Origin: Verrucomicrobiota bacterium
GTDB lineage: Bacteria; Verrucomicrobiota; Verrucomicrobiia; Limisphaerales; UBA1100
Direction: 5' to 3'
Assembly (NCBI GenBank): GCA_028343615.1
Contig: JAOLZA010000004.1
Span: 8,697 to 72,696 of the forward strand
DNA length: 64,000 nucleotides
Shown: positions 1-64,000 of the stretch, piece by piece
Layout: each line of letters opens with the position of its first letter
Numbering within the stretch: the stretch's first letter is position 1
Program-made: the position numbers and the translations under genes
Notes under the pieces: model-generated
The model's database searches: none
Seen by the model: only the letters and a program-made list of their open reading frames with translations
What the model was told of the DNA's origin: nothing

Positions 1-32
1 GTCACACGGAGCCTACACTGCGGGGTGGTGGC

Positions 33-893
33 TTGGCGACGGTGCTGTTAGTGGCGGGCGCGGTGGCAGCGTGGGTGTGGCCGATGGATCGATTGATCGC
101 GCAAGCTTGGCTGGGCGGATTGGCATTACTCGGCTTTGTTTCGTGGCGCGACGATCGGCACGGTGTGCCGGTGGCGGTACGGATTTGTATCCAAACGCTG
201 GTGGCGGTGGGCGTGGTGCTAGCCATCACAGGTCGTGCTGCGCCGGTAGAGTTGATTTTGTTTTCGGTGTTCGCGCTGGTCGCATTTATGAATTTTGTAA
301 ATTTTATGGACGGCATCAATGGGCTTGTGCCTGGTCAGCTCGTGCTGCTGCCCTTGGGCGCGGCGTTGCTTTTTGGCGTGGCGGGCGATGTCACTCCGCT
401 ATTGATCGCGCTAGTACTGGCGGGCGCGCTGGCGGGATTTTTGCCTTTCAACTTTCCCCGCGCGCGGATGTTTCTGGGTGATGCGGGCAGTGTCCCATTG
501 GGGTTTTCGTGCGGCGTATTATTAATGTGGATGGCGGTGACGGCTACTGATTTTGATTTGTACAAAACCTTGGCAGTGCTGCCATTTTATTTTTATCTTG
601 AAGGATCGTTAACAGTCATTCGGCGTCTGTGTCGTGGAGAAAAATTATCGCACGCACATCGCGAGCATTTTTACCAACGCCTCATTCGCTCGGGTTGGAG
701 CCACGCGCGTACCACCGGCTGGGTGTGGGTCCTACAAGTTGTTGTCATTCTGTTGGCGTGCTGGAAAATTAGAGTGGGTTGGCGGGTGGAATATTTGTGG
801 CTGGCGGCCGGGCTGGTATGGGTCGGGTTTTTTGCTTACGCTGAAACAGCATTCCGGCGAAGCCAAGATGAGCACGCGGAGGACAGAAACTAA
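33..893 (+). CDS. Polyprenyl-phosphate sugar-1-phosphate transferase, glycosyltransferase family 4 (WecA/WbpL/MraY-like); probably 5'-truncated by the window edge
   Basis: Multi-TM protein with FMNFVNFMDGINGL and MFLGDAGS motifs typical of the MraY/WecA family. The frame stays open back to nt 3, so the TTG at 33 may not be the true start. TAATG overlap with the next gene at 891-895. Confidence 0.8.
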   Translation: MATVLLVAGAVAAWVWPMDRLIAQAWLGGLALLGFVSWRDDRHGVPVAVRICIQTLVAVGVVLAITGRAAPVELILFSVFALVAFMNFVNFMDGINGLVPGQLVLLPLGAALLFGVAGDVTPLLIALVLAGALAGFLPFNFPRARMFLGDAGSVPLGFSCGVLLMWMAVTATDFDLYKTLAVLPFYFYLEGSLTVIRRLCRGEKLSHAHREHFYQRLIRSGWSHARTTGWVWVLQVVVILLACWKIRVGWRVEYLWLAAGLVWVGFFAYAETAFRRSQDEHAEDRN

Positions 894-2743
894 TGTCTCT
901 ATTGCAACCACCCAATTTGTCACGCGGTCAGCGGTTTGCGGCGTTGCTAGTGCTGTACCTCGCGGTTCTATCGTCGGCTACTTGGTTGGCGTACGGGTTG
1001 CGGTTTGATTTCGCTGTACCCCTGAATCACCAACGACACGTTATCGAAATTTGGGTGTGGGTGTGGGCGTCAAAACTGCTGGCGCTCGCGGTGGCCGGAC
1101 AATTTTCCAGTTTGCTTAGCTTCTTTAGTTTGCCGGATTTGAAACGGCTTGGCTTGGCGTTGGGCGTAGTGACATTTGGGCTTTTTGGCCAATGGTACGC
1201 GGTGGATGTGGTGGGCGAAATGTCACGTGGGGTGATTGTACTCGATGGCATTTTGAGTTTTCTTGGGTTGGCGGCGTGTAGATTGGGCTTCCGGTTGGTA
1301 CGGCAGGGAACGGGAAGCAGAGGTGTGCAGCAAGCGGGCACTTGCGTGGCGATTGTGGGTGCTGGCGAAGTGGGCGCGGCGTTGGCACGGGAATTGCAAA
1401 GTAAAGCCACACTACGACCGGTGGTTTTTTTCGATGATGCTAAACGCAAACACGGTACGCAAATTCATGGGGTGCCGGTGGTGGGCGCGGCGGAAGATTT
1501 ACGTGAAAGCAATGGGGGCAATGTGTTTGGTGTGGACGAAGTGATTATTGCGATGCCATCCGCGCCGGGTGCGCGGGTGCGAGAAGTGGTTGAGTTGCTG
1601 GATGAATTGGGTTTGCGTTGCCGGACGGTTCCCTCGATGAGCCAGCTGGCGGTGGGTGATATGGTCACGGCATTACGACCGGTGGAGATTGTCGATGTGC
1701 TCGGTCGTGAGTCGGTGGATCTCGGCACGGAAACGGTGCGGGAATTTTTGGAGGGTAAAACCGTGCTAGTCACCGGCGCGGGCGGTAGCATTGGCTCGGA
1801 GTTGTGCCGTCAACTCGCCCATCTTGGGCCGACCAAATTGATTTTGGTGGAGCGTTCGGAATTTCAGTTATTTGAAATCTACTCAGAGATCGGAAGCGCT
1901 ATCAAAGCCATTCCTGAGTTGATCGACGTGCAGGATACACCCGCGATGGTTGCTGCGTTGGAGCGTCATTCGCCTGATGTGATTTTTCACGCTGCTGCGT
2001 TCAAGCACGTGGCGCTGATGGAACGCCAACCGGGGGTGGCTATTCGCAACAACGTGCTGGCCACGCATCGACTCGCTGCCGAGGCGGCGAAACACGGCGC
2101 GGGGCGGTTCATTTTGATTTCCACTGACAAAGCGGTGATTCCTTCCTGCGTGATGGGTGCCACCAAGGCGTTGGCCGAGCGAGTGCTGCAAGGGCACGCG
2201 TTGGAGGGCAGTGCCACGCGGTTTATTTCGGTGCGGTTTGGAAATGTGCTCGGCTCGTCAGGCAGCGTGGTTCCGATTTTTCAAAAACAAATCGAACTGG
2301 GCGGGCCGGTGACGGTGACCGATGCGGCAGTGACGCGGTTTTTTATGAGCATTCCCGAAGCCGCCGGCTTAGTGCTACGCAGCGCGGCGATGGGCGCGGG
2401 CGGCGACCGGTTTATTTTGGATATGGGCGAACCCGTACGTATTGCGGAATTAGCGGAGGATATGATCCGACTCACCGGTCGTGAACCGGGAACGGACATC
2501 GCCATCGAATTCATAGGGCTTCGCCCGGGCGAAAAACTGCACGAAGAACTTCACACGGCCGATGAACAATTGACCAACACCGATCATCCAAAAATTCAAC
2601 GCATCACCGGCGCGGCCCTGACCGCAACGGATTGGCGAGTACTGGAAACCGCTCTGCAACGGGGCGGTAATTTTGATGATGACGCTGCGCGTGCGTGGCT
2701 GTGTGAGTTACTTCCGAACTACAAACCAACTTCGTCCGAATAG
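893..2743 (+). CDS. Membrane-anchored nucleotide-sugar 4,6-dehydratase/epimerase, CapD/PglF/WbpM family
   Basis: N-terminal hydrophobic segments followed by two Rossmann motifs (VAIVGAGEVGAA; VLVTGAGGSIGSELCRQL), STDKAV and MGATKALAE (YxxxK-like region). Architecture is typical of CapD/WbpM. Confidence 0.85.
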   Translation: MSLLQPPNLSRGQRFAALLVLYLAVLSSATWLAYGLRFDFAVPLNHQRHVIEIWVWVWASKLLALAVAGQFSSLLSFFSLPDLKRLGLALGVVTFGLFGQWYAVDVVGEMSRGVIVLDGILSFLGLAACRLGFRLVRQGTGSRGVQQAGTCVAIVGAGEVGAALARELQSKATLRPVVFFDDAKRKHGTQIHGVPVVGAAEDLRESNGGNVFGVDEVIIAMPSAPGARVREVVELLDELGLRCRTVPSMSQLAVGDMVTALRPVEIVDVLGRESVDLGTETVREFLEGKTVLVTGAGGSIGSELCRQLAHLGPTKLILVERSEFQLFEIYSEIGSAIKAIPELIDVQDTPAMVAALERHSPDVIFHAAAFKHVALMERQPGVAIRNNVLATHRLAAEAAKHGAGRFILISTDKAVIPSCVMGATKALAERVLQGHALEGSATRFISVRFGNVLGSSGSVVPIFQKQIELGGPVTVTDAAVTRFFMSIPEAAGLVLRSAAMGAGGDRFILDMGEPVRIAELAEDMIRLTGREPGTDIAIEFIGLRPGEKLHEELHTADEQLTNTDHPKIQRITGAALTATDWRVLETALQRGGNFDDDAARAWLCELLPNYKPTSSE

Positions 2744-2787
2744 AGCGCTTCAAAAATTCCAATGAACTTACCGCACCGGAGGTGTGC

Positions 2788-3888
2788 TTATGCGCAAAAT
2801 GTGCTGACGGATTGAGTGACTTCGGCGACTTGGTCTTCGGTCATTTCGGGAAAGACGGGGAGACTGAGGACTTGATCGGCGAGTTGCTCGGCGACAGGGC
2901 AGGTGGCGGTTGGGAGATAGGCGAAGCAGGGTTGTTGGTGGAGAGCTTCGGGATAATAAATTTCGTTACCGATTTCGGCGGCGCGCAGGTGGGCGGCTAG
3001 GGCGTTGCGGCGCTCGCGGTTGGGGAGGCGGACGGTGAATTGATTCCACGAATGGCCGGGCGCGGCGGCGGGTAGGATGAGGTCGGGGGTGCCGGCGAGA
3101 AGGGATTGGTATTGCGCTGCATTGCCGGTGCGAAGGGCGATCCATTCGTCTAGCTTGGTTTGTTTCACACGGAGCAGTGCAGCTTGGAGTTCATCAAGAC
3201 GGAAATTGCCGCCGACGTGGGCGTGATGATATTTGGGCTGCATGCCGTGGTTGCGTAGCACGCGGGCGCGTTCGGCGAGGGTGTCGTTGCTGGTGGTGAG
3301 CAGACCGGCATCGCCTAGTGCGCCGAGGTTTTTGGTGGGATAAAAACTGAACGCGCCGAAGTCACCCATGCCGCCAACGGGGATGCCTTCCCACGTGGCG
3401 CCTTGTGCTTGCGCGGCGTCTTCGATTATGTGTAGCGAGTGCGCTTTGGCGAGTTGACCAATGGCGGTCATGTCGGCGGCTTGTCCAAAAAGGTGAACAG
3501 GGAGAACGGCTTTGGTGCGTTCGGTGACTTTGCCGTGAGCGTCCTCGGCGTTGAGGTTGAAAGTATTCGCGTGGGAATCGACGAACACCGGTGTGGCACC
3601 CGTGCGCGCGATGCTGCCGGCGGTGGCGAAGAAAGTGAAGGACGGGCACAACACTTCATCTCCCGGCCCAATACCGAGGCTCATCAGCGCGAGCAATAGT
3701 GCATCCGTGCCGGAAGAAACGCCAATGCCGTGGACGGTGCCACAGCACGTGGCGCTTTCATTTTCAAAAGAAGATACTTCCTCGCCAAGAATATACCGGC
3801 CTGAATGTAGTACGCGCGTGAAGGCATCCTGAAGCTCAGCTTCCAGTGCGAGGTTTTGGGCAGCAACATCAAGCAATGGAACGGCCAT
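2788..3888 (-). CDS. DegT/DnrJ/EryC1/StrS-family PLP-dependent sugar aminotransferase (PglE/WbpE-like)
   Basis: FSFYPTKNLGALGDAGLLTT (PLP-lysine motif), SGTDALLLAL and LRNHG. I moved the start to the internal ATG (MAVPLLDV, cat at 3886-3888), because the longer ORF to 4002 would overlap the stop of the upstream gene at 3906. Confidence 0.85.
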   Translation of the reverse strand: MAVPLLDVAAQNLALEAELQDAFTRVLHSGRYILGEEVSSFENESATCCGTVHGIGVSSGTDALLLALMSLGIGPGDEVLCPSFTFFATAGSIARTGATPVFVDSHANTFNLNAEDAHGKVTERTKAVLPVHLFGQAADMTAIGQLAKAHSLHIIEDAAQAQGATWEGIPVGGMGDFGAFSFYPTKNLGALGDAGLLTTSNDTLAERARVLRNHGMQPKYHHAHVGGNFRLDELQAALLRVKQTKLDEWIALRTGNAAQYQSLLAGTPDLILPAAAPGHSWNQFTVRLPNRERRNALAAHLRAAEIGNEIYYPEALHQQPCFAYLPTATCPVAEQLADQVLSLPVFPEMTEDQVAEVTQSVSTFCA

Positions 3889-3905
3889 TAGGAAGTCGTG
3901 CCGGT

Positions 3906-6900
3906 TTAGGGCTGCGTGTTGATTTGCTGCGAGGTGCCGTTTTGATCGGCCGCTGTGATGAGGCGGATTACGCGCGGGTTGGTAGCATTCACGTCGGCCC
4001 AACTGGAATTGTTATCACTGATATAGGTGTTGGTGATTGAGATTTGCGTGCCAGTGCTGTTGAACGTAATGCCAGCGGGTGGTGCTGCGGGGTCGATTGT
4101 GGATGTGATGAACACAGTGCCATTAGAGTCTGGGTCAGTAGAATTATCCTCGAAACGAATGGTCTTCACGCCGAGGAAGTTGCTGCCGTTGATGACGAGG
4201 TTACCTGTGCTGAGGTCGTAGGTATTGCTGCCACCATCGTAGCCGCCACCAGCGAAAGTAGCCGCGGCGTTGCCTAGGTAAGCGGGTGTGGCACTTACGC
4301 TGAAGGTGCCACTGGAATTATTGTCACTCACCACGATGCCAAAGGGCGTAGTGATTTTCATCCGGCGGGTGCTGTTGCTCGCAGCGTCCACTAAGTTAGC
4401 GTTGGGGAAGGAGTTGGCCGCGATAGTGAATTGAGTATTGTTCACATAAGTGGCACCGGTGGTGGTATCAATGCTGGTGTTGGCTGCGATGGTATTGCCG
4501 TTGATATCCACGATTTCCACGGAGGAAATTACGCCGAGACCAGAGCCGTTGACGGTGAATGTGTTGTTGTCACGACGGTAGTTAACCGCATCTGAAGTGG
4601 AACTGGTAGTGAGCCCACTGTAGCTGGTGTACTTGGGGGGCACGCCAACATAGAAACGCTGATCCTGTGCTGTGTAAACCGTGGTGCGTGGGCCGGTGAG
4701 GGCAAAACGGCGGTAGAGAGAATTGGCGCTGGAGTCACCGTCGCTGCCATTGAGGAATTGCGCGGTTTGGGTATCGATGACAATGGAGTTGTCGGTCACG
4801 GTTACGCCCGGGTTTGGCAGTGTAACAGCGGGCGTGTTGGACAGTGCACTGCCGTTTTCATCCACCATCACAATAGCGTTTACATTCTTTAGGTTAGTGC
4901 CGGTGATGGTGACATCATCGCCAGTGGTGGCATCGCGGTTAAACGTGTTGGGTGTTGTAAAGCCCGCTACAAAAAGCACCGTGGGCTGGGCGTTTACATT
5001 AAAGGCTAGCGTAGAATTAAGGTCGGTGTTGCCCACTATGTTAAATACTTTGAATTGTTTGTCCGTAGCGTTTCCGTCCGCCTGAGTAGTGAAAAATACA
5101 TCACGTGATATTTGGATGCGCGAACCGTTGTCATCTACAGTCACACCCGCAGCGGGGAGATCTACCTTCATTACCGGTGAAAGTGAGCTGCCGTCGGTAT
5201 TGACCAATTCAATTCGATAAGCGGTGTTGAGGGCGCTGCCGTTTATGTCGATCGCTTCATCACGTCGGAAGTTGCTGTCGAGCAACTGGCCTAGTGTGGC
5301 GATCACGGGCTTGGTGGTAATATTTGAAATAAGTGCCACACTGTTGGTGGCGGTGAGTTCTGAGGTGCCGCCGCCTCTGGCCACTCGAAGTCGGCGGTAT
5401 GAACCATCGGCAATGTTGCTGTTAATGGCGCTAAGCGGCAGAACTGCCTCGGTGTCAGACCGGATCTCAAACGCAACCTCTGTGCTGTTCCCACTGGCAG
5501 GGTACACCATCGTACCATCCGATTTTTCCACGCGGAAATAAGTGAGTGTGGAGTTGCCGTCACTGGCGCCAGAGATTTGCGAGCTTTTGAAGCCGTAACC
5601 GTAAACTGTTAGTGTTTGGGTACGGTCAAAGGTGAGGTTGTCCCGGCTAGTGCCGGTGATAACTGGCAAGCCAGTGTAGATGCCAATTGTATCTGTGGAT
5701 GCGGTGCTAGCACCGAGCGTATTCCATACACGCACCGTGCGTGTGCCGGAGGCGCCCTCGGCAAGCTCATCAATAACGCCGGCCGGTATGACGATTTGTT
5801 GATGCGACTTAATAAATGTTTGAACCTGAGAACCGCTTATAGTTTGCACTACCAAGTTGCCGTTCATGATTTGAATGTGTTCTACAGAATTGAGTAACTG
5901 CCCCTCAATGGTGAGACTTTCCTGTGTGCGGGTAAGGATGTCGTCCTGTCCGGAATCATAAATTCGCGTGATGGTGGGTACGGCGGTGGCGGGAGTAAGT
6001 ACGTTTTCGAGGATATGCATCTGTGCGTCATTTGGGAAGGTCACCACATCATTCGGCCCTGGCCCTTTAATATGGCCCCACAGCGAATAAGAATCGGTAT
6101 TGCCCACCACGCTGGCTTCACCGCTCCAGATGACTTCAAATCCCTCGCCTAGTTTGGTAAAGGTGTATTGCATGGGGCCCACAATTAGACCCGGCCCTAC
6201 ATTGGTGGTGAGCACCTGCACGGGGCCCAAGTTGTTGGTGTAGTTATCAATCCAAGCCGTGCTATCCGTACGGTTGAATGCGATGGGCACACCATCAGGT
6301 GAGACCCCTAGCTCATCGGCTACAAAAATTATATCCGGTTGAAAAATTCCTCGGCCAACTGTTTGCTCGAACCAAGCTAGTGTGGGAATACCGATATATG
6401 CGGATGCCCCCGGTGTTGTATTGTTTAAGCCTGCCACATTTTGACCATTCGTGCTCACGAACCGGTCAGTCCAAATATGGTTGGTGGCAGTAAAGGTAAT
6501 GCCTAGAAATGAGTCAAAAGGCTGTTCGATAAACTGCATCTTATCCATGCCTCCGCGCAGCGCCACATCCACCAAGGCCGGCGGAGCTTGCGCCGGCAGG
6601 GAGGAAGTGATGGGCAGTCCGGGAATAATACCTGAGTTTCTACGGGGGATGAATGCACCCGTTGTGCCCGAAGGATCCGGATACTGTCGCGGACTGCCAT
6701 TGGGAAAAACGGGAATCGCATAAGTCGGAAGGAAATTAGCCGGAACTATCAGCGCCACATTGGGATCGAGATTTTCATATACAATATTGCCCTTTCTATA
6801 AAGATAATGTAGTCCGCCCGCGTCATCATAAGTGAGTGCGTGGCGTGGTTTGTACTGACCGCCCATTGCGTATTTGCCGCTGTAAAACATTCCGAACCCA

Positions 6901-7664
6901 AATAGCGTGGGCTGATCCGTCCAGTAAATCGCTGTGTTGCCATAGAACGCGTCCACGATGCCCGCTACGGAAGTCCACGCATTACCACTGGTATCGGTGG
7001 TGAATTCCTCCATGTCCGCAAAGGTGGGTGCCACGGTGAAACCCGCCGAGGGCGGCGCGTCATGAATTAACCGATAGCTATAAGTCACACCGTTGATCAC
7101 CGACGTGGGCTTGAAGGTAATGGGATCAAAATTACGGAGGCGCACATTGAAATTCAATTGAGTGCCCGCAGCGTTGGTGGTGATTGCGCGCGCACCAAAC
7201 GCATAACGGTGTGGATTGCCCAAGCCGAGCTGGTTCACCACCATGCCTAGCACGAGGCTCTTAAGGTCGATAATGCCTGCCTCTTTCGCAGTGCGATTTT
7301 CCCACGTGGTATTGTAATTACTGCGAAACCCGTGCTCTGTGTAATCCAGAGCACTTACACCCGAGTAGTCATCATTTTCGAAAAAATCATTTACAATCGT
7401 AAACGCTTCCTTAACTGCCTCGCGTCCCTCGAGCCCGAAATATTGCATGAAGCTCGCATCAAACGCGTACGTAAGCATTGGGGTATTCCACCGGAAAAAC
7501 GTCTTGAGATCCTTCGGCCCGCCCAAGTCGTCCGTATAGTTGAAGTCGATGCCGCCACTGGATACTTCAGCAACATCCATCGGGCCGATCATGACAAAGG
7601 CCCGAGCACTCGGCGTCCCCAGCAACCCCGTCACGCAGCAAAGTGCAAGCACCAGTTTTTTCAT
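3906..7664 (-). CDS. Large secreted surface protein, 1252 aa: unassigned N-terminal region of about 550 aa plus a C-terminal array of IPT/TIG-like Ig-fold repeats
   Basis: Signal peptide MKKLVLALCCVTGLLGTPSARA. The C-terminal half has a recurring pattern (VTITGTNLKNVNAIVMVDENG..., FTVNGSGLGVISSVEIVDINGN..., LVINGSNFLGVKTIRFEDNS..., IDINGSALNTAYRIELVNTDG...). Composition is T/N/S/G-rich. No HExxH or other catalytic motif seen. Confidence 0.75.
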   Translation of the reverse strand: MKKLVLALCCVTGLLGTPSARAFVMIGPMDVAEVSSGGIDFNYTDDLGGPKDLKTFFRWNTPMLTYAFDASFMQYFGLEGREAVKEAFTIVNDFFENDDYSGVSALDYTEHGFRSNYNTTWENRTAKEAGIIDLKSLVLGMVVNQLGLGNPHRYAFGARAITTNAAGTQLNFNVRLRNFDPITFKPTSVINGVTYSYRLIHDAPPSAGFTVAPTFADMEEFTTDTSGNAWTSVAGIVDAFYGNTAIYWTDQPTLFGFGMFYSGKYAMGGQYKPRHALTYDDAGGLHYLYRKGNIVYENLDPNVALIVPANFLPTYAIPVFPNGSPRQYPDPSGTTGAFIPRRNSGIIPGLPITSSLPAQAPPALVDVALRGGMDKMQFIEQPFDSFLGITFTATNHIWTDRFVSTNGQNVAGLNNTTPGASAYIGIPTLAWFEQTVGRGIFQPDIIFVADELGVSPDGVPIAFNRTDSTAWIDNYTNNLGPVQVLTTNVGPGLIVGPMQYTFTKLGEGFEVIWSGEASVVGNTDSYSLWGHIKGPGPNDVVTFPNDAQMHILENVLTPATAVPTITRIYDSGQDDILTRTQESLTIEGQLLNSVEHIQIMNGNLVVQTISGSQVQTFIKSHQQIVIPAGVIDELAEGASGTRTVRVWNTLGASTASTDTIGIYTGLPVITGTSRDNLTFDRTQTLTVYGYGFKSSQISGASDGNSTLTYFRVEKSDGTMVYPASGNSTEVAFEIRSDTEAVLPLSAINSNIADGSYRRLRVARGGGTSELTATNSVALISNITTKPVIATLGQLLDSNFRRDEAIDINGSALNTAYRIELVNTDGSSLSPVMKVDLPAAGVTVDDNGSRIQISRDVFFTTQADGNATDKQFKVFNIVGNTDLNSTLAFNVNAQPTVLFVAGFTTPNTFNRDATTGDDVTITGTNLKNVNAIVMVDENGSALSNTPAVTLPNPGVTVTDNSIVIDTQTAQFLNGSDGDSSANSLYRRFALTGPRTTVYTAQDQRFYVGVPPKYTSYSGLTTSSTSDAVNYRRDNNTFTVNGSGLGVISSVEIVDINGNTIAANTSIDTTTGATYVNNTQFTIAANSFPNANLVDAASNSTRRMKITTPFGIVVSDNNSSGTFSVSATPAYLGNAAATFAGGGYDGGSNTYDLSTGNLVINGSNFLGVKTIRFEDNSTDPDSNGTVFITSTIDPAAPPAGITFNSTGTQISITNTYISDNNSSWADVNATNPRVIRLITAADQNGTSQQINTQP

Positions 7665-7871
7665 ACTAGTCGCGGATCATTGGAAAAGGAATGCCTCTTC
7701 ACCCATCTTGGGTGCCCCATCATTGGCATGGCAACAATACTCGTGCGGGTTGTGAAAAAAACCAACACCTACCTCCTCCTCGCCGTGAGTATGCGGCAGA
7801 ATACTCACGGACCAACCCTACATTGCTCACACGGAGCCGTTAATCTGTGAACAACTTATCGGCAAGAAAAG

Positions 7872-8780
7872 CTACTCAGCGCTAATTGCCGAGCGTAACG
7901 CTACCAGATTTGCCCGCATCACCTTCAACCAATCATCCGTTCCGTTTCCGGATCGATTGGCGCACGGAGCAAAAACCACACTGCGTATCATTTGTGTCTT
8001 GAGTTCGAGCACGATAGATTTGCCCGGCACATCTTCCCAGAGCATCACTCTTGCCGGATGTGTTTTGCGCAGTACCGCCAGTTCTGTCCAGCCTTCGGCA
8101 TCGGGCATTGCATCCGGTTCCCAGTGCACGCTGCGAATTTTCAAACCATAACCGCGCGACAAGTATTGGTAGACAGGATGCGACCCCAGTAGCGGCGTGT
8201 CTCCCAAATCGGCGGCGATGCCTCGCAAATCCGCATCCAGCGAAACCAAATCACGCTGCAACCCGGCAAAATTGTTCGCGAGGGTTTCGTCGTGCGTTGG
8301 CAATAAATCGGCCAGTGCACGATGCACCGCGGCGGCTTGTTGTTGGGCTTGTTTGAAATCCAGCCAAGTAGTGAACGCCATGCCTGTGTGGCTGTGTTCG
8401 CCGTCCTTGCCGTGCCGATGTACTGTATCGGCTTTCACCGCGATGAACGCATCGCGAAACGCCGCACTGGTGTTTATCGTACGCGAACCCGGCAGTGAAG
8501 ACCACGCCGTCCATTTCGCGTACGAAGCGCCATTGAGTAGAATCAAATCGTTAGATTGAAATTCCCGGACCTCTGCATTCGTTGGTTTCCAAAATGCCGG
8601 ATCCCCCTTGATCTTCGGGAAATGCACTTCCACCAAATCGCCCGCAATTCGTTCCACAAAATACGCCAGCGGATAATTCACTACGGCCACGCGCGGCTTG
8701 CCCGATCGCTGTGCGGGAGCATTCACCGTCGGTTTGCAGCCGATCACAAAAATCGAAATGAGGATCACAAGCTGTTTCAT
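7872..8780 (-). CDS. ZnuA/TroA-like (cluster A-I) metal-binding periplasmic lipoprotein
   Basis: Lipoprotein signal MKQLVILISIFVIGC. PRVAVVNYPLAYFVERIAGD, GSHPVYQYLSRGYGL and His-rich GKDGEHSHTG resemble Zn/Mn ABC solute-binding proteins. The start at 8780 gives an ATGA overlap with the upstream permease stop. Confidence 0.7.
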   Translation of the reverse strand: MKQLVILISIFVIGCKPTVNAPAQRSGKPRVAVVNYPLAYFVERIAGDLVEVHFPKIKGDPAFWKPTNAEVREFQSNDLILLNGASYAKWTAWSSLPGSRTINTSAAFRDAFIAVKADTVHRHGKDGEHSHTGMAFTTWLDFKQAQQQAAAVHRALADLLPTHDETLANNFAGLQRDLVSLDADLRGIAADLGDTPLLGSHPVYQYLSRGYGLKIRSVHWEPDAMPDAEGWTELAVLRKTHPARVMLWEDVPGKSIVLELKTQMIRSVVFAPCANRSGNGTDDWLKVMRANLVALRSAISAE

Positions 8781-9919
8781 CCGGCAAGTGTGTTCAAGTA
8801 ATCCCGCGCCCACCCCACCGTGGTCCACGCGGCGACGAGAGCGAGAGCAAAGGCGGCGATAAAAATAATTATTAGCTCCGCCGCCTGCAAAGAATACTGC
8901 GTGCCGCGACTACAGCCCAGTAAAAAGAGCGTCTGCATTTCCCGCGAGCGGAGCCGGCGCGACAGCGCGACAATCAGCGACAGCAGCATTCCCATCGCGC
9001 CCGCTACCATCACGTAGTTCGCATCGAGAAACTGTCGCACCCGCATCACCATCCCCATCATTTCATTGACGATAACTGGCGGCTTGAGTGCCTGCAGTTG
9101 GTCGCTATGTTGATAACGGCTCAACACCATCGCTGTTTCCTTGGCGTCCATCGGTTCCACGAGAATAGCCGTGAGCGGCAGCGCGGTGGTATCGCTGTGA
9201 AAATGAAACGTACCCATATTTTTCGGCGTGATTTCCAAATACGTTTTCACCATTTTCGCGCTAAGTGAGTTCGTGGCGTTATATTTACTTTCATCATGCC
9301 CGTGGCCGTGGCCCGCGATAATCCACGCCGTTTTCACATCCACAAACACCCCTTCATCATCTGCCGTGCCTGTGGCGGAAAGCACGCCGGTCACGTTAAG
9401 TTGCAGTGGATAATCGCCCGCGAGATCAAAAAGGTTTTTGCGGTCGGTTTTCAACTTATCGCCAGGACTGAGGCTTAACTCACTCGCAGCATTAGCTCCC
9501 AGTACACAATCACCCAAAAGCATCATCGATTCGCCACGCGCCATTTGCAATTCTCGGAACTCAAAATAATCCAGCGACGTTCCGACCACCGGCTGTCCAC
9601 CCGCGGTGAACTGCACGTGCAGCGGAATCACACGTCCGTGCCCCGCATCGCGCAGCGCGGTGAATTCTCCGTGCGCCACGGTGCCCTCACTGTGCGCGCG
9701 GAAGTACAGTCCGTGCAGCACAAGATCAAACCGACTGCCGCGCGCGCCCACAATCATTGGCGTGGTCGCCGCGCGCGCGCCCAGTGTTTCGTCGAATGCA
9801 TTCGCCGCCCAATGCGTTGCCAGTGGGAGGTACAGCGCCAGCGCCACGCCGGCCACCATCACGCCAGCCGCCACACGCCGTCGCCGCAGGTACAGCCAAG
9901 CCAGCCACAAGCTATTCAT
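8777..9919 (-). CDS. FtsX/MacB-like ABC permease, atypically short (apparently 3 TM), with a His-rich periplasmic loop
   Basis: N-terminal TM (VAAGVMVAGVALALYLPL), a periplasmic domain of about 270 aa containing AGHGHGHDES, then only two further hydrophobic segments flanking RRLRSREMQTLFLLGCSRG (FtsX cytoplasmic helix-like). Overlaps the ATPase gene by 8 nt. Confidence 0.65.
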   Translation of the reverse strand: MNSLWLAWLYLRRRRVAAGVMVAGVALALYLPLATHWAANAFDETLGARAATTPMIVGARGSRFDLVLHGLYFRAHSEGTVAHGEFTALRDAGHGRVIPLHVQFTAGGQPVVGTSLDYFEFRELQMARGESMMLLGDCVLGANAASELSLSPGDKLKTDRKNLFDLAGDYPLQLNVTGVLSATGTADDEGVFVDVKTAWIIAGHGHGHDESKYNATNSLSAKMVKTYLEITPKNMGTFHFHSDTTALPLTAILVEPMDAKETAMVLSRYQHSDQLQALKPPVIVNEMMGMVMRVRQFLDANYVMVAGAMGMLLSLIVALSRRLRSREMQTLFLLGCSRGTQYSLQAAELIIIFIAAFALALVAAWTTVGWARDYLNTLAG

Positions 9920-10589
9920 TCAGGGCCTCCTGTTTCTGAAATTTAGTAAAATCAACCACGCGGTCGAAGCGATCCAGCAGCGCGTGGTCGTGTGTCACCA
10001 TCACAAGCGTGGCCTCAGCGCTTTCGGCTTGTTGGAAAAGTTGGTCGAGAATGCGGTCCTTGTTTTTCGGATCAAGATTGCCGGTGGGTTCATCGCCCAG
10101 CAACAGATCGGGGCGTGGCAACAGCGCACGGCAAATGGCGACACGTTGTTGTTCGCCTTGCGACAACTCGTCTACTGGCGAATCCAACTTGTCCGCAAGG
10201 TCGAGCCGTTTGGCCTGCTGTTTCACCTGCGACTCGATGGAATCGTAAACCGGAAGCGCATCGTTGAGGCGATAGGGCAGCAAAATATTTTCGCGCACGT
10301 CGAGGTGCTCCACCAACCGAAAATCTTGGAACACAAAGCCAACGTGCCGAATGCGAAATGCGCGCCGGCCGGCATCGGCCAGTTCGTTCACCGGCACTTC
10401 ACCGATGGTCACCGTGCCTGATTGCGGCGTGACGATACCCGCGATCAACCGCAGCAGCGTTGTTTTACCCGAGCCACTCGGCCCCACGAAGGCCATGCGC
10501 GTGCCCGCTTCGATTTGTAAATCAGGAATACACAACCGGAAGCGCCCCGGACCGTATTCGAATTCAAGATTTTCAATCGTAACGCGCAT
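9912..10589 (-). CDS. ABC transporter ATP-binding protein (LolD/MacB-NBD-like)
   Basis: Walker A GPSGSGKTT, signature LSQGEQQRVAICRAL, Walker [14 protein letters not shown]-loop VTHD. Confidence 0.9.
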   Translation of the reverse strand: MRVTIENLEFEYGPGRFRLCIPDLQIEAGTRMAFVGPSGSGKTTLLRLIAGIVTPQSGTVTIGEVPVNELADAGRRAFRIRHVGFVFQDFRLVEHLDVRENILLPYRLNDALPVYDSIESQVKQQAKRLDLADKLDSPVDELSQGEQQRVAICRALLPRPDLLLGDEPTGNLDPKNKDRILDQLFQQAESAEATLVMVTHDHALLDRFDRVVDFTKFQKQEALNE

Positions 10590-10595
10590 GATGCA

Positions 10596-12356
10596 TTATC
10601 GATCCTCAAATTGTCGGATGCCGGTTTCGAAGCGCACGCGTTTTTCATCCGTCACCTCAAACGCCACAATTCGTCCGCGGTCTTCTGGAGTCGTACTGAG
10701 GAGGATGCGTGCGGTGTACTCATTCTCGCGCGTGTGAATGTGCCCCCAATGCTCCACCGTGCCGATGACGCGCCAAGTGCAATCGAGTGGCACGCGTTCG
10801 TCTTTAGTATTTTTGCCAGACGCGATTCGCATGATGCGCACACGCTTCACGTGCGCCACCGCGCCGCCCTGCTCCTGCATGCGCAGGCCAGATTGGATTT
10901 TCAAGAACAATTCTTCCAAAAGATCGCCCGTCACGCTATGTTCCAGCGCATCGTACACGTCGCTCTTTTCATTGTAGTCAAAAGCGCGGTAAATATTTTG
11001 CAGCAGGGTGGCGGCATGTTTGGTTACGATTCCGGCTTTTGATGTGGGCGTATTTGAAATACTAACAATGGCTAGCACGCCTGCGCCAACGACCAGCGCG
11101 CCGCCAAACGCTAAAGTCGATGCGCGCGAAATTCCGATGTACACCGCTAGCGCGAGTAGCAGGGCGGCCATTAAATTGATCGATGATCTTTTTGAGGTCA
11201 CCACGAGGTTGGGTAATTTAAAATCATGCGCGGTCGGAGGGTTGCCTTCGCGAGTCCATTCCCAGCGCGGTTGGTCGCGCACGAAGAATTCCTCGGTTGG
11301 ATCTTTTTCGTGGTCGTACACCACTGAGCGAAGGAAGGGAGCGGCTTCGTGGAAGGAATCCCACGTCAAACGCACGCGATTGGGCGGAGCTTTGGCGGGG
11401 TATTTCAGAATGATGCCGAGCCGCGCTTGATAGGCGCTCACGCGGCGGGGTTCGGCGTTCTCCGCAAAATCGCGGATATCGAGGCCGAAAAACTGAAGTC
11501 GCTGCAGAATGGGCTTCACGGGCACGCCGTCGATTTCCACGGGGTTGCGACCACGAAACCATTCGGCAACTTTTTGGCGCGCGGCTTCCTGTTCAGCGAC
11601 TTCGAGAAATGCCGGATTGGCGCGGGTGAGCGGCAGCCATTTTTCGAAGGTGAGTAGTGGCATCAAAATTTCGTGGCGCACTTCGCGGTCGGTCAAATAA
11701 ATGTACGAGTACAGCCCGCTGTAACTCGTGATGCCGAGGCGTTTCTGGAATTCCTCGGCGCGTTTCTTGCGCAGTTCGCGCCAGTTTTGCGGGGCTTGGT
11801 CAGGCGGGTTTTCCCAGTCCAGCGCCACGGTGTGCGGCTGTCCGGGCTGGAGCTGCACAGGTTTTTCAATCCACACGCCGGTTTGCAGCACCATGAATTC
11901 CATGATGGAAGGCACAACCGATTTTTCGCCGCCAAAGTTTTGGGTGAAGGTGAGGAAGGCGGGCTTGTTTTCTACGGGGGTGAACTTGAGAAGATACACG
12001 ACAGTGAGCTTCATTAGCTTCTCTGATGGCACGCCGTCATCCGAGATAACGGTATCATCGCGGCGATCCACCTCGCCCTTGAGTAACCGCCCCCGGGCAT
12101 CGCGCACTGTGAAATGTTTCAACAAAAATGCATCGTGCTTTTTGGCCGCCATGAGCAGGTCTGTGGCACTGAAGATTGTATCGCTATTGGCCTTGAGCCC
12201 GTGAAAGAGCACGAGATCCTCAAGCATCACGCGCATTTCCACGAGCACCTCGTTCTCGCGGCAATTTGCCACGGTGTTGCTCATGGAAATGGGATGTGCC
12301 ACGACGGATGCCGCTACGCAGAACCAGGCCAAGGCAATGACTCGAAGGGGATTCAC
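10596..12356 (-). CDS. Uncharacterized membrane protein: secreted N-terminal region of about 400 aa, TM block, and a C-terminal domain of about 140 aa
   Basis: Signal peptide MNPLRVIALAWFCVAASVVA followed by HPISMS. Hydrophobic block INLMAALLLALAVYIGISRASTLAFGGALVVGAGVLAIVSI. The C-terminal globular part begins ATLLQNIYRAFDY. No catalytic motif recognised. Operon position is between the MBL and ABC genes. Confidence 0.6.
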   Translation of the reverse strand: MNPLRVIALAWFCVAASVVAHPISMSNTVANCRENEVLVEMRVMLEDLVLFHGLKANSDTIFSATDLLMAAKKHDAFLLKHFTVRDARGRLLKGEVDRRDDTVISDDGVPSEKLMKLTVVYLLKFTPVENKPAFLTFTQNFGGEKSVVPSIMEFMVLQTGVWIEKPVQLQPGQPHTVALDWENPPDQAPQNWRELRKKRAEEFQKRLGITSYSGLYSYIYLTDREVRHEILMPLLTFEKWLPLTRANPAFLEVAEQEAARQKVAEWFRGRNPVEIDGVPVKPILQRLQFFGLDIRDFAENAEPRRVSAYQARLGIILKYPAKAPPNRVRLTWDSFHEAAPFLRSVVYDHEKDPTEEFFVRDQPRWEWTREGNPPTAHDFKLPNLVVTSKRSSINLMAALLLALAVYIGISRASTLAFGGALVVGAGVLAIVSISNTPTSKAGIVTKHAATLLQNIYRAFDYNEKSDVYDALEHSVTGDLLEELFLKIQSGLRMQEQGGAVAHVKRVRIMRIASGKNTKDERVPLDCTWRVIGTVEHWGHIHTRENEYTARILLSTTPEDRGRIVAFEVTDEKRVRFETGIRQFEDR

Positions 12357-12404
12357 GGGCGCGTTTTATAGCTGAATCGCACGACTTTCGGAAGCTTCAA
12401 CGAG

Positions 12405-14234
12405 TTATTTCACTTCCATCACCGTTTCCACCCAATCGTGGAAGTGCATGCCTTTGGAATCCACATCGGCCGTGATGACATACACACCCGGCTCTTTTGG
12501 CGCGCGGATTTCCACCTTCACCGCGCCTTCACCACGCGATGGCAGCGTGATGGAAATTGCCTTGGACAAAACCTCAACACCCCGATGGCCGCGCGGAGTC
12601 ACAGTGAATTTCCGCTGCGCAGGTGAGTGGTTGATGAGCCGCACCTCCACCTCGCGCGTTTCGCCGGGGCGCAGCGTACTGCCGTACGGATAAAACGTGG
12701 CCCATCGTTCATCGATGCCGTAGTTTGGATCATCCCACGGCAACAACTCGCGCAAAATTCGCTTGCGCTCCGCGTAGCGCGTTTCGAGAAAGGTCAGTTC
12801 CTTTTCAGAAAATCGGAACACATGCGGCACGTGCTGGTTGATGAGCCAAGTGTCCTGGGGCAGTTGACGGATGATTTTAAAGCACCTCCCGTAACCGGTA
12901 TCCGGATGCACAAGATTGCGATTGAGAAGGCAATAGTCATCAATGCCCGAAGGCGCGAAGGAGTCGCCAATAAAAAACACCGGCTTCGACTTGGGCCGCT
13001 GCACCAGCAACGCGCCATGGTAAAACATTTGGCCCGGGAAAAAACGAAACGTCAACTCGTACTCGTTCCATTTCAGTTTCGCGCCATCCTCCATCGCCAT
13101 CACGCGAGGCACCGCGTTTTCGGTGAGGCCGGGCATCAGATAACGGCCGGGGTTTTCCACCACGTCAGCGTATTCAGTGGTGGCGTACACGGGGCATTTA
13201 AAAAACTCGGCCGCCGCCTTTACCATTTGCGAGTGATCATCATGTATGTGCGTGAGGAAAATGCCGTCGATTTTTTTCACCACGTCACGGGCCACCAAAT
13301 CTTTCACGAAATCCAACTGCCGTTGCCCACCGCAATCCAGCAGAAACCCGTGTCCGTTATCCGCCACAATGATGCGACTGGTGGAAAATTCGATAATCCA
13401 TCCCGGCGTTTTTACGTGCAGACAATAAGGCATCAGCTCGATTTCTGCGCCCTTGCCCAGCACGCGCTCACCGCAAATACGCATGCGCTCCTCTTTGAAA
13501 TACCAGTGCAATGCGTTGGTCGAAAGATAGTTGCGATACAGTGCGCGCACCCGAGCGATCAGCTGGTCGATGGCTGCGTTCGGCTTACGAATGACCGGCC
13601 CGCGCGCGGGATAAATCACATCCAACTTAGCCGCCCGCAATTTTTGAAGGCTGGAAATCAAGTCCGCCAACCGTCCTCCGTAGCCGTGATAGCCGCCCAC
13701 CTTCGCCGTCGGGATGGCATCCTGAAAACTATACAAATCAAAAATTTTTCCATCGCCCATAATCAAGTCGCCCGTGAACCCCACGCGCCGGCCCTCCACC
13801 GTGCCCACGTACGACACAGCCCCGCGCGTGAACCCCGGCGTGCCCAGCACCTTCAACCGCACCGCGCCCACCGTCACCACATCGCCCTTCTTCACCCATC
13901 GCCGCACTACCACCGGCTCCACTGGCACCTTCGTGGATTGCTGCGCGTAATAATGAAATCGCTTCTTCGCGAATCCCTCCCAAAACTCGCGTGCCTTTTC
14001 AAAGTGCACGCGCTCCGCCTCCGGCGCAACGATTGCGCCCGCCAACTTTCCGTGAGCATCCCGCCGATGATGCGTGAGCAGAACCGTGCCCGTCCCCTTC
14101 ACCGCGCCATAGATCGCCACCGTTTTACCGCTTGAAGTGACGGTGAATTGATTGACGTGATGCAGTTCGAAATGCTGCTGAATCGCCGCGTGTGTCGCCA
14201 AGGCTGTGGTAAGGAAAACAATTAAAACGCGCAT
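12405..14234 (-). CDS. Secreted MBL-fold metallo-hydrolase: a degenerate first lobe, a canonical second lobe and a C-terminal Ig-like domain
   Basis: Signal peptide MRVLIVFLTTALATHA. Canonical HxHxDH motif in FLTHIHDDHSQM. The first half carries only LLTHHRRDAHG. The C-terminal beta-rich segment (VEVRLINHS...VYVITADVD) looks like a CARDB/Ig fold. Confidence 0.7.
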   Translation of the reverse strand: MRVLIVFLTTALATHAAIQQHFELHHVNQFTVTSSGKTVAIYGAVKGTGTVLLTHHRRDAHGKLAGAIVAPEAERVHFEKAREFWEGFAKKRFHYYAQQSTKVPVEPVVVRRWVKKGDVVTVGAVRLKVLGTPGFTRGAVSYVGTVEGRRVGFTGDLIMGDGKIFDLYSFQDAIPTAKVGGYHGYGGRLADLISSLQKLRAAKLDVIYPARGPVIRKPNAAIDQLIARVRALYRNYLSTNALHWYFKEERMRICGERVLGKGAEIELMPYCLHVKTPGWIIEFSTSRIIVADNGHGFLLDCGGQRQLDFVKDLVARDVVKKIDGIFLTHIHDDHSQMVKAAAEFFKCPVYATTEYADVVENPGRYLMPGLTENAVPRVMAMEDGAKLKWNEYELTFRFFPGQMFYHGALLVQRPKSKPVFFIGDSFAPSGIDDYCLLNRNLVHPDTGYGRCFKIIRQLPQDTWLINQHVPHVFRFSEKELTFLETRYAERKRILRELLPWDDPNYGIDERWATFYPYGSTLRPGETREVEVRLINHSPAQRKFTVTPRGHRGVEVLSKAISITLPSRGEGAVKVEIRAPKEPGVYVITADVDSKGMHFHDWVETVMEVK

Positions 14235-14326
14235 CCGTACAGGGTAGTTCGCAGCGCGCTAAAAGCAACCTCGCACGGGATTAGACTTGAAAAATAGGCG
14301 CAAAACCTCCACCAATCTTCCAAGGA

Positions 14327-15523
14327 GTGACGACCCAAACTGCAACCCAACCCTGCTGGCAATCCCGCGGCGAACGCCTTGGCGAAATTAGCCTCGTCCT
14401 GATCGGCTTCACCATCCCGCTTTCCAATGCACTGTGCACTGGCGTGTTCCCGGCACTGGCAGTGGTGGCGTGGCTGATGCTGTGCGGCTGGCGGGGTGTG
14501 CCAAAATTGTTGCGCGAAAACCGCGTGGCGCTGTTGTGCGTGGTGCTGTTCGCGTGGCTCGGCGTGGCGGGCATCTACGGCGGCGGCAGTGAAGCCTTCG
14601 GCATCTGGAAAAAATATCGCGAGCTCGCGCTGATCATTATTTACATGGGTCTCGCCTCCGCCCTGCCCAACCGCACGCGAGCCGTGACCGCCCTCGCCAT
14701 CGGCCTCATGCTCGCTATGCAAATCAGCTTCATGCAAGCGGCGGGAATATTGCCAATGAAACACGGCAACGCCGTGCTCTCTAGCAGCCTCACGCATGGA
14801 GCATTGATGGCATGGTTGGTATTTTGGCTGATGCATTATCATCATAAAACCGGGATGAACGGCATCCTCGCGTTGGTGGCGCTGGTGCTGGCGAATTTAT
14901 TTTTCCTTGTGGATTCCTCTACCGGCGTAGTGCTCGTGCTGTCGTTGGGATTGCTCTTCGGTTTGCAAACGATGCGTCGTGCCAAACTCGCAGTGATGGC
15001 TGGTGGTCTCATAGCCGTGGTGGTGTTTGCGTTTGCAGTTTCACCCATGTTTCGCACCGCCACCCAAGGGGATGTGAAAGCAGTGCAAGAAATGTTGAAC
15101 GGGAAAATCACCTTCACGCCCACTGGCGAGCGCCTGCAATTTTACCGCAACAGCCTTGCTCTCCTCAGTCAAGCGCCGGTGCTGGGCCATGGCACTGGGC
15201 GGTTCCACGAAAAATACGCCATGCATGTGGCTGGCACAAACCAAGTGGTGACGGCCAATCCGCACAACGAATACCTGATGGTGGGTGTACAATCGGGGTT
15301 GGTTGGCGTAGGGATTTTACTGGCCCTCTTTTGGGCCTTGTGGCAAGCCGCCGCACGATGGGAGGGAATGGATCGTTGGCTGGCACAGGGCATGGTGGTG
15401 TGGCTATCGGTGGGCTGCTGCTTCAATTCCTTTATTTTAGACTCCCGCGAGGGTATGCTCTTCGCCCTGCTGACCGCGCTGTACGCCAAGCCGCCATCGT
15501 CCAATCCCCATGATTCATCCTAG
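14327..15523 (+). CDS. O-antigen ligase/polymerase family membrane protein (Wzy_C domain, WaaL-like)
   Basis: Polytopic membrane protein with NPHNEYLMVGVQSGLVGVGILLALF, typical of the O-antigen ligase family. Confidence 0.8.
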   Translation: MTTQTATQPCWQSRGERLGEISLVLIGFTIPLSNALCTGVFPALAVVAWLMLCGWRGVPKLLRENRVALLCVVLFAWLGVAGIYGGGSEAFGIWKKYRELALIIIYMGLASALPNRTRAVTALAIGLMLAMQISFMQAAGILPMKHGNAVLSSSLTHGALMAWLVFWLMHYHHKTGMNGILALVALVLANLFFLVDSSTGVVLVLSLGLLFGLQTMRRAKLAVMAGGLIAVVVFAFAVSPMFRTATQGDVKAVQEMLNGKITFTPTGERLQFYRNSLALLSQAPVLGHGTGRFHEKYAMHVAGTNQVVTANPHNEYLMVGVQSGLVGVGILLALFWALWQAAARWEGMDRWLAQGMVVWLSVGCCFNSFILDSREGMLFALLTALYAKPPSSNPHDSS

Positions 15524-16307
15524 TATCTCACTGATCATCAGTACGTACGACCGGCCTGGCGCATTGACCAAGGTGTTGGCTGGCGTTGCGGGACAAGTGG
15601 TTCAGCCGCTGGAGGTGATGCTGGCCGATGATGGTTCGGCCGGTTTGACCCGGTCCGTTGTAGACAAGCTGACCCGGGAATTGCCATTATCCCTACGGCA
15701 TTTGTGGCATAAGAATCTGGGCTTCCGAAAGACCATTATTCTCAACGAGGCAATCCAACAAGCGCGGGGAGAGTATATTGTTTTGCTCGATGGCGATTGC
15801 GTGCCGCATCGAAAGTTTATTCGTGACCATCAGGAATTAGCCGAATCTGGCTACTGGGTGCAGGGGCGGCGTAGTTTTTTAACCGAACAATTTTCCCCTA
15901 GTTTTCAACCCCTTCGAAACAGGTTTATGACCTGTTGGTTGCGTGCTCGCGCCAGTGGTTTGTTCAAGGGCATTCGCTGGCCTTGGCCCATTGTGTATCG
16001 CAATCAAACTCAACGCGGTATTGTTGGTTGCAACATGGGGGTGTGGCGTGAGGACTTGATCCTAATCAATGGGTTCGATGAGGAGTACGAGGGCTGGGGG
16101 CTGGAAGATTCCGATCTGGGCAATCGCCTCTATAACCTAGGCCGCCCTCGAAAATTCGTTTACGGCCGGGCGATTGTTCATCATCTGAACCACCGGGAAA
16201 CCTCGCGCACCGAGCTTTCCGCCAACCACGACCGGCTGCAAGCCACCCTCGAATCGGGTCGGGTGCGTTGCCAGTCCGGGTTGAGTACGCATCAGCCCAT
16301 CTCCTGA
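15510..16307 (+). CDS. Glycosyltransferase family 2 (with a galactosyltransferase-type C-terminal region)
   Basis: ISLIISTYDRPGAL, MLADDGS, DxD LLDGDCVP, GFDEEYEGWGLEDSDLGNRL. Confidence 0.85.
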   Translation: MIHPSISLIISTYDRPGALTKVLAGVAGQVVQPLEVMLADDGSAGLTRSVVDKLTRELPLSLRHLWHKNLGFRKTIILNEAIQQARGEYIVLLDGDCVPHRKFIRDHQELAESGYWVQGRRSFLTEQFSPSFQPLRNRFMTCWLRARASGLFKGIRWPWPIVYRNQTQRGIVGCNMGVWREDLILINGFDEEYEGWGLEDSDLGNRLYNLGRPRKFVYGRAIVHHLNHRETSRTELSANHDRLQATLESGRVRCQSGLSTHQPIS

Positions 16308-16310
16308 GCC

Positions 16311-17333
16311 ATGCGGATAATACAAATTGTTCGTCGGTTTGGCCCAGTCGGCGGGCTGGAGGGATACGCCTGGCAGTTGACCCGCGCCCTCGCCGCGCGC
16401 AGCCTCGCCGTGGCCGTGGTGTGCGAGACGGATGAATCAGAAGCCATCAGAGGCGTTGCCGTGACAGCTCTTGGGAAAATGCGCCCCAAGCCGCGCTGGC
16501 TGCATTACCTTCGATTTGCCCGGCGTGTGGCAGCGCAGCGCAAGATGCAAAGCCGCAAGAATGAAATTTGGCACAGCCATGAAATGGTCACCTGCGCGGA
16601 AGTGGGGACCTTTCATTCCACCGCTCATGGCGCGGGCGAGCGGGCACTGCACAAACGACTGGATCCTACCTGGCACGTCAACCGCTGGCTTGAGCGTCGC
16701 ACCATGGCGGGCTCAGCTTTGCGAGCGATGGTGCCCGTCTCCGCGCCGGTTCGTGTGCAACTGGCTGCCGTGCATACTCGTTGGGCGGAACGGCTGGCGG
16801 ACCCTATTCGCCCAGGCGTGGAGTTGCCGGAACCCATCGCGACAAGGGAAACGGGTCCGGTGATGGGGTTTATCGGGCGAGAGTGGAAACGCAAGGGGCT
16901 GCCGCGCGTGTTGGAAATGCTCCGAGCCATGCCGGACGCTCGGTTGGTGATCGCCGGCGTGCCTCGCGAAGAAATCACCCGCCTCCTTGTGGGTTTGGAA
17001 ACTCGCGTGGAGCTGCTCGGTTGGGTGAACGATCCCAATGATTTTTATAGTCGAATCAGCCTGCTGGTTCACCCCGCTAAACTCGAAGCCTACGGTATGG
17101 TAGTGGCCGAGGCTTTGGCGCGGCGCATTCCGGTGCTTGTCTCCGAAGCCACCGGTGCGTCCGCCGACATGGGCGCGGCGGGGCGTGCCCTGCCCCACAC
17201 TGCGCCAGTGCAGCCTTGGACCGCCGCCGCGCGCGGAATGCTGTCCCAACCGCCGGATGCATTTCCTCCCACCCGTTCGTGGGCCGAGGTGGCCGAGGAA
17301 TACCATTTGCTTTACCAGGGATTAACCCTTTGA
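16311..17333 (+). CDS. Glycosyltransferase family 4 (GT-B, RfaG-like)
   Basis: GFIGREWKRKGL and EAYGMVVAEALARRIPVLVSE (EX7E-type motif). Confidence 0.8.
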   Translation: MRIIQIVRRFGPVGGLEGYAWQLTRALAARSLAVAVVCETDESEAIRGVAVTALGKMRPKPRWLHYLRFARRVAAQRKMQSRKNEIWHSHEMVTCAEVGTFHSTAHGAGERALHKRLDPTWHVNRWLERRTMAGSALRAMVPVSAPVRVQLAAVHTRWAERLADPIRPGVELPEPIATRETGPVMGFIGREWKRKGLPRVLEMLRAMPDARLVIAGVPREEITRLLVGLETRVELLGWVNDPNDFYSRISLLVHPAKLEAYGMVVAEALARRIPVLVSEATGASADMGAAGRALPHTAPVQPWTAAARGMLSQPPDAFPPTRSWAEVAEEYHLLYQGLTL

Positions 17334-17368
17334 CTACACGCTATGCCGTCTGATTTGCTTGTCGCCCA

Positions 17369-18340
17369 ATGAGAACACTCGTGACAGGCGGTGCCGGTTA
17401 TGTGGGCAGCGTGTGCGTGGAGCGCCTACTGGCCGAAGGCCATGCGGTGACGGTGTTGGATGACCTGTCCGTGGGACACCGTGCCGCCGTGGCGCCGGGC
17501 GCGCAGTTCTGCGAGGGGAACATTGGCGACCCTGCTCTGCTGGATGCGTTGATGACTAAGGCGCGCCCGGAAGTGGTGCTGCATTTTGCCGGTAGTGCTT
17601 TGGTGGGGGAATCGATGGAAGACCCCTTCAAATATTTTCAAAACAACACCTCAAACGGCATCACCCTATTGAAAGCCGCGGAGGCAGCGAAAGTAGGGAA
17701 ATTTATTTTTAGTTCCACCTGTGCCGTGTATGGCGAGCCGGAAACCGTGCCGATAACGGAGACCGCCCCATGCCAACCGGTGAATCCTTACGGTGCATCC
17801 AAACTTATGATGGAACAGACGATGGAATGGCAGGCCCAAGCCACGGGTATGGAATGCGTGGCTCTACGCTACTTCAATGCCGCCGGTGCCAGCAAACAAT
17901 TCGGAGAACATCACCGGCACGAAACCCACATCATTCCCTGCCTGCTTCAAACTGCCCTCGGCCAACGCGAAACCTTTTCTCTGTTCGGCACCAATCATCC
18001 CACCTCCGACGGCACCTGTATTCGCGATTACATTCACGTGTCCGACCTCGCCGCCGCCCATGCATTGGCCCTGCGCCCGGGCATCAGCGGTCCCTTCAAC
18101 CTCGGCCGTGGCCACGGTGATTCCGTCCGCGAAGTATTGACTGCTTGTCGCGAGGTGACGGGCCACGCCATCCCCGTGGAAGAGCAACCCGCACGCCCCG
18201 GCGATCCTCCCGAACTGGTGGCCGACGTGACCAAGGCCAGCGCGGAACTGGGTTGGCAGGCGGCACACACAGAAATTCGGACCATCGTGGAGACTGCCTG
18301 GCTCTGGCACCAGCGGTTTCCCCAAGGTTATCCGGCCTGA
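17369..18340 (+). CDS. galE: UDP-glucose 4-epimerase
   Basis: MRTLVTGGAGYVGS, SSTCAVYG, YGASKLMMEQ (YxxxK), RYFNAAGA. Confidence 0.9.
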   Translation: MRTLVTGGAGYVGSVCVERLLAEGHAVTVLDDLSVGHRAAVAPGAQFCEGNIGDPALLDALMTKARPEVVLHFAGSALVGESMEDPFKYFQNNTSNGITLLKAAEAAKVGKFIFSSTCAVYGEPETVPITETAPCQPVNPYGASKLMMEQTMEWQAQATGMECVALRYFNAAGASKQFGEHHRHETHIIPCLLQTALGQRETFSLFGTNHPTSDGTCIRDYIHVSDLAAAHALALRPGISGPFNLGRGHGDSVREVLTACREVTGHAIPVEEQPARPGDPPELVADVTKASAELGWQAAHTEIRTIVETAWLWHQRFPQGYPA

Positions 18341-19401
18341 TCAGGCACGGGTGCGCGCATGATTTCGCGAGTTGCGGCAAGTACTTTTTCCGGCTGGTGC
18401 GCGCGCATGATTTCACTGGGGGGAGTTTCGAGGACTTCCTCCCAAGAATTGAGCCATTGGCGGGGGTGGAATAGTTGGCACTTGGCGCGCCAAGGTTTCC
18501 ATTGTTCCATAATCGTGTAGGCATACATGGCGGTAATAGGGCATTGGCAGGCGGCAGCTAAGTGTGTAGCGGCGGTATCAAGCCCCACATAGGCTCGAGC
18601 TAGTTGCAGACAGCCGGCCAATTCAGCCCAAGACCATTGGCCATCGGAATTAATCACGCGTTCGGGTCCAATCTCGGAGGTGAGTTGATCGGCCAACTTC
18701 CGCTCGTCCTCAGCGGGGCCGCTGCTGATTACAAGGGTGTTTGTGTGTTCTAACAAAGCCTTGCCCAATATCAGCCAGTGGTCGAGTGGCCATCTTTTTT
18801 TTCTCCAGCGGGAGCCAGGGTGGATCACCACAAAATCATTAACCCTCTGCATGGACGGAGGAATCTTGGTTTGGGCTTCGTCATAATTTAGAGATGGGAT
18901 TTCTCCTGCCAAAGGTAGGAATTCCGAAACCATGAGGTGATCTTTCTCCACTCGGTGACCCCTGTTCCAAGGAGTGGTCGTCCGCTGTGTGATCCACTGG
19001 TCACACCATAGGTTGATTGGCCGCTTGGTGGCGGAAATACAGCGCTGTGTCCCTTGGGATAACCCAACCATCCAGCGACCCCGATCACCATCGGACAAAT
19101 CAAACGCGTAATCAAATCGTTGCCGGCGTATGTGCAGCAGTGTGCTTAAATCGCGCCAAAGGCTACCGAAGCCACGCTGATCATTTTCGTTTGGGGCGAC
19201 TGTAATGAGGTGGTCGATGGCGGTGCACCCAGCGAGGATACCCTCGGTACCTTGGCGAACCACCACCCAGATTTCGGCCTCGGGGTATTGGCTGCGCGTG
19301 GCGACCAGTGTGGGGGTAAGCAGCAATGCGTCACCAATGTGCTTGAGTTTGACGAAGAGTAGACGAAGTATCTTCGGGTTGCGCTGAACTGGGCTAGCCA
19401 T
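18328..19401 (-). CDS. Glycosyltransferase family 9 (LPS heptosyltransferase-like)
   Basis: LRLLFVKLKHIGDALLLTPTL and GLDTAATHLAAACQCPITAMY, matching the RfaF/RfaC family pattern. Confidence 0.8.
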   Translation of the reverse strand: MASPVQRNPKILRLLFVKLKHIGDALLLTPTLVATRSQYPEAEIWVVVRQGTEGILAGCTAIDHLITVAPNENDQRGFGSLWRDLSTLLHIRRQRFDYAFDLSDGDRGRWMVGLSQGTQRCISATKRPINLWCDQWITQRTTTPWNRGHRVEKDHLMVSEFLPLAGEIPSLNYDEAQTKIPPSMQRVNDFVVIHPGSRWRKKRWPLDHWLILGKALLEHTNTLVISSGPAEDERKLADQLTSEIGPERVINSDGQWSWAELAGCLQLARAYVGLDTAATHLAAACQCPITAMYAYTIMEQWKPWRAKCQLFHPRQWLNSWEEVLETPPSEIMRAHQPEKVLAATREIMRAPVPDQAG

Positions 19402-19409
19402 GACCTGAC

Positions 19410-20393
19410 CTAAAAAATTCGTGCCCGAGAAAGGTCTTGTACGTCCACTAAGCCTACCACTTTTTGTTTGGCATCGATAACGACAATTTCGTCAATGCGG
19501 TTTTTCCCTAGCTCGATCACGGCCTCGGCGGCGAGTTTGTCACCTTGAACGGTTACTGGGTTTGCTGTCATGTGATCACGGATGAGGTGGTCGGCGATAT
19601 TGCGGTCTTTCTCATATGCGCGGACAAAGTCGCCATGGGTGAAGATGCCCTGTAACTGGCCTTGCTCATTGGTGGCCACCACGGCACCGGCCTTACATTG
19701 TTTCATGGCGGTGAGGGCGGTAGCCACGGTGTCGCTGGGTTGTACGCGAGCAAGCTGATCGCCTTGGCGCATGATGTCGGTGACGCGGATGAGCAGTTGG
19801 CGGCCGAGGTTGCCACTGGGGTGCAGTTGGGCGAAATCCTCGGCCTTAAAACCGCGGGACTGCAGGAGTACCATGGCCAGCGCGTCGCCGAGGGCGAGCA
19901 TGTTGGTGGAGCTGGAGGTGGGGGCAAGGTTGAGCGGACAGGCTTCGGTTTCCACGCTGATATCGAGTACCACGTCGCTGTTGGCGGCGAGGGTGGAATC
20001 GAGTTTACCAGTGAAAGCGATGATTGATGCGGCACGTTGCTTGAGGTGCGGCAACAGGTTGAGCAGTTCGCTGGTTTCGCCGCTGTAGCTTAGGGCTAGA
20101 ACCGAATCACCTTCGGATACAACACCCAGATCGCCATGCAGTGCATTTTGGCAACTTAGCAGGACAGCTGATGCGCCTGTGCTATTCAGCGTGGCGGCGA
20201 TCTTGGTGGCGATGTTTTCTGACTTGCCGATACCGAGCACGATGATCTTCCTTCGTTCTTCCAATCTTTTTTTCAGAATGTTGATGGCTTGGGTAAACTC
20301 CGGGCCAATCCGGTCTGACAGGCGATGCAATTCGTCAATCTCAGTCCGGAGCACTGCCTTGGCCATAGCCACGAAATCATTACCCATCTTCAT
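19410..20393 (-). CDS. kpsF: Arabinose-5-phosphate isomerase (SIS domain plus CBS pair), KpsF/GutQ family
   Basis: GIGKSENIATKIAATLNSTG (SIS) and a C-terminal CBS pair. The start is set at MKMGNDF (cat at 20391-20393) rather than the ORF-track start at 20468. Confidence 0.85.
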   Translation of the reverse strand: MKMGNDFVAMAKAVLRTEIDELHRLSDRIGPEFTQAINILKKRLEERRKIIVLGIGKSENIATKIAATLNSTGASAVLLSCQNALHGDLGVVSEGDSVLALSYSGETSELLNLLPHLKQRAASIIAFTGKLDSTLAANSDVVLDISVETEACPLNLAPTSSSTNMLALGDALAMVLLQSRGFKAEDFAQLHPSGNLGRQLLIRVTDIMRQGDQLARVQPSDTVATALTAMKQCKAGAVVATNEQGQLQGIFTHGDFVRAYEKDRNIADHLIRDHMTANPVTVQGDKLAAEAVIELGKNRIDEIVVIDAKQKVVGLVDVQDLSRARIF

Positions 20394-20847
20394 TCTCTCC
20401 ACAAACTGCAGGCATTTCAAGGCACTCGTCAACCATATAGCTAGATGCAAACCGCCATTCTGAGTCATGTTTAGACCAATTTTAATCGCTCATAAATGTG
20501 TGAAACTGAGGATCTGGATTTCAAAATGTGTATATCCTTATCTGATTATTTAATTTCTATCTTCGGAGCACTGTGTTCAAGCGAAATAGAATGATTCTGG
20601 CTTGATTCACCTTCGAATGACTGATGTTTTTGTTAAAGATTGTAGGGTTTACCCAACCAGACTTTCCTGAAAAATCTGCGCGATCGATCATTCCGAACTG
20701 TGCGGGATCAGTTCGGTTGTCGAAAATTCTGAACGCAAGATCTCAACGAAGGCTGGCCCGGGTTTGCCAAACTTGATTGGTCTTCCACAGCTCTGGCGAA
20801 TATGCTAGAATAACATCCGTATCAATAAATTCCACGCAATTAGTAGT

Positions 20848-21618
20848 ATGTCGAGTCATGACAATTCAGAGTTATCAGTTAAATCTGGTGGAGTCGCAAA
20901 AGCGCTATACAGATGGCTCCTTGCGCCCGCGATCATCAGGAAGGGGACCCAAGAGATCCCGCTCATTCGTAAGTACTTGGGCAAGGAACCGGGCGTCTTT
21001 GTCGAAGTCGGAGCAAACGACCCGGTAATAGACTCGCAGACATGGGCCCTGGAATCCGAGGGCTGGACCGGTCTTCTTGTGGAGCCGCTCGCGGAGAGGG
21101 CGAGCGAGCTCCGCGAGCAACGCACAGCCATCGTGGAAGAGGTAGCCTGCGGACCACCGGAACTGGACGGAACTGAAGCGGAATTCCATGTCTCCCACCG
21201 GAAGGATGCCCTCTCTTCCCTCAACCCCGCCGGAGCCAAGCCCGGCAACAAGTTTTCTGAAACTCGACATGTGCCTGTTCGTACGCTTGATTCCCTTGTA
21301 AAGAAAGCTGGCCTCAAGCAAATCGATTTCCTTTCGATCGACGTTGAAGGTTTCGAGTCCGAGGTACTCAAGGGAGCCACCCTTGAGCGCCTTCGTCCGC
21401 GTCTTTGCCTGATCGAGGATTGGGCTATTGATTGGACGGTGCACCGGCAGATGACTGCGGCGGGATACAAGCGCGTGCGGCGAACGCAGGTTAATTCGTG
21501 GTACGTTCCTCGGGAAGCTCGGTTTCCCATCTCCATTCTCGGCCACTTCCAGCTATTTAGGAAATATGTTTTGAACGTACCCATCCATCGTATGCGCCAC
21601 CATGCCACCGCCGGATAG
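20848..21618 (+). CDS. FkbM-family SAM-dependent methyltransferase
   Basis: VFVEVGANDPVIDS...GWTGLLVEP and FLSIDVEGFESEVLKG match the FkbM family. The two long antisense ORFs over the same interval have no motifs. Confidence 0.75.
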   Translation: MSSHDNSELSVKSGGVAKALYRWLLAPAIIRKGTQEIPLIRKYLGKEPGVFVEVGANDPVIDSQTWALESEGWTGLLVEPLAERASELREQRTAIVEEVACGPPELDGTEAEFHVSHRKDALSSLNPAGAKPGNKFSETRHVPVRTLDSLVKKAGLKQIDFLSIDVEGFESEVLKGATLERLRPRLCLIEDWAIDWTVHRQMTAAGYKRVRRTQVNSWYVPREARFPISILGHFQLFRKYVLNVPIHRMRHHATAG

Positions 21619-21626
21619 TTTCCAAG

Positions 21627-22805
21627 TTATTGGTTACGCTCGGCAATTATTTCGCACAACTTGTCTCCCGCTTCACCCAAAACCTCTCCCCAACCTCTGC
21701 CGTCCTTTCCTGCAATCCGGACACTGGGATACCAAGGTGTTCGGTCGCGCGTTACTGGCCATTCGCGCCTTAATATATCATCCCGCACCACAATAGTTGG
21801 CACATCGAGCGCACCCGCCACATGGGCCAGCGTGTTGACAATGGTGATCACGCCGTCCAAGGCGGCGACTTGGGCCGCAAAGTCATCCATATTCACCAAC
21901 TGATCAATGGATTCATCGGCGATTATATTTTCATGGCCCAGAATTTTAAGATGAGAGTTCACATTTCCATATTGCAAGGAGACGAATCCTGCTTGGGTCC
22001 GTCTGATGAAATCCGCCCAATCACTCACTTCTGGGGTCTCCTTGGCAAAATGGGAACTGTACCAGCAAATCCCGATTAGTCGCTGGTGTCTCCGGCTACG
22101 CGAATCCGCCCTGTACTTTTGCCTCAATTGCTCGACGAGAGCTTGGTCTGCCACTAGGAAATCACCCGTCTCACCCGGGGGCGGGGCGGTTGGTAAAAAG
22201 TGGGCCAACATCCGATCCGGGGAAATGACATAATCAAAAGCGCCTTCATCGATTGCTTCCGTTGCCGCCTGTACCTTGAGGGTGGGAAAACTGCGGTGAA
22301 ATGTTTTAACTAAGCGCGGCTCCAGCACCGCCATCACTCGGCTGGCTTGGCGGGTAATATGGTGCATTAAGCGTGCCCGCCGGTATCCAACCGCGAGGCC
22401 TTGGCGGTCCGAGGGTTGTAACTGAATCAGCACGTTCTTGCCCTGAAGATCTTCCCCTCTCCATTCGTTGGGAATTGCTTTGGGTTCCCTATTCAATTGG
22501 TTTATCCAGAGCCGCTGGCTATCTTCATAACATCCCAATTGAGAAAGCACAGAAATCATTTCTTTGAGAGTGTGGCGATGCCCACACGCTTCGGCAAGGG
22601 CGGTGACGGTCTTTACCCGTTCCCGCACCAACGCCCAATCGCGGGTCGGGATCGATCGGCGATAGGCGGAATAGGCCAGGCCCAGTTTGGGGTTGCGTGC
22701 GAAACGTGCCACTTGCCGCCGCAGTTGCTTTCCTTTGTCCCGCCGCCACGATATGATATGCCAAGCGTCTTCCGAAACCCAGCGGGGTCGTTTCTTAAAC
22801 AGCAT
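21627..22805 (-). CDS. Uncharacterized protein with a GT9-like/GT-B C-terminal half
   Basis: WRGEDLQGKNVLIQL..., IGICWYSS..., FVSLQYGN and DDFAAQVAALDGVITIVNTLAHVAGALDVPTIVV resemble the heptosyltransferase-like fold seen in TPR-GT proteins. The usual EQGLGD motif is degenerate. Confidence 0.5.
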   Translation of the reverse strand: MLFKKRPRWVSEDAWHIISWRRDKGKQLRRQVARFARNPKLGLAYSAYRRSIPTRDWALVRERVKTVTALAEACGHRHTLKEMISVLSQLGCYEDSQRLWINQLNREPKAIPNEWRGEDLQGKNVLIQLQPSDRQGLAVGYRRARLMHHITRQASRVMAVLEPRLVKTFHRSFPTLKVQAATEAIDEGAFDYVISPDRMLAHFLPTAPPPGETGDFLVADQALVEQLRQKYRADSRSRRHQRLIGICWYSSHFAKETPEVSDWADFIRRTQAGFVSLQYGNVNSHLKILGHENIIADESIDQLVNMDDFAAQVAALDGVITIVNTLAHVAGALDVPTIVVRDDILRREWPVTRDRTPWYPSVRIAGKDGRGWGEVLGEAGDKLCEIIAERNQ

Positions 22806-22828
22806 ATTCGGAAAAGTTAACGATGAAT

Positions 22829-23557
22829 TCAGGGTATTATGAGCTGGCGAACTCGCTCCAGGTCTTCAGGGGTGTCCACGGAAATCGCCCCATCAGCCGG
22901 TGTGGACACCATAGCGACATCGTAACCGTGCTCAATGAAGCGTAGCATCTCGACGCCCTCGGCCAGTTCAACCGGTCCAGGCTGATGGCTTCCGAAGATT
23001 TTCAGTCCTTCCTTGCGAAACGCGTACAGGCCGAGTTGCCTGCGGTGGGTGACTGAGCCGCTCTTGGGAAAAGGAATGGGCAATCGAGAATACGCCAAAG
23101 CCAATTCGCCTATGGTTAGTGAAACTTTGACCGCATTCACATCCACCGCTTCCGAGGGGTGAGAGATCTTCTGGTAGCCATTAGAGGCCATCACGTTGTC
23201 GTTCTGATTCTCGACCATCGCTTTGGTTACCAACTCGATGGCCAGCGGATCGATCATCGGTTCATCGCCTTGGACATTGACGTATATCTCCGCGTCGATG
23301 GAATCCATACACTCCACCAATCGGTCGGTACCCGTGGGATGATCGTCCCGCGTCATCACCACCGGCAACTCCAAGCGTTGGCAGGCTTCCTTAATGCCAG
23401 GGTCGTCCGTCGCAATCCAAGTTTCGTCCAGTATCCCCACCTTGGATGCCTGACGATGCACGTGCCACATCATCGGTTTGCCGTGAATATCCGCCAGCGA
23501 TTTTCCGGGGAAACGCGAGGCTCCGTGTCGGCACGGTATGATTCCCACAACTTTCAT
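22829..23557 (-). CDS. kdsB: 3-deoxy-manno-octulosonate cytidylyltransferase (CMP-Kdo synthetase)
   Basis: IIPCRHGASRFPGKSLADIHGKPMMWHV, ATDDPGI, HPTGTDRLVEC, VNVQGDEPMIDP. The start is at MKVVGI (cat at 23555-23557), giving an ATGA overlap with the HAD gene stop. Confidence 0.8.
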   Translation of the reverse strand: MKVVGIIPCRHGASRFPGKSLADIHGKPMMWHVHRQASKVGILDETWIATDDPGIKEACQRLELPVVMTRDDHPTGTDRLVECMDSIDAEIYVNVQGDEPMIDPLAIELVTKAMVENQNDNVMASNGYQKISHPSEAVDVNAVKVSLTIGELALAYSRLPIPFPKSGSVTHRRQLGLYAFRKEGLKIFGSHQPGPVELAEGVEMLRFIEHGYDVAMVSTPADGAISVDTPEDLERVRQLIIP

Positions 23558-24210
23558 CAATCGCTTGCGTCCTCCTCCGATAACAGCAAATCCGAAATCT
23601 CTGAGAGTATCCAACAATTCTCCTTTGGCTGATCCCCGTATCCCCAAGTGGCGTGAGCGTAGTCGACTCTCGCCCGCTGGGCTGCTTCGAAATCGGAATC
23701 CATATCTCCAATGTATAAGGTTTCTGAGGGATCCACATTTGCTTGTGCCATGGCCATCAGCAAATGATCGGGGGCGGGTTTGCCTCGTAGACGCTCGTTC
23801 GGAGATCGGACACTGTCGAAATCCACCGCCAACATGGCGATAATTGCGTTGGTGCGCATTTTGTCCTTGGAAGTGACGATTCCTATCTTGAATCCCTCCG
23901 AACTCAGCTGGCTCAACACGCGCTGAACATAGGGGTAGAAACTCAGGAGATCCATTCGCTCCATGGACGCGACCCGGAAAGTGGACTCAATAACATGGTC
24001 GGGATCCGCGACTCCAATTCTCTGGAGGATGGTCTGAAACGGGCGACCGATTTCTCTGAAATAAGCTTCAAAATCCACCTCAATCCCGGCTGTTGCCGCC
24101 GCCTTTTTCCAAGCATAACACATATTCTCGCGGGAATTTAACAACACCCCGTCCAAGTCGAACAGAATCAATCGCTTCCCGGCCAGTTTTTCCCTGTTGG
24201 GTTGATTCAT
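23557..24210 (-). CDS. HAD-superfamily phosphatase (phosphoglycolate-phosphatase-like)
   Basis: LILFDLDGVLLNS (DxD nucleophile motif), VTSK, IGDMDSDFEAA. Confidence 0.75.
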   Translation of the reverse strand: MNQPNREKLAGKRLILFDLDGVLLNSRENMCYAWKKAAATAGIEVDFEAYFREIGRPFQTILQRIGVADPDHVIESTFRVASMERMDLLSFYPYVQRVLSQLSSEGFKIGIVTSKDKMRTNAIIAMLAVDFDSVRSPNERLRGKPAPDHLLMAMAQANVDPSETLYIGDMDSDFEAAQRARVDYAHATWGYGDQPKENCWILSEISDLLLSEEDASD

Positions 24211-24567
24211 TTTTTGGATTTAACCGAAGGGCTGTGTCGGCGGCTGGGGTGAAACCTCTTTACTGATTGGAGGGGCAATCAAATACACCGTCAAGCTTAA
24301 AGCTGATCATGACTGATTTGTCTGGCGCTCCCAAAAGAGTGTCGCTGGAGTGGGAGAAAGTAAGGGCGGGGTAAGGAATCGTTGACTTTAGAACTGTAAT
24401 GGTCGAGTGTTTCCCCCCCTCTTGGCTTGAGGATGAGTAAAAAAGGAGCATGACTGTGATTCCAAAAAGTGGGGCAGTTTTTCTGTAAATCCCAAAAACG
24501 GATAGTAAACGGGTCACCATCACACTTGAAAAGACTGGGCTAGCCCCTAAGCAGATATGTTTGAAAG

Positions 24568-25794
24568 ATGCCCCCAAATCTAGATGAGAGGGGTTTGAGT
24601 AATAACAGCAAAAGTCATATGAAAAATTTGAAACGCTATTTGCTGTTAATCAAGTTTTCCACAAAATGGTTTTTCAAGAACGTGGTGAATTTTTTTGTGA
24701 TTATCTATTGCTTAGTAAGGGGGAAGCATTCGCAACGAAGGAGTATATTCTATAGGGAATTGATCTCTGCACAAAACGTCCTATCATATACTAATTCCTA
24801 TTGGAGAATTCTTGATAAGCAATACAGTGCCAACATTGAAATATACAAGGAGTATGTAGAGGAAAATTCTTATGATATTGTGCGCAACCGGCAAGTCGAA
24901 ATGCTTAAGGCACTGGATCGCGTAATACAGAAAAAAAGTTTTGATTCAATCGTGGGAGACGAGAAAAATTCAGAATTAACCTGGGTAATGTCAACCGGGA
25001 GATGTGGGGTAGATGCACTAGACAGATATTTTAAATTGTCTAAGGATCATTTTTCAATACATAGAGAATTCTTTAAAGATGAAATGTATTACGCACACAG
25101 ATCTACGTTGACAACAAAAAGTTATGTGTTTCATAAATTCTTCTATAATAACGCTTCAGATGCGGAAATCGAATCAATAATAAAAACTTTTCTTAGCAAA
25201 AGGATTAAAACCATCAGCCGCAGGAAGGGGAAAAAGTGGGTGTTCTGTGAGCACTGTGACACCGTGTGGCTGCCTATTATTCTAAGAATATTTCCATCCT
25301 CTAAAATTGTTTTTTTATCAAAGAACCCAAAAGAGGTCATAAGGTCATACATGAGTAAGCAGCAATACTCTAGCGCGCAGGAAATGCCCCTCTCTCCATC
25401 GCAGGATAAACTGATGTTCAAAACGCTATTTGGGCTTATGTGCTGGTTTTACACATATATCAACATGTATATTAGCATCCATTGCGAGCTCATTGGAAAT
25501 GATCAACGTATATTAAGTGTCAATGGAGAAGATTTAATGGGGGCTAACTTGGATACATATGAAAAATTAAATAAATTCTTGGGCATGAGTATTTCCCAAA
25601 AACAGTATATGGAACATTTTGGGGGAAGATATAATTCAAAATCTCATAGATCGAAATACTCTGGATTTCCGGAAATCGAGAAATGGCCGGATTCATATCA
25701 GGATTTATTAGAATTATTTTCCACCCAAATAGATGGCAAGATAGATATTAGCCCCCGCGCAAATGCTTGCGCTTTGGCCTCTGGAAATCAGTAG
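24568..25794 (+). CDS. Membrane-anchored putative sulfotransferase
   Basis: N-terminal hydrophobic anchor (YLLLIKFSTKWFFKNVVNFFVIIYCLV). STGRCGVDAL resembles the 5'-PSB loop, and IVFLSKNPKEVIRSYMS resembles the 3'-PB (RxPxDxxxS) region. It lies immediately upstream of the PAPS-synthesis genes. The true start may be MKNLKRY at 24619. Confidence 0.55.
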   Translation: MPPNLDERGLSNNSKSHMKNLKRYLLLIKFSTKWFFKNVVNFFVIIYCLVRGKHSQRRSIFYRELISAQNVLSYTNSYWRILDKQYSANIEIYKEYVEENSYDIVRNRQVEMLKALDRVIQKKSFDSIVGDEKNSELTWVMSTGRCGVDALDRYFKLSKDHFSIHREFFKDEMYYAHRSTLTTKSYVFHKFFYNNASDAEIESIIKTFLSKRIKTISRRKGKKWVFCEHCDTVWLPIILRIFPSSKIVFLSKNPKEVIRSYMSKQQYSSAQEMPLSPSQDKLMFKTLFGLMCWFYTYINMYISIHCELIGNDQRILSVNGEDLMGANLDTYEKLNKFLGMSISQKQYMEHFGGRYNSKSHRSKYSGFPEIEKWPDSYQDLLELFSTQIDGKIDISPRANACALASGNQ

Positions 25795-25806
25795 CTTTAC
25801 TTTGCG

Positions 25807-26343
25807 ATGTTACCAAACCAGTGCAGGATAATTTGGTTCACAGGACTTTCAGGGGCGGGAAAATCTACGTTGGCAGATGAAGTCTTAATGTACCTGACTG
25901 CAAAGGGTGTGAAAAGTAGACTCATTGACGGAGATGATGTGCGCAAAAGCATGAAGGTCCAAAAATTCACAAAATCTGAAATAATTCAGAACAATGAACG
26001 TGTCATTCAGTTATGTAATGATATAAAGGACGAGTTCGAGTATCTGCTCGTAGCTGTAATTGCCCCCTTTAGCCAAACAAGACAAAAGGCAAGGGAAGCT
26101 TTTGGTGGTAATTATGTGGAAATATACGTGAAAGCCAGCATCGAGATCTTGGAAGGCAGGGACACAAAAGGCCTTTATCAGAAAGCTTTAGCCGGAAGAT
26201 TGAACAACCTGATAGGAGTAGACCCAGAAGTCCCATATGAGGAGCCTCGGTTTCCCGAACTTATCGTTGATACGGATAAAGAAACAGTGGGAACATCCGT
26301 GAAAAAAATAGTCAAATTTATCAGTAATAAAACCGAGTTATGA
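25807..26343 (+). CDS. cysC: Adenylyl-sulfate (APS) kinase
   Basis: IWFTGLSGAGKSTLA P-loop and IDGDDVR, typical of CysC. There is a 4-nt overlap with the next gene. Confidence 0.9.
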   Translation: MLPNQCRIIWFTGLSGAGKSTLADEVLMYLTAKGVKSRLIDGDDVRKSMKVQKFTKSEIIQNNERVIQLCNDIKDEFEYLLVAVIAPFSQTRQKAREAFGGNYVEIYVKASIEILEGRDTKGLYQKALAGRLNNLIGVDPEVPYEEPRFPELIVDTDKETVGTSVKKIVKFISNKTEL

Positions 26344-28529
26344 ATAGGGCAAAAATCATTGCGACATTGGGCCCATCGTCCCTTTCAAAAGAGATCGTGG
26401 CACAAATGGATCATTTGGGTGTTGATTTGTTTCGTATCAACCTATCACACACAAACATTAATGATTTAGAAGATATAATTACAATGGTTCAGAGATGGAC
26501 TTCAAAGAAGATTTGTATCGATACCGAGGGGGCTCAACTTAGGGTGGGTCGAATCAACAATAATTCGATGCGCTTCAACTCAGGAGAGCAAATTAGATTT
26601 TGCGGTTCAGAGGGGGTTCATGACGGATCCCTCATTCCGCTTAATGTTCCCAACCCACATGAGATTTTGCGGGTCGGAGACCTATTGAAAATTGATTTTA
26701 ATTCAGTGCTTGTGCAAATAACTGAAATTGATGAACTGCAACCAGTTGCCCGCGTGCTTAAGAAGGGGGCAGTTGGAAATAATAAAGGAATAGGAATTGA
26801 CAGGGCGATTAGTTTGCCAGCGTTCACCGACAAGGACATGTCGGCATTCGAAATAACCAAACAACTAGGGCTGGATACAGTTTTCCTTTCATTTTGTTCT
26901 AGCGGTGGAGATGTGTTGGCCTTGAGGAAAATTTACAATTATCCAATTAGTATTATTTCAAAAGTTGAAAGCCGGTTGTCGATATTCAATTTGGATTCAA
27001 TTTGTGCTGAAAGTGACGCTGTTCTAATTGACCGGGGGGATTTATCAAGAGACGTCCCGCTAACAAAAATACCCTTTGCTCAATCACATATTTTAGATAC
27101 AGCAAAACAATTGGATGTTCCCGTTTATGTGGCAACTAATTTACTTGAGACCATGGTTGAAAAGGCTGAGCCAACTCGAGCAGAGATTCATGATGTTGTG
27201 AGAACTTTGCAAGATGGTGCCGCTGGACTCGTTCTGGCTGCTGAAGCAGCAATTGGATTAAATCCCCCGAACTGTGTTCGGGTCCTATCGAGTCTCATTA
27301 ATGAAGTTGAAAATAAGCCGGGTCAATTTGAGGAGGGTTTTTTATTCGAAAACCCTTCAGGCATCATCATTGCCCCTCATGGTGGACATTTGGTTAATCA
27401 ATATCTTAATGAAGACACCAAATTGAATGTTTCTGACTTAATCACTCTAGACTCAAGTGAAAAAATGAAATCGGACGTGGTTCAGATAGCCAACGGGGTA
27501 TATTCACCTCTAGATAGGTTTATGAATCTCGAAGAGTTGTCTTCGGTTTTAGAGAAAAATCAGTTGCTAGACGGCAATGTGTGGACGATGCCAATAATAT
27601 TGCAGGCAAAAAAGATAGATAAATCAAAAATTATCGGTCAAGAATACATTGCGCTTCGATCTGCGCATGACAATGAGGCTTATGCGGTTATCAAGTCGCC
27701 TAAGGTAGAAGAGATCTCGGATATGAATGGAGTATCTCAAGGCTGGTTTGGAACTGCAGATAAAAGGCATCCTGGAGTCAAAGAGTTTTTTGCGGAAGGC
27801 AATTATATTGTTTCTGGAACGGTTTTATTAATCGAGAAGCCTGCGCCCAGCTCTGCACGTTGTTATGATTTAACACCGAGGCAGACGCGCAGCATTTTTA
27901 GTGACAATGGATGGTCAAACATCGTGGGTTTTCATACACGGAATGTGCCACATCGTGCCCATGAGTATATCCAGTTGAAAGCACTGAACGAATCTAAATC
28001 AGATGCAATTTTTATTTCTCCGGTAACCGGATTAAAGAAGTCAGGTGATTTTTTAGCAATGCCGGTAATCGAGTGTTACAACGCATTGATACGGAGTAAT
28101 TATTATGGTGCATACGGTGCCGTGATAGGTGCCTTTAATACCTATTCAAGGTATTGCGGCCCTAGAGAGGCTGCGTTTACTGCAATTTGCCGGAAAAATT
28201 TCGGCTGTAACCATTTTATTGTGGGCAGAGATCATGCAGGGGTGGGTGATTTTTATGCCTCGGATGCTTCAGTAAAAATTTTTGACTCATTAGATCTCGG
28301 GGTCAACATACTTAACTCCGAACCCGTTTCATGTGTCGATGGTGAATTGGTTTCAGGGGAAGCTGCGGACATCAGTGATGGGAAAACAGTGAAACCAATT
28401 AGCGGATCGGCCGTCCGGGATTGTCTTGTGCGAGGGAAGGAAATCCCTGAATATTTAATGAGAAAGAATATTTCAAGGATACTGTATGACATGATAGAGC
28501 ACGATGCAGATTCTATGTTTCAAGCATAG
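26340..28529 (+). CDS. Fusion protein: N-terminal pyruvate-kinase-like barrel (about aa 1-330) plus C-terminal sulfate adenylyltransferase (ATP sulfurylase)
   Basis: PK-like motifs: KIIATLGPSS, FRINLSH, IDTEGAQLR, ISKVES, IDRGDLS, VATNLLETM, PTRAEIHDVVRTLQDGAAGLVLAAEAA. Sat motifs: FHTRNVPHRAHEYIQ and IVGRDHAGVG. Confidence 0.8.
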   Translation: MNRAKIIATLGPSSLSKEIVAQMDHLGVDLFRINLSHTNINDLEDIITMVQRWTSKKICIDTEGAQLRVGRINNNSMRFNSGEQIRFCGSEGVHDGSLIPLNVPNPHEILRVGDLLKIDFNSVLVQITEIDELQPVARVLKKGAVGNNKGIGIDRAISLPAFTDKDMSAFEITKQLGLDTVFLSFCSSGGDVLALRKIYNYPISIISKVESRLSIFNLDSICAESDAVLIDRGDLSRDVPLTKIPFAQSHILDTAKQLDVPVYVATNLLETMVEKAEPTRAEIHDVVRTLQDGAAGLVLAAEAAIGLNPPNCVRVLSSLINEVENKPGQFEEGFLFENPSGIIIAPHGGHLVNQYLNEDTKLNVSDLITLDSSEKMKSDVVQIANGVYSPLDRFMNLEELSSVLEKNQLLDGNVWTMPIILQAKKIDKSKIIGQEYIALRSAHDNEAYAVIKSPKVEEISDMNGVSQGWFGTADKRHPGVKEFFAEGNYIVSGTVLLIEKPAPSSARCYDLTPRQTRSIFSDNGWSNIVGFHTRNVPHRAHEYIQLKALNESKSDAIFISPVTGLKKSGDFLAMPVIECYNALIRSNYYGAYGAVIGAFNTYSRYCGPREAAFTAICRKNFGCNHFIVGRDHAGVGDFYASDASVKIFDSLDLGVNILNSEPVSCVDGELVSGEAADISDGKTVKPISGSAVRDCLVRGKEIPEYLMRKNISRILYDMIEHDADSMFQA

Positions 28530-28899
28530 ATTTTCCCGCAAAGATATCCCGCTTGCCCAATTTGCTCCGGAGCACTGAGGTTGAGGGTGAATCTGGATTC
28601 TCAATTAAACCCAGATGGCTAGTGTGTGCGTTTTTTAAATAAAACAGAGCACACAAATGGCACTAATCCTCAAGACACAGTTTGCTCTTCCTGTATACAT
28701 TTAGATAGACTTAGAGCCTTCCTATGATAAGCTTGTCTGTTTCTCTGTGAGCACCCCTGTAAACTCTTGAAGGCTTACGGGTTTGCCGTATTAGATTATC
28801 GATTGGGGATGAGCAGATTCTTTTGGGAAAGAAAGGCTCAGATGCCGACAGAGATTTACTCAACCACTCCCGCCTCTTGGATATGATTGTAGTTTCCTG

Positions 28900-29625
28900 T
28901 TAATTGAAATTGCAAAAAGAGACTAACCCATAAATCAGGATGATAAAGGTTATCGCGTTTTGAAATTTACTTTCGTTAACTTTTTTCATTAAGGGTGCAT
29001 TAAAAACTCTATATACAAGAAGGGATAAGGGCGGGAATAAAAGGTAATTTAAATTGAAGGCATCCGGTCGCGCAAAGGCCAAGACGGAGAGCTGCATGAT
29101 ACAGAAAAGACAATATACAAAGGCTATATTTACCCGCATGGAGTTTTTATTTTTATGGATGGCGGCCATGAGGATAGTCAAAGGACCTCCCCCCATGTTC
29201 GACAGGCCGTGGACTATGCCGGTCAGCAAATAGAAATACCTAGGGTTTTGATTGATGAATAAGGATAGGTGTGCCATTGAGGTTTTGAAAGTTCTCAAGA
29301 GGCCTATCATGATCAAAAATGATCCCACGATCTTTGTTACATCCCAAGCCTCTTCATAATTTAATAATATTACCAAACTGACCATCGCCGGGAGTAATGT
29401 GTAAAGGCATGCATTGCCTTTTGCCTCAACTAAATGGTGGTGGCTGTATAACTGGGCCAGCGAAATCGAAAGGGATGCCGGCAGTACAATCCATAATGTT
29501 TCACTGTAAGAATATCCCAGAAAAAGGAGTGTCGGAGTTCCGAAGAGAAGGAGGCCTACTCCGAAAACCGATTGGATCAAGCTCAAAAGTACAATGATGA
29601 GCATTAACGTTAAAACTGCTGACAT
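28900..29625 (-). CDS. TauE/SafE (TSUP, DUF81) family anion permease
   Basis: Polytopic 241-aa protein. The N-terminus LIIVLLSLIQSVFGVGLLLFGTPTLLFLGY and the internal repeat GLSNMGGGPLTILMAA are typical of the TSUP family. Confidence 0.7.
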   Translation of the reverse strand: MSAVLTLMLIIVLLSLIQSVFGVGLLLFGTPTLLFLGYSYSETLWIVLPASLSISLAQLYSHHHLVEAKGNACLYTLLPAMVSLVILLNYEEAWDVTKIVGSFLIMIGLLRTFKTSMAHLSLFINQNPRYFYLLTGIVHGLSNMGGGPLTILMAAIHKNKNSMRVNIAFVYCLFCIMQLSVLAFARPDAFNLNYLLFPPLSLLVYRVFNAPLMKKVNESKFQNAITFIILIYGLVSFCNFN

Positions 29626-29899
29626 GGCAAATAATTCTATGCAAAAATACGAATCCAGATTTAAGTTAGGGCAAAATGGTATATATTCTCCAGAAAGAAC
29701 TTTTCTGCCAACAACTGGGATCAGGATCTTACGGTCCGGACAGATTCTATCTCACCATATTAGTTGATAAAAGGCTAGGGAGGATTTGTGCCGCATGCAA
29801 CTTTCAAACTTGGGCAAAGCGGTATTGGTGCGAGGGAGTTGTCGTTTCCCGAGCATACTCGGAAACCAAGCGGATCTAGTCGATATATCACCGGTCGCG

Positions 29900-30643
29900 C
29901 TAAGGTTTGATGAATTGTCGGCCGGTGTAGTCCAAATACTTCAGGTCCACTTGAATATTTCTTTGGTCAAAAAATTCGTGCAATGCCTTGCGCGCCCCGG
30001 CCCAGTGACCATAATCGTCTATTTGAATTACACCCCCTGATGAAACTTTATCGTACAGTTGTTCAAGGCACACCCAAGTGCTATCGTGCCAATCACCATC
30101 CAGATGGAGCAGAGCAATTTGTTGGATTTCTGAACAGGGCAACGTGTTTTGAAATAATCCCTTAACCATTTGGACGTCATCAAGAATTTGAAATTTTTCA
30201 AACAATCTCCGCACTTCATCATAATCTCCGCGGCAATCCCCTTCAAAGGATTTGGCTAAATCAAAGTCGGGGTCTTCTTGGCTGGGGGCTGGCAATCCTT
30301 CAAACGTGTCATAAACCCAAATTTTTCGGGACGTTTGGATTTGGCGACAGGTCAATCCCATTAAAGCCGCGCAGCCTCCGCGCGCGGTTCCACATTCCAC
30401 CAAATCTCCCTTCACTTTCCGGCGAATCACATCTTGCACGCCACGAAAAATTCCCTTCAGACGGGGGTGGCTCATCATACTGAAAGGGCTGACCTGTTTG
30501 TATAAACGGCCAAATTCACCTGGGGCAACGTGGTCTCGAAAGCCCCCCAATCGATTTAGGAAATCTGCCCAGCGATTACGCTGCTTCTTGCGCTCTGCCT
30601 TGAACAATTCGTGGGAGGTGCCTACTGGAGGTGAATTCGTCAC
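29900..30643 (-). CDS. TylF/macrocin-O-methyltransferase-family sugar O-methyltransferase
   Basis: GDLVECGTARGG and LLHLDGDWHDSTWVCLEQLYDKVSSGGVIQIDDYGHWAGARKALHEF. Confidence 0.8.
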   Translation of the reverse strand: MTNSPPVGTSHELFKAERKKQRNRWADFLNRLGGFRDHVAPGEFGRLYKQVSPFSMMSHPRLKGIFRGVQDVIRRKVKGDLVECGTARGGCAALMGLTCRQIQTSRKIWVYDTFEGLPAPSQEDPDFDLAKSFEGDCRGDYDEVRRLFEKFQILDDVQMVKGLFQNTLPCSEIQQIALLHLDGDWHDSTWVCLEQLYDKVSSGGVIQIDDYGHWAGARKALHEFFDQRNIQVDLKYLDYTGRQFIKP

Positions 30644-30844
30644 GTGCTGGGATCATAGGCGGTTGCTCTTAAAATTCAAGCCGAAGAGAGGTGTCCCTGC
30701 ATTTTCGCCGGAATTTTATCCTGCCTGAAAGGGCTTGCTGTAGGGATCGGCGTTTTTTACCATCCAGAAGGAGGTGTCGCCGACCCTTGCCGTACTTTGT
30801 CAACCTAAATACGTTGCGTTTCCAACTGGGAAAAATCTTAGATC

Positions 30845-31522
30845 ATGGGTAGCCGCCCCTGTGCAAATACGTTGAAGCCAGAAATGACCGATGAGGAATT
30901 GTCGGGATTAAGGGAATGGTCTCAATCGGCAAATCTGAATGGCAGACATTTGGAAATTGGTACTGCGGCAGGAGGCACGCTATGCTTCATGATGAATTGC
31001 TTTGAGGCCAATGCGTGCCCGGAATTTACCGTGGTGGACACGATGAGCTATTTTGCCGGTCAGTTAGATATTGTAAAACGCAATTTGTCCCAGAACGGAT
31101 TAGACACGCGGCCGGTCGATTTTCTTGTCATGTCCAGTGATGCGGCGTTTGCTCGTGCGGAGGCGGAGGGCGCGCGTTTTGATTTCATTTTGGTTGATGC
31201 CTCGCACAAGATTCGCCATGTGATGGCGGACTTGCGTTGGTTGCGTCTGCTTAATGTTGGAGGGCTGGCATGTTTTCATGATTACACCGCCAGATTCAAG
31301 GGGGTGCGCTGGCCAATCGATAGGTTCCTGCAACGCAACTCGCAATTTAGTCGGGTGGCGTTGGCGGGTAGCTTGCTCTGTATTCGCAGGGATACGACTT
31401 CTGCACGATCGGAAGTCACGTCATGCGACCGCATATGGGCGTCGCTGTGGTCCCCCATCTTGCAACTTGACTTGAGTTTGCAGAAACGACTCAAGTCAAA
31501 ACGCAACTCCCGTCCGGAATGA
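30845..31522 (+). CDS. Class I SAM-dependent methyltransferase (Methyltransf_24-like)
   Basis: HLEIGTAAGGTL, FDFILVDASH, LLNVGGLACFHDY. Confidence 0.7.
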   Translation: MGSRPCANTLKPEMTDEELSGLREWSQSANLNGRHLEIGTAAGGTLCFMMNCFEANACPEFTVVDTMSYFAGQLDIVKRNLSQNGLDTRPVDFLVMSSDAAFARAEAEGARFDFILVDASHKIRHVMADLRWLRLLNVGGLACFHDYTARFKGVRWPIDRFLQRNSQFSRVALAGSLLCIRRDTTSARSEVTSCDRIWASLWSPILQLDLSLQKRLKSKRNSRPE

Positions 31523-32655
31523 GCACCCAACGGTCATGGCGGATTGTGCACTCGGAGGCTTCTCTTGGCTGGGGAGGGCAAGAGCATCGTGTGTTAGCGG
31601 AGTTAATCGGTTTCCGAAAACGGGGAGCTTGGGTTGCATTGTTGGCTCCTGAGAATAGTGAGATTTTCCAACGTGCGAGGGTCGACGGAATCAAAGTTCA
31701 AATACTCGATACTCGAAAGTTTAGATACCTCTTCACCGCGCTGCGCCTGAAACGGTGGCTGCGGGCAAACAATGTCCAGGTGGTCAACACCCATAGCTCG
31801 CGGGACGGGTATTTGGTGGGTGCGGCTGCCCGATTGGCGCGGGTGCCGTTGTTGATTCGCTCGCGGCATATCGATGTGGACTATCCTAATCCGCGGATCA
31901 GCCGCCATGCCTTTACGACTTTCGCGGATCACGTGTTGACAACCAGCGAGAAAATCACCGGCCACCTCAAGTCCACATTTTGTCTTCAGGACGACCACGT
32001 CTCAACCGTTCCCACCGGGATTGATTTGGCAAGATTTGCGCCCGACGGCCCGAAGGCGGATTTGTTCGAGGAGAGCAACCCGGATCAGTATCCAGTCGTG
32101 GGAATGGTCTCGGTCTTGCGTTCATGGAAAGGGCATTCGGTTTTTCTTGAGGCGGCGAATTTGCTGAAGGCTCAGGGCGTCAAGGCCCGTTATGTCATTG
32201 TTGGGGAAGGCCCGGTACGAGAATCGGTTCTTCAGAAAATTTCCGAATGTAATTTGAGTGCGGAAACCTCACTCACGGGCTATCGGGAGGACATCCCCGA
32301 AGTGCTTCGAGCACTGGATGTACTAGCCATCCCATCGACTGGACATGAGGGTATCCCGCAAATCGGGTTGCAGGCACTGGCTTGTGGAACATCGGTGGTG
32401 GGAAGTGATGCGGGGGGGATTCCCGAGATCATCCAACCCGGGGAAACGGGACGGATTGTAAAGACAAGTGATGCCGGGCAGTTGGCCGATGCCATTGCGA
32501 CTTCACTTATGGACAAGGAGGAATCACTTCGGATGGCGGCCAATGGTCGGCAACTGGTCGAGCACAGTCACGGGGTTGGTCATATGCTGAATCGACTTGA
32601 GAATATTTACGCAGGTTATGTAGGGGTGAGTCAACCAATGAGGATTCTGTCGTAG
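31519..32655 (+). CDS. Glycosyltransferase family 4 (GT-B)
   Basis: WRIVHSEASLGWGGQEHRVL, VSVLRSWKGH, EGIPQIGLQALACGTSVVGSDAGGIPEII. Confidence 0.8.
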   Translation: MSTQRSWRIVHSEASLGWGGQEHRVLAELIGFRKRGAWVALLAPENSEIFQRARVDGIKVQILDTRKFRYLFTALRLKRWLRANNVQVVNTHSSRDGYLVGAAARLARVPLLIRSRHIDVDYPNPRISRHAFTTFADHVLTTSEKITGHLKSTFCLQDDHVSTVPTGIDLARFAPDGPKADLFEESNPDQYPVVGMVSVLRSWKGHSVFLEAANLLKAQGVKARYVIVGEGPVRESVLQKISECNLSAETSLTGYREDIPEVLRALDVLAIPSTGHEGIPQIGLQALACGTSVVGSDAGGIPEIIQPGETGRIVKTSDAGQLADAIATSLMDKEESLRMAANGRQLVEHSHGVGHMLNRLENIYAGYVGVSQPMRILS

Positions 32656-32717
32656 AGGAAATGATGTTCAAAGTCACTTAGGTTTGATATGGGTGGGCGG
32701 CGTTTGTTGCCCATCGC

Positions 32718-33407
32718 ATGAAACAAAATCAGTCTAAAACTCAAGTTTCGGAATTCTACGAGGAGTTCCAGTCTCATGGGAAATATGACTACTTATATGG
32801 CGATGAAGACCGTAAAGAACTTTATGTAGATCTGATTGGAAAGGGCCATCGTATTCTCGAGGTGGGCTGCCGCGCCGGCAACTTAACCCAATACTTCCAC
32901 GAGGGTAATGAGGTGGTGGGCATTGATGTCGATCGCAACGCGCTTAAGGAATTTACCAAGCGCCTAGGCCTGACAGGCCATTGGGTTGATGCGGATTCAG
33001 AGGACTTCCCGTTTGATGACGCGCAATTTGACGTGGTGGTCTTCTCGGAGGTGATGGAGCATTTGCGTTTCCCGAAAAAGGCACTCAAGGAAATTGCCCG
33101 CGTGTTAAAGCCGGATGGGCGGCTGATTGGATCCGTCCCAAATGCGTTTCGGCTCCGCAATCGTCTGAAATTCTTGTTGGGAAAGCCATACGAAGTTGAC
33201 GCCTCCCACTTGAGATCTTATTCGCATACCTTGTTGCATAAAGAATTGTCCTCATGCTTCGAACAAATTGATATTCATCCCATCTCTGGCCACTTGTTAG
33301 GCGGAGGTAGCACGGGCATCCCGGTATACACTTGGCTGCCGTTCCGCATCCGGGCGCTGTTTGCATTGGATCTCGTGTTTGTTGGCGTGGGGAAAAACGT
33401 GAAATAA
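32718..33407 (+). CDS. Class I SAM-dependent methyltransferase (Methyltransf_11-like)
   Basis: ILEVGCRAGNL (motif I), FDVVVFSEVMEHL, LKPDGRLIGSVPN. Confidence 0.75.
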   Translation: MKQNQSKTQVSEFYEEFQSHGKYDYLYGDEDRKELYVDLIGKGHRILEVGCRAGNLTQYFHEGNEVVGIDVDRNALKEFTKRLGLTGHWVDADSEDFPFDDAQFDVVVFSEVMEHLRFPKKALKEIARVLKPDGRLIGSVPNAFRLRNRLKFLLGKPYEVDASHLRSYSHTLLHKELSSCFEQIDIHPISGHLLGGGSTGIPVYTWLPFRIRALFALDLVFVGVGKNVK

Positions 33408-34501
33408 TGAACATCGCCTTGGCACGCAGGGAGTTTGGTGCGGGCGGGGGAGCAGAGTTATATTTGCAACGGCTCATCGGTGCTTTGCGGGATAAAGGGC
33501 ACGAGGTGGTGTTGGTCACCGCGGATGCGAAGGCGAAACCGGAGGGTGTGGAAGTGCGGCGGGTGCCGCTTTTCGGCAGTCGTTCGGCGCGTATTGCGCA
33601 GTTCGACGCCGGCGTGCAAACGGTGCTGGCGAGCAAACCCGTGGATTGCCTGTTCAGCCTCGAGCGACTTAGCCGACAGGATGTATTGCGGGCGGGCGAT
33701 GGGGTGCACGCCTCGTGGATGGAACAGCGGCGGCGGTTTTCGCCGGCGTGGAAACGCTGGCTGGTGGGACGTGGTGCGTTTCATCGGGCAATGATGGATT
33801 TGGAAACGCGTGCGTACTCGCCCGCCAATACCCGCCATTTGATTATCAATTCCGAAATGGTGGCGCGTGATGTTCGCGCGCGGTTTGGGTTTCCGGATGA
33901 GCGGGTACACATGGTGCGTAATGGGGTGGAGTTGGAGCGTTGGCAGCGAGGTGACCGCGAAGCTCAACGTGCAAAGTGGGGATTGAGGCCGGATGAATTT
34001 CTGCTGCTGTTCGCCGGCTCCGGTTGGGAACGGAAAGGGTTGCCCTTTGTCATTGCTGCACTGGAAAAAATATCGGATTCCAGCCTCAAGCTTGTTGTTG
34101 CCGGAAAGGGCCGGTCACCTCGTAATGCACCGTCGGGCGTCCGGTTTGTGGGGCCTATGGCAGATTTAGAAAACGCGTATGCGGCGGCGGATTTATTTGT
34201 ATTTCCTCCCGTTTATGAGCCTTCGGCCAATGTAGTGTTTGAGGCATTGGCGGCGGGGTTGCCTGTGGTGACGAGCGCTTGCAACGGCGCGGCGGAGGTG
34301 ATTGAGGAAGGAATCAACGGCACCGTGGTGACGGCCCCCTCAGACATCGAAGCACTCGTTGATGCGATCCAATCCTGGCGTGCGTGTCCTAATGCGCGAC
34401 CGGTACCGGTGAAGGCGGACTTGAGTTTGGAACGCAATGTGCGCGAGACTTTGGCGGTGTTGGAATTAGCGGCGGCTGAGAGGGCCGCAGAGGAACGATG
34501 A
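33407..34501 (+). CDS. Glycosyltransferase family 4 (WaaG/RfaG-like)
   Basis: The start is at MNIALARREFGAGGGAELYLQRL (TAATG overlap at 33405-33409). YEPSANVVFEALAAGLPVVTS is an EX7E-like motif. Confidence 0.8.
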   Translation: MNIALARREFGAGGGAELYLQRLIGALRDKGHEVVLVTADAKAKPEGVEVRRVPLFGSRSARIAQFDAGVQTVLASKPVDCLFSLERLSRQDVLRAGDGVHASWMEQRRRFSPAWKRWLVGRGAFHRAMMDLETRAYSPANTRHLIINSEMVARDVRARFGFPDERVHMVRNGVELERWQRGDREAQRAKWGLRPDEFLLLFAGSGWERKGLPFVIAALEKISDSSLKLVVAGKGRSPRNAPSGVRFVGPMADLENAYAAADLFVFPPVYEPSANVVFEALAAGLPVVTSACNGAAEVIEEGINGTVVTAPSDIEALVDAIQSWRACPNARPVPVKADLSLERNVRETLAVLELAAAERAAEER

Positions 34502-35259
34502 AAATTTCACTTTGCATTATTACCAAGAATGAAGAGTCGAATTTGCGGCGGTGTCTCACGAGTGTGGCGTTGGTAGTGGATGAGATTATTGTGGTGGATT
34601 CGGGGAGCACGGATGGTACGGAGGAGGTGGCGCGGGAATTTGGGGCGCAGTGGGTGCATCAGGATTGGTTAGGGTTTATGGCACAGAAAAATCATGCGCT
34701 GAGTTTAGCGAACCACGATTGGGTTCTTAGTCTCGATGCGGATGAGGCGTTGTCGGGAGATTTGTTTTCGGAATTGCTTACGTTGAAGGAGGTGCGGTTT
34801 CCAGAAGGCATCATTGGATTCAGTTTACCGCGCTGTGTGTTGTATGAGGGCAAATGGATTCGGCGTGGGGATTGGTATCCGGACCGGCTGGTGCGGCTGT
34901 TCAAAAATGGCGTGGGCAAGTTTGCCGGGGGCAAGGTGCACGAGCGGCTGGAAATAGAGGGGGCAGTGCAGGAACTGGAAGGCGAACTTGAGCATCATTC
35001 GTTCCGCGACGTGGTCGATCACTGGTCGCGCTGCGAAACGTATGCCCAGCTTTGGGCGGAGATGAAGTTTGAAGAAGGGAAAAAGGTTAGTCGGCTCGAT
35101 GGATCAATTCACGCAGCGATTCGTTGGGTGCGTGGTTATTTGCTTCGCGGCGGGTTTTTGGATGGCGTGCAAGGTTGGCAAATTGCCCGCCTCAACTCGC
35201 GCGAGGTGAGACTGAAATATCGGTTGCTAAGGCAGATGAACATTGCCGCGCGTGAGTGA
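34498..35259 (+). CDS. Glycosyltransferase family 2 (LPS-core WaaE/KdtX-like)
   Basis: ISLCIITKNEESNLRRCL, IIVVDSGSTDGT, LSLDADE. Confidence 0.8.
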   Translation: MKISLCIITKNEESNLRRCLTSVALVVDEIIVVDSGSTDGTEEVAREFGAQWVHQDWLGFMAQKNHALSLANHDWVLSLDADEALSGDLFSELLTLKEVRFPEGIIGFSLPRCVLYEGKWIRRGDWYPDRLVRLFKNGVGKFAGGKVHERLEIEGAVQELEGELEHHSFRDVVDHWSRCETYAQLWAEMKFEEGKKVSRLDGSIHAAIRWVRGYLLRGGFLDGVQGWQIARLNSREVRLKYRLLRQMNIAARE

Positions 35260-35279
35260 GTGGCTTACAAGGCGGGCGC

Positions 35280-37133
35280 ATGGAAAATATCCGGCAAATT
35301 TTCGATTTCGGCTGGCCCTATGTGCGGCGGTACTGGGGGCGATTGGCGCTGGGCATTTTGTTGGGCGTGGCGTTCGGTTTGTTTAACGCTACTTTCGTTT
35401 GGGGTACCAAGACGCTTTTCGAACGGCTCGAGCCGGTGGAAACCACAGTGGACATCCCCCAAGCGGACGCTGTGCCGGGCGCGTGGAAGGCGAAGCTCAA
35501 CGCGCTGAACGAGCGAGCGCTGGCGGTGGCGGATGGGTGGCTGCCGCGCGTGGGGGTGCCGCTGGAGACGAAGCAGATCATCGGCGGTCTGATGTTTCTT
35601 CCGGTTCTAGTTTTTTTCCGAAGCGGCATTGGCTACGCGAGCGTTTATTGTCTGGGGTGGGTCAGCGAATATGCGGTGCGCGACATCAAGCTCGATGCCC
35701 ACAAAAAATTACAGGGATTGTCCATAGATTATTATCATGCTCGACAATTAGGCGATCACACGATGCTAATCAACCGTGGTGCGGGGTCATTGCACCGGTG
35801 CCTTACTTACGGCGTCGCCGATGCTATTAAGGAGCCGTTCACGATTCTCGGTTTAGTGGTGGCGATGTTTCTGCTTGATTGGCAACTAGCTTTGTTCGGG
35901 ATAATGTTCGCGCCGCTGAGCGCGGTCCCGATTGTACTGGTGGGCCGCAAGCTGCGGCGTGTGGCCAAAGTGGGTTACGACAAAGGTACGGAGCAGGATA
36001 GCCTGATGGTGGAGGTGTATACCAACATGCGCACCATCAAGGCTTATGGGCTGGAGCGGTTGCAGCAAAGTCGGTTTTCGGAGATTTACCAAAAGCTGGC
36101 GAGCGTGGGCATGAAATCATTACAGGCGAGGCACCTGCAAAACCCGGTCATTGAATTACTCAGCATGTTTGGTGCGGGGATGATTATTTTATTCGTGTTC
36201 CACACTGGAAAATCCGCGCCGCAGTTGGTGGGCTTTCTCACGGGGATGATTATGCTGTATCAACCGATCAAAAAACTTGGCGGCATCAACGCGTATTATC
36301 AGGAGGCATCCGTGGGTGTGGGGATGTTGCGCGAGGTGTTTGAAACTCAGCCTACGGTGGAAGAGGTGGTGGAGGCAAAGGCGTTACCGCGTTTGCGGGA
36401 AAGTCTCAAATTTGAAGCGGTGGATTTTAGTTATGGTGATGAGCCGGTGTTGTGTGAGCTGTCCGTGGATTTGCCTAAGGGCACGAAGCTGGGGGTAGTG
36501 GGCGAGAGTGGCGCGGGGAAGAGTACTTTGGTGAGTTTGTTACTACGGTTTTATGATCCTACGGGGGGGCGAATTATGATTGATGGCGCGGATATTCGGG
36601 AGGCGTCATTCGAAAGCTTGCGCGGGCAAATGGCGTTGGTGAGTCAGGAAATTGTGATTTTCAATCAGTCGGTGGCCGACAACATTGCGTGCGGCAAACT
36701 GGCCGCCACGCGCGAGGACATCATCGCCGCGGCCAAGGCGGCGAATGCGCACGAGTTTATCGAGGGCTTACCCGAGGGCTACGACACGCACTTGGGCGAA
36801 CAGGGTACCCGGCTTTCGGGCGGCCAACGCCAGCGAATTGCCATCGCGCGGGCGTTTGTGCGGCAGGCGCCGATTTTGATTTTGGATGAGGCGACGGCTT
36901 CGCTGGATTCCAAGGCGGAGGCGGAGGTGCAGGACGCGATCGATCGCTTGGAGGAGGGGCGCACTGTGGTGTGCGTTGCCCATAGACTTTCCACATTGCG
37001 CAGCATGGATCGCATCATTGTGCTGGATGCGGGCCGTGTGGTGGAGTCGGGCGGGTTTGCGGAATTGATGGAACGCGAGGGGGCGTTTGCCGAGATGGCG
37101 CGGAAGCAAGGGATTACTTCATCGGCGGTTTAG
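35280..37133 (+). CDS. msbA: Lipid A/lipid-linked glycan export ABC transporter, fused TMD-NBD (MsbA-like)
   Basis: A six-TM exporter domain, then GESGAGKST, LSGGQRQRIAIARAF, ILDEATASLD and VAHRLST. The start could also be the GTG at 35256. Confidence 0.8.
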   Translation: MENIRQIFDFGWPYVRRYWGRLALGILLGVAFGLFNATFVWGTKTLFERLEPVETTVDIPQADAVPGAWKAKLNALNERALAVADGWLPRVGVPLETKQIIGGLMFLPVLVFFRSGIGYASVYCLGWVSEYAVRDIKLDAHKKLQGLSIDYYHARQLGDHTMLINRGAGSLHRCLTYGVADAIKEPFTILGLVVAMFLLDWQLALFGIMFAPLSAVPIVLVGRKLRRVAKVGYDKGTEQDSLMVEVYTNMRTIKAYGLERLQQSRFSEIYQKLASVGMKSLQARHLQNPVIELLSMFGAGMIILFVFHTGKSAPQLVGFLTGMIMLYQPIKKLGGINAYYQEASVGVGMLREVFETQPTVEEVVEAKALPRLRESLKFEAVDFSYGDEPVLCELSVDLPKGTKLGVVGESGAGKSTLVSLLLRFYDPTGGRIMIDGADIREASFESLRGQMALVSQEIVIFNQSVADNIACGKLAATREDIIAAAKAANAHEFIEGLPEGYDTHLGEQGTRLSGGQRQRIAIARAFVRQAPILILDEATASLDSKAEAEVQDAIDRLEEGRTVVCVAHRLSTLRSMDRIIVLDAGRVVESGGFAELMEREGAFAEMARKQGITSSAV

Positions 37134-37149
37134 CGGCATCATTTTCCCT

Positions 37150-38031
37150 TCAAGCGGGGATAGCTGCGGGCACTATCATTGGCTGCGGCATTCCATTGAA
37201 GGTGGCGGGCACTTGTTGCACGCCAAGGATGGTGTGCAGTTGCGCGTTGAGAATGGTCATGTTCGGGTAGCGCTGATCGGGTGAATGGGCGAGGCAGCGG
37301 AGGATGAGTTGGCTGAGCGCGATTGGCACTTCGGGATTGATGCGGTTGGGTGGCTTCACGGGGAAATTTTCATCGAGCTGATTGCGGAGGGCCTCATCGG
37401 GCGTGCGGCCACTGAAGGGTTTGCGGTGGGTGAGCAGCTCGTACATGGTGGCGCCAAAGGCGTAGATGTCGGCGCGCTGGTCAATTTTCTCATTCTTCAA
37501 TTGCTCAGGTGGCATGCACGAGGGTGTGCCGGAGGCGCGGGAAAACTTTTTGGGTTGGCGCGGTATTTTTTGCGCTGTATCGAAATCCAGTAAACTCACG
37601 TGGCCGTTGAGTGAGATCATTAGGTTCTCTGGTTTGAGGTCCAAATGCATCCAGCCGTGGTCGTGCAGGTGGTTGATGCCGTCGGCGGCTTGGATGATTA
37701 CATCGGCTACGTTGTCCACGAGATGATCGTGATCGCGCATGAGTAATTCCTTCAGGTTCGCGCCTTGGATGAATTCCAGAACCATGAAGGGCAGTCCATC
37801 TGCTTTGCCGTGGTTGATGTAACGAACCACGTTCGGGTGCGGTGCTAGCTTTCGAAGCACCCCGAGACCGGCTTTGAAAAGCTTGGGAGCGTTGGATTGC
37901 TTGAGCACGCGCCGCCGAAGCCTTCGTACAGCGACTACGTTCTCATGTTCGTCGGTTGCGAGCCAAATTTCCGTGATTCCACCCTGATTTACGCAGTCGT
38001 GTAGCCGATACTTCCCAAATTTCTGTGCCAT
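37150..38031 (-). CDS. Stand-alone Hanks-type Ser/Thr protein kinase domain with degenerate catalytic motifs
   Basis: HLDLKPEN (HRD to HLD), LLDFDTA (DFG to DFD), GTPSCMPPE (APE-like). VAVRRL sits where VAIK is expected. The G-loop is NQGGITEI. There are no extra domains. Confidence 0.75.
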   Translation of the reverse strand: MAQKFGKYRLHDCVNQGGITEIWLATDEHENVVAVRRLRRRVLKQSNAPKLFKAGLGVLRKLAPHPNVVRYINHGKADGLPFMVLEFIQGANLKELLMRDHDHLVDNVADVIIQAADGINHLHDHGWMHLDLKPENLMISLNGHVSLLDFDTAQKIPRQPKKFSRASGTPSCMPPEQLKNEKIDQRADIYAFGATMYELLTHRKPFSGRTPDEALRNQLDENFPVKPPNRINPEVPIALSQLILRCLAHSPDQRYPNMTILNAQLHTILGVQQVPATFNGMPQPMIVPAAIPA

Positions 38032-38213
38032 TTTCTGTTTTTCTAATGAGCAAACGTAGACGCTCCAATATATATATGCGTTTCAACTTAGTTTTCCTTA
38101 CAAAAAAGTGAAATTATTTTTCTTAAAATTGTAACAAACCGCCAAAAACGGCGGTAAACGGGCGCGGAGCATATAGTAAGCAACAAGTGATTCGCTAGGC
38201 TTTCACTAAAGAT

Positions 38214-38243
38214 GTGAATAACTTTGCCGAATGGTGAATAACT
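38214..38243 (+). promoter_or_regulatory. Direct repeat GTGAATAACT x2 with 20-bp periodicity, upstream of the efflux cluster
   Basis: gtgaataact at 38214-38223 and again at 38234-38243 (both preceded by atg/atgg). This lies about 100 nt upstream of TolC-1, in the divergent region shared with the kinase gene. Confidence 0.35.
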
Positions 38244-38344
38244 GTTGTGCCTCACGATCCGCACAGGCATTATGTTCTCGGCGTGTTTGAAACAGTTCCG
38301 AGACCTGTGCGTCTGACTTGCGGTGGGTGTTGCGATATTTTCTG

Positions 38345-40075
38345 ATGATAAAACAACGAAAGAGTAGTTCGGGCAATTTTCTCCGGAGATTTGCTGTTTG
38401 TGCCATATTCTCCATGGGAATGGTGGGTTGTAAAAACGCGGCAGAACACCACGCGGCTGCCGACGAAGAGGTGTACGATATTCTTAAATTGCGCCATCAA
38501 CAACTATTTGGAGCGGAACAGGCATTCGCGGTGGAGACACCCTACTCCAAGCGCGCGCCGGGCGACATTCCTTCGGTGGAGATTATCCTAAACCGTTTTT
38601 CCGATGGCACCAATTTGCTAACGCTGCCTAAGGCGCTGGAGATGGCGGTGAATCACAGTCGCGATTACCAGCTCCAGCGCGAGACGTTGTATCTCTCCGC
38701 GCTGTCACTCACCGGCGAGCGGCACAAATTCGCGCTCAAACCCACCAAGGCCAATCTCGACCTCAGCCGCAACCGCTCCAGTAGTAACGTCAACACCACC
38801 GAATCCGACGCCACCCTGACTCTCAGCAAAGCGCTCAAGACTGGCGGCACGCTCACGGCCACGCTTGCCAACGACCTCACGCTCTTTTTCAATGGCGGCG
38901 GCCCCAAGATTCCGGACCTCACCCTCGCGCTCACGCAGCCGTTGCTAAAAGATGCCGGCGCGAAGTTTGCCGAGGAATTGCTGACGCAATCCGAGCGCGA
39001 TCTTGTGTATGCTATCCGTACCTTTTCGCGTTATCAAAAAACTTTTCTGGTCGACCGCATTTCCGAGTATCTAGCACTCTTGCAAAAAAAGGATGAGGTG
39101 CGTGTCCAATATGAATTGTACCAAAACCGAATCCTGTTCCGGAAGGAACAGGAGCTGCGTCTTCAGGGTGAACTGATTAGTCAATTCGAGCTGGATCAGG
39201 CACTGCGGCAGGAATATTCCTCGAAGGTAAGTTACATTAACGCCATAGAATCGTATCAGGCCTTGCTGGATGATTTCAAGAAACAACTCAACTTGCCACT
39301 GGGCGAATCGGTGGTACTGGACGATGCTGAACTGGGCAACTTTAAGCAATTTGGCCTGCAACCGGTGCCTTTGAATGACAAGCATGGTTTCCAGCTCGCA
39401 CTAACCAATCGGTTGGATATTTTGAATAACATCGACAAATTCGAAGATAAGAAACGCAAAGTGGAGGTTTCCGCCAACGACCTGTTACCCAGTCTTGCTG
39501 TCGTGGCGGATTACTCCCTCAAAGATCAGTTTTACAATCGCAACTCTTTCGACTTCGGCGATTACTCTGGTAAGATTGGCCTCTCGCTAGATTTGCCGCT
39601 GGATAAACACACCGAGCGCAACGCCTACCGCAAGAGTCGTATTACCTTCGAGCAACAGTTACGCAGTTTGATGAAGACACTCGATGACTTGCGCGATGAG
39701 ATTCGTACTAATGTACGTACACTGGATCAGAACCAGCAATCGTACGTGATCAACCAGAAAGCACTTGCAGTATCCAGGCGTGAACTTGAGAAGGCGAAGC
39801 TGGATATGCTGGCTGGTGGCAACGTTTCCCCTCGTGACATTCTCGAAGCGCAGACTGCTGTGGCCAAGGCGCAGAATGATGTTACAAAATCCTTCATAAA
39901 TTTCCATACCCAGCGCCTAAAGCTACTCAACAACACCGGCATTCTCAACACCGGCTTGAATCAGTTTTGGGTGCAACCACAACCCGTGCCGGGCGTGGCG
40001 ACAGGGGTGCCTCTTCCACCGGGCGCGGAGCAAGATGTGCCGGTGCTGCCGCCGGCACAAATTTTAGGCAATTAA
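38345..40075 (+). CDS. TolC-family outer-membrane efflux lipoprotein (copy 1)
   Basis: Lipobox FSMGMVGC. The two-repeat coiled-coil/beta-barrel pattern (LALTQPLLKDAG...; GLSLDLPLD...) is typical of the OEP family. The start is set at ATG 38345. Confidence 0.8.
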   Translation: MIKQRKSSSGNFLRRFAVCAIFSMGMVGCKNAAEHHAAADEEVYDILKLRHQQLFGAEQAFAVETPYSKRAPGDIPSVEIILNRFSDGTNLLTLPKALEMAVNHSRDYQLQRETLYLSALSLTGERHKFALKPTKANLDLSRNRSSSNVNTTESDATLTLSKALKTGGTLTATLANDLTLFFNGGGPKIPDLTLALTQPLLKDAGAKFAEELLTQSERDLVYAIRTFSRYQKTFLVDRISEYLALLQKKDEVRVQYELYQNRILFRKEQELRLQGELISQFELDQALRQEYSSKVSYINAIESYQALLDDFKKQLNLPLGESVVLDDAELGNFKQFGLQPVPLNDKHGFQLALTNRLDILNNIDKFEDKKRKVEVSANDLLPSLAVVADYSLKDQFYNRNSFDFGDYSGKIGLSLDLPLDKHTERNAYRKSRITFEQQLRSLMKTLDDLRDEIRTNVRTLDQNQQSYVINQKALAVSRRELEKAKLDMLAGGNVSPRDILEAQTAVAKAQNDVTKSFINFHTQRLKLLNNTGILNTGLNQFWVQPQPVPGVATGVPLPPGAEQDVPVLPPAQILGN

Positions 40076-40094
40076 AATCGGACTCTAACTCATT

Positions 40095-42155
40095 ATGAAA
40101 AAAACAAATTTATTTCCAATCAGTGCCTTCGCAATGGTTGCAGTGGCTTTGGCCGGGTGTAATTATTTTTCCAGTGATGATGAAGTCTCCAGCACCTACG
40201 GCACGGAGAAAGTGGAGAACGAGCAATTCATCGTGTCCTTTTCCGAAGGCGGCGAACTAGTGTCGGTGAATGCGGTGAAGGTGGAAAATGAAATGGATGG
40301 CTCCGCTTCCATCGTGAGTATTGTGGACGAGGGCTCCTACGTGGAGGGGCCGCGTCAGGTTCAGGTGGAGCTCGGTGACACGCCTGCCAAACTGGCAGCA
40401 CGGCACAAGATTCCTGAGGCAGATCTGCGGAATATGAATCCCGCTCTGGAACAAGCGATCGCTAATAATGAGACAATTATGTTACCGGGAGATTTGTTGG
40501 TGGAACTGGATCCCGGCTCGTTAAAGGATAGAATTCTCAGCCAGGAAATCTCCGTGCGCACGTCGAAGAATTCCGTAATCAAATCACAGAACGATCTTGA
40601 GATTCAAAAGCTGAGGAATGAGCAGAACATTGATGACGCGAAAATTTCCCTGAACTTTGCCAATCTGGATTTGAAGAAATTCAAGAACAGTGACGCCCGC
40701 CTCACGCGCGAGGATTACGCGGGGCAGCTTTCCAACCTCTCCAACAAGGTATCCATCTCCGAGGCCAAGCTGGTTTATTTGAGGGAACTGGAGAAGAAAC
40801 AATTCCTTTCTAAAATGTCCCTGCGCGAGGAAGAGCAAAAGGTTTCGGAGTTCCGTCACAACATCCGGATGCTACGCGGTGAAAGCGATGCCTATGAAAA
40901 ATATGTGTATCCAAAATCCGAGCAAGATTATAATTCCAAAATCAAACAGGCCGAGCTTTCGCTGACTACTGTGGAGCAAACTGCCACCAATAATATGATC
41001 ACCGCTACTGAGGAGGTGGATACACAAAAGCAGAAACTTCAGCTTGAGGAAGAAAAACTCACCGAGGTTAAGGATCAAATGAACAAAAGCCGCATTTACG
41101 CGCCCTCCAGCGGGTTGGTGGTCTATCACGTCGGCGAATCCTCACGCTACGGCGGCTCCTCCGGCATCATCGAGAAAGGCACCACTCTGCGCAAGGGGCA
41201 GGATATCATTCACCTGCCGGATCTTTCCAAAATGAAAGTGCAGCTCAAAATTCACGAGAGTCGCATCAATCAAGTGAAGCCCGGCTTGCAGGTGCAGATC
41301 CGTATCGACACCATTTCCGATCGCACCTTTCGCGGTGAGATCACCTTTGTCGCCCCTGTGGCTGCTGCTGCCGAGCGTTGGGGTAGCGACAAAAAGGTTT
41401 TTAAATGCGAGGTCGCTATCAAAGATAAACTGCCATCGTATATCCGCCCTGGCGCCTCTGCTACTTGTCGCATCTTTGTGGCCAACCTGCCGAAGGTCCG
41501 AACGGTGGAAGGTGAACAAATCAAAACCCTGCGGGTGCCCATCCAGAGCGTGGTCACCACCGTCGAAGGCCGGCGTGTGTGTTTCAAGATGAATAAAAAA
41601 AACCAGCCCATCCCCGTGCCGGTGGAGACGGGCTATTACGACCAAACTCACATCCAAATCACCAAAGGTTTGGCCCTTGGTGAAGTCATCCTCAAAGCCC
41701 CCCTGCTCCACGCCAAAGAGCTGAACGTCGGCGGCGGCCTCTTTGGCTACCGGCAAATCAATGCCGATGATTTCTTCGCGGATTTACCCGAGACCATCGA
41801 GCCCGCCAAGCCTGTGGAGCCTCAACCCAGCATCGCCCAAAAGGCACCGCCCACCAAAGGGGGGCAAGGCAAGGGGCGGCCGGGCGGAGGTTCTGGACGT
41901 TCTACAGAGCCCCCTGCAGAACTCAATCTTTCCGCCGAGCAAAAAACCCAGTGGGCTGCGGCCGCTAAGAAAATGGCCGACAAAATGACAGACATTCGCG
42001 CTCGCCAAGCATGGACTGAGATGCGCACTTTGCGTGATGGATTCAAGGCAGATCTCGGGAAGTTTCTCACCAAGGATCAGCTTGCCAAATACGATGAGCT
42101 CAATGCCCAACGTGCTGGTGGAAGTGGCGGCAATCGCCCGGGTGGCGGAGGTTAA
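40095..42155 (+). CDS. HlyD/MacA-type periplasmic adaptor lipoprotein with a LysM-like insertion and a C-terminal G/P-rich plus LTxxQ tail (adaptor 1)
   Basis: Lipobox VALAGC. The lipoyl half-motifs IVSIVDEGSYVEGP ... PGDLLVELDP are split by VQVELGDTPAKLAARHKIPEADLRNMNP...IMLP. A long coiled coil and beta-barrel follow (RIYAPSSGLVVY). The tail contains LSAEQ and LTKDQ. Confidence 0.8.
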   Translation: MKKTNLFPISAFAMVAVALAGCNYFSSDDEVSSTYGTEKVENEQFIVSFSEGGELVSVNAVKVENEMDGSASIVSIVDEGSYVEGPRQVQVELGDTPAKLAARHKIPEADLRNMNPALEQAIANNETIMLPGDLLVELDPGSLKDRILSQEISVRTSKNSVIKSQNDLEIQKLRNEQNIDDAKISLNFANLDLKKFKNSDARLTREDYAGQLSNLSNKVSISEAKLVYLRELEKKQFLSKMSLREEEQKVSEFRHNIRMLRGESDAYEKYVYPKSEQDYNSKIKQAELSLTTVEQTATNNMITATEEVDTQKQKLQLEEEKLTEVKDQMNKSRIYAPSSGLVVYHVGESSRYGGSSGIIEKGTTLRKGQDIIHLPDLSKMKVQLKIHESRINQVKPGLQVQIRIDTISDRTFRGEITFVAPVAAAAERWGSDKKVFKCEVAIKDKLPSYIRPGASATCRIFVANLPKVRTVEGEQIKTLRVPIQSVVTTVEGRRVCFKMNKKNQPIPVPVETGYYDQTHIQITKGLALGEVILKAPLLHAKELNVGGGLFGYRQINADDFFADLPETIEPAKPVEPQPSIAQKAPPTKGGQGKGRPGGGSGRSTEPPAELNLSAEQKTQWAAAAKKMADKMTDIRARQAWTEMRTLRDGFKADLGKFLTKDQLAKYDELNAQRAGGSGGNRPGGGG

Positions 42156-42191
42156 GGTCGCGGCGGTAATTAATTTTCAAGCGTTTCGAAT

Positions 42192-42908
42192 ATGGAAACA
42201 AATCTAAACGGCAACGGTACGTCTATCATTCGCATTGAGGGAATGAAAAAGATATATGATCTTGGCGAGGTAAAGGTACCCGCATTAGCAGGGGTGGATA
42301 TCAACATTAAGGAGGGCAGCTACGTTGCTATCATGGGCCCCTCTGGCTCCGGTAAATCCACGCTGCTAAATTTGCTCGGTTGCCTCGATCGGCCCACCTC
42401 CGGCCGGTATTTCCTGGGCGAACAGGATGTGTCCCTCATGAGCGATAGCGCTCTGTCCGAAGTGCGCGGTCAACGCATCGGATTTATCTTCCAGTCATAT
42501 AACCTCATTCCGCAGCTGGATGTGGTGGAAAACATTCATGTGCCACTTTTTTATCAGGGCAAACAACTCTCCGCTCATCGTGAGCATTGCGAGGATCTGG
42601 CGCGGCTGGTGGGTCTGGCTGACCGGCTCGATCACCGCCCGCTGCAACTTTCTGGTGGTCAACAGCAGCGCGTTGCCGTGGCACGGTCGTTGGTGAATGA
42701 TCCATTAATGATCCTCGCCGATGAACCCACTGGCAATCTCGATTCCAAAACCGGCCTGGAAATCCTCGCACTGCTAGACAAGCTGCATGCCGATGGCAAG
42801 ACCATCGTTGTGGTGACGCACGATGAGGAAGTGGCGGAACGCGCGGATCGGGTAATTCGGCTCAAGGACGGTCTAGTGGATCGCGACGAACCCAATCCAC
42901 GTAAATGA
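42192..42908 (+). CDS. ABC transporter ATP-binding protein, MacB-NBD/LolD type (the only NBD gene in the cluster)
   Basis: [45 protein letters not shown]. Confidence 0.9.
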
Positions 42909-42909
42909 T

Positions 42910-44691
42910 ATGGGCTTCTTCCGCGCCATTATTCAAGGCATCAAGAGCCTCATGCTCTACCCGCTTCGCTCGATGCTCACTATGCTGGGCATCATCTTTG
43001 GTGTGTGCTCAGTGATTGCGATGCTTGCCATTGGCGAGGGCCAAAAACAAAAGGCAGAGGAGGAAATTAAAAAACTCGGTGCTATCAACATCATCATTAC
43101 CAGCCAAAAACCCATTGCGCAGGAAGTGCAGGGCCAGCGCACGGGGTTTGTGGCCAAGTACGGTGTGAAGTATGACGACGCTGCGCGCATTGCCGACCTG
43201 CGCGATGCCGGCGTGATCCGCGTGTTGCCCGAAAAAATTCGACGTGAGGACGTGGCCTTCGATCAGTTTGTGAAAAAGGACCGCGCAATTTACGGTACGA
43301 CTCCGTACTTTTTAGAATTCAGCCAAGCCGAAGTGGTGATGGGGCGTTTCATCAGCGAGGAGGACGAGATGACCAAGAACAATGTGTGTGTGATCTCAAC
43401 TACGTTGGCCTCGGAATTGTTTGCGTACCAAAATCCGCTTACCAATGAAATTAAAGTCGGGAAATATTATTACCGCGTGGTGGGCCTTGTGCGCACTCCG
43501 GCGGATTTATTGCGTGATTTCAAGGAGCAAAAACAACGCGTGCTTGACGAAGCCGTATTACGTGAAGCCGCGGCGCGGCTGGAGGAGAGCTTGGCGGCGC
43601 AGAATAAAATCATCAATCAGCGTCGGGAAAAGTTAAAGACCGGCACCGCCAAGGAACGCATGGTGGGCGAGGTAATTGAGCGCGAGCATCTCATTGAAAA
43701 CTCGGATATTTTGAAGCTCAACAAATTGCCCCCAATCGTTTTTCAGGAACGATTGGAAAATCAGGACACGCCGGAATCCAAATGGTTTTCCGACCAATCC
43801 GGCAAGGAATTTTTCGTGACGCCCGAAAACTGGGTGTACTCTTATGAAGGCAACAAAGCCGAGCTGGCTGGCCATCTCGGCCACGGGCGCGTTATGCGGA
43901 TGGCGATGGAGGCGGATATGGGCAATCAGGAAAGCAACCTCGGTAAGGCTAACGAATTTTATGGCGACGTGTACGTGCCTTTCCACACGTTGAGGCAGGA
44001 TTATGGTGATCGTGAATTTAAGCGGCAATCCGGTGGTATCTCAGCCAAGGAGGTGCAGATCGATCGGCTGCGTGTACAATTCGATCGGATGAATCATGTG
44101 ATCCCCGGTGCTAAAATGCTTGAACGTACAATGCGATACGGGCATCAGGATGTTCAAGACTTCGTCATCCGTGTGCCGCTTGATGAGCTAGCCACCGCGC
44201 GCAAAATTAACCTCATCTTCACCATCGTGCTTGCGGCTATCGCTTCCATCTCGCTGTTGGTCGGCGGTATTGGTATTATGAATATTATGCTTGCGACTGT
44301 CACCGAGCGTACCAGCGAGATTGGCGTGCGCCGCGCGTTGGGTGCCAAGAAGCTGCATATCATCCGCCAATTCCTCGTGGAAACCAGCGTGCTCTCTATA
44401 GCTGGAGGTATATTGGGTATCGCGGTGGGCTATGTATTCCCCAAATTGGCACAGAAGATTCTAAGTTCAAATGAGACTCTAAGTTGGCTAAGTGATAAAA
44501 TCCGGCAGATTACGTTTGGCATATTAGATTACGATTTTACAAAATTTAGCTACAATTTGGAGCTCGTCTTTACAAACTGGTCTGTGGCGTTGGCCTTTGG
44601 CCTTTCAGTATGTGTGGGCATCATCTTTGGCATTTACCCCGCCTATCGTGCTGCGAACCTCGACCCCATCGAAGCGCTGCGGCATTCTTAA
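42910..44691 (+). CDS. MacB/FtsX-type ABC permease with an enlarged periplasmic domain (permease 1, 593 aa)
   Basis: TM1 [26 protein letters not shown]. FtsX core [31 protein letters not shown] and C-terminal DPIEALRHS. It is about 160 aa longer than the three paralogues. Confidence 0.85.
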
Positions 44692-44789
44692 TGCCGGTGT
44701 TCCGATTCGCTCAGGAGCATCATTATTTTGTAACGCGGATGACATTCCTGCTGTAATAAGTGATAGCGAAGCATTGTGTGCAAATTTTA

Positions 44790-44818
44790 TTGAAAAGAAC
44801 TGGGGGTTTTTATACAAT
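44790..44818 (+). promoter_or_regulatory. Candidate sigma70-type internal promoter for the second efflux module
   Basis: TTGAAA-17 nt-TACAAT in the AT-rich 193-bp gap between permease 1 and adaptor 2, about 66 nt upstream of ATG 44885. Confidence 0.4.
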
Positions 44819-44884
44819 GTAAACAGTTTCCGTTGGGATGAAGACAGGGCATCGAGGCATACGTCCGAATTGCAAATTGAGCTA

Positions 44885-47026
44885 ATGACCATGAAAAAAC
44901 AAAATCAAACGACCGTAGACCAGAAGGGGTTTGCCATGGGAAAGTTACTCGGATTGTTAGCCTTGCTTGGATTGGTGGTCGGAGGCGTTTGGGGTGTTAA
45001 GCATTTGCTTTCCAAGGAAGAAGAGAAGGTCCGTCAGGAAAAGTACTGGACCGCTGAGAAGGCCGATTTTTTGGTGACAGTGAAACTCACGGGCAGGCTG
45101 GCTTCCACGGATGTGGTGGAACTCAAGTGCCAGCTAGAAGGGAGCACAACGATCGAATCGATTGTGGACGAAGGCGTCGAGGTCAAAGGTCCATTCAGGT
45201 ATATTATCAAGGCAGGTGATACACTTGCGTCAATTGCCGAATACATGGGTAGAGATGATCTTTCCATCCGCCTGCTTAATTCAGTAGAAGATATTGATTG
45301 GGGTAATTTGCCCGAAGGTCAGTCGATCATGATTCCCGGCGACCTACTGGTGGAACTGGATCCGCTCAATCTCAAGGAGCGGATTAACCAGATGGAGATC
45401 GTGGTGGAAAAGTCCGAGAATTCGCTCTTACGAATGACTGGAAACCTGAAAAACACCGAGCTCGCGGCGGCCTTCTCCTTAAAAGTCGCGGAAAATAATC
45501 ACAAGCTGGCAATCATGGCGCAGGACAAGGCCATAAACAGTACCATCAAAAACCAAATCAAGTCTGATATGGGAAGTATTACCAATCTTGCCAACCAAGT
45601 GGAGGAATCCAAAGAACAGATGGCAATCTCAGAAGCCAAGCTTAAGTGGCTCAAGGAGTTGGAGGAGAAAAAATTCCTTTCCAAGATGTCTTTGCGTGAG
45701 GAAGAACTGAAATTGATCAGGGAGCGGAATAATGCCCAGAATCTTCGCCACCAAATCGCGATGGCTCAAGAGCGGCTGGATGCCTACCAGAAATATGATA
45801 GTGTATCTATTCTGAACCAAAGTGAATTGGCTGTTGATGAGGCCTTGGTCTCCATTGAGAAGGTAAAGGTAAGGAATGTTGCTGACTTGAGGGATGCCAA
45901 TTCAACCATTGCCACCCAGAAGAAGACCTTTGAACTGGAAAAGGAAAGACTCGAAGATCTTAAGGAGCAAATGGCGGCCACAAGGATTTATGCGCCTTCA
46001 GATGGCACTGTTGTCTATTTTTCGGAAAGCTATAAGGAATACGGACCCATCATGGATGGGGCTCGAGTGCACCGAGGCCGCAACCTCATCAAGCTTCCCA
46101 AGACCAAGTCTCTGAAAGTAGAACTCAATGTTCCGCAAGCCAAACGAGGGCTTCTCAGGCGCGACATGAAAGCTTGGGTGCAGGTGGAGGATGTGACTCT
46201 GCCAGGAACCCTCTCGGTACTCGGGAGTACGGTTGATACCAATCGTCGTGGTCACACCGAAAAATCATATTTTAAAGGCGAAGTGTATATCGATAACAAT
46301 GATTTTCCCGATGCAGTTTCTGAAGGTATGACTGTTACCGTGGAGATCAAGGTCATCAATCTTGAGGGCGAAAACCAGCGGATCAAGGTCCCCAACCAAT
46401 GCGTGACAACCCGGATGATCAGTGAAGATACCGCACAGACTGGCTGCTATGTGTTGGATCCCGCCACCAAGAAACATAAGTGGCGACCGGTGACCATTGA
46501 ATACAGCGATGAAAACTTTATCGCGATCAAGGAAGAAACAGATCCAAGATTTGGCCTTCGAGAAGGTGAATTGATCCACTTGTCACCGTTGACTGAAGCA
46601 GAGAACCTAAACTTGGAGGAGGCAGTCATGGACAAAGGGATAGTTGAGTTGGGGGATCCAGGCAGCGTGGAAGCTTTGAATGTAAAAGGGAGAAATAGCG
46701 AACCTGTGGATTTTGGGTTGAGTGATGAGCAGCGGAAAGAGTGGGATGCGGCACAAGCCGAGGCCACAAGCGGAATTGCGGAGGTGATCAAGAAAATTCA
46801 GTCAAGGGAGATACCGCAAGAGAATGCCGTTTCAGTATTGAGTGAAACTTTTGAAGGTTCCCGTGCAAAGCTTGAGGGATTTCTTACTGAAGATCAGTTG
46901 AAGAAGTATGATGTATGGATTATTCCCGCCAAACAGGCTGCCGGCGAGAGGGTAAAACGTTTTCTTTCAACAAAATCTTCATTAGGGAAGTCGGTTAGCG
47001 GTAAGCAACGGCGTAATCGTAAATAG
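44885..47026 (+). CDS. HlyD/MacA-type adaptor with an N-terminal TM anchor, a LysM-like insertion and an LTxxQ tail (adaptor 2)
   Basis: The start is set at MTMKKQ (ATG 44885). The ORF-track extension to 44597 overlaps the previous gene. Anchor LLGLLALLGLVVGGVWGV. Insertion YIIKAGDTLASIAEYMGRDDLSIRLLNS...GQSIMIPGDLLVELDP. Tail has LSDEQ and LTEDQ. Confidence 0.8.
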   Translation: MTMKKQNQTTVDQKGFAMGKLLGLLALLGLVVGGVWGVKHLLSKEEEKVRQEKYWTAEKADFLVTVKLTGRLASTDVVELKCQLEGSTTIESIVDEGVEVKGPFRYIIKAGDTLASIAEYMGRDDLSIRLLNSVEDIDWGNLPEGQSIMIPGDLLVELDPLNLKERINQMEIVVEKSENSLLRMTGNLKNTELAAAFSLKVAENNHKLAIMAQDKAINSTIKNQIKSDMGSITNLANQVEESKEQMAISEAKLKWLKELEEKKFLSKMSLREEELKLIRERNNAQNLRHQIAMAQERLDAYQKYDSVSILNQSELAVDEALVSIEKVKVRNVADLRDANSTIATQKKTFELEKERLEDLKEQMAATRIYAPSDGTVVYFSESYKEYGPIMDGARVHRGRNLIKLPKTKSLKVELNVPQAKRGLLRRDMKAWVQVEDVTLPGTLSVLGSTVDTNRRGHTEKSYFKGEVYIDNNDFPDAVSEGMTVTVEIKVINLEGENQRIKVPNQCVTTRMISEDTAQTGCYVLDPATKKHKWRPVTIEYSDENFIAIKEETDPRFGLREGELIHLSPLTEAENLNLEEAVMDKGIVELGDPGSVEALNVKGRNSEPVDFGLSDEQRKEWDAAQAEATSGIAEVIKKIQSREIPQENAVSVLSETFEGSRAKLEGFLTEDQLKKYDVWIIPAKQAAGERVKRFLSTKSSLGKSVSGKQRRNRK

Positions 47027-47028
47027 CC

Positions 47029-48330
47029 GTGTTTGGGTTTTACATCCTTCGCATCGTTCAGGTGGGCTTCAAAAGCTTAAGGCTTCACAAGTTGCGGAGT
47101 GGTCTCACTATGCTGGGCATTGTCATTGGTGTGTGGGCCGTTATCACACTGGTCGCCATCGGTGAAGGGGCAAGCCATGACGCGCAGGAGGCGATCAAGG
47201 CACTGGGCGCGAATAACGTCATTATTCGTAGCGTAAAGCCTTTGTCAGACAAGCTCCAACTGCAGGGGAGAATGCAGTGGGAGACGATCTACGGCCTGAA
47301 AAATTCAGACGCAGGGCGGATTCTAAAAACAGTGCCGGGAGTTAAGCGTGTGTTGCCTATCCTGAGCCAGCGCAAGAATGTGGTACACGGCAAACGAAAT
47401 GTAGATTGCCAACTCATTGGCACCTTCCCTCACTACCCTGGATTCACCCAGTCCCGTATCGTTGCCGGTCAATTTCTAAATGAGATGGAGGAGGCTCGAA
47501 AAGAAAACTCCTGCGTCCTCACACTAGAGTTGGCTGAGAAGCTGTTCGCGGGCCAAAATCCACTCCTGGAAAATGTGATTGTTCGCGGTGTTGAATCTGC
47601 GCAGGTCTTCCGGGTAAAGGGTATTTTACAAGAGCGCGTGGATACCGAGAAACTGCCGCAGATGGCAGACGCAATGGGGCGAACGATTTCTGCCAATGTG
47701 TACATCCCTTTGTCTACCTTTAAAGCCCTTTACGGAATCAAGAATATTGATCTTAGCGTTGGCAGCGTTTCTGTGGAGCGCGTGGAGCTTACCGAGATTC
47801 GGGTTGAATTCGGATCGGTTGAAGAGGTGATCCCTGCGTTGCCGCTTCTCAGGGATTGCCTTGATAAATCACGCAAAGGCGAGGTGGATTACGAGATTGT
47901 GGTTCCCATTAAAGAGCTCAACACCCTCAAGGCGCAAAAAGCGCGTGATACCCGTATGCTTCTATACATCGCCTGTATCTCACTGTTGGTCGGTGGAATT
48001 GGCATTATGAATATCATGCTGGCCACCGTCACCGAGCGCACTCAGGAGATTGGTATCCGTCGGGCACTGGGGGCGACCCAGACGGACATTACCGTACAGT
48101 TCATGGTTGAGGCGCTGATGCTCTGCCTGATTGGGGGCACTATTGGGGTGGTGGGCGGTTGGGCGTTTGCCGCGTTCCGGCACAACATTTTACATATAAC
48201 GACCATAGTTACTGAATGGTCGGTAGTCATCGCTTTTGGTTTGTCCGTTGTAGTCGGGTTATTTTTCGGCATTTGGCCGGCTATCAAGGCTGCTGCATTG
48301 GATCCCATAGAAGCCCTGCGGCATAATTAG
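47029..48330 (+). CDS. MacB/FtsX-type ABC permease (permease 2)
   Basis: GTG start 3 nt after the adaptor stop. Motifs: [66 protein letters not shown]. Confidence 0.85.
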   Translation: MFGFYILRIVQVGFKSLRLHKLRSGLTMLGIVIGVWAVITLVAIGEGASHDAQEAIKALGANNVIIRSVKPLSDKLQLQGRMQWETIYGLKNSDAGRILKTVPGVKRVLPILSQRKNVVHGKRNVDCQLIGTFPHYPGFTQSRIVAGQFLNEMEEARKENSCVLTLELAEKLFAGQNPLLENVIVRGVESAQVFRVKGILQERVDTEKLPQMADAMGRTISANVYIPLSTFKALYGIKNIDLSVGSVSVERVELTEIRVEFGSVEEVIPALPLLRDCLDKSRKGEVDYEIVVPIKELNTLKAQKARDTRMLLYIACISLLVGGIGIMNIMLATVTERTQEIGIRRALGATQTDITVQFMVEALMLCLIGGTIGVVGGWAFAAFRHNILHITTIVTEWSVVIAFGLSVVVGLFFGIWPAIKAAALDPIEALRHN

Positions 48331-48436
48331 TCTATTATGGTAACAGAGGTGAAAAGATTGCCCCCAAAGAATCGTAAAATGTAATATTAAAGCTCCTCAT
48401 GCTGTAAGAATGGGAGCGAATTCACAGTTTTAAGTT

Positions 48437-49750
48437 ATGCTTGGTTTATCCATTCTACGCATCATTCAAGTTGGCTTCAAAGGACTTCGGCTGCACAAAC
48501 TGCGTAGCGGTCTGACGATGCTTGGAATGATCATTGGTGTGTGGGCGGTTATCACTCTGGTCGCCATAGGGGAAGGGGCCAGCCATGATGCGCAGGAGGC
48601 GATCAAGGCACTGGGCGCGCAAAATGTTATCATTCGAAGTATTAGGCCCCCCTCAATGAATGCCCAAATGCAGGGGGATTGGGAGAGTTTCTTTCGTCGG
48701 TGGATGGCGATCTATGGGCTCAAGAACACGGATGCAACTCGCATAAAAGAAACTGTGCCGGGAGTGAAACGCGTATTACCCATTTTGAATAAGCGCCTGA
48801 ATGTCGTGCATGGTCGCCGCGAAGTGGATTGTCAACTCATCGGCACCTATCCCTATTACCCGGAATTCACACAATCCAAAATTATCGCTGGGCAATTCTT
48901 GAATGAGGCCGAGGAAAACAGCAAGGCTTCCTCCTGTGTGGTTTCTCTGGAACTGGCGCAGAGACTATTCTCCGGACACAATCCACTCATGGAAAAGGTG
49001 ATTGTGCGAGGCTATGAATCTTCGCAGGTTTTTCAGGTTAAGGGTATTTTGGAGGAGCGCACTGATACTGAGAAATTGCCGCAATTGCCCGATGCTATGG
49101 GCCAGACAATTGCCGCCAACGTGTATATTCCTTTATCTACTTTTAAGTCGTTGTTCGGCGTTAAGAATGTTGACCGCAGTGTGGGCAATCTTAAATTGGA
49201 GAGTGTGGAACTGTCGGAGATTCGCGTGGAGTTCGACTCTGTTGAGCAGGTGATTCCGTCATTGCCGATGCTCATTGAAGCTTTGCAGACTGGGCGTGCT
49301 GAGAGGGATTTCGAGATTGTCGTTCCTATTAAGGAGCTCAACACTCTCAAAGCGCAAAAGGCGCGAGACACCCGCATGCTTCTTTACATCGCTTGCATCT
49401 CGCTATTGGTGGGCGGTATAGGCATAATGAACATCATGCTGGCCACCGTCACCGAGCGCACACAGGAGATTGGTATCCGTCGGGCACTGGGAGCCAAGCG
49501 GACGGACATAACCGTACAGTTTTTGGTGGAAGCCCTGATACTTTGTCTAATTGGCGGTTCCATCGGTGTTTTAGGTGGCTTAGCCTTTGCCGCATTCCGG
49601 CATAACATTCTACACACAACGACCATCATTACTGAATGGTCGGTACTTATCGCTTTCGGCTTATCGGTGGCGGTGGGGCTGACCTTCGGCCTTTGGCCAG
49701 CAATCAAGGCGGCCTCACTCGATCCCATTGAAGCTCTGCGGCACACGTAG
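48437..49750 (+). CDS. MacB/FtsX-type ABC permease (permease 3), a tandem paralogue of permease 2
   Basis: Long runs identical to permease 2, for example [47 protein letters not shown]-terminus is DPIEALRHT. Confidence 0.85.
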   Translation: MLGLSILRIIQVGFKGLRLHKLRSGLTMLGMIIGVWAVITLVAIGEGASHDAQEAIKALGAQNVIIRSIRPPSMNAQMQGDWESFFRRWMAIYGLKNTDATRIKETVPGVKRVLPILNKRLNVVHGRREVDCQLIGTYPYYPEFTQSKIIAGQFLNEAEENSKASSCVVSLELAQRLFSGHNPLMEKVIVRGYESSQVFQVKGILEERTDTEKLPQLPDAMGQTIAANVYIPLSTFKSLFGVKNVDRSVGNLKLESVELSEIRVEFDSVEQVIPSLPMLIEALQTGRAERDFEIVVPIKELNTLKAQKARDTRMLLYIACISLLVGGIGIMNIMLATVTERTQEIGIRRALGAKRTDITVQFLVEALILCLIGGSIGVLGGLAFAAFRHNILHTTTIITEWSVLIAFGLSVAVGLTFGLWPAIKAASLDPIEALRHT

Positions 49751-49814
49751 ATCTGCCTTGATACATAAAATACCGATTAAAACCAACGGGCGTGCGTCCA
49801 ACTTGCCCCTAAAT

Positions 49815-51515
49815 ATGATGATGAATTATTCCTTTAAACTTCTTGGCATTCTTTTGTTGGTCGCGGTGTTGCTAGCCGGCTGCGAAGCGGCCAAGTTCCG
49901 TGACGCTGCTGATGACGAAGTGTATGGCATTTTGAAACAAAGAGGTAGCGACGTATTGGGTGCGGAGCAGGATTACGATATCCGTACCGTGTGGAGCGGT
50001 CGCGCGCCGGATGCTATTCCGCCGGTGGATATTATCAACGACCGCTTCCGCGATCAAACCAGTGTACTTACCCTTGAGTCCGCGCTAGGTATGGCCATTA
50101 CTAACAATCGCGCGTATCAGTTGCAAAAAGAGACCCTTTATCTTTCCGCATTGTCGCTCACCGGAACGCGGCATAAATTTGTGTGGCAGCCTACAAAGAG
50201 CACGGCGGACCTCGGCATTGGCCGTGACTCAAGCAAGGGCCTTAAGGGCGATTCCGATCTCGATTTGACCTTCAGTAAACTTTTCAAAACTGGTGGCACG
50301 CTTACTGCCACTTTGGCGAACGACTTGGTACTGTATTTCAATGGCAAACCGAAGGTTCCGGACATCACCCTCAAACTTACCCAACCGTTGTTGCGTGGAG
50401 CGGGGCGCGCCATCGCTGAGGAAGTGCTCACACAGGCGGAGCGCGATGTGGTTTATGCAGTTCGCGATTTCAGCCATTACCAAAAGACGTTTGCGATTGA
50501 AACGGTGTCCGAGTATTTCCGTATCCTTCAGAAAAAGGATTCAGTGAGGAACAGTTATAGCAATTATCAAAACCTGCAGGGCGCGCGCGCGCGCGCGGAG
50601 GCGATGGTGGATGCGCAGCGGTTGCCGAAGTACCAAGTGGATCAGGCGCGTCAAAAAGAACTTTCTTCCCGCGTAAAATATCTTGCTGCTGTGGAGAGCT
50701 ATCGCGCGGCATTGGATACCTTCAAGCAACGGCTCGCTTTGCCGCTGGGCGCGGATCTCAAGCTTGACGAAACCGCTCTCCGCGTACTTGTGCAGACGGG
50801 ACTAACCCCGTTGGAGTTAAACGCCCGCAATGGCTACCTCATTGCGGTGACAAACCGATTGGACCTTCTCAACCGAATCGACCAGTATGAGGATTCGCAG
50901 CGTAAAGTGCGGGTGTCGGCGGATAATCTACAACCGAGCCTAAACCTAGTAGTGGATGCTTCGTTGACAGAACAGTTCTACAGCTCCTTTTCGCCGGAAA
51001 ATTTTTCCGCAAACGTGGGCCTGCAGCTGGGTTTGCCGCTGGATAAATTGACGGAACGTAACGCCTATCGCACCAGCCTCATCAGCTTTGAAAAGCAACT
51101 CCGCGCCCTCGCCTCGGAACTTGACGAATTACGGGAAGACATACGCCAAGGTATCCGGCAACTTGCTCAAGAACATGAAAACTATTTTATCCAACAAAAC
51201 GCCCTCGCCCTCGCTCAACAGCGGGTAAATGTTATGCCGCTGTTGCTTGATGCGAATCAGGCAGACATCCGCGACCAACTCGAAGCTCAAGCCGACCTTG
51301 TAAGTGCACAGAATGCTGTGACCGGAGCAATGGTTAACTATCATGTGGCACGTTGGAATTTATTGAAGGACCTAGGCGTTATGCGCGTCGAAACTGGTCA
51401 GTTTTGGCTGGGAAATCAGCCTTTACTTGGAGTAGCCGCACCGGTTATCCCAAGTGCCTCGGGGCAGTTGCCTAACGTAGTTACGCCTGGGCAGGTGTTC
51501 GGAGAACAGAAATAG
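49815..51515 (+). CDS. TolC-family outer-membrane efflux lipoprotein (copy 2)
   Basis: The start is set at MMMNYSFKLLGILLLVAVLLAGC (lipobox). It is collinear with TolC copy 1 (for example TLTATLANDL, LTQPLL, GLQLGLPLDKLTERNAYR). Confidence 0.8.
   Translation: MMMNYSFKLLGILLLVAVLLAGCEAAKFRDAADDEVYGILKQRGSDVLGAEQDYDIRTVWSGRAPDAIPPVDIINDRFRDQTSVLTLESALGMAITNNRAYQLQKETLYLSALSLTGTRHKFVWQPTKSTADLGIGRDSSKGLKGDSDLDLTFSKLFKTGGTLTATLANDLVLYFNGKPKVPDITLKLTQPLLRGAGRAIAEEVLTQAERDVVYAVRDFSHYQKTFAIETVSEYFRILQKKDSVRNSYSNYQNLQGARARAEAMVDAQRLPKYQVDQARQKELSSRVKYLAAVESYRAALDTFKQRLALPLGADLKLDETALRVLVQTGLTPLELNARNGYLIAVTNRLDLLNRIDQYEDSQRKVRVSADNLQPSLNLVVDASLTEQFYSSFSPENFSANVGLQLGLPLDKLTERNAYRTSLISFEKQLRALASELDELREDIRQGIRQLAQEHENYFIQQNALALAQQRVNVMPLLLDANQADIRDQLEAQADLVSAQNAVTGAMVNYHVARWNLLKDLGVMRVETGQFWLGNQPLLGVAAPVIPSASGQLPNVVTPGQVFGEQK
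50581..50597. repeat. (GC)8 dinucleotide microsatellite inside the TolC-2 coding sequence
   Basis: gcgcgcgcgcgcgcgcg is read directly from the sequence and encodes GARARAEA in frame. Confidence 0.9.
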
Positions 51516-51519
51516 AAAA

Positions 51520-53229
51520 ATGGCCAAAGCCAAGGCATTCATTCAGAAGCATCCGGCGTGGACCACGGTGATCATCGTGATGCTCGCCAGCGTGTTCATG
51601 GGCGCTAAATGGCTGGAACCCACAAGCGGGTCCGCAGTCGTCATGCAGTTCGCAACTGCCCAACGGGGGGGCTTGCGCGTTACGGTAACCGAAGGGGGGT
51701 CACTCGATTCCACACGCAAGGTCAGCCTACGCTGTGAACTTGATGGTGGCGGGACCATCGTGGAGTTGGTGAATGAGGGAGCCTATGCGAAAGGTCCGCG
51801 TGAACACCAGGCTGAGGTAAGCGACACATTGCAAACTCTCACCGAAACCTATCGGTCTCTTGCTCAGCCTCCAAGCGGAAAAGAACCACCGACTCCGCTC
51901 CAAATAAAGGCACTGGAGGAATCCATTCGACGGATCAACCCCGAAGTGGATTGGGATAACTTGAACCTCGGCCAAACAATTCTTTTGCCGGGCGATCTAT
52001 TGGTGAAGTTTGAGGACGGTTTATTACGTGAGCGGATTTTTAGCCAAACCAAATCCGTGGAGGATGCCGAGCGGGACTTGGGAAATTCCGAAAAAGATTT
52101 GGCGCTGCGCAAGATTGAAACTGCTGAGGTGAATCGGCAGGCAGAACTTGATGTGGAATTCGCCGAACAGGATTTAGCAAAATACATTGAAGGTACCGCC
52201 CCGCTGGCCAAGTTGGCGTTAAAGGGCGATATTGATATTGCGGAGGAGGAAATCAAGCGCGCTGAAGACCGGCTGGTGAGCACGAAAAAACTCCGCACCA
52301 AAGGCTACGCCACCGACCTTGAGGTGCAAGCTGATGAGCTAACCATTCAAAAACAGAACAACCTCATCACCAAATATCGCAAACAAATGGACTTGCTAGA
52401 GCGGTTTGACATTCCACAAATGACTAAGCGATACCAGTCCAAGTTAGCCCAAGTGCGCGTGAGTGAGAAGCGCATGATCGAGAAGTCCCGGACCATCGTC
52501 GAAAGTCAAACCGAGACGGTCGACCGGCGCAAAGCCGGGCTTCAGGCCCAGCGCGATAAGTTGGAATTGTATCAGGTTCAACTCATTAAGACTGAAATGC
52601 GCGCTCCGCAGGATGGCCTCGTGATTTTCGCCCGCAGTTCCTCGCGCTACAGCGAATCCTATATCAAGCTTGGTGCGGATATTCGCAAGGGCTACAATGT
52701 TATCGATTTGCCGGACGTTAGCGAGCTGATGGCGGTGGTCCAGGTGCATGAATCGTATGTGCGTCACTTGCACAATGACCTCAAGGCGATTGTGAAGATT
52801 GATTCATTGCCGGAACAAGAATTTGACGGTGTCGTCCGATTGGTGGCCCCCACTCCCGATCAGCGCCGTCGGTACTATGAGAATATTTCAGTATACGACA
52901 CGCATGTTTGGATTGAGGATGAGCAAAATCAATTGCCCCCGGATCTCAAGCCGGGGGTTTCTGCGCGCGCAGAAATTGTCATTGCTGAGCTGACAGATGT
53001 ACTCAAGATCCCCGTACAATGTGTTACCACTCTTCGCGGACAAAAGGTGGTTCAGATCAAACGCGGTGATTCAGTGGAGACGGTGTCCGTAGAAACCGGG
53101 CAATTCAACGAACGTTTCATAGAAATTCGAGAAGGGCTCACGGCGGGGGATCAAGTTTCGCTGTCACCGAAAATCGAAGAGCCTTCCAACTTGACCAAAG
53201 GCAAAACGCAAGCCGCGGTCGGGCGCTGA
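51520..53229 (+). CDS. HlyD/MacA-type adaptor with a TM anchor and a longer, degenerate LysM-like insertion; no LTxxQ tail (adaptor 3)
   Basis: Anchor WTTVIIVMLASVFMG. IVELVNEGAYAKGP ... LPGDLLVKF flank the insertion AEVSDTLQTLTETYRSL...INPEVDWDNLNLGQTILLP. Beta-barrel motif MRAPQDGLVIF. Confidence 0.8.
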   Translation: MAKAKAFIQKHPAWTTVIIVMLASVFMGAKWLEPTSGSAVVMQFATAQRGGLRVTVTEGGSLDSTRKVSLRCELDGGGTIVELVNEGAYAKGPREHQAEVSDTLQTLTETYRSLAQPPSGKEPPTPLQIKALEESIRRINPEVDWDNLNLGQTILLPGDLLVKFEDGLLRERIFSQTKSVEDAERDLGNSEKDLALRKIETAEVNRQAELDVEFAEQDLAKYIEGTAPLAKLALKGDIDIAEEEIKRAEDRLVSTKKLRTKGYATDLEVQADELTIQKQNNLITKYRKQMDLLERFDIPQMTKRYQSKLAQVRVSEKRMIEKSRTIVESQTETVDRRKAGLQAQRDKLELYQVQLIKTEMRAPQDGLVIFARSSSRYSESYIKLGADIRKGYNVIDLPDVSELMAVVQVHESYVRHLHNDLKAIVKIDSLPEQEFDGVVRLVAPTPDQRRRYYENISVYDTHVWIEDEQNQLPPDLKPGVSARAEIVIAELTDVLKIPVQCVTTLRGQKVVQIKRGDSVETVSVETGQFNERFIEIREGLTAGDQVSLSPKIEEPSNLTKGKTQAAVGR

Positions 53230-53243
53230 TCCGACCGCATCCG

Positions 53244-54533
53244 TTGCGCATGAACCTTTCCCTCGTTCGAGTCATTCACCTGGGCATCAAGAGTCTGATG
53301 CTACACAAAATGCGTTCACTGCTTACGATGCTGGGTATTATCTTCGGCGTGTGTTCGGTGATTGCGATGCTTGCTATTGGTGAAGGTGCCAGCCATGAGG
53401 CGCAGGAAGCCATCCGTGCGCTCGGCAGTCGCAATGTTATCATACGTAGTGTACCGCCGCCCAAGGGGCAGTCTACCGCCGACACCGTGCAAACCTATAC
53501 TGCAAATTATGGCCTCAAACTTTCGGATGTGCAGTTGCTGGAAGAAACTCTGCACCCGCGTATCACAGCCACACTTGCCAAACGGCGCTATCGCATGAGT
53601 GTGCGAGTCGGGCGTGTGGAAGTATCTGGCACCGTGTGGGGAACACAACCCAATCACCTGCGGATGAGCCAAATGGAATTGCTTGCGGGGCGGTTCCTGT
53701 ATGTCACCGATGCGCATGCCAACGTGTGCGTGATCACTGATTCCATGGCCACCCGGCTTTTTCCTGTTTCCGATCCGCTTCACGGCGAAGTAAAGCTGAA
53801 TAACCGGCAGGTATTTCGCGTGGTGGGTGTGGTGCGTGAAACCGCCGCGGCCAGCGCACGCGCACCGGGGCAGGACAATATCGGCCGCGCGTTGGATGCC
53901 AATGTGTACATCCCTCTTGCCGCTGCGCATTCGCGCCTAGGCGTGCTGTTCACCGAACGTTCCACCGGTGGCTCCCAGCGCGAGCGGGTGGAACTGCATG
54001 AACTGGTTGTTGAATTGGCCGATGTGAATCACGTGGAGGCCACCGTGCCAGCTATCCGCGCCGCATTAAAAACAGCGCACAAAAAAATTGATTATGAAAT
54101 CATCGTCCCATTAGAGTTGCTGCGACAAGCGGAAGAAACTAAGCGCATATTCAACATCGTCCTCGGCTCCATCGCCGGCATTAGCCTCATCGTCGGTGGC
54201 ATTGGCATTATGAATATCATGCTCGCCACCGTCACCGAGCGTACGCGTGAGATCGGCATTCGTCGCGCGCTCGGTGCACAAAAGAGCCAGATCATCACGC
54301 AGTTCTTGGTGGAGACCGTCGTGCTCTCAATCGCCGGCGGTTTGGTGGGTGTAGTGCTTGGCGTAGCGTTGCCTATAGCAGTAGAACATTTTGCCGAAAT
54401 GAAAACCATCGTCACCCTTCCCGCCGTGCTGCTTGCCTTTGGTATCTCTGCCGTAGTGGGCGTGGTTTTCGGCGTGTACCCCGCCCGACGTGCCGCCAGC
54501 CTCGATCCCATTGAGGCCCTGAGGCACACCTAA
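53244..54533 (+). CDS. MacB/FtsX-type ABC permease (permease 4)
   Basis: [66 protein letters not shown]. The start is either TTG 53244 or ATG 53250. Confidence 0.85.
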   Translation: MRMNLSLVRVIHLGIKSLMLHKMRSLLTMLGIIFGVCSVIAMLAIGEGASHEAQEAIRALGSRNVIIRSVPPPKGQSTADTVQTYTANYGLKLSDVQLLEETLHPRITATLAKRRYRMSVRVGRVEVSGTVWGTQPNHLRMSQMELLAGRFLYVTDAHANVCVITDSMATRLFPVSDPLHGEVKLNNRQVFRVVGVVRETAAASARAPGQDNIGRALDANVYIPLAAAHSRLGVLFTERSTGGSQRERVELHELVVELADVNHVEATVPAIRAALKTAHKKIDYEIIVPLELLRQAEETKRIFNIVLGSIAGISLIVGGIGIMNIMLATVTERTREIGIRRALGAQKSQIITQFLVETVVLSIAGGLVGVVLGVALPIAVEHFAEMKTIVTLPAVLLAFGISAVVGVVFGVYPARRAASLDPIEALRHT

Positions 54534-54713
54534 AGCTTCAAAATTCGATGTTGGCACATTAGTTGCTTAAATTGCGTCATAAGGAAACAGACGTGAAAAC
54601 GACTGGTTTTCCGGAAAAAGTTTGAAGCTGGCGTGTGAATTTTCACGCAATTGAGTGAGTTTTGCGCACCGTCGGTTAATTCGGTAAAAAAATATCAAAA
54701 TAGGATCATTAAA

Positions 54714-55604
54714 ATGAAGAAATTAACTCAAAAGAACGGATTCACTCTCATTGAGCTACTAGTCGTGATCGCCATCATCGGTATTCTTGCCAGTATGCTA
54801 TTGCCCGTGCTGGCTAAGGCCAAGCAGAAGGCGAATGACGTGAAGGCAATGTCCAACCTGAAACAGGTGGCTCTGGCAATGCAGCAGTATGTGGGGGATA
54901 ACGACGAGACTTATCCCAAAGTATACGGTGGCAATGGCGCCGCTGGTCGGCCGATGTGGTTGAATTATAAATACCCCAAGGATAGCCAAATCCTGCAATA
55001 CCTTGGTAGTCAGGACGTTGGGGAACTGGAGAAGATGTTTGTGCACCCCAAGGATCGCTACTATAAAAGGCGCGGCTATAAGTATAGTTACTCAATGAAT
55101 GCACGACTGAGCGACCGGCCGTCGGTTTTCAACAGCGCGCAAAATATGGCCGTTCTACTAGAAGAAGCCTGTCAGCATGATCCGGCGGATCGCGTGAATG
55201 CTGTTGATGGTAATCAGAATCGCACCGGCGGTAAATATGCTTGGAGAGCTGATGCGATTGTCGCCAAGACGGGCAAATACCTCGCCGGTAAGACCGTCCG
55301 GGAGGTGGCGATCAACGATCCCTTCATGCTCGCCACGTGGAATGGAGGTCTCCAGCTGTGCGATCCCGATACAGTGACCTTTCGTCATATGGATGATTTC
55401 CATCAGTTGCGGGACGATTTAAAGGCTGGCAAGCTTGATAAGGCCCGCATCCTCGAAGTGTGTAATACACCCAGTGCGCATGTAATCTTTGCTGATTTCC
55501 ATGTTGGTCGAGCCTCCCGCACCGAGGCTAAAAACCCAGGTTATATGGAGCCCGAGCAGAACACTGCCGATCTGCCCAACATCGGCTACGAGAAGACTCG
55601 CTAA
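54714..55604 (+). CDS. Prepilin-type N-terminal methylation-domain protein (type II secretion pseudopilin-like, DUF1559-like)
   Basis: MKKLTQKNGFTLIELLVVIAIIGILASMLLP (cleavage/methylation motif) and C-terminal VIFADFHVG, resembling the DGHV motif of PVC pseudopilin-like proteins. The start is set at ATG 54714. Confidence 0.8.
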   Translation: MKKLTQKNGFTLIELLVVIAIIGILASMLLPVLAKAKQKANDVKAMSNLKQVALAMQQYVGDNDETYPKVYGGNGAAGRPMWLNYKYPKDSQILQYLGSQDVGELEKMFVHPKDRYYKRRGYKYSYSMNARLSDRPSVFNSAQNMAVLLEEACQHDPADRVNAVDGNQNRTGGKYAWRADAIVAKTGKYLAGKTVREVAINDPFMLATWNGGLQLCDPDTVTFRHMDDFHQLRDDLKAGKLDKARILEVCNTPSAHVIFADFHVGRASRTEAKNPGYMEPEQNTADLPNIGYEKTR

Positions 55605-55623
55605 TTTTCAGCATCCTGTCCAC

Positions 55624-55659
55624 GGCGGTCTCGCAAATGCGGGACCGCCTTTTTTATTT
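55624..55659 (+). terminator. Rho-independent terminator of the pseudopilin-like gene
   Basis: ggcggtctcgc / aaat / gcgggaccgcc forms an 11-bp stem (one G-U pair) with a 4-nt loop, followed by ttttttattt. Confidence 0.8.
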
Positions 55660-55665
55660 GACCAC

Positions 55666-55691
55666 AAAAAAAACGCCCGCGGTGCGGGCGT
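55666..55691 (-). terminator. Rho-independent terminator of the minus-strand lipoprotein gene (back to back with the previous one)
   Basis: On the plus strand, an A8 run then cgcccgc-ggt-gcgggcg. On the minus strand this reads as a GC-rich hairpin followed by T8, about 28 nt after the stop at 55719. Confidence 0.7.
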
Positions 55692-55718
55692 CTCATAGGC
55701 TTCCCAGCCACCGGCTGA

Positions 55719-56099
55719 CTATTTTTTAGGGAATCCGGCTTTGATTTTTTTGATTTGGGCTTCGGCGTTGGCTTTGTCGGCATCGGCCACGGATCGGTTT
55801 AACTCGGCCAGAGCCTGCATAAGGCCCGGGTCAGTTTTCAAGTCTTCATCCTCTGCTGCCAGCGTCAGCCAAATCAAGGCCAACAGGTCGTCCTTTTTTA
55901 CATCTTCGGCTCCATTATAATAGGTCATACCCAATCCAAACATTTGGATGGGGTCACCCTTGCGGGCATCTTGCTCGGTTTGCTGGAGGTTTTCGCCCAT
56001 GCTCGGCGAGTCTTCAACGTCTGAGCTGTCGCCACCGCAACCGGTCAAAAGTGCGGCGCACAGGCACACGGCTCCAATCAATTGTAAGGGGTGTTTCAT
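55719..56099 (-). CDS. Small lipoprotein with Sel1/TPR-like repeat
   Basis: The start is set at MKHPLQLIGAVCLCAALLTGC (lipobox). GLGMTYYNGAEDVKKDDLLALIWLTLAA resembles a Sel1 repeat. Confidence 0.65.
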   Translation of the reverse strand: MKHPLQLIGAVCLCAALLTGCGGDSSDVEDSPSMGENLQQTEQDARKGDPIQMFGLGMTYYNGAEDVKKDDLLALIWLTLAAEDEDLKTDPGLMQALAELNRSVADADKANAEAQIKKIKAGFPKK

Positions 56100-56224
56100 G
56101 CTCCGACCATTGTACTTGAACGCGTGTGGCTGACAAGAAAAAGTGCACGGGATTGGGACAGCATTCGATCGTGCATTGGCATTGACCCCCCCTGCTCCAT
56201 TGCCTAGCATCGGCGCTCCACGTT

Positions 56225-57070
56225 ATGAGATTTGGCATTAACTCCTTTTTATTCACTTCGCCGTTTACGACGAAATCCACCAGCCTATTTCCCAAGTTTG
56301 TGAAATGGGGCTTCGATACTATCGAAATCCCCATCGAAGCACCTGAGCACATCGACTCGGTGAAGGTTCGCAAAGCCCTCGACAAACACGGGCTCGCGTG
56401 CGGATCGGTGTGCGCGTGCATGGGCCCCGGGCGCGACTTTCGTGGCAGCGCCAAGGATCAGCGCGAGGCGATGAAATATTGCAAGGCGCTCATAGATCAT
56501 ATGGTAAACCTAGGCTGCCCGTCGCTCATTGGCCCCGTGTACAGCGTGGTCGGCAAGGCTGATGCCGTGGATCCGAAGGAGCAGAAACGCGAGTTTGCGT
56601 TGGTGGTTAAAAATCTTAAAGTGCTTTGCGCGTACGCCGAGAAAAAGGGCGTTCAGATTTGTGTAGAGCCGCTCAACCGGTTCGAGACTGACTTTCTCAA
56701 CACCTGCGAAAAAGGACTGCGTCTCATCAAGGCGGTCAACAGTCCAGTGCTCAAGCTGCACCTCGACACCTTCCACATGAACATCGAGGAAAAAAACCAA
56801 GCCGCCGCCATTCGTAAGGCCGGTAAATTGCTCGGCCATTTTCACGCCTGCGGCAGTGACCGTGGCACCCCAGGCAACGACCACATTGACTGGACCCCCA
56901 TCGTCAAGGCACTCAAAGGAATCCGCTACAAGGGCGATGTGGTGATCGAGAGTTTCACTACTGATGTGAAGGTCATCGCCCGTGCGGCAGCTATCTGGCG
57001 GCGCATGGAGCCTACTCGCGAGGAAATCGCCGTGAAGGGCCTCAAATTTCTAAAGAAAGCGTTCAAGTAA
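56225..57070 (+). CDS. Xylose-isomerase-like TIM-barrel protein (ketose 3-epimerase / sugar-phosphate isomerase family)
   Basis: LHLDTFHMNIEE and HFHACGSDRGTPG resemble the metal-binding motifs of D-tagatose/D-psicose 3-epimerase-type enzymes. No signal peptide. Confidence 0.75.
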   Translation: MRFGINSFLFTSPFTTKSTSLFPKFVKWGFDTIEIPIEAPEHIDSVKVRKALDKHGLACGSVCACMGPGRDFRGSAKDQREAMKYCKALIDHMVNLGCPSLIGPVYSVVGKADAVDPKEQKREFALVVKNLKVLCAYAEKKGVQICVEPLNRFETDFLNTCEKGLRLIKAVNSPVLKLHLDTFHMNIEEKNQAAAIRKAGKLLGHFHACGSDRGTPGNDHIDWTPIVKALKGIRYKGDVVIESFTTDVKVIARAAAIWRRMEPTREEIAVKGLKFLKKAFK

Positions 57071-57089
57071 ACCATCCAATTAAATAACT

Positions 57090-57797
57090 ATGAAAAAAAT
57101 TATCATTACCTTTTTGACCGCGACCCTTGCGCTAACAACCTTAGCGGACGAGAAGGGCCTTAAGTCTATTTTCGACGGGAAAACCCTCAAGGGCTGGAAC
57201 GGAGACCCAAAATTCTGGAGCGTGAAAGATGGTGCTATTACCGGCCAGACCACCAAGGGAAACCCCACCAAGGGCAATACCTTTATTATTTGGGAAGCGG
57301 GCAAACTAAAGAATTTCGTGCTCGAGTTGGACTTCAAGATCGTAGGCGGCAATAGTGGCATCCAGTACCGCAGTTTCAAGAAGCCGGGCAACAATGATGG
57401 TTGGCGCATCGGAGGCTATCAGGCCGATTTCGCTGCCGGCGCCGGTGGCGACCGCTACTCAGGCATCTGTTACGGCGAAGGGTTTCGCGGTATCTTGTCC
57501 CTTAGAGGTGACCAAACGACTCTCACTAAAGAGGGCGGCAAGCTTAAGAAGACGATCAAGAAAATCGGAGATGCTGCCGCACTCGGCAAACTGGTGAAGA
57601 AGGAGGACTGGAACACCTTCCGCATCGAGGCCAAGGATTTTCACCTTACCCACTACATTAATGGCGAGAAAATGACTGTGCTCATCGATAACGACGAGAA
57701 AGTTCGCCGTGCCGAGGGTCTTTTAGCACTGCAGTTGCACCAAGGCCCACCGATGACCGTGCAGTTTCGCAATATCCGCGTGAAGAACCTTAAATAA
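57090..57797 (+). CDS. Secreted DUF1080 (3-keto-disaccharide hydrolase family) protein
   Basis: Signal peptide, then SIFDGKTLKGWNGDPKFWSVKDGAITG, NSGIQYRS, and GLLALQLHQGPPMTVQFRNIRVK, the typical DUF1080 signature. Confidence 0.85.
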   Translation: MKKIIITFLTATLALTTLADEKGLKSIFDGKTLKGWNGDPKFWSVKDGAITGQTTKGNPTKGNTFIIWEAGKLKNFVLELDFKIVGGNSGIQYRSFKKPGNNDGWRIGGYQADFAAGAGGDRYSGICYGEGFRGILSLRGDQTTLTKEGGKLKKTIKKIGDAAALGKLVKKEDWNTFRIEAKDFHLTHYINGEKMTVLIDNDEKVRRAEGLLALQLHQGPPMTVQFRNIRVKNLK

Positions 57798-57839
57798 TTT
57801 TGTAAGGGCGACAAAAAAATAATTTAGAAAGACAACACG

Positions 57840-60800
57840 ATGAAAAAGATTCTGACACTCGGCTTAATCCTTGGGCTATCGATTGGCGTGATGGCCAAAC
57901 CCAAAAAAGTTGTAATGATTGCCGGTGGCCCAAGTCACGGTGTGTTATCACACGAACATAACGCGGGGATTCAGCTTCTCGCCAAGTGCCTCAAGCAAGG
58001 TGCGAGCGAATTGGTGACTCCGATCGTTGTGCTTAACGGTTGGCCCAAAGATGCCAGCGTTTTTGACGGTGCTGATGAGGTGGTGATTTATAGTGATGGA
58101 GGCGGCAGGCATCCTGCCTTGGGTGGTAAAAACCTCGAGGCCCTTGGCAAGTTAATGGACAAGGGCGTCGGTTTCCTCACCATTCACTATGCCGTGGAGC
58201 CCACCACCAACAAGGGGAATAAGGAATTCATCGCGTGGCAGGGCGGCTGTTTCGAAACACACTGGTCAGTGAACCCGCACTGGACTGCCAATTTCACGAA
58301 GTTTCCAAAGCATCCAATTACACAAGGAGTTAAGCCCTTCAAGGCGAATGATGAGTGGTATTTTCATATGCGCTTTGCGCCGGGGATGAAGGGCGTGACG
58401 CCGATTCTTTCCGACGTGGCCCCCAAGGAAACCATGAAGCGCGGTGACGGTGCTCACAGCGGCAACCCGGCTGTTCGAAAGAGCGTGGCGGCAGGTAACC
58501 CCCAGCATGTGGCCTGGGCGTTTGAGCGACCCAATGGCGGCCGAGGGTTTGGCTTCACCGGCGGACACAATCACCTCAATTGGGCCAACGACGATTTCCG
58601 CAAGACCGTTCTCAACGCCATCGTGTGGGTCGCCAAGGCGGAGGTGCCGAACGGTGGGGTGCCAAGCAAGTTGGTAGAAAAAGATTTATATGAAAACCTA
58701 GATAACAAGGGTCGTAAACCTAAGCCAAAGAGTAATCCCGGCCCCAAGCCTTCCGGCAAGGTGACCGGTCCCAAGGCAGCAGCGGAATCGAAGTTGATCA
58801 CCAAAAAAACTGGACCGGCTAAACTCGAGGCAAATATCAAGGGGGCGAAGGAGTTGCATTTGGTGGTGACTGATGGGGGGAATGGCTTTGCCTGTGATTG
58901 GGCCGATTGGGTCCACCCCACGCTCATCGATGAGGCGGGTATGCCGACAAAATTAACATCTTTAAAATGGAAGAGTGCCTCCAGCGGTTTTGGCTCCGTT
59001 CAATTGAATAAAAATTGCGACGGTAAGCCGTTGCGCGTTGGAGGTAAGTCTGTGGAATTCGGGCTCGGCACGCATGCCAATTCGATTGTCAGTTATACGC
59101 TTCCTAAAGGTCATAAGTTTGTGAAGTTTGTTTCCACCGTGGGTCTCGACAATGGCGGTACAGATCAAGGTGCCTGTGGCAATGTGTCCAGCGTGAAGTT
59201 TCATGTGTTCACTCAGCGGCCTAAGTTCGTCAAGGTGGCTTCAGGCGGAGGCCAATCGATTGGAAGGAAGCCGGAAGAGGCAATAGAGAACCTTGATGTA
59301 CATGAGGCATTGCAGGCGGAGGTGTTTGCTGCCGAGCCGATGATGCTCAGCCCATCAAATATCGACATCGATCATCGCGGACGTGTGTGGGTTTGCGAGG
59401 TGATCAACTATCGCCGACACAATGGTAAACGCCCGAAGGGCGACTGCATTCTTATTCTTGAGGACACCAATGGGGATGGCAAAGCGGACTCGAAAAAGGT
59501 TTTTTATCAGGGCCGCGATATTGATTCAGCCCATGGTGTGTGTGTGCTCAGTACGCCGGATGGTAAAAACACGCGTGTCATTGTCAGCGCGCTGGACAAA
59601 GTTCAAGTGTTTACTGACGTGGATGGCGATGACAAGGCCGACAAAAAAGAGACACTTTTTTCGGGCATTAGCGGTTCACAGCATGACCATGGCATTCACC
59701 AGTTCATGTTCGGTCCGGATGGTAGGTTATATTTCAATTTTGGTAACAGCGGGAAACAGCTAAAGGATAAGGGTGGTAAACCGATTGTGGATCGTGTCGG
59801 TAATGAGGTAAATGACCGCCGCCAACCTTACCAGCAGGGGATGGTCTTCCGTTGTTATCTTGATGGCAGTGAGTTGGAGACGTTGGGCTGGAATTTTCGA
59901 AATAACTGGATGGTTGCTGTCGATAGCTTTGGCACGATTTGGCAGAGCGACAACGATGATGATGGCAACCGAGGTGTGCGAATTAATTTTGTGATGGAGT
60001 ATGGTAACTACGGTTACCGGGATGAGCTTACTGGTGCCGGCTGGCGTTCCAAACGCACCAATATGGAAAAAACTGTGCCCGAACGCCATTGGCATCTTAA
60101 TGATCCAGGGGTGATACCCAACCTGCTTCTGACCGGTGCTGGCTCACCTACGGGCATATGTGTCTATGAAGGCGATCTTCTCCCTAAGGTTTTTCAGGGC
60201 CAAATGATTCACTGTGATGCCGGTCCCAGCATCGTTCGTTCCTATCCTGTAAAGCAAAGTGGTGCGGGCTACACTGCTGAAATCGTAAACATCCTTGATG
60301 GCGCGAAACGTGATAAGTGGTTCCGCCCATCCGATGTCAAGGTTGCGCCTGATGGATCTTTAATCGTTGCTGACTGGTACGATCCTGGAGTGGGTGGTCA
60401 CAATATGCAGGATTTGGATCGTGGTCGTTTGTTCCGTATTACTCCTAAAGGACATAAGGGTTATAAACTTCCTAAGATCGATTTCAAAACCACTGAAGGC
60501 CTGATTGCCGCTCTGCAAAATCCGAATAACTCAGTCAGGAACGTTGCGTGGATGGAATTGCACAAACAGCAGAATGAGTCGAAACCGGCTCTATTAAAAT
60601 TAGCAGCAGATAAGAATCCTCGAATGCGAGCTCGCTCTCTCTGGTTGCTTTCCCAGATTAAGGGAAATCAGCAGTCGACGGTGTTGCTTGCTGCCAAGGA
60701 CAAGGATGAAAATATCCGTGGGATGGCTTTACGTATTGCCCGTCAGCACAAGCTGGATGTTATTCCGCTTATTCGTGAAATGTCCGGTGACGGGAGTGCG

Positions 60801-61172
60801 TTGGTTCGCCGCGAATGCCTCATCGCATTGCGGCACCATCCGAGTGACGAGGCTCCACATCTTTGGGCTAAGCTTGCCAGTGCGCACGATGGTAAGGACC
60901 GGTGGTATCTTGAAGCCCTTGGCCTTGCCGCTGATAAGCAGGAGAACAAGTTCTTCGACAATTGGGTGGCAGGTGCCAAGCTCAATACTGCTGCTGCTCG
61001 CGACATCATCTGGCGTAACCGTGGAACTCATGGAGCAAAGCATATTGCCGATATCGTTCTTGATAAGAAAACCACCAAAGAAGAAAAACCGCGCTACCTG
61101 CGAGCGCTGGACTTCATTCCCAAGAGCAAAGAGAAGGATGATGCGCTCGCCCGCATTGCGCTGGGTTTGTAG
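57840..61172 (+). CDS. Secreted multidomain protein: ThuA-like + NPCBM-like + 'membrane-bound dehydrogenase' beta-propeller domain + HEAT repeats
   Basis: Signal peptide. ThuA-like KKVVMIAGGPSHG...VIYSDGGGRHP. NPCBM-like LHLVVTDGGNGFACDWADWVHP...GLGTHANS. Propeller FAAEPMMLSPSNIDIDHRGRVWVCEV...LEDTNGDGKADS. HEAT-like NPNNSVRNVAWMEL, DKNPRMRARSLWLL, DENIRGMALRIA. Confidence 0.75.
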   Translation: MKKILTLGLILGLSIGVMAKPKKVVMIAGGPSHGVLSHEHNAGIQLLAKCLKQGASELVTPIVVLNGWPKDASVFDGADEVVIYSDGGGRHPALGGKNLEALGKLMDKGVGFLTIHYAVEPTTNKGNKEFIAWQGGCFETHWSVNPHWTANFTKFPKHPITQGVKPFKANDEWYFHMRFAPGMKGVTPILSDVAPKETMKRGDGAHSGNPAVRKSVAAGNPQHVAWAFERPNGGRGFGFTGGHNHLNWANDDFRKTVLNAIVWVAKAEVPNGGVPSKLVEKDLYENLDNKGRKPKPKSNPGPKPSGKVTGPKAAAESKLITKKTGPAKLEANIKGAKELHLVVTDGGNGFACDWADWVHPTLIDEAGMPTKLTSLKWKSASSGFGSVQLNKNCDGKPLRVGGKSVEFGLGTHANSIVSYTLPKGHKFVKFVSTVGLDNGGTDQGACGNVSSVKFHVFTQRPKFVKVASGGGQSIGRKPEEAIENLDVHEALQAEVFAAEPMMLSPSNIDIDHRGRVWVCEVINYRRHNGKRPKGDCILILEDTNGDGKADSKKVFYQGRDIDSAHGVCVLSTPDGKNTRVIVSALDKVQVFTDVDGDDKADKKETLFSGISGSQHDHGIHQFMFGPDGRLYFNFGNSGKQLKDKGGKPIVDRVGNEVNDRRQPYQQGMVFRCYLDGSELETLGWNFRNNWMVAVDSFGTIWQSDNDDDGNRGVRINFVMEYGNYGYRDELTGAGWRSKRTNMEKTVPERHWHLNDPGVIPNLLLTGAGSPTGICVYEGDLLPKVFQGQMIHCDAGPSIVRSYPVKQSGAGYTAEIVNILDGAKRDKWFRPSDVKVAPDGSLIVADWYDPGVGGHNMQDLDRGRLFRITPKGHKGYKLPKIDFKTTEGLIAALQNPNNSVRNVAWMELHKQQNESKPALLKLAADKNPRMRARSLWLLSQIKGNQQSTVLLAAKDKDENIRGMALRIARQHKLDVIPLIREMSGDGSALVRRECLIALRHHPSDEAPHLWAKLASAHDGKDRWYLEALGLAADKQENKFFDNWVAGAKLNTAAARDIIWRNRGTHGAKHIADIVLDKKTTKEEKPRYLRALDFIPKSKEKDDALARIALGL

Positions 61173-61263
61173 CGCATTTTCAGACACGCATTTCACGGAT
61201 AACTACGGATTGGGGTTCTAATCTGTGTCTTTCATTTTTAACACGCCCCGTTAGAATGTCCGC

Positions 61264-62370
61264 GTGAAACTGTTCATCGCCATTTTGTTTTTGGCCGGTA
61301 ATCTATCCGCTGCAAATCCTTTGCCGCCGGAGCAGGTGAATACGTTGATTGGGGCGTTGGGCCGGTTGGATCCGGCTTTGGTTAATTCCAATCCCGCGCT
61401 CAAGGAGCGATTGGGGCAAGTCCTCGATGCGGTGCGGGGTGAGGCGCGCTCGGTGGCGTTGATTAAAAAATTTCAAGTGGAAGGCCGCGAGTTGGATTTG
61501 CTGGCGGTGGCAGTGAAGCATCCCAATGACCCCGCCGGTGTGGAGGCAATGGGAATGGTGTTGGCGGGTGATGGGAAAAAAGTGGTAATTGACTTGCTCA
61601 TCGGCAAAGATGCCCAACAAGCCACAGCCGTGGCCAAGGCGTTGGGGAACAGCAACAACCCCAGCGTCATCCCGATGCTCGCGCCGTTGGTGGTCGACGC
61701 CACGCTGCACGCCAATGTGCGCAAGGAGGCGGTGAAGGGTTTGGCGAATTATGAGGCGGGGGCGAAGCATTTGTTGAGCTTGGCGAAGGATGGGAAGTTG
61801 CCGCAGAACGTGAAGTTCACCGCGAGTCTTGCGTTGAGCACGGTGCGTTGGCCGCCGATTAAGGCTGAGGCGGCGAAGGTGTTGCCATCGCCTTTCGGTG
61901 CGAATGCGAAACCGTTACCGCCGGTCGCGGACTTGGCGAAACACAAAGGCGATATCGCCAAGGGCGCAAAAATTTATATGCGCGAAGCGGTGCAATGCGC
62001 GCGTTGTCACAAAGTGGGCGATGCAGGTATCGAAGTGGGGCCGGCGCTGACGGAGATTGGCGATAAGTTGCCGAAAGAGGAATTGTACGCGGCAATCCTC
62101 GATCCGAGCGCGGGAATTTCTTTTGGCTACGAGGCGTGGTTGGTGACTATGAAAGATGGTAATGCTGCCTTCGGCATTATCGAAAGCGAAACGGACGATG
62201 AAATTTCTGTGAAAGGTCCCACAGGCGCGGTGACAAAACACGCGAAGGCGAACATCAAAAGCCGCGCGCAACAGCCAGTTTCATTGATGCCACCGGGATT
62301 GCACCTGACGATGAAGGAGGCGGAGTTGGTGGATTTGGTTGAGTATCTTTCTTCGTTAAAGAAGAAGTAG
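61264..62370 (+). CDS. Secreted HEAT-repeat protein with a C-terminal mono-heme cytochrome c domain (Pirellula/Verrucomicrobium-type heme-binding domain)
   Basis: GTG start and signal peptide MKLFIAILFLAGNLSAA. Heme motif CARCHKVGDAG, with distal MPPG providing a candidate Met ligand. Confidence 0.8.
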   Translation: MKLFIAILFLAGNLSAANPLPPEQVNTLIGALGRLDPALVNSNPALKERLGQVLDAVRGEARSVALIKKFQVEGRELDLLAVAVKHPNDPAGVEAMGMVLAGDGKKVVIDLLIGKDAQQATAVAKALGNSNNPSVIPMLAPLVVDATLHANVRKEAVKGLANYEAGAKHLLSLAKDGKLPQNVKFTASLALSTVRWPPIKAEAAKVLPSPFGANAKPLPPVADLAKHKGDIAKGAKIYMREAVQCARCHKVGDAGIEVGPALTEIGDKLPKEELYAAILDPSAGISFGYEAWLVTMKDGNAAFGIIESETDDEISVKGPTGAVTKHAKANIKSRAQQPVSLMPPGLHLTMKEAELVDLVEYLSSLKKK

Positions 62371-62371
62371 C

Positions 62372-62710
62372 TCAGCCTGGGGGCCAGGTCATAGCGCGGC
62401 CGCCCAAAATATGAAGGTGTAAATGGGGGACGCTTTCGCCGGCGTCTTTTCCGTTGTTGATGGCAAGGCGAAATCCGTTTTTTTGCAGGCCAAGGTCGCC
62501 CGCAATATCTTTGGCCTTCAAGAGCAGATGGCCGAGCACCTGATGATCATCCGGTTCAGCCTCGGCGATACGGGGGATAGGTTTTTTTGGAATCACCAAC
62601 ACGTGCACGGGGGCTTGCGGGTTGATGTCGTTAAAGGCGAGGACGAGCTCGTCTTCGTAGACAATGTCGGCGGGGATTTCGCGGGCGATGATTTTCTCAA
62701 AGAGAGTCAT
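62372..62710 (-). CDS. HIT-family (histidine triad, HinT-like) nucleotide hydrolase
   Basis: The start is set at MTLFEKIIAREIPADIVYED. Histidine triad VPHLHLHILGG. Confidence 0.85.
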   Translation of the reverse strand: MTLFEKIIAREIPADIVYEDELVLAFNDINPQAPVHVLVIPKKPIPRIAEAEPDDHQVLGHLLLKAKDIAGDLGLQKNGFRLAINNGKDAGESVPHLHLHILGGRAMTWPPG

Positions 62711-63270
62711 CACACAATCATCAGCGTGAGCTTGGCTTTTTGCTGATGCTTGGAAACGATGTGGCGGAGATAATCGACAATTTGATCGTTCAGCTTCTGG
62801 CAGCGTGGGCTCCACTGTTTGGTACCGGTAAGTTTTTTGACCGCTTCGCGTAAACCCTTAACGCGGAGCAGCTCAGGCTTGCCGTGGAGGTCGGCGTGGA
62901 TTTGGTCGCGCAGTGTGCAGAAGAAAACCATCTCCAATCCTTCGCCGGCTTGATGGGCCAGGTCGTGCAAATTAGTTTCGGCGGCGTCCTCATCACAATC
63001 ATCCTCATCGTCGGCGGCCATCACTTTGAAACCAAAACCGCGCAGGATGCACTCGAGTGCGAGAGTAAATTCACCGACGGAAATAGAGTTGCGGTTGAGA
63101 TCTGTTTTGAAATGATACAGTACCGCCTCGGCGGCTTCGGTGACGAGCATCGGCTCCAACTCGTGCGCGGCATCGCCGAGTAGTTCGACGGTGACGTCCT
63201 GTGCTGAGCATGGGATGGCTTCGCCATCGGAGGTTTCAAAAACCAGGCAGTCGGTATGTAGCTGAATCAT
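62710..63270 (-). CDS. Hypothetical acidic protein
   Basis: 186-aa ORF between nrdR and the HIT gene with an acidic patch DDEDDCDEDAAE. No recognisable motif. The start overlaps the nrdR 3' end by 35 nt, so the true start is uncertain. Confidence 0.45.
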   Translation of the reverse strand: MIQLHTDCLVFETSDGEAIPCSAQDVTVELLGDAAHELEPMLVTEAAEAVLYHFKTDLNRNSISVGEFTLALECILRGFGFKVMAADDEDDCDEDAAETNLHDLAHQAGEGLEMVFFCTLRDQIHADLHGKPELLRVKGLREAVKKLTGTKQWSPRCQKLNDQIVDYLRHIVSKHQQKAKLTLMIV

Positions 63271-63721
63271 GCTTTGTTTCGAGTTTCTTCACAGCTTGGA
63301 TGAAGTCATCAGCTTCCTCAAAGCGTCGGTACACGCTCGCATATCGCACATAGGCCACTTGGTCGATTTCACGGAGGCCGTTCATCACCGCCTCGCCAAT
63401 CGCCATACCGGGGACCTCTTCGGAGTATTCTTCTGATATCGAATCATAAATACCCTGTGTGAGGTCCTCAATGACCTGTTGACTAATGGGGCGTTTTTGG
63501 CAGGCCTTAGAAATGCCCGAGAGCAGTTTGTCCCGCGCAAATTCTTCACGACGCCCATCCCTTTTCACCACCATGAGTCGTTGGTGCTCAATCTGCTCGT
63601 AGGTGGTGAACCGATGGGTGCACTGGGCACACTCGCGCCGGCGGCGAATAATTGCCCCCTCCTTGGACGAGCGCGAATCAATCACCTTGTCCTCAATACA
63701 TTCGCACTTCGGACAGCGCAT
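63236..63721 (-). CDS. nrdR: Transcriptional repressor NrdR (zinc ribbon plus ATP-cone)
   Basis: MRCPKCECIEDKVIDSRSSKEGAIIRRRRECAQCTHRFTTYE (CxxC...CxxC ribbon) followed by an ATP-cone (VVKRDGRREEFARDKL). Confidence 0.9.
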   Translation of the reverse strand: MRCPKCECIEDKVIDSRSSKEGAIIRRRRECAQCTHRFTTYEQIEHQRLMVVKRDGRREEFARDKLLSGISKACQKRPISQQVIEDLTQGIYDSISEEYSEEVPGMAIGEAVMNGLREIDQVAYVRYASVYRRFEEADDFIQAVKKLETKHDSATYRLPGF

Positions 63722-63752
63722 CAGTCAAATATCCAAACCTCCTTGGCAGAAA

Positions 63753-63802
63753 GGCCACATATAGTGGCCACCGAAGAACTACCACACAGCAGCTTGTGCG
63801 GT
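63753..63802. promoter_or_regulatory. Two palindromes upstream of nrdR (possible operator sites)
   Basis: ggccac-atata-gtggcc (63753-63769), and accacacagcagcttgtgcggt (63781-63802) with ACACA...TTGTG arms. The centres are about 30 bp apart. Confidence 0.3.
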
Positions 63803-64000
63803 CAAGCCTTCAACCGTTGTCTCTTATTAACAGTGGGTTGATTTGTCCGCACTTTTTCATAGTTTGCTCTGGTGAGGTTCGCATCGGAATCAGAATCACA
63901 AGTTTGGATAGCAAGATACCGATTCTATTTAGTCTCAGTATATCAGTACTAAAACGCACTGGCAGTTTGATCGTTACAAACTCTGACCAACTCATGACCA

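Follow-up and report, generated by a model that had tools for sequence, protein, structure and literature searches.

The closest described systems are Zrg and PA4063-66, MacB-type ABC systems whose partner protein binds metal in the periplasm (PMC9820375, PMC11481552). Zrg aids growth of V. cholerae when zinc is limiting (PMC9820375), and PA4064/PA4065 of P. aeruginosa has been proposed to export pyochelin-cobalt (PMC11481552). Ang-1, ZrgA and PA4063 are periplasmic metal binders (PMC12537917, PMC9820375, PMC8561739), the first two solved with copper (Ang-1, 9gce) and zinc (ZrgA, 8f1b) bound (PMC12537917, PMC9820375), and DUF4198 is a Ni-binding N-terminal-His family linked to NikR and TonB (PMC12537917).

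The window analysed here, 64,000 nt of contig JAOLZA010000004.1 (GCA_028343615.1) from a marine Verrucomicrobia genome, carries an operon that occurs widely, is related to the poorly understood Zrg zinc system and is itself undescribed (Table 1, in window coordinates). An ORF check bore out the five minus-strand genes of the first-pass annotation and their spacings (a 48-nt gap, a 6-nt gap, an 8-nt overlap and a 4-nt ATGA overlap), and translation of the exact coordinates recovered all of the motifs it quoted. The ZnuA-like reading frame spans 7872-8828, and initiation at the ATG at 8780 yields the 302-aa lipoprotein (MKQLVILISIFVIGC). The gene for a 1252-aa secreted protein starts 207 nt 3' of the ZnuA-like gene and is set off from it by a weak terminator-like hairpin (7874-7894). 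In 18 Verrucomicrobia loci it comes after the cluster, at some of them immediately behind the 586-aa gene or the permease gene, and its product gave no match in Pfam and PDB searches.

Table 1. Features of the operon and its flanks.
Feature	Position	Strand	Basis or remark
MBL-fold protein, 609 aa	12405..14234	-	ORF; Pfam, NCBIfam
586-aa periplasmic protein	10596..12356	-	ORF; AF2 model, Foldseek
586-aa protein: predicted signal peptide	12297-12356	-	...SVVA/HP cleavage
586-aa protein: mature N-terminal His21	12294-12296	-	
586-aa protein: beta-sandwich domain 1	11772-12296	-	
586-aa protein: beta-sandwich domain 2	11223-11744	-	
586-aa protein: TM hairpin	11058-11192	-	Optional; missing in some homologs
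586-aa protein: NTF2-like domain	10605-11036	-	EHWGHIH at 10734-10754
ABC ATPase, 225 aa, FtsE/LolD/MacB type	9912..10589	-	ORF; ABC_tran 7e-34
ATPase: Walker A	10461-10484	-	
ATPase: signature LSQGEQQR	10143-10166	-	
ATPase: Walker B	10083-10106	-	
ATPase: H-loop	9987-9998	-	
Type VII (MacB/LolC-fold) permease, 380 aa	8777..9919	-	ORF; AF2, Foldseek
Permease: D187/D188	9356-9361	-	Invariant, periplasmic
Permease: H206-G-H208	9296-9304	-	Invariant, periplasmic; within GHGHGHD
Permease: H239-x-H241	9197-9205	-	Invariant, periplasmic
Cluster A-I (ZnuA/TroA) fold lipoprotein, 302 aa	7872..8780	-	PF01297 5.9e-33
ZnuA-like lipoprotein: lipobox Cys	8736-8738	-	
ZnuA-like lipoprotein: HRHGKDGEHSH tetra-His motif	8388-8420	-	
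Divergent intergenic region 5' of operon, 92 nt	14235..14326	.	Presumed promoter
1252-aa secreted protein	3906..7664	-	Fold without assignment; possible lineage-specific accessory

The ATPase is intact and of the FtsE/LolD type, and its best NCBIfam matches are FtsE, L_ocin_972_ABC, YbbA and LolD. The permease falls below the Pfam cutoffs (MacB_PCD, 26.3 bits; FtsX, 15.7 bits, covering only profile positions 6-69 of 120). Its AF2 model (pLDDT 84; long helices at 15-52, 280-323 and 338-379) was matched by Foldseek to MacB (5gko, E 7.7e-12) and also to LolCDE, HrtB and YbbP, in agreement, at the level of structure prediction, with the earlier assignment of the sole permease to the FtsX/MacB (type VII) fold. 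The model predicts only three transmembrane helices and a periplasmic C-terminus; homologs are 377-395 aa long, and a set of four histidines and two aspartates is invariant in the periplasmic domain. A family HMM of the permease scored 86.6 bits against the permease of a Fur-DUF2796(ZrgA)-ABC-permease-DUF3299(ZrgE) operon and at most 5 bits against the canonical FtsX/Lol permeases encoded in those genomes, and tblastn against a Zrg-type permease gave 26% identity (E 2e-5). These comparisons place the family as a sequence-level sister of the Zrg-type permeases, and the initial impression of an operon matching no known system is right only in part.

The 586-aa protein gave no match in Pfam, NCBIfam and PDB sequence searches, and profile searches against the PDB found nothing; its likeness to ZrgA and Ang-1 is at the fold level only. 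While annotation by HMM was thus negative, Foldseek with the AF2 model (pLDDT 77) matched metal-binder folds (Ang-1 9gce, E 1.9e-6; ZrgA 8f1b, E 2e-5; PA4063) and NTF2-like proteins. Invariant or near-invariant residues are H21, H74, E229, E535, H536, H539 and H541; His21, correctly placed by the first reading directly after the predicted signal peptide, is invariant in 50/50 sequences, and the NTF2-like domain carries an invariant EHWGHxH motif.

The ZnuA-like protein scores 114.9 bits for PF01297, whose cutoff is 29. Alignment with YcdH and AdcA indicates that its canonical metal site is lost (His1 to Ala, His2 to Thr, His3 kept, Glu4 to Ala) and that an invariant family motif, HxHG-x4/5-HxH, stands in its stead, with H121, H123 and H131 in 28/28 and H129 in 27/28 family members. 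The lack of metal ligands, named at the outset as a ground for refutation, therefore holds for the canonical site, three of whose four ligands are gone; because the invariant tetra-His motif replaces them, GEHSHTG, at first listed as a His-rich element, belongs to a conserved site and is not a loose His-rich loop. The proposed pairing with an FtsX-type permease found direct expression in fused proteins: the two form one polypeptide in at least 120 full-length protein clusters (673-698 aa, PF12704/PF02687 together with PF01297), and also at loci L060, L071, L073 and L085, with three transmembrane helices followed by a linker of ~25 aa and the ZnuA domain. Since the fusion, found in one large lineage, is to the periplasmic C-terminus of the permease, the permease is the partner of the ZnuA-fold protein. 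An assembly artefact is very unlikely because the fusions are many and diverse (64-100% identity, on contigs of up to 675 kb).

The MBL-fold protein is secreted, with two lobes (Lactamase_B match 2e-13, in two stretches) and a C-terminal Ig-like region. Its description as one canonical and one degenerate lobe was confirmed across 32 homologs: lobe 1 (THHRRDAH, 14052-14075) is degenerate, retaining only T54, R57, R58 and D59, and lobe 2 carries the complete signature of a binuclear site (HIHDDH, 13233-13250, together with H406, D424 and H468), in which H329, H331, D333, H334, H406, D424 and H468 are invariant.

The 586-aa family comprises 2391 sequence clusters (E<=1e-3) from Verrucomicrobiota, Planctomycetota, Kiritimatiellia, Lentisphaerota, Hydrogenedentota, Calditrichota, Zixibacteria and some Proteobacteria. 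Its gene neighbourhood is kept across at least eight phyla, usually with the same ABC ATPase and permease beside it. Cultured carriers include Gimesia, Paracoccus liaowanqingii 2251 and Methylomagnum ishizawai RS11D-Pr. In a sample of 45 related loci, each flanked on either side by 4.5 kb or more, the ATPase and permease adjoin a 586-aa homolog in 27, 19 of which also contain the ZnuA-like gene; 16 have the MBL gene upstream, and in 17 loci the 586-aa gene lacks the pair. Overall, about 35 loci have the MBL and 586-aa genes side by side. The conserved core is the 586-aa protein with the ATPase and permease, and the ZnuA-like and MBL proteins are frequent extras. Co-conservation of the operon is thus real, but the five-gene set originally singled out is not the conserved unit and occurs in one Verrucomicrobia subgroup only.

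The Zur/Fur-type operator anticipated in the divergent intergenic region was not found: the region has no match to the consensus, which is proteobacterial, no Rfam family and no inverted repeat, the single one in the scanned stretch (14162-14175) falling within the MBL gene. Likewise, searches of the 64-kb window and of 86 PVC loci turned up no regulator, no riboswitch and no Zur/Fur box. The Methylomagnum cluster lies beside nikR and a TonB-dependent receptor gene, the Paracoccus cluster adjoins two DUF4198 genes, and in a Rhodobacteraceae plasmid an MBL-MBL-586-aa homolog has genes for urease and urea transport as neighbours; these hints of Ni/Co come from three proteobacterial plasmids only.

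We consider it about an even chance (probability roughly 0.5) that the product of the operon is a periplasmic machine for acquiring transition metals, a new branch of Zrg-type split MacB-fold ABC systems, probably handling Ni/Co or Zn. Trace-metal capture and hand-on is the most likely role because the three periplasmic partners all carry invariant His clusters, whose His/Asp/Glu sets are, from their conservation, putative metal sites; the earlier hint of metal handling gains support from the invariance of these motifs across phyla and from the predicted fold matches to ZrgA, PA4063 and Ang-1. The 586-aa protein would use its N-terminal-His domain to capture a scarce metal ion in the periplasm, and the ion would then pass along His sites in the NTF2-like domain, in the ZnuA-fold protein and in the permease periplasmic domain, with ATP-driven mechanotransmission of the ABC module making the hand-over directional. 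Its destination would most likely be the cytoplasm, or alternatively a client in the periplasm, for instance the binuclear MBL hydrolase encoded in the same operon. Against uptake, we know of no MacB-fold ABC protein that carries a substrate inward over the inner membrane. For the P. aeruginosa relative, moreover, a role in export has been argued (PMC11481552). Also counted against acquisition are the 17/45 loci without the ATPase-permease pair, the fold-level-only link to ZrgA and Ang-1, and the absent Zur/Fur box.

An unlikely alternative to metal acquisition is a non-transporting type VII ABC-hydrolase machine, in which mechanotransmission would activate, metallate or feed the periplasmic MBL hydrolase and the ZnuA-fold and 586-aa proteins would be adaptors or metallochaperones (cf. 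FtsEX-EnvC-amidase, YbbAP-TesA). Type VII ABC systems typically power periplasmic partners, among them the hydrolase in YbbAP-TesA (PMC12646458). Such a machine would work without a path across the membrane, a feature missing from the MacB fold, and would accord with the complete catalytic signature of lobe 2, the frequent adjacency of the MBL and 586-aa genes and the Zrg-like ABC pairs of Deinococcus radiodurans MP1 and Shinella that directly follow an alkaline phosphatase gene. However, the MBL gene is missing near about half of the ATPase-permease loci, including Gimesia, Hydrogenedentota, Paracoccus and Methylomagnum, MBL and 586-aa genes occur without the ABC pair (L025, L051, L056, L083, L092), and the nikR, TonB-receptor and DUF4198 contexts resemble uptake routes.

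To our knowledge, all characterised MacB-fold transporters work outward, which favours an exporter or detoxifier expelling excess metal or metal-chelate from the periplasm or inner membrane, a reading we nevertheless find improbable. It is consistent with the build-up of Co in a PA4065 mutant (PMC11481552) and with the CopC gene close to the Methylomagnum cluster. Conversely, the cluster has no conserved neighbour gene for a MacA-type periplasmic adaptor or of TolC type, and capture domains with an N-terminal His are, like SBP folds, features of acquisition systems. NikR, moreover, is the classical controller of uptake genes. Finally, an ordinary ZnuA-type importer with a ZnuB-type permease encoded elsewhere and the FtsX-like genes as unrelated neighbours, suggested by the strong PF01297 match and by homologs auto-annotated as 'zinc ABC transporter substrate-binding protein', is scarcely credible, being contradicted by the covalent fusions to the FtsX-like permease, the lost ligands and the absence of any ZnuA-like gene without an FtsX-like permease among the 45 fully flanked loci.

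Like the Zur-regulated ZrgABCDE/PA4063-PA4066, the operon combines a separate FtsE/LolD-like ATPase with a MacB-fold permease having a large periplasmic domain and encodes, directly 5' of the ATPase, a secreted His-bearing partner, in Zrg a metal binder and here a putative one; the fold of the Zrg partner fits part of the 586-aa model. Unlike Zrg, it has three rather than four permease transmembrane helices, lacks DUF2796 (ZrgA), DUF3299 (ZrgE, OB-like fold) and a nearby Fur/Zur gene or box, and adds the ZnuA-fold lipoprotein, an N-terminal-His brace, an NTF2-like domain bearing EHWGHxH and, often, an MBL hydrolase. Neither the HGH nor the FHxH motif of its permease occurs in the one Zrg-type permease compared (Phaeobacter). 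As in Ang-1, DUF6702 and DUF4198 (PMC12537917), with which no sequence similarity was detected, His is the first residue past the signal-peptide cleavage in the 586-aa protein. Ang-1 and the 586-aa protein share a beta-sandwich whose strand 2 is joined to strand 3 via helices, Cu-bound Ang-1 gives the best domain-sized superposition of a solved structure on the model (TMt 0.58), and DUF4198 genes stand in for the N-terminal domains in Paracoccus; Ang-1 has a HupE/UreJ-2 secondary permease as its fusion partner, whereas the 586-aa protein has a duplicated domain, an NTF2-like domain and an ABC partner. The ZnuA-like protein resembles the cluster A-I proteins ZnuA, AdcA, TroA and PsaA in its whole-domain PF01297 match, its lipoprotein nature and a His-bearing segment placed where the His-rich loop of Zn-SBPs lies, but it has not kept their 3-His + Asp/Glu site, its His loop is invariant where theirs is variable, and its partner, to which it can be fused, is a MacB-fold permease rather than ZnuB (ABC-3). 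With MacB, LolCDE, FtsEX, HrtBA and YbbAP the ABC module shares the ATPase clade and the fold of TM1, periplasmic domain and stalk helices; it differs from this type VII superfamily in lacking TM4 and any MacA/TolC, LolA or EnvC-type partner and in bearing an invariant His cluster in the permease periplasmic domain.

The five minus-strand genes of the operon, with their coordinates and spacings, stand as the first-pass annotation had read them from the sequence, and every motif it quoted was recovered on translation of the exact coordinates. The ATPase is of the FtsE/LolD type, with the Walker A, signature, Walker B and H-loop elements intact (Pfam, NCBIfam). We read the operon as a Zrg-related periplasmic metal-acquisition machine, to which we give a probability of about 0.5.

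Genes of the operon and predicted parts of the 586-aa protein
Feature	Position	Strand	Basis and spacing
MBL-fold protein	12405-14234	minus	ORF
586-aa protein	10596-12356	minus	ORF; 48-nt gap after MBL gene
ABC ATPase	9912-10589	minus	ORF; 6-nt gap after 586-aa gene
Permease	8777-9919	minus	ORF; 8-nt overlap with ATPase gene
ZnuA-like gene	8780 (ATG) to 7872	minus	ORF; ATGA overlap with permease gene
Beta-rich domains 1 and 2 (586-aa protein)	residues 24-180, 215-370		AF2 model; same secondary-structure order
TM hairpin (586-aa protein)	residues 389-433		AF2 model
NTF2-like domain (586-aa protein)	residues 441-580		AF2 model

Homologs of the 586-aa protein numbered 497 in a word-indexed search and 2391 representative clusters (E ≤ 1e-3) in an exhaustive one. 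A pattern scan across GTDB, with one genome taken per species, yielded 118 confirmed loci spanning Verrucomicrobiota, Planctomycetota (Pirellulaceae, Planctomycetaceae/Gimesia, Sedimentisphaerales), Kiritimatiellia, Lentisphaerales/Victivallales, Hydrogenedentota and Calditrichota, and the same gene arrangement occurs on a Zixibacteria contig. The window proteins were mapped onto the six-frame ORFs of 86 loci, with counts restricted to the 45 having at least 4.5 kb on both sides. Among these, the ATPase and permease genes adjoin the 586-aa homolog in 27, mostly downstream of it and divergently in Planctomycetaceae; the ZnuA-like gene is present in 19 of those 27 and in none of the 45 without the permease, and the MBL gene lies immediately upstream in 16. 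The genes are thus linked across phyla, as the proposal of a co-conserved cluster implied, but the complete set of five is typically found in one Verrucomicrobia subgroup (L005, L007-L011, L020, L028 and L031; such handles denote related loci in other genomes or plasmids). De novo clustering of all neighbouring ORFs returned, beyond the five genes and a 1252-aa protein, only shadow ORFs and lineage-specific genes. A 502-aa ORF antisense to the MBL gene (window 12627-14135, plus strand) has counterparts in the shadow ORFs found opposite conserved genes in all related loci, which look like composition artefacts.

The 1252-aa protein (window 3906-7664, minus strand) is secreted, rich in Thr/Asn/Ser and without a Pfam or PDB match; a likeness by eye to a degenerate matrixin found no support in either database and was discarded. 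Restricted to Verrucomicrobia, it follows the cluster in 18 loci, standing directly after the 586-aa homolog in L002-L004 and L026 and directly after the permease in L013-L019, where the ZnuA-like gene is missing; its N-terminal 600 aa have ~80% column identity among 13 homologs. At L001 (10449-15500) the permease and this family are joined in one gene call of 1683 aa. We rejected it as a second fusion because the 1252-aa-type part retains a Met and a signal peptide of its own; loss of a stop codon, or a frameshift, in a polished long-read contig is the probable cause. Divergent from the operon, window 14327-18340 (plus strand) carries a Wzy_C O-antigen-ligase-like gene and ORFs of 265, 340 and 323 aa, the first two aligning with called GT2 and GT1 glycosyltransferase genes at L001, where the same neighbours flank the cluster, and the third resembling a GalE-type epimerase in sequence. 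Polysaccharide genes (Polysacc_synt_2, Bac_transf) flank the cluster in L002, L003 and L005.

Comparison of the 586-aa protein with Pfam, NCBIfam and PDB sequences gave no match, and its folds were recognized by Foldseek from a four-part AF2 model (pLDDT 77). Since the TM hairpin is missing from many homologs, both regions flanking it are placed in the periplasm. The model matched the 'anglerase' domain Ang-1 of a HupE/UreJ-2 protein in its Cu-bound form (9gce, E 1.9e-6, prob 1.00), Zn-bound Vibrio cholerae ZrgA (8f1b, E 2e-5) and Pseudomonas aeruginosa PA4063; matches to 8f1b and 7bgo are at fold level (E 2e-5 to 8e-4, TMt ~0.6), and 8b6l_O, full-length but poorly superposed (rmsd 27 Å), was excluded from the best matches. 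The NTF2-like domain matched ARC6-type and ketosteroid-isomerase-type NTF2 folds. Profile searches with domains 1 and 2 against PDB sequences returned chance matches only, so that the apparent kinship of the beta domains with Ang-1/ZrgA/PA4063 is structural only, the match being that of the whole model rather than of each domain; an hhalign comparison of domain 1 with domain 2, colinear over 152 columns (E 0.03), is suggestive only. Ang-1 binds metal via the N-terminal His left by signal-peptide cleavage, and its authors name ZrgA as its closest structure (PMC12537917). In 50/50 sequences of the 586-aa family an AxA-type cleavage site leaves His (H21) at the start of the mature chain, which, with the predicted Ang-1-like beta-sandwich, gives the protein the features of an N-terminal-His 'anglerase'; Pfam detects no HupE/UreJ-2 domain in it. 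H74 and E229 are invariant, and E535-H536-W-G-H539-x-H541, in the NTF2-like domain, is kept in 96%. This C-terminal domain was considered as a ZrgE and rejected, since PA4066/ZrgE is OB-like (PMC8561739) and an NTF2-like domain is not its equivalent. A working hypothesis is now attached to about 2,400 unannotated protein clusters.

The permease falls just below the Pfam gathering thresholds (MacB_PCD 26.3 vs 27 bits; FtsX 15.7 vs 25.5), and PF12704 is precomputed on many of its homologs. In its AF2 model (pLDDT 84), a long helix forming TM1 and stalk leads into a periplasmic domain of mixed alpha/beta structure; a second long helix (stalk/TM2) and a short one in the cytoplasm follow, and a last TM helix brings the membrane helices to three. 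Foldseek ranked MacB first (5gko, E 7.7e-12), then LolCDE (LolE), HrtB, YbbP and BceB, with a TMt of 0.60 to the MacB periplasmic domain 3ftj. The modelled TM1, large periplasmic Sabre/Porter domain and stalk helices reproduce the type VII layout, and the FtsX/MacB type assigned from the sequence is borne out. Type VII protomers have four TM helices, the FtsX domain comprising TM2-TM4; here there are three long ones. Loss of TM4 is a trait of the whole family, as follows from the homolog lengths (377-395 aa), from an FtsX profile match ending at position 69 of 120 (69-73 across the family) and from a control, a canonical FtsX gene on the same Gimesia contig that covers profile positions 3-120 of 120. 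In 51 sequences from several phyla, D187, D188, H206, H208 and H239 never vary and H241 is kept in 98%; the pairs H206/H208 and H239/H241 each map to a beta-strand predicted in the periplasmic domain.

Searching plasmids with the permease by tblastn revealed close homologs in the cultured Proteobacteria Paracoccus liaowanqingii (43% identity) and Methylomagnum ishizawai (42.6%), together with weaker matches whose gene context is that of a textbook Zrg operon: in Phaeobacter, a Fur-family regulator, DUF2796 (ZrgA family), the ATPase, a 4-TM permease and DUF3299 (ZrgE family), in that order. An HMM of the window permease family scored the Phaeobacter Zrg-type permease at 86.6 bits over nearly its full length, whereas canonical FtsX/Lol-type permeases of the window and of Gimesia reached at most 5 bits, which makes the family a specific sister group to the Zrg-type permeases. 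No window protein matched ZrgA/DUF2796 by Pfam or phmmer, and phmmer found no DUF3299 (ZrgE) or Fur-family homolog in the window or the 86 loci. Zrg-like ABC pairs adjoining a periplasmic metallo-hydrolase were also seen at L093 (Deinococcus radiodurans MP1, NC_000958, 1551-6044) and L094 (a Shinella plasmid, 1868-6107), in the order alkaline phosphatase, 152/154-aa protein with a TAT-type signal, ABC ATPase and 402/420-aa permease; these permeases score 91-107 bits with the same HMM and are longer than those of the 3-TM family.

The MBL protein bears a signal peptide and two Lactamase-type stretches (Pfam, NCBIfam), and its nearest solved relatives, LACTB2 and glyoxalase II, are distant. Its description as one canonical and one degenerate lobe is confirmed: lobe 2 has the superfamily signature HxHxDH with the downstream His, Asp and His, the binuclear-site residues H329, H331, D333, H334, H406, D424 and H468 being invariant in 32 sequences, and lobe 1 lacks the signature, with T-x-x-R-R-D alone conserved. 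The gene is tied to that of the 586-aa protein, which it adjoins in ~35 loci, some without the ABC pair; its product may receive metal as a client, or may act as an enzyme releasing metal from an organic ligand. That the whole operon is instead an ABC-hydrolase or metallation machine appears unlikely, given that the MBL gene is missing from about half of the loci with an ABC pair, yet the idea of a powered periplasmic metalloenzyme is kept alive by the alkaline phosphatase directly before the Zrg-like pairs of D. radiodurans MP1 and Shinella, and likewise by the type VII ABC-hydrolase complex YbbAP-TesA (PMC12646458).

A further rival to metal acquisition is export. Zrg and PA4063-66 are described as Zur-regulated MacB-like ABC systems with a non-canonical periplasmic metal-binding protein (PMC9820375, PMC11481552), and the literature on such ABCs in metal nutrition is split between Zn import and pyochelin-Co export: V. 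cholerae needs Zrg under Zn limitation (PMC9820375), whereas P. aeruginosa PA4063-66 has been argued to export pyochelin-cobalt (PMC11481552). An exporter of the kind claimed for PA4064/65 strikes us as a distinctly improbable account of the present operon.

The ZnuA-like lipoprotein covers PF01297 completely (positions 1-263 of 263; 114.9 bits, cutoff 29) and has 35 PDB relatives. When aligned residue by residue to YcdH and AdcA, three of the four canonical ligands expected for such a protein prove to be replaced, His1 by Ala (GDPAFW), His2 by Thr (FTTWL) and the acidic fourth by Ala, and His3 is kept; among 28 family members, His1 is retained in none, His2 in 6, His3 in 23 and the acidic fourth in none. 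The His-rich element that had been taken for a loose loop is in fact a conserved tetra-His motif, H-x-H-G-x(4,5)-H-x-H, with H121, H123 and H131 in 28/28 sequences and H129 in 27/28. The automatic label 'zinc ABC transporter substrate-binding protein' is corrected accordingly: this is an SBP-fold protein without the canonical zinc site. The decisive evidence for its partner comes from L060, L071, L073 and L085, where a single ORF joins a three-helix permease through a linker of ~25 residues to a ZnuA-like domain. A database search with the fusion returned at least 120 distinct full-length clusters (673-698 aa, 64-100% identical) on contigs of up to 675 kb, with MacB_PCD/FtsX and ZnuA Pfam domains on one chain. 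The linker has no hydrophobic segment and the ZnuA domain comes directly after TM3; as three helices leave the permease C-terminus in the periplasm, the topology of the fusion is consistent. The partner, judged by adjacency in the related loci and by these fusions, is the MacB-fold permease in place of a ZnuB-type (ABC-3) permease, as far as the 64-kb window of this genome goes; an ordinary ZnuA-type SBP served by a distant ZnuB is contradicted by the fusions and can be considered extremely improbable. The idea that the signal peptide of the ZnuA-like protein supplies TM4 was ruled out as well, since a fourth TM helix is missing from the fusions and would place the ZnuA domain in the cytoplasm.

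The PVC loci offer no clue to the metal. The Zur/Fur-type operator sought in 14235-14326 was not matched there by a consensus that is proteobacterial, making this weak evidence on regulation; an inverted-repeat search of 14150-14420 found no operator, and the single Zur-like match in the window, at 27861, is at chance level. Rfam at gathering thresholds found no riboswitch in the window and 14 related loci, and phmmer matched none of NikR, Fur, TonB receptor, DUF4198, CopC, DUF2796 or DUF3299 among all ORFs of the 86 loci and the window. A short element, TTTTCAAGTC, is common to the upstream intergenic regions of the window (14235-14326) and of its close relatives L008, L009 and L012, and L011, L013 and L016 have TTTCAAG strings resembling it upstream; either a promoter element or mere close relatedness could account for it.

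Proteobacterial relatives are more telling. In Methylomagnum a homolog of 498 aa (E 2e-31 to the 586-aa protein) comes first, then the ATPase, a 3-TM permease and a ZnuA-like gene, and after these a TonB-dependent receptor and nikR. In Paracoccus, a DUF4198 gene and one for a 166-aa membrane-anchored protein precede the trio of ATPase, permease and ZnuA-like genes, and a second DUF4198 gene follows; the similarity of the 166-aa protein to the 586-aa one is confined to the NTF2-like domain (E 1e-15, H-x2-H-x-H motif). DUF4198 proteins bind Ni, have an N-terminal His and are encoded near NikR and TonB receptors (PMC12537917). The system is thus modular, with the NTF2-like His domain travelling with the ABC trio and the capture domain being either ZrgA/Ang-1-like or DUF4198. 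With the Rhodobacteraceae plasmid described below, three proteobacterial observations, as single cases rather than statistics, favour Ni/Co; Zn stays in play through the kinship with Zrg, and Cu is possible from the parallels with Ang-1 and CopC.

Further details of these plasmids may be recorded. At the Methylomagnum ishizawai locus (L090, NZ_AP019784, 1983-12445), a CopC gene lies upstream and one for a 117-aa multi-TM protein downstream; an inverted-repeat search for a NikR operator gave nothing convincing, and an imperfect dyad, GGAAACC-N26-GGTTTCC, stands ~60 nt upstream of the 498-aa gene. At the P. liaowanqingii locus (L089, NZ_CP040763, 4959-10059), the trio is bracketed by the two DUF4198 genes and one for a 105-aa protein that likewise has His directly after its signal peptide, the whole set coming after a type II secretion gene cluster. 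On plasmid CP081101 of Rhodobacteraceae bacterium M382 (L092, 4842-9116), two separate MBL-fold genes precede a homolog of the 586-aa gene (547 aa); there are no ABC genes, and urtABCDE and urease genes adjoin.

The folds, the three-helix topology, the fusion, the kinship with Zrg and the invariant His/Asp/Glu sets are established features of the system. For metal acquisition, we propose that the His/Asp/Glu sets would serve as metal sites, that metal would pass between them and that ATP hydrolysis would give this passage direction; uptake to the cytoplasm is then more likely than delivery to periplasmic enzymes, with Ni/Co or Zn the likely substrate. A bolder idea, which we advance tentatively and would not bet on, is a new ABC mode in which a three-helix MacB-fold mechanotransmitter, a tethered SBP-fold domain and an N-terminal-His 'angler' let cytoplasmic ATP drive periplasmic metal transfer. 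This might be genuine import by a type VII ABC, something without precedent, or powered stripping of metal and its insertion into exported metalloenzymes, with the MBL hydrolase here and, among the relatives, the alkaline phosphatase of Deinococcus and Shinella as candidate clients; either variant, if true, would also account for how Zrg systems work. Such an architecture would surprise specialists in ABC transporters and metal homeostasis, and offers a handle on MacB-fold ABCs in metal nutrition. The sister family supplies natural experiments in the form of a fused partner, mutable invariant His clusters in each component and a modular capture domain, ZrgA/Ang-1-like in PVC bacteria and DUF4198 in Paracoccus. 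In the sea, where Ni, Co and Zn are in short supply and ligand-bound, it may be an important route to trace metals for Verrucomicrobia and Planctomycetes.

The operon had been thought to match no known system. That view holds for the ZnuA-fold partner of a type VII ABC permease, the three-helix MacB-fold permease and the 586-aa family, on none of which did our literature search find a paper, but not for the arrangement as a whole: an ATPase, a MacB-like permease and an upstream periplasmic metal-binding protein make up the published Zrg layout, and as the permeases are homologous the system is not categorically new. It shares with Zrg a split MacB-type permease, homologous to that of Zrg, and a separate ATPase; it differs in a permease family that lacks TM4 and carries HGH and FHxH motifs.

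Follow-up and report, generated by a model that had tools for sequence, protein, structure and literature searches.

The locus considered here raises the question of what a set of sulfate-activation and sulfotransferase genes does among genes for a surface glycolipid, and whether it arrived there as a unit. The window, a 64,000-nucleotide stretch of DNA from a marine Verrucomicrobiota bacterium, carries these genes at approximately 24.3-29.9 kb. It is likely, with a probability of about 0.65, that they form a sulfation module within an LPS-core-type glycolipid locus. PAPS synthesis coupled with surface-glycan sulfation is a known kind of system, which is built here from two undescribed parts.

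The AT-rich block and its borders

The surrounding locus (14.3-37.1 kb) looks like an LPS core locus. Its first part encodes WaaL-like, GT2, GT4, GalE, GT9 heptosyltransferase-like, KdsD/KpsF and KdsB proteins, followed by methyltransferases, GT4s, a GT2 and, as the last, an ABC exporter with MsbA as its best match. Gene calls and domain matches agree with the initial annotation in placing the block between the KdsB-like and HAD genes on the left and TylF and other methyltransferases, then GT4s, on the right. The features of the region are as follows.

23557..24210, minus strand: HAD-IA hydrolase, left flank, outside the cassette (HAD_2, 103.6 bits)
24211..24618, no strand: intergenic region separating the divergent HAD (-) and sulfotransferase (+) genes, with the left edge of the AT-rich block inside it
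24568..25794, plus strand: sulfotransferase (ST) of a very small subfamily, 408 aa (Sulfotransfer_3 and Sulfotransfer_1, both above the gathering cut-off)
25807..26343, plus strand: APS kinase, CysC (PF01583, 130 bits; TIGR00455, 148.3 against a cut-off of 138.7)
26340..28529, plus strand: PK-Sat fusion (PK barrel, PUA_2 and ATP-sulfurylase; Pfam 193, 115.6 and 197.8 bits)
28530..28899, no strand: non-coding spacer between convergent PK-Sat and TauE, start of the segment missing from TauE-less relatives
28900..29625, minus strand: TauE/TSUP-family permease, accessory (PF01925, 45.3 bits, cut-off 32.6)
29626..29899, no strand: spacer ending at the right border of the cassette; homology to L005, L013, L014 and L017 restarts at 29897-29901
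29900..30643, minus strand: TylF-family sugar O-methyltransferase, right flank, backbone gene outside the cassette (PF05711, 162.6 bits)

The AT-richness of the block, first noticed by eye, was borne out by sliding-window GC and per-gene GC3 calculations, and the composition differs strongly from that of the flanks. GC is 0.410 at 24400-29900 against 0.535 for the remainder of the window, where the lowest 5.5-kb window has 0.488. In 1-kb windows, GC amounts to 0.377-0.435 across 24001-30000, 0.537-0.551 on the left and 0.485 climbing to 0.54-0.57 on the right; in 300-bp windows, the fall begins at about 24100-24400 and recovers at about 29900-30250. Compared to the 40 other genes of the window (mean GC 0.541, sd 0.031), the ST gene has a GC of 0.366 (z -5.6), CysC 0.413 (z -4.1), PK-Sat 0.420 (z -3.9) and TauE 0.409 (z -4.2). 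Their GC3 values (0.41, 0.42, 0.38 and 0.49, respectively) lie below the 0.57-0.70 of the flanks, as do their GC1 and GC2. The HAD gene has the host composition (GC3 0.60) and an unsaturated dS of 0.72 against L005, and its inheritance looks vertical; the dS of TylF against L005 is 0.64, and TylF is also present in L017, L018 and L019.

Both borders can be located by comparison with relatives. Across the left intergenic region, GC drops from 0.51 to 0.40, and homology to relative L015 ends at 24301 and restarts at 24614. The 105-aa ORF at 24260-24577 (-), from which the initial annotation had begun the block, is probably not a gene, and this stretch is not conserved in L015. On the right, homology to L017, which has no cassette at this site, breaks exactly at 29901, the AT-rich border. 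The absence of an integrase or transposase at the borders, claimed earlier, holds for all of the approximately 50 window proteins scanned, among which no such domains were found. The window contains no tRNA and no Rfam match, and no convincing repeats were found at the cassette borders.

The sulfotransferase and its sulfate donor

The 408-aa protein had been presented as a membrane-anchored sulfotransferase candidate. The second part of this description was confirmed by Pfam HMMs (Sulfotransfer_3, 32.1 bits, cut-off 27; Sulfotransfer_1, 29.2 bits, cut-off 22; Stf0 is absent from the Pfam matches) and by the predicted fold. The AF2 model is of moderate quality (pLDDT 67, pTM 0.65), and its top 39 PDB fold matches are PAPS sulfotransferases; a sequence search against the PDB gave no significant match (E 0.14). 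The membrane anchor is not established, as the Kyte-Doolittle mean of the N-terminal helix reaches a maximum of only 1.35, too weakly hydrophobic for such a call. The true start is most likely M18 (24619), as in five of the seven full-length homologues. All eight family members share the motifs LTWVMSTGRCGVDA and FLSKNPxxVIxSY as well as the stretch FCEHxDT, and the motifs are, to judge by sequence, of the PAPS-binding type, with Lys where canonical sulfotransferases have the 3'-phosphate-binding Arg. At E < 1e-30, the family comprises 6 cluster representatives out of 1.84 billion, one cluster member being labelled Limisphaerales, in keeping with an origin in PVC bacteria. This very small subfamily is a new part of an otherwise known kind of system.

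The ST stop codon and the cysC start are separated by 12 bp, and cysC and PK-sat overlap by 4 bp according to the gene calls; ST-cysC-PK-sat is one tightly packed operon. The previous identification of CysC, PK-Sat and the TauE/TSUP permease agrees with the Pfam domain matches. In PK-Sat, the pyruvate-kinase A+B barrel (26343-27275) is followed by PUA_2 (27369-27836) and the ATP-sulfurylase catalytic domain (27864-28487). The Sat half matches solved ATP sulfurylases (E 1.6e-64) and the PK half solved pyruvate kinases (E 4.8e-45), both scoring under the NCBIfam equivalog cut-offs (PK 223.7 against 306.4). An alignment of 120 fusion proteins indicated that the PK catalytic residues are kept: little or no variation occurs at R32, N34, S36, D61, R68, K208 and E210, in the RGDL and ATN motifs or at the conserved residues of PTRAE. 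The fusion is widespread, and CysC is usually a separate neighbour gene directly upstream, including in three unrelated contexts outside the clade; triple PK-Sat-APS-kinase fusions (P0051, P0053 and P0113) are rare. No published description of the PK-Sat fusion was found in the literature, and it is the second new part.

With this operon, the bacterium would make its own sulfate donor. The Sat domain would form APS from sulfate and ATP, and CysC would phosphorylate APS to PAPS. The fused PK barrel probably recycles the ADP released by CysC to ATP using PEP; this would lessen the inhibition by ADP and drive an unfavourable pathway towards its product. PK with PEP serves in vitro to regenerate ATP and to prevent ADP from inhibiting APS kinase (PMC9885120). 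With PAPS as donor, the ST would then sulfate a sugar of the glycan made by the neighbouring glycosyltransferases, most likely on the cytoplasmic side, prior to export via the MsbA-like transporter encoded last in the locus. The set had been described as self-contained, and the sulfotransferase, CysC, PK-Sat and permease are indeed present; it is not fully so because there is no PAP phosphatase (CysQ), and no pyrophosphatase was assigned in the unit either.

Sulfate activation may also be an assimilatory step. In some bacteria, a Sat-type ATP sulfurylase with APS kinase can feed PAPS reductase, so cysC and PK-sat might be housekeeping genes that happen to lie inside an LPS locus beside an incidental ST; a CysC-PK-Sat pair in an Ignavibacteria MAG, without a sulfotransferase within 8 kb, is consistent with such a role. 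This explanation is nevertheless highly improbable. Packed in an operon with the ST, both genes are co-inherited with it in all 10 related loci long enough to show them. The same order, Sulfotransfer_1-CysC-PK-Sat, recurs in a Marinimicrobia-labelled glycan cluster adjoining NeuB and CMP-sugar genes. The unit was not found at the site in L017, L018 and L019, which would be unusual for an essential assimilation gene, and no cysH, sulfite reductase or cysteine synthase was detected among the approximately 50 window proteins scanned. In L011, CysC-PK-Sat is flanked on both sides by sulfotransferase-like genes.

It is harder to name the acceptor. A real sulfation system could act on an O-antigen, a capsule-like or secreted polysaccharide, a nonulosonic-acid glycan, a lipid or a small molecule in place of the LPS core, and we consider this a possibility of some weight, if a minor one. 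The window contains O-antigen-type initiation genes (WecA-like and PglF/WbpM-like, at 33-2743) besides the WaaL-like ligase, and in a nonulosonic-acid cluster, the gene of P0007, the most distant ST family member (50% identity), shares 4 bp with NeuB. Among the top fold matches are tyrosylprotein, small-molecule and polyketide sulfotransferases, and the substrate class is therefore not fixed by fold alone. Against these acceptors, the ST lies among glycosyltransferases and sugar methyltransferases in every context, an MsbA-like exporter gene is found in four loci (the window, L005, L010 and L001), and no Wzx/Wzy polymerase, Wza or KpsMT adjoins the ST in the window. LPS-core sulfation is the preferred reading.

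Distribution and origin of the cassette

At least seven lineages of related marine Verrucomicrobiota have the unit, with 60-90% amino-acid identity. It is situated between HAD and TylF in the window, L005, L013 and L014/15, and between MT24 and GT4b in L008, L009 and L010. Three loci that share the TylF-MT24-GT4b backbone, L017 (a close relative, contig of 3.7 kb) and the distant L018 and L019, showed no cassette. Its only constant neighbours are TylF, MT24 and GT4-type genes; L009 has no KdsB/HAD/FkbM block within 13.7 kb, and the ST is not always alongside that block. It seems that the four genes are a discrete, compositionally foreign accessory unit inserted at two intergenic sites of one backbone. 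Having no mobility genes, the unit presumably spreads through recombination, a frequent route for modules of surface-polysaccharide loci. A discrete movable unit at two sites supports the term "cassette" better than composition alone.

The permease, a protein with several hydrophobic segments, is a dispensable part of the unit. Its orthologues in L008, L009 and L010 (54-57% identity) keep position and orientation. The comparison of synteny proposed earlier did reveal a pattern of presence and absence. TauE is missing from the closest relatives, L005, L013 and L014/15. In L005, L013 and L014, 95-373 bp stand in place of the segment between about 28530-28551 and 29896-29899, and the spacer at 28530..28899 had no match in any related locus compared. 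The convergent permease may be an optional helper whose substrate would be a sulfur anion, either inorganic or organic, and which might import sulfate.

Surface-polysaccharide loci commonly have a low GC. The composition might reflect the usual AT-richness of such loci, amino-acid make-up or selection on expression, the unit having passed down vertically with losses in some lineages. Several observations fit this: against L013 and L014/15, cassette and flanks show much the same divergence (79-89% nucleotide identity); cassette GC is below the flanks in all carriers, even with synonymous sites saturated; neither mobility genes nor repeats were found; and in L005 and L008, cassette GC3 (0.50-0.63) is near host values while GC1 and GC2 remain low, so much of the signal is protein composition. 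Vertical descent throughout is, however, unlikely. Two insertion sites and the sharp L017 break at the compositional border are hard to obtain by loss alone. Between the window and L005, synonymous sites of the cassette are saturated (pS 0.70-0.87), whereas those of most flanking genes are not (dS 0.6-1.3). The locus is a mosaic, with the GT4b of L010 88% identical (dS 0.40) beside saturated genes. The two outgroup PK-Sat loci with readable DNA (L011, GC 0.29; L012, 0.36) and the outgroup ST homologue (L001) lie in DNA with GC of 0.29-0.36. The L013 and L014/15 subgroup has inherited the unit vertically, and the transfer is an old one. The earlier idea of a horizontally acquired cassette stands as regards a discrete unit with two insertion sites that was not found in L017, L018 and L019, but not as a recent private gain, since at least seven lineages carry it.

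Comparison with known systems

The literature already describes sulfated glycans of PVC bacteria (Pontiella) and polysaccharide loci that contain PAPS genes and a sulfotransferase (Cobetia; S. meliloti LpsS). The view of PVC bacteria as mainly degraders of sulfated glycans is outdated, as Pontiella makes sulfated exopolymers and encodes sulfotransferases (PMC7356697). Pontiella (Kiritimatiellae, Verrucomicrobiota) belongs to the same phylum as the window source; it makes sulfated glycans, and its PF13469 sulfotransferases are encoded in one cluster with GT2/GT4 genes and methyltransferases (PMC7356697). Its product, in contrast, is a secreted, mainly N-sulfated glycosaminoglycan-like exopolymer, and the cluster as drawn has no linked PAPS genes (PMC7356697). 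Pontiella is an anaerobic isolate of a class other than that of the window source.

The capsular cluster of the marine Gram-negative bacterium Cobetia marina KMM 1449 is likewise a surface-polysaccharide locus with PAPS genes, a sulfate permease and a sulfotransferase, and its sulfated product was demonstrated by NMR (PMC11766843). The logic leading from permease to sulfate activation and transfer to a glycan is shared. Cobetia employs a GTPase-coupled CysD/CysNC sulfurylase and includes CysQ, whereas the window has a Sat-type enzyme fused to a PK barrel and a separate CysC, without CysQ. In Cobetia, the locus is of the group-III capsule type and relies on KpsMT for export, unlike the LPS-core-like locus with its MsbA-like exporter and TSUP-type permease.

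In Sinorhizobium meliloti, NodPQ and NodH serve Nod-factor sulfation, NodPQ being of the CysDN/CysC type. As proposed for the window, dedicated sulfate-activation genes, there duplicated, serve glycan sulfation and not assimilation. S. meliloti LpsS is, like the module proposed here, a bacterial sulfotransferase modifying LPS with PAPS; it is annotated as Stf0-family (PMC12445080), in contrast to the Sulfotransfer_3 and Sulfotransfer_1 matches of the window ST. Unlike the latter, lpsS lies outside any PAPS operon.

Metazoan PAPSS1/2 and fungal and bacterial Sat-APS-kinase fusions (PMC3734648; PDB 2gks, 1m8p) resemble PK-Sat in fusing activation steps and channelling an unfavourable pathway, and their sulfurylases are homologous to its Sat half. 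Their fusion partner is an APS kinase or an APS-kinase-like regulatory domain, whereas in PK-Sat it is the PK A+B barrel. Over their full length, the N-terminal 330 residues of PK-Sat can be aligned with the catalytic A and B domains of canonical pyruvate kinase (PDB 7ueh, 5wrp, 1pky). The barrel is without the C-terminal regulatory and tetramerisation domain, and the canonical motif SGE(S/T)A is AAEAA in PK-Sat, which keeps the substrate-, metal- and nucleotide-binding residues of the canonical enzyme.

The glycan locus and its AT-rich block

The region between 14.3 and 37.1 kb of the window contains, in order, genes for a WaaL-like O-antigen ligase, GT2, GT4, GalE, a GT9 heptosyltransferase-like protein, KdsD/KpsF, an FkbM methyltransferase, a 392-aa protein, KdsB and a HAD hydrolase, then the cassette, and beyond it TylF, two further methyltransferases, two GT4s, GT2 and an ABC exporter. 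The scores of KdsB (NF003952, 234.5 against a subfamily cut-off of 193) and KpsF/KdsD (287 against 203.7) exceed their cut-offs; those of the heptosyltransferase-III-like GT9 (133.5 against 170.2) and of the exporter with its best match, MsbA (430 against 602), are lower than required. A Wzy_C domain was found in the locus (60.9 bits), and neither lipid A genes nor KdsA were found within the window. Given this gene content, from the WaaL-like to the MsbA-like protein, “LPS core” seems a reasonable description of the locus, with several scores lying below equivalog cut-offs. The features of the cassette are as follows.

24260-24577, minus strand: 105-aa ORF, probably not a gene
24568-25794, plus strand: sulfotransferase (ST), 408 aa; Sulfotransfer_3 PF13469, 32.1 bits (cut-off 27); Sulfotransfer_1 PF00685, 29.2 bits (cut-off 22)
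25807-26343, plus strand: APS kinase CysC; TIGR00455, 148.3 bits (cut-off 138.7); P-loop GLSGAGKST
26340-28529, plus strand: PK-Sat, 729 aa; pyruvate kinase (PK) barrel, 193 bits; PUA_2 PF14306, 115.6 bits; ATP sulfurylase PF01747, 197.8 bits
28900-29625, minus strand: TauE/TSUP permease; PF01925, 45.3 bits (cut-off 32.6)

The ST, cysC and PK-sat genes form a compact operon: 12 bp separate the first two, and the last two overlap by 4 bp. The 105-aa ORF, which supplied the left border in the initial annotation, is not conserved in sequence in the related locus L015. The reading of the whole as a glycan-sulfation module was correct.

The AT-richness claimed for the block was borne out by computation. 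The GC content is 0.377-0.435 across 24001-30000 in 1-kb windows, compared with 0.537-0.551 in the left flank, and returns to 0.54-0.57 by 31-34 kb. In 300-bp windows, the fall starts in the intergenic region between the HAD and sulfotransferase genes (about 24100-24400) and ends at about 29900-30250. The region 24400-29900 has a GC content of 0.410 versus 0.535 for the remaining window, where the lowest 5.5-kb stretch has 0.488. The four cassette genes deviate by z of -3.9 to -5.6 from the 40 other genes (mean 0.541, sd 0.031). Their GC3 is 0.38-0.49 (0.57-0.70 in the flanks), and GC1 and GC2 are depressed too, which indicates that the cassette proteins themselves are encoded in AT-rich codons.

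Several neighbouring genes deserve mention. The 392-aa protein (21627-22805, minus strand) is conserved together with KdsB and HAD at 67-79% identity in the related loci L005 and L008, has a weaker counterpart in L018 (37%), and has no match in Pfam, NCBIfam or PDB. A likeness to GT9 or TPR-linked glycosyltransferases was not supported, as BLASTP against the GT9 of the window gave E 0.64, with no PDB or Pfam match. For the HAD hydrolase (23557-24210, minus strand), the top NCBIfam matches, none of which comes near its cut-off, include the pyrophosphatase PpaX and a HAD-type inorganic diphosphatase; the protein may dephosphorylate sugar phosphates or serve as a helper that removes PPi. A CTP_transf_3 and HAD_2 pair lies near CysC-PK-Sat in a cluster labelled Marinimicrobia, and both genes are near the module in the outgroup locus L011. 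A local GC dip (0.468 at 20001-21000) surrounds the 379-bp intergenic region between KdsD (minus strand) and FkbM (plus strand), and the alignment with L005 is interrupted there, at 20252-20844. Directly after the MsbA-like exporter lies a gene for a eukaryotic-type Ser/Thr protein kinase (37150-38031, minus strand), followed at 38318-54533 by two consecutive sets of OEP, HlyD-like, ABC and MacB-FtsX permease genes resembling tripartite efflux systems, one of which, for an 809-aa HlyD-like protein (44597-47026), has a lower GC content of 0.475. Two large minus-strand ORFs, 3906-7664 (1252 aa) and 10596-12356 (586 aa), match no Pfam family at E <= 1e-5.

The sulfotransferase and the PK-Sat/CysC pair

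An HMM comparison agreed with the proposed sulfotransferase identity of the 408-aa protein, placing it above the gathering thresholds of both Sulfotransfer_1 and Sulfotransfer_3, with the matches confined to the C-terminal half. A profile search against PDB by sequence gave nothing significant, the best match being SULT1C2 (E 0.14) over the 3'-phosphate-binding region. The AlphaFold2 model, with five core strands, is of moderate quality (pLDDT 67, pTM 0.65). In a Foldseek comparison with PDB, ranks 1-39 were all PAPS-dependent sulfotransferases (E from 3e-4, probability 1.0), including TPST1/2, SULTs, Stf9, Stf1, CurM-ST, NDST and 3-OST; the target TM-scores against the top sulfotransferases were 0.38-0.55, and the strength of this whole result is limited by the moderate quality of the model. 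A word-indexed search of 5.8 billion proteins with the single sequence found eight relatives only, and a second such search with a profile returned the same eight proteins. Distant relatives became visible when 1.84 billion cluster representatives were scanned in full with HMMER: six had E values below 1e-30 and 230 below 1e-3, and the more distant matches (P0130-P0143) are themselves Sulfotransfer_3 or Sulfotransfer_1 proteins. On this evidence, the protein is a predicted sulfotransferase whose subfamily is very small.

The likely start is 24619 (M18), the position at which five out of seven homologues of full length begin. The stretches conserved in the family are LTWVMSTGRCGVDA, located after the first core strand, FLSKNPxxVIxSY and FCEHxDT. 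In by-eye readings of the alignments, the loop STGRCGVDA after that strand is invariant, and FLSKNPxxVIxSY aligns with ARNPKDxxVSY of SULT1C2, with Ser kept and Lys replacing Arg. Motif resemblance suggests LTWVMSTGRCGVDA as a candidate 5'-phosphosulfate loop, FLSKNPxxVIxSY as a candidate 3'-phosphate motif with Lys for the usual Arg, and the His of FCEHxDT as a candidate catalytic residue. The N-terminal 120 or so residues are helical. The initial annotation described the enzyme as membrane-anchored, which was not confirmed: the Kyte-Doolittle maximum of the first helix in a 19-residue scan is 1.35, under the usual threshold, so that an N-terminal anchor is at most possible.

The Sat half of PK-Sat, comprising the PUA_2 and ATP-sulfurylase domains, has as its best solved match the ATP sulfurylase 8a8d (E 1.6e-64). 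It carries the HxxH and GRD motifs of this enzyme type, as TRNVPHRAHE and VGRDHAG, which are mostly kept across the fusion family, and scores under the NCBIfam cut-offs (TIGR00339, 258 versus 322.95; NF003166, 311.7 versus 387). By these comparisons, it is a divergent branch of the Sat-type ATP sulfurylases. The PK half consists of the barrel only (PF00224, residues 2-312), the C-terminal regulatory domain PK_C being absent in the Pfam scan. It scores under the equivalog cut-off (TIGR01064, 223.7 versus 306.4) and matches genuine pyruvate kinases among solved structures (E 4.8e-45). Two alignments, of 120 and 10 fusion proteins, demonstrated that R32, N34, S36, H37, D61, R68, K149, K208, E210, D234 (RGDL) and T266 are invariant or nearly so, as are the B-domain NKG, ATN and the conserved residues of PTRAE. 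The residues were mapped onto pyruvate kinase partly by HMMER alignment to 7ueh, and we take them, partly from the known motifs of this kinase, to be the PEP-, K+/Mg2+- and nucleotide-binding positions of that enzyme.

All of the best 120 matches listed (P0009-P0128), which are mostly metagenomic, have the same three-domain architecture, to which three (P0051, P0053 and P0113) add a C-terminal APS-kinase domain. The few named sources among them carry Marinimicrobia or Ignavibacteria labels, and automatic annotations call these proteins “pyruvate kinase” or “sulfate adenylyltransferase”. An exact look-up of the window PK-Sat found no contig, and the gene context was drawn from homologues instead. 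In all three outgroup loci examined, cysC is directly upstream of PK-Sat, and sulfotransferase genes occur in two of them. The Marinimicrobia-labelled cluster has the order Sulfotransfer_1-CysC-PK-Sat within a NeuB and CMP-sugar cluster, and L011 has sulfotransferase-like genes on both sides of CysC-PK-Sat; in an Ignavibacteria MAG, the pair adjoins lpxK without a sulfotransferase. No paper on a fusion of pyruvate kinase with ATP sulfurylase was found in the literature searched, which was mostly without subscription journals. The fusion is widespread and, as far as this literature shows, undescribed, and the PK-Sat/CysC pair is rated here as the part of the module most worth following up.

It may be that PK-Sat and CysC together form an undescribed PEP-driven PAPS synthase, in which an active PK barrel recycles ADP and couples sulfate activation to PEP hydrolysis. 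In the mechanism favoured here, the barrel would regenerate ATP from the ADP released by APS kinase; this recycling would also remove a known inhibitor and tie PAPS synthesis to PEP. Coupled PK/PEP systems regenerate ATP from the ADP of APS kinase in vitro (PMC9885120). We put the probability of a PEP-driven PAPS synthase a little under one half. Since PAPS occurs in the cytoplasm and a flippase-type exporter closes the locus, the simplest model would have the lipid-linked glycan sulfated at the inner membrane face, prior to export.

Distribution and origin of the cassette

Among genome records, the nearest comes from an uncultured Verrucomicrobiota MAG (locus L007, which is identical to L005). 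Its locus is collinear with 14.0-37.0 kb of the window at about 76% nucleotide identity, including the cassette and lacking TauE. Other carriers are L013 (89% nucleotide identity to the window), L014/15/16 (79-82%), L006, L008 (marine metagenome contig ERR599097), L009 and L010, and one member of a sulfotransferase cluster is labelled Limisphaerales (an order of Verrucomicrobiota, PVC group). HAD and TylF flank the cassette in the window, L005, L013 and L014/15, and the methyltransferase MT24 and the glycosyltransferase GT4b flank it in L008, L009 and L010; these are two arrangements of one backbone (HAD, TylF, MT24, GT4b). All 80 loci returned by a metagenome scan with TylF lack the cassette. 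The TylF-MT24-GT4b backbone is found in three of them, L017 (TylF 87% identical), L018 and L019. The homology between L017 and the window stops exactly at the TylF stop, 29901, beyond which L017 has SAM-methyltransferase genes common to L018 and L019; L017 is only 3.7 kb long, and the absence applies to that stretch of its locus. A scan of genome contigs with the 392-aa protein returned a single locus, identical to L005, and, being based on N-terminal patterns only, is uninformative on presence or absence.

The PF01925 match of the TauE permease covers residues 7-234 and profile positions 1-235 of 237, and the protein has several hydrophobic segments; an NCBIfam scan of it gave no match. Orthologues with 54-57% identity are present in L008, L009 and L010 with position and orientation kept. 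No TauE remnant was detectable in L005, L013 or L014, and comparison of the TauE spacers with all fetched loci gave nothing informative. TauE is an optional member of the unit.

In the comparison of the window with L005, dS is 0.6-1.3 for most flanking genes and the cassette is saturated (pS 0.70-0.87), with cassette GC3 of 0.38-0.43 in the window versus 0.50-0.62 in L005. The lower GC3 of the window had suggested a recent replacement from a lower-GC relative. This explanation was dropped, since the low GC is also present in L013 and L014/15, whose cassettes and flanks have diverged equally from those of the window. Elsewhere in the locus, GT4b of L010 (4487-5599) is 88% identical in amino acids to its counterpart in the window (31519-32655), with dS 0.40, and its neighbours on both sides show synonymous saturation and about 50-76% amino acid identity, which points to recent recombination between lineages. 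The Methyltransf_11 gene at 32718-33407 has a GC content of 0.49, below that of its neighbours, and is synonymously saturated relative to L005. Its counterparts in L019, of high GC, and L010, of low GC, are nevertheless 76% identical to it in amino acids, and it is possibly a further module subject to exchange.

The DNA around the most distant ST homologue, like that of the outgroup PK-Sat loci for which sequence was readable, has a GC content of 0.29-0.36. This most distant member of the subfamily (L001, 10001-11167; 50% identity) overlaps NeuB by 4 bp. The host of L001-L004 is of low GC (0.32 in the locus, about 0.23 in the ST gene), and the cluster includes LuxC/LuxE/AMP-ligase genes, an MptE-like gene, FkbM methyltransferases, a CMP-sugar synthetase and an MsbA-like exporter, with neither cysC nor sat within 10 kb.

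In agreement with the initial annotation, no mobility domains, such as an integrase or transposase, were detected in the proteins neighbouring the cassette. A tRNA scan of the window and borders found none, border repeats were short and at chance level, and promoter/terminator and Rfam scans of the borders were uninformative. The cassette resembles a classical genomic island or mobile element in composition and variable presence, and not in integrase, tRNA or direct repeats. Neither a PK-Sat fusion nor the cassette was found in the viral contigs searched as a possible vehicle. One of them (L098, an IMG/VR contig of 409 kb) encodes CysC beside a Sat-type ATP sulfurylase unfused to PK at 7467-9125, and another (L097) has at 7998-8975, amid radical-SAM genes, a PK barrel of 325 aa that stands alone and shares 43% identity with the PK half of the fusion. 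The claim of a horizontally acquired cassette stands as far as a discrete accessory unit, probably of low-GC origin, is concerned, with two insertion sites and loci L017-L019 in which it was not found. Its history is more complex than one acquisition: the unit is old within the clade, and recombination within a glycan locus of mosaic make-up has presumably relocated or removed it.

Significance and comparison with known sulfation systems

Two ways of pulling the unfavourable sulfurylase reaction are GTP hydrolysis (CysDN) and fusion to APS kinase (PAPSS); a PEP-driven PAPS synthase, if true, would be a third. PK-Sat may be the natural counterpart of the PK/PEP ATP regeneration used in enzymatic PAPS assays and synthesis, and if so would be useful for biocatalytic sulfation. 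The module offers two enzymes without characterised relatives, this fusion and the ST subfamily, of which very few members exist among billions of sequences.

If the reading of PK-Sat is general, dedicated glycan sulfation would be common and overlooked in ocean bacteria, including on LPS-type glycolipids of Verrucomicrobiota, and these bacteria would be a source of sulfated organic matter. Sulfate esters make the cell surface strongly anionic, and surface sulfate can alter recognition by phages and grazers, the binding of cations and how readily released glycans are degraded. Research on marine Verrucomicrobiota treats them as consumers of sulfated polysaccharides from algae; a module for sulfation of their own LPS-type glycolipid, lineage-wide yet exchangeable, would make them producers too and give the marine pool of sulfated carbohydrates an additional, bacterial source.

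The argument for novelty, that PVC bacteria are known mainly for degrading sulfated glycans and not for producing them, is out of date, as sulfated glycans are reported to be produced by Pontiella, a member of Verrucomicrobiota (PMC7356697). Polysaccharide loci equipped with PAPS genes, a sulfate permease and a sulfotransferase of their own are on record, such as the capsule locus of Cobetia marina (PMC11766843), and in Sinorhizobium meliloti LPS is sulfated by a dedicated sulfotransferase, LpsS, annotated as Stf0-family (PMC12445080). In view of these precedents, this kind of system is already known. The present unit differs in its sulfurylase, which is Sat-type and fused to a PK barrel in place of CysDN, in having a separate CysC, no CysQ and a TSUP permease, in its locus, which is LPS-core-type and not capsule-type as in Cobetia, and in its sulfotransferase subfamily with almost no relatives. 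The combination of PAPS genes and a sulfotransferase in a polysaccharide locus is a known design, which is extended here and not overturned.

What the first reader, a model, noticed from the sequence alone, without database searches (positions are those of the whole stretch)
26340..28529. Pyruvate-kinase-like barrel fused to ATP sulfurylase
A single 729-aa ORF joins two parts. The first is a PK-type (beta/alpha)8 domain that retains the recognisable catalytic signatures (FRINLSH, DTEGAQLR, KVES, DRGDLS, ATNLLETM, PTRAE) but lacks the PK C-terminal regulatory domain. The second is a complete sulfate adenylyltransferase (HTRNVPHRAH, GRDHAGVG). The cysC stop overlaps its start. ATP sulfurylase catalyses a thermodynamically unfavourable step, and APS kinase releases ADP. 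A fused PEP-dependent phosphotransferase could regenerate ATP locally and pull PAPS synthesis forward. Alternatively it may generate a different activated donor. Known Sat fusions are with APS kinase or a GTPase, and I do not recall a PK fusion.
Basis: partly seen in the sequence, partly recalled or inferred. Interest (0 to 1): 0.7.

Follow-up and report, generated by a model that had tools for sequence, protein, structure and literature searches.

The report
Pyruvate-kinase barrel fused to ATP sulfurylase
One real, widely conserved but apparently unstudied gene joins a catalytically intact pyruvate-kinase barrel to an ATP sulfurylase inside a sugar-sulfation cassette, most likely so that phosphoenolpyruvate keeps ATP up and ADP down while the activated sulfate donor PAPS is made.

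Summary
ORF 26340-28529 (+, 729 aa) is PK barrel (aa 2-312, A+B domains, no C domain) + PUA_2 + ATP-sulfurylase. Its ATG overlaps the cysC stop (ATGA).

It is not an artefact. At least 571 species-level genomes across very distant phyla encode a relative, and the 80 best are all full-length fusions. Two cultured rhizobia carry it as well.

The 14 canonical PK catalytic/ligand positions checked are all kept, and the PK A-domain is the best conserved part of the protein. The PK part belongs to a distinct C-domain-less subfamily with near-invariant changes (rabbit K114->E/Q, E117->Q, A292->D, S361->A). That subfamily also occurs as PK+Sat+CysC, as PK+CysC, as a split PK/Sat pair and, most often, as a ~336-aa gene next to an APS kinase.

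Neighbours are sulfotransferases, APS kinases, CysQ-like phosphatases, TauE permeases and glycan genes. No APS/PAPS reductase appeared among the most frequent neighbour families.

Best explanation: a PEP-driven ADP-to-ATP recycler built into a PAPS-supply module for surface-glycan sulfation. In vitro, PAPS synthesis needs exactly such a PK/PEP system because APS kinase is blocked by an ADP-APS dead-end complex.

The activity itself is inferred, not shown. I found no paper describing the fusion. I rate it a new variant of a known kind, with moderate to high interest.

The parts
24568..25794 (+). Sulfotransferase (408 aa), first gene of the + strand run. The sulfotransferase fold lies at aa ~189-347; the N-terminal ~190 aa have no family match.
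   Evidence: Pfam Sulfotransfer_3 (1.7e-07) and Sulfotransfer_1 (7.4e-07). No NCBIfam match. The orthologue is collinear in L001 and L002.
25807..26343 (+). cysC, adenylyl-sulfate (APS) kinase, 178 aa. Its stop overlaps the next start (ATGA).
   Evidence: Pfam APS_kinase 8.3e-38. TIGR00455 148.3 bits, above the 138.7 cut-off. Overlap seen.
26340..28529 (+). The fusion gene: PK-like barrel + PUA-like domain + ATP sulfurylase, 729 aa.
26343..27275 (+). PK A+B domains (aa 2-312; the last A-domain helix runs to ~aa 324). Catalytic and ligand residues: R32, N34, S36, H37, D61, T62, R68, K149, K208, E210, R232, G233, D234, T266, E302. Subfamily-specific residues: E63, Q66, D231, A300.
   Evidence: Pfam PF00224 193 bits. 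Best PDB sequence hits are true pyruvate kinases, aa 1-332. Residue mapping on E. coli PykF. Foldseek aligns ~340 columns to PK A+B domains.
27276..27368 (+). Inter-domain segment (aa 313-343): the end of the last A-domain helix plus a poorly conserved linker. It takes the place of the PK C domain.
   Evidence: Mean pairwise identity 0.36 with 0 of 31 columns invariant. pLDDT is 64-82 in this stretch.
27369..28487 (+). Complete homomeric-type ATP sulfurylase: PUA_2 at aa 344-499 and the catalytic domain at aa 509-716. It carries FHTRNVPHRAH (531-541) and GRDHAGVG (629-636).
   Evidence: Pfam. PDB sequence hits 8a8d 3.9e-65 and 1v47 2.1e-59 over the whole half. Foldseek TM 0.89-0.90 to 8a8d/8a8g, normalised by target length.
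28900..29625 (-). TauE/SafE (TSUP) family permease, 241 aa, convergent with the fusion. It is a candidate sulfate importer for the cassette (inferred).
   Evidence: Pfam TauE 1.1e-11. TauE-like genes lie next to PK-like/cysC genes in many unrelated loci. The TSUP family includes a sulfate transporter (PMC5840216). The gene is absent from the collinear L001 and present in L002.
24200..30200 (.). Low-GC cassette (36-45% GC against 52-60% in the flanks) holding the sulfation genes, set inside an LPS/surface-glycan locus.
   Evidence: Composition profiles. Glycan genes in the flanks. A weaker GC dip at the fusion gene is also seen in relatives L001 and L002.

Best explanation
The gene encodes a bifunctional enzyme of a self-contained PAPS-supply and sulfation module that sits inside a surface-glycan (LPS/Kdo-type) locus of a PVC-group bacterium.

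Proposed cycle:
1. Sulfate enters, possibly through the adjacent TauE-family permease.
2. The C-terminal ATP sulfurylase makes APS + PPi from ATP and sulfate.
3. The translationally coupled CysC makes PAPS + ADP from APS and ATP.
4. The N-terminal C-domain-less PK barrel uses PEP to turn that ADP back into ATP.
5. The upstream sulfotransferase spends PAPS on a glycan acceptor.

Removing ADP would prevent the APS-kinase E-ADP-APS dead-end complex. It would also keep APS low, which I recall (own knowledge, not checked here) is a strong product inhibitor of ATP sulfurylase. The large free energy of PEP is added to an otherwise uphill activation. Loss of the allosteric C domain would leave the PK unregulated, active whenever the cassette is expressed.

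Shown here: the domain architecture, intact catalytic residues in both halves, strong purifying selection on the PK active site, and a conserved genomic link of this PK subfamily to Sat, APS kinase, sulfotransferases and glycan genes.

Inferred: the PK reaction itself, ADP as its acceptor, the TauE role and the glycan acceptor.
For: Architecture and full-length matches of both halves to solved enzymes.

PK residues, in 117 fused homologues only 45-55% identical overall:
- 12 positions are invariant in all 117: R32, N34, S36, D61, R68, K208, E210, R232, G233, D234, T266, E302.
- T62 is T in 98, S in 17, I in 2. K149 is K in 115 of 117.
- The nucleotide-site residues P12 and H37 are also kept.

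Constraint: the PK A-domain is the most conserved region, with 0.61 mean pairwise identity and 34 of 220 columns invariant, against 0.56 and 21 of 208 for the Sat catalytic domain.

Rosetta-stone pattern among the 149 closest PK-domain relatives:
- 86 are PK+Sat.
- 3 are PK+Sat+APS kinase.
- 2 are PK+APS kinase only (P0158 confirmed by Pfam).
- About 35-39 are stand-alone.
- A split PK/Sat gene pair occurs in L081.

Stand-alone genes: of 50 complete ~336-aa genes, 36 have an APS-kinase-family gene within 400 nt on the same strand. Of the 24 with readable flanks on both sides, 18 do.

Fused genes: cysC lies within 300 nt in 40 of 80 genome loci. The immediate-neighbour Pfam census gives APS kinase 34, sulfotransferases ~17, CysQ-type Inositol_P 6 and sulfatase 5, plus polysaccharide genes. 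No APS/PAPS reductase appears among the 25 most frequent families on either side.

Biochemical precedent: in vitro, PAPS synthesis by PAPSS1 almost fails without PK/PEP because of the APS-kinase ADP-APS dead-end complex (PMC9885120).

The same gene order (polysaccharide gene, PK-Sat, APS kinase) occurs in cultured Ensifer adhaerens.
Against: No activity has been measured for any member.

The subfamily differs from classical PKs at four near-invariant positions at or near the metal, cation and proton-relay region: rabbit K114->E/Q, E117->Q, A292->D, S361->A. Cation requirement or substrate could therefore differ.

In 36 of 80 fusion loci no cysC lies within 8 kb.

Some stand-alone members (L082, L083, L085) are translationally coupled to sulfotransferase-like genes in nonulosonic-acid clusters with no sat or cysC within 5 kb. 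A simple APS-kinase helper role does not explain these by itself.

Rhizobia that carry the fusion presumably also have a housekeeping PK (own knowledge, not checked here), so the need for a dedicated one rests on a kinetic or channelling argument.

Confidence: 0.6

Rival explanations
1. The PK-like domain is a PEP-dependent phosphotransferase with a different acceptor from ADP. Candidates are another NDP, or a sulfonucleotide-related compound such as PAP or a 3'-phosphorylated nucleotide. It would then feed a distinct activated donor, or a PAPS-recycling route, rather than simply regenerating ATP.
For: The subfamily carries near-invariant substitutions at rabbit positions 114, 117, 292 and 361. 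Their combination matches neither the K+-dependent set (T113/K114/E117/T120) nor the K+-independent set (L113/Q114/K117) described in PMC8835810. Some stand-alone members pair with sulfotransferase-like genes plus His_Phos_1 and Metallophos phosphatases, with no sat or cysC nearby. No cysC lies within 8 kb in 36 of 80 fusion loci.
Against: All residues that bind PEP, Mg2+ and the nucleotide phosphates in classical PKs are kept, including R68 (rabbit R119), K149 (K206), H37 (H77) and P12 (P52). The commonest partner is the ADP-producing APS kinase. If the domain replaced APS kinase, the two should avoid each other; instead they are fused or adjacent.
Confidence: 0.2
2. The PK-like domain is mainly structural or regulatory. 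It would act as an oligomerisation scaffold or a PEP/energy sensor that gates ATP sulfurylase, in analogy to the catalytically inactive APS-kinase-like allosteric domain of fungal ATP sulfurylases.
For: It occupies a terminal position on Sat, as regulatory domains do in other Sat fusions (own knowledge of Penicillium ATP sulfurylase, PDB 1i2d/1m8p, which appear). Loss of the PK C domain removes the usual PK tetramer interface, so the assembly is new.
Against: All the canonical catalytic residues are kept, and the A domain is the most conserved part of the protein. The same domain exists as a free-standing ~336-aa protein in many loci, where it cannot be a regulatory appendage.
Confidence: 0.08
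3. The ORF is an artefact: two adjacent genes (pyk fragment and sat) joined by an assembly or frameshift error in this contig.
For: None beyond the general possibility. The junction (aa 313-343) is the least conserved segment.
Against: The same one-frame architecture is found in all 120 best protein clusters and in the 80 best of at least 571 species genomes, from many independent projects. It also occurs in finished replicons of cultured Ensifer and Sinorhizobium. Sat begins with its normal N-terminus (PHGG, aa 346) right after the linker. The AF2 model is confident overall (pLDDT 86.8, pTM 0.73).
Confidence: 0.01

Closest known systems
Bifunctional PAPS synthases (Sat-APS kinase fusions: metazoan PAPSS1/2; bacterial Sat/CysC such as Aquifex aeolicus, PDB 2gks)
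   Same: Consecutive steps of PAPS synthesis are joined in one polypeptide, using the same Sat fold. 2gks and PAPSS1 chains are hit by the Sat half. Some relatives of this protein add an APS kinase at the C-terminus (P0215, P0236, P0247).
   Different: In the window the fused partner is a PK barrel, not APS kinase, and cysC is a separate, translationally coupled gene. A PEP-using domain is, as far as I know, not part of any described PAPS synthase.
CysDN, the GTPase-coupled ATP sulfurylase of E. coli and NodPQ of rhizobia (own knowledge)
   Same: It has the same logic of attaching an energy-releasing reaction to the unfavourable sulfate adenylylation.
   Different: It has an unrelated fold (CysD PP-loop ATPase plus an EF-Tu-like GTPase). 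In CysDN, coupling is conformational and uses GTP. Here it would work by mass action and ADP removal, using PEP.
APS kinase-Sat-pyrophosphatase triple fusions of some algae/stramenopiles (own knowledge; Patron et al. 2008, Bradley et al. 2009, not re-read here)
   Same: A helper enzyme that removes a product is fused to Sat so as to pull the pathway.
   Different: The helper there removes PPi. Here the proposed helper removes ADP and restores ATP.
Classical pyruvate kinases (E. coli PykF 1pky/4yng, M. tuberculosis 5wrp, PKM2)
   Same: A+B domain fold and all catalytic, metal and nucleotide-phosphate residues.
   Different: No C-terminal allosteric/tetramerisation domain. Four near-invariant subfamily substitutions (K114E/Q, E117Q, A292D, S361A in rabbit numbering). 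The score is below the NCBIfam pyruvate-kinase equivalog cut-off (223.7 against 306.4). The genes sit in sulfation modules, not in glycolytic contexts.
Engineered PK/PEP ATP-regeneration modules used for enzymatic PAPS synthesis (PMC9885120)
   Same: It uses exactly the proposed chemistry and rationale: PK + PEP removes ADP and relieves the APS-kinase dead-end complex.
   Different: That is an in-vitro mixture of separate commercial enzymes. Here nature appears to have hard-wired the module by fusion or operon linkage.
Sulfated capsule gene clusters of marine bacteria that carry sulfotransferase and APS kinase genes (Vibrio sp. KMM 8419, Cobetia marina; PMC11641403, PMC11766843; titles and abstracts only)
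   Same: PAPS-pathway genes are embedded in polysaccharide loci.
   Different: The term 'pyruvate kinase' does not occur in either paper.

Membership tests
Pyruvate kinase (EC 2.7.1.40) family | PK (beta/alpha)8 barrel with inserted B domain (Pfam PF00224) | tested here: met
   193 bits, model positions 2-327 of 328. Foldseek aligns ~340 columns to PK structures.
Pyruvate kinase (EC 2.7.1.40) family | Catalytic and ligand residues (rabbit R72, N74, S76, D112, T113, R119, K206, K269, E271, R293, G294, D295, T327, E363) | tested here: met
   All 14 are present in the query. Twelve are invariant in 117 homologues; T113 is T/S/I and K206 is K in 115 of 117.
Pyruvate kinase (EC 2.7.1.40) family | C-terminal alpha/beta domain (PF02887) carrying the allosteric site and the tetramer interface | tested here: not met
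   No such hit at E<=0.01. Alignments to PKs stop at about aa 325-332. The position is taken by Sat.
Pyruvate kinase (EC 2.7.1.40) family | Score above the curated equivalog cut-off (NCBIfam TIGR01064) | tested here: not met
   223.7 bits against a cut-off of 306.4. The short-PK model NF005234 gives 134.9 against 564.
Pyruvate kinase (EC 2.7.1.40) family | Monovalent-cation signature (E117 with T113/K114/T120, or K117 with L113/Q114/L-I-V120; PMC8835810) | tested here: not met
   The subfamily has T/S113, E/Q114, Q117 and mostly T120 (V in the query), so it fits neither set.
Pyruvate kinase (EC 2.7.1.40) family | PEP + ADP -> pyruvate + ATP activity | not testable with these tools
   Needs an enzyme assay.
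Homomeric ATP sulfurylase (Sat, EC 2.7.7.4) | PUA-like N-terminal domain plus ATP-sulfurylase catalytic domain | tested here: met
   PF14306 115.6 bits and PF01747 197.8 bits. 8a8d 3.9e-65 over aa 8-379 of the half. TM 0.89-0.90.
Homomeric ATP sulfurylase (Sat, EC 2.7.7.4) | Active-site motifs QxRN..HxxH and GRDHAG | tested here: inconclusive
   HRAH and GRDHAGVG are present, and R534, N535, H538, H541, D631 and H632 are invariant. The first residue of the motif is H, not Q (FHTRN), in the PK-associated Sat proteins. The effect of this change is unknown.
Homomeric ATP sulfurylase (Sat, EC 2.7.7.4) | Score above the curated cut-off (TIGR00339 / NF003166) | tested here: not met
   258 against 322.95, and 311.7 against 387. 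It is a divergent subfamily rather than a non-member.
Bifunctional PAPS synthase (Sat + APS kinase in one chain) | APS kinase domain in the same polypeptide | tested here: not met
   The window protein has no PF01583 domain; cysC is the separate upstream gene. Relatives P0043, P0045, P0105, P0215, P0236 and P0247 do carry it.
PAPS-dependent glycan sulfation cassette | Sulfotransferase, Sat and APS kinase co-located within polysaccharide genes, without APS/PAPS reductase | tested here: met
   Window genes 24568-28529 within an LPS/glycan locus. The same pattern recurs in the related loci, with no reductase among the 25 most frequent neighbour families.

The most novel reading that the evidence does not exclude
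The C-domain-less PK subfamily (E/Q114, Q117, D292, A361 signature) may not be just an ATP regenerator. It could be a new PEP-dependent enzyme of sulfonucleotide metabolism, for example one that re-phosphorylates a PAP- or APS-derived nucleotide so that PAPS is recycled without passing through AMP. Alternatively it could form a channelled, PEP-powered 'PAPS synthasome' that uncouples sulfation from the cell's adenylate charge. This would explain why the domain is linked in turn to Sat, to APS kinase and to sulfotransferase-like genes.
Probability: 0.12. Interest if true: 0.85.

Novelty: new variant of a known kind. Interest (0 to 1): 0.6.

Why it matters
PAPS is the universal sulfate donor. 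Its synthesis is limited by an uphill first step and by ADP/APS inhibition of APS kinase. If the fused PK barrel recycles ADP with PEP, it would be a third natural way of driving sulfate activation, beside GTP-coupled CysDN and fused pyrophosphatase. It would also be the natural counterpart of the PK/PEP regeneration that biocatalysis groups add by hand.

The module is widespread. At least 571 species genomes encode a relative, spanning PVC bacteria, Marinimicrobia, CPR bacteria, anammox bacteria, rhizobia, actinomycetes and one archaeal-labelled MAG. It marks glycan-sulfation loci that are at present annotated only as 'pyruvate kinase' or 'sulfate adenylyltransferase'.

It therefore offers three things:
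- a better annotation rule;
- a compact enzyme set for PAPS production;
- a marker for bacterial sulfated surface glycans in the ocean and in soil.

Tried and rejected
- **Assembly or frameshift artefact:** rejected.
- **Degenerate pseudo-PK:** rejected on residue conservation.
- **Assimilatory sulfate reduction role:** not supported, because no APS/PAPS reductase appears among the 25 most frequent families in the neighbour census.
- **PK domain as a replacement for APS kinase:** unlikely, because the two co-occur or are fused.
- **Divergent CysC-like neighbours (25-30% identical) as some other kinase:** checked. All ten best-match adenylyl-sulfate kinase models over their full length, mostly just under the equivalog cut-off. 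A Cj1415-like alternative substrate cannot be excluded for those.
- **Exact-protein look-up of the window protein:** not on record.
- **Rfam scan of the window:** no hits.
- **Promoter and terminator scans of 24100-30000:** nothing above the shuffled expectation.
- **Phage collection:** only partial PK-like hits, no fusion.
- **PLSDB annotation for the Ensifer replicon:** empty, so I called its ORFs myself.
- **AFDB fold search:** library unavailable.
- **Model coordinates:** not exposed, so distances between active sites could not be measured.
- **Literature:** six full-text searches for a described PK-Sat or PK-PAPS-synthase fusion found nothing relevant. The library lacks most subscription journals, so absence is not proof.
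Full report
**1. The observation**

The ORF at 26340..28529 (+) is real and 729 aa long. Pfam finds three domains in order:
- the pyruvate-kinase barrel PF00224, aa 2-312, 193 bits, covering model positions 2-327 of 328;
- the PUA-like domain PF14306, aa 344-499;
- the ATP-sulfurylase domain PF01747, aa 509-716.

No PK C-terminal domain is detected.

The upstream 178-aa ORF (25807..26343) is an APS kinase that passes the TIGR00455 cut-off (148.3 against 138.7 bits). Its TGA overlaps the fusion's ATG in the tetranucleotide ATGA. A 408-aa sulfotransferase (24568..25794) precedes cysC. A TauE/SafE-family permease (28900..29625, minus strand) follows the fusion.

**2. Both halves look like working enzymes**

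The N-terminal 332 residues align end to end with the A+B domains of solved pyruvate kinases: Zymomonas 7ueh at 1.5e-45, M. tuberculosis 5wrp, E. coli 1pky and PKM2. The C-terminal 395 residues align over their full length with the compact ATP sulfurylases of Methanothermococcus thermolithotrophicus (8a8d, 3.9e-65) and Thermus thermophilus (1v47, 2.1e-59).

An AlphaFold2 model built on 31 homologues is confident (mean pLDDT 86.8, pTM 0.73). Foldseek matches its C half to 8a8d/8a8g (TM 0.89-0.90 by target length) and its N half to PK A+B domains (~340 aligned columns). No solved chain covers both halves.

I used E. coli PykF as the numbered reference; its sequence was verified as identical to PDB 4yng. 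All 14 PEP, metal, K+-site and nucleotide-phosphate positions checked are present in the query. In query numbering they are R32, N34, S36, D61, T62, R68, K149, K208, E210, R232, G233, D234, T266 and E302. Twelve are invariant in 117 fused homologues that are otherwise only 45-55% identical. The exceptions are T62 (T 98, S 17, I 2) and K149 (K in 115).

The PK A-domain is the most conserved part of the protein. Mean pairwise identity is 0.61 with 34 of 220 columns invariant, against 0.56 and 21 of 208 for the sulfurylase catalytic domain, and 0.36 for the linker. A decayed or purely structural PK remnant is therefore very unlikely.

**3. It is not an artefact, and it is not rare**

- All 120 best protein clusters carry the PK + PUA_2 + ATP-sulfurylase combination. 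Of these, 116 are 699-782 aa, three of about 906-911 aa add an APS kinase, and one is a 483-aa fragment.
The 80 best are all full-length fusions.
- Those 80 come from Verrucomicrobiota, Planctomycetota (including anammox bacteria), Marinimicrobia, Ignavibacteria, Bacteroidota, several CPR lineages, a Woesearchaeota-labelled MAG, Bdellovibrionota, Delta- and Alphaproteobacteria, Omnitrophota, Elusimicrobia, Nitrospinae and Actinomycetota. The last group includes the cultured Salsipaludibacter albus.
- Full-length copies also lie on large secondary replicons of cultured Ensifer adhaerens and Sinorhizobium chiapasense. In Ensifer the order is Wzy-type polysaccharide gene, two unknown genes, PK-Sat (736 aa), APS kinase.

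The window itself is collinear at about 76% nucleotide identity with a Verrucomicrobiota MAG (L001) over window 18200-20251, 20845-28529 and 29897-37739. The tauE segment has no counterpart in L001 but is present in the next relative, L002.

**4. The PK part belongs to a distinct subfamily tied to PAPS synthesis**

An exhaustive search with the PK domain alone gave 1756 representative proteins at E<=1e-30. The 149 closest that I classified score 183-369 bits, whereas the best solved classical PK scores 159 bits. They sort as follows:

| Architecture | Count |
|---|---|
| PK+Sat | 86 |
| PK+Sat+APS kinase | 3 |
| PK+APS kinase only (P0158 confirmed by Pfam) | 2 |
| Stand-alone barrel-only, 320-380 aa | about 35-39 |
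| B-domain-less forms | a few |
| Other C-terminal partners (one with CBS, several unknown) | a few |

Fused or free, they share one signature: the canonical catalytic residues plus E/Q at rabbit position 114 (K in classical PKs), Q at 117 (E or K), D at 292 (A) and mostly A at 361 (S). Position 117 and its partners 113, 114 and 120 decide K+ dependence in classical PKs (PMC8835810). This subfamily fits neither published set.

Genomic context of the stand-alone members:
- One lies directly upstream of a separate sat gene, a split version of the fusion (L081).
- One lies between a sulfotransferase and an APS kinase (L084).
- In a metagenome census, 36 of 50 complete stand-alone genes have an APS-kinase-family gene within 400 nt on the same strand, and eight of those also have a TauE-like permease. 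Among the 24 with readable flanks on both sides, 18 have the kinase.
- The more divergent of these kinases still match adenylyl-sulfate kinase models over their full length.

For the fused genes, cysC is within 300 nt in 40 of 80 loci. The immediate-neighbour census is dominated by APS kinase, sulfotransferases, CysQ-type phosphatases, sulfatases and polysaccharide genes. No APS/PAPS reductase is among the 25 most frequent families on either side.

**5. Local context in the window**

The sulfation genes occupy a GC trough, 36-45% against 52-60% in the flanks. They sit within an LPS/surface-glycan locus that contains:
- a KdsD-like SIS+CBS isomerase;
- a GT9 heptosyltransferase;
- a CMP-Kdo-type cytidylyltransferase;
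- a HAD phosphatase;
- FkbM, TylF and other methyltransferases;
- GT4 and GT2 transferases;
- an MsbA-like ABC exporter.

The two nearest relatives show a weaker GC dip at the fusion gene. The cassette is therefore compositionally foreign but was not acquired very recently.

**6. How it most likely works**

The best-supported reading is a self-contained PAPS-supply module for glycan sulfation:
1. Sat makes APS + PPi.
2. CysC makes PAPS + ADP.
3. The PK barrel uses PEP to convert ADP back to ATP.
4. The sulfotransferase uses PAPS.

The biochemical rationale has experimental backing for the mammalian enzyme. Without a PK/PEP regeneration system, PAPS synthesis nearly fails, because APS kinase is trapped in an E-ADP-APS dead-end complex (PMC9885120). 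That the same PK subfamily is fused to Sat, to APS kinase or to both, and otherwise encoded next to APS kinase, is the pattern expected for such a helper.

Loss of the allosteric C domain would leave the enzyme unregulated. This last point is an inference. I put 0.6 on this mechanism, and over 0.9 on the broader claim that this is a genuine bifunctional enzyme of a PAPS/sulfation module.

**7. What does not fit neatly**

- The four subfamily-specific substitutions lie at or near the cation, metal and proton-relay region, so the cation requirement or the acceptor may differ.
- Some stand-alone members (L082, L083, L085) are translationally coupled to sulfotransferase-like genes in legionaminic-acid-type clusters. 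They are followed by histidine-phosphatase and metallophosphatase genes, and there is no sat or cysC within 5 kb.
- The Sat half of PK-associated sulfurylases carries FHTRN instead of the canonical FQTRN. I recall that this Q contacts sulfate in the yeast enzyme, but I did not check it.

These points keep alive a rival in which the domain phosphorylates another nucleotide. I give that 0.2. A purely regulatory role gets 0.08 and an artefact 0.01.

**8. Novelty**

- No NCBIfam model names the fusion; all hits fall below their cut-offs.
- Source annotations call it 'pyruvate kinase', 'sulfate adenylyltransferase' or 'hypothetical protein'.
- Six full-text searches found no description of it. The library lacks most subscription journals, so this is not proof of absence.

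The parts are well-known enzymes, and the proposed chemistry is what biocatalysis laboratories already assemble by hand. The natural, widespread hard-wiring of PEP to sulfate activation, and the distinct C-domain-less PK subfamily behind it, appear undescribed. I rate it a new variant of a known kind, with interest 0.6.

Noticed in passing
window 24200-30200: A sharp GC trough (36-45% against 52-60% in the flanks) covers the sulfotransferase, cysC, PK-sat, tauE and the start of the TylF methyltransferase. Relatives L001 and L002 show a weaker dip at the fusion gene. The cassette is compositionally foreign but was not acquired recently.
   Followed up: partly
window 28530-29896: The tauE-like permease segment has no counterpart in the otherwise collinear Verrucomicrobiota MAG locus L001 (~76% nt identity on both sides). 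It is present after the fusion in L002. This is an indel within the cassette.
   Followed up: partly
window 27930-27962 (aa 531-541): The Sat active-site motif reads FHTRNVPHRAH. The canonical Q of QxRN is replaced by H in nearly all PK-fused sulfurylases, and also in the separate Sat genes beside split PK-like genes (L081, L129). A more ordinary neighbour Sat (L101) has FQTRN. The consequence for anion binding is unknown.
   Followed up: partly
L082 4087-7483; L083; L085 4039-7398: Stand-alone PK-like genes overlap the end of a ~320-aa sulfotransferase-like gene inside legionaminic-acid-type nonulosonic acid clusters (NeuB, NTP-transferase+CBS, GFO_IDH_MocA, SDR). In L082 a His_Phos_1 gene and a Metallophos gene follow the PK-like gene; in L085 a Metallophos gene follows after a ~660-nt gap. 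No sat or cysC lies within 5 kb. The simple APS-kinase-helper idea does not explain this.
   Followed up: partly
proteins P0225, P0240, P0250, P0269 (246-262 aa); P0145; P0154, P0140, P0173, P0249: Variants of the same PK subfamily exist that lack the B (lid) domain. One is fused to CBS domains, and several have 150-310-aa C-terminal extensions with no Pfam match.
   Followed up: partly
window 24568-25140 (aa 1-190 of the sulfotransferase): The N-terminal ~190 residues of the 408-aa sulfotransferase have no Pfam or NCBIfam match. They may be an acceptor-recognition domain.
   Followed up: no
window 3906-7664 (-), 10596-12356 (-), 21627-22805 (-): Long ORFs of 1252, 586 and 392 aa have no Pfam family at the thresholds used. 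The 392-aa one lies inside the glycan locus and is conserved in L001 and L002.
   Followed up: no
window 38318-47026 and 49728-54533: There are two successive efflux-type modules, each with an outer-membrane factor (OEP) followed by HlyD-family membrane-fusion proteins. This looks like a tandem duplication of a tripartite exporter set downstream of the glycan locus.
   Followed up: no
window 57840-61172: A 1110-aa protein combines ThuA, NPCBM, DUF7133 and HEAT repeats. From memory, this architecture is typical of Planctomycetota and Verrucomicrobiota, which is consistent with the PVC affiliation of the closest loci.
   Followed up: no
window 37150-38031 (-): A eukaryotic-type Ser/Thr protein kinase gene lies directly after the MsbA-like ABC exporter of the glycan locus. 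It is conserved in the same position in L001.
   Followed up: no
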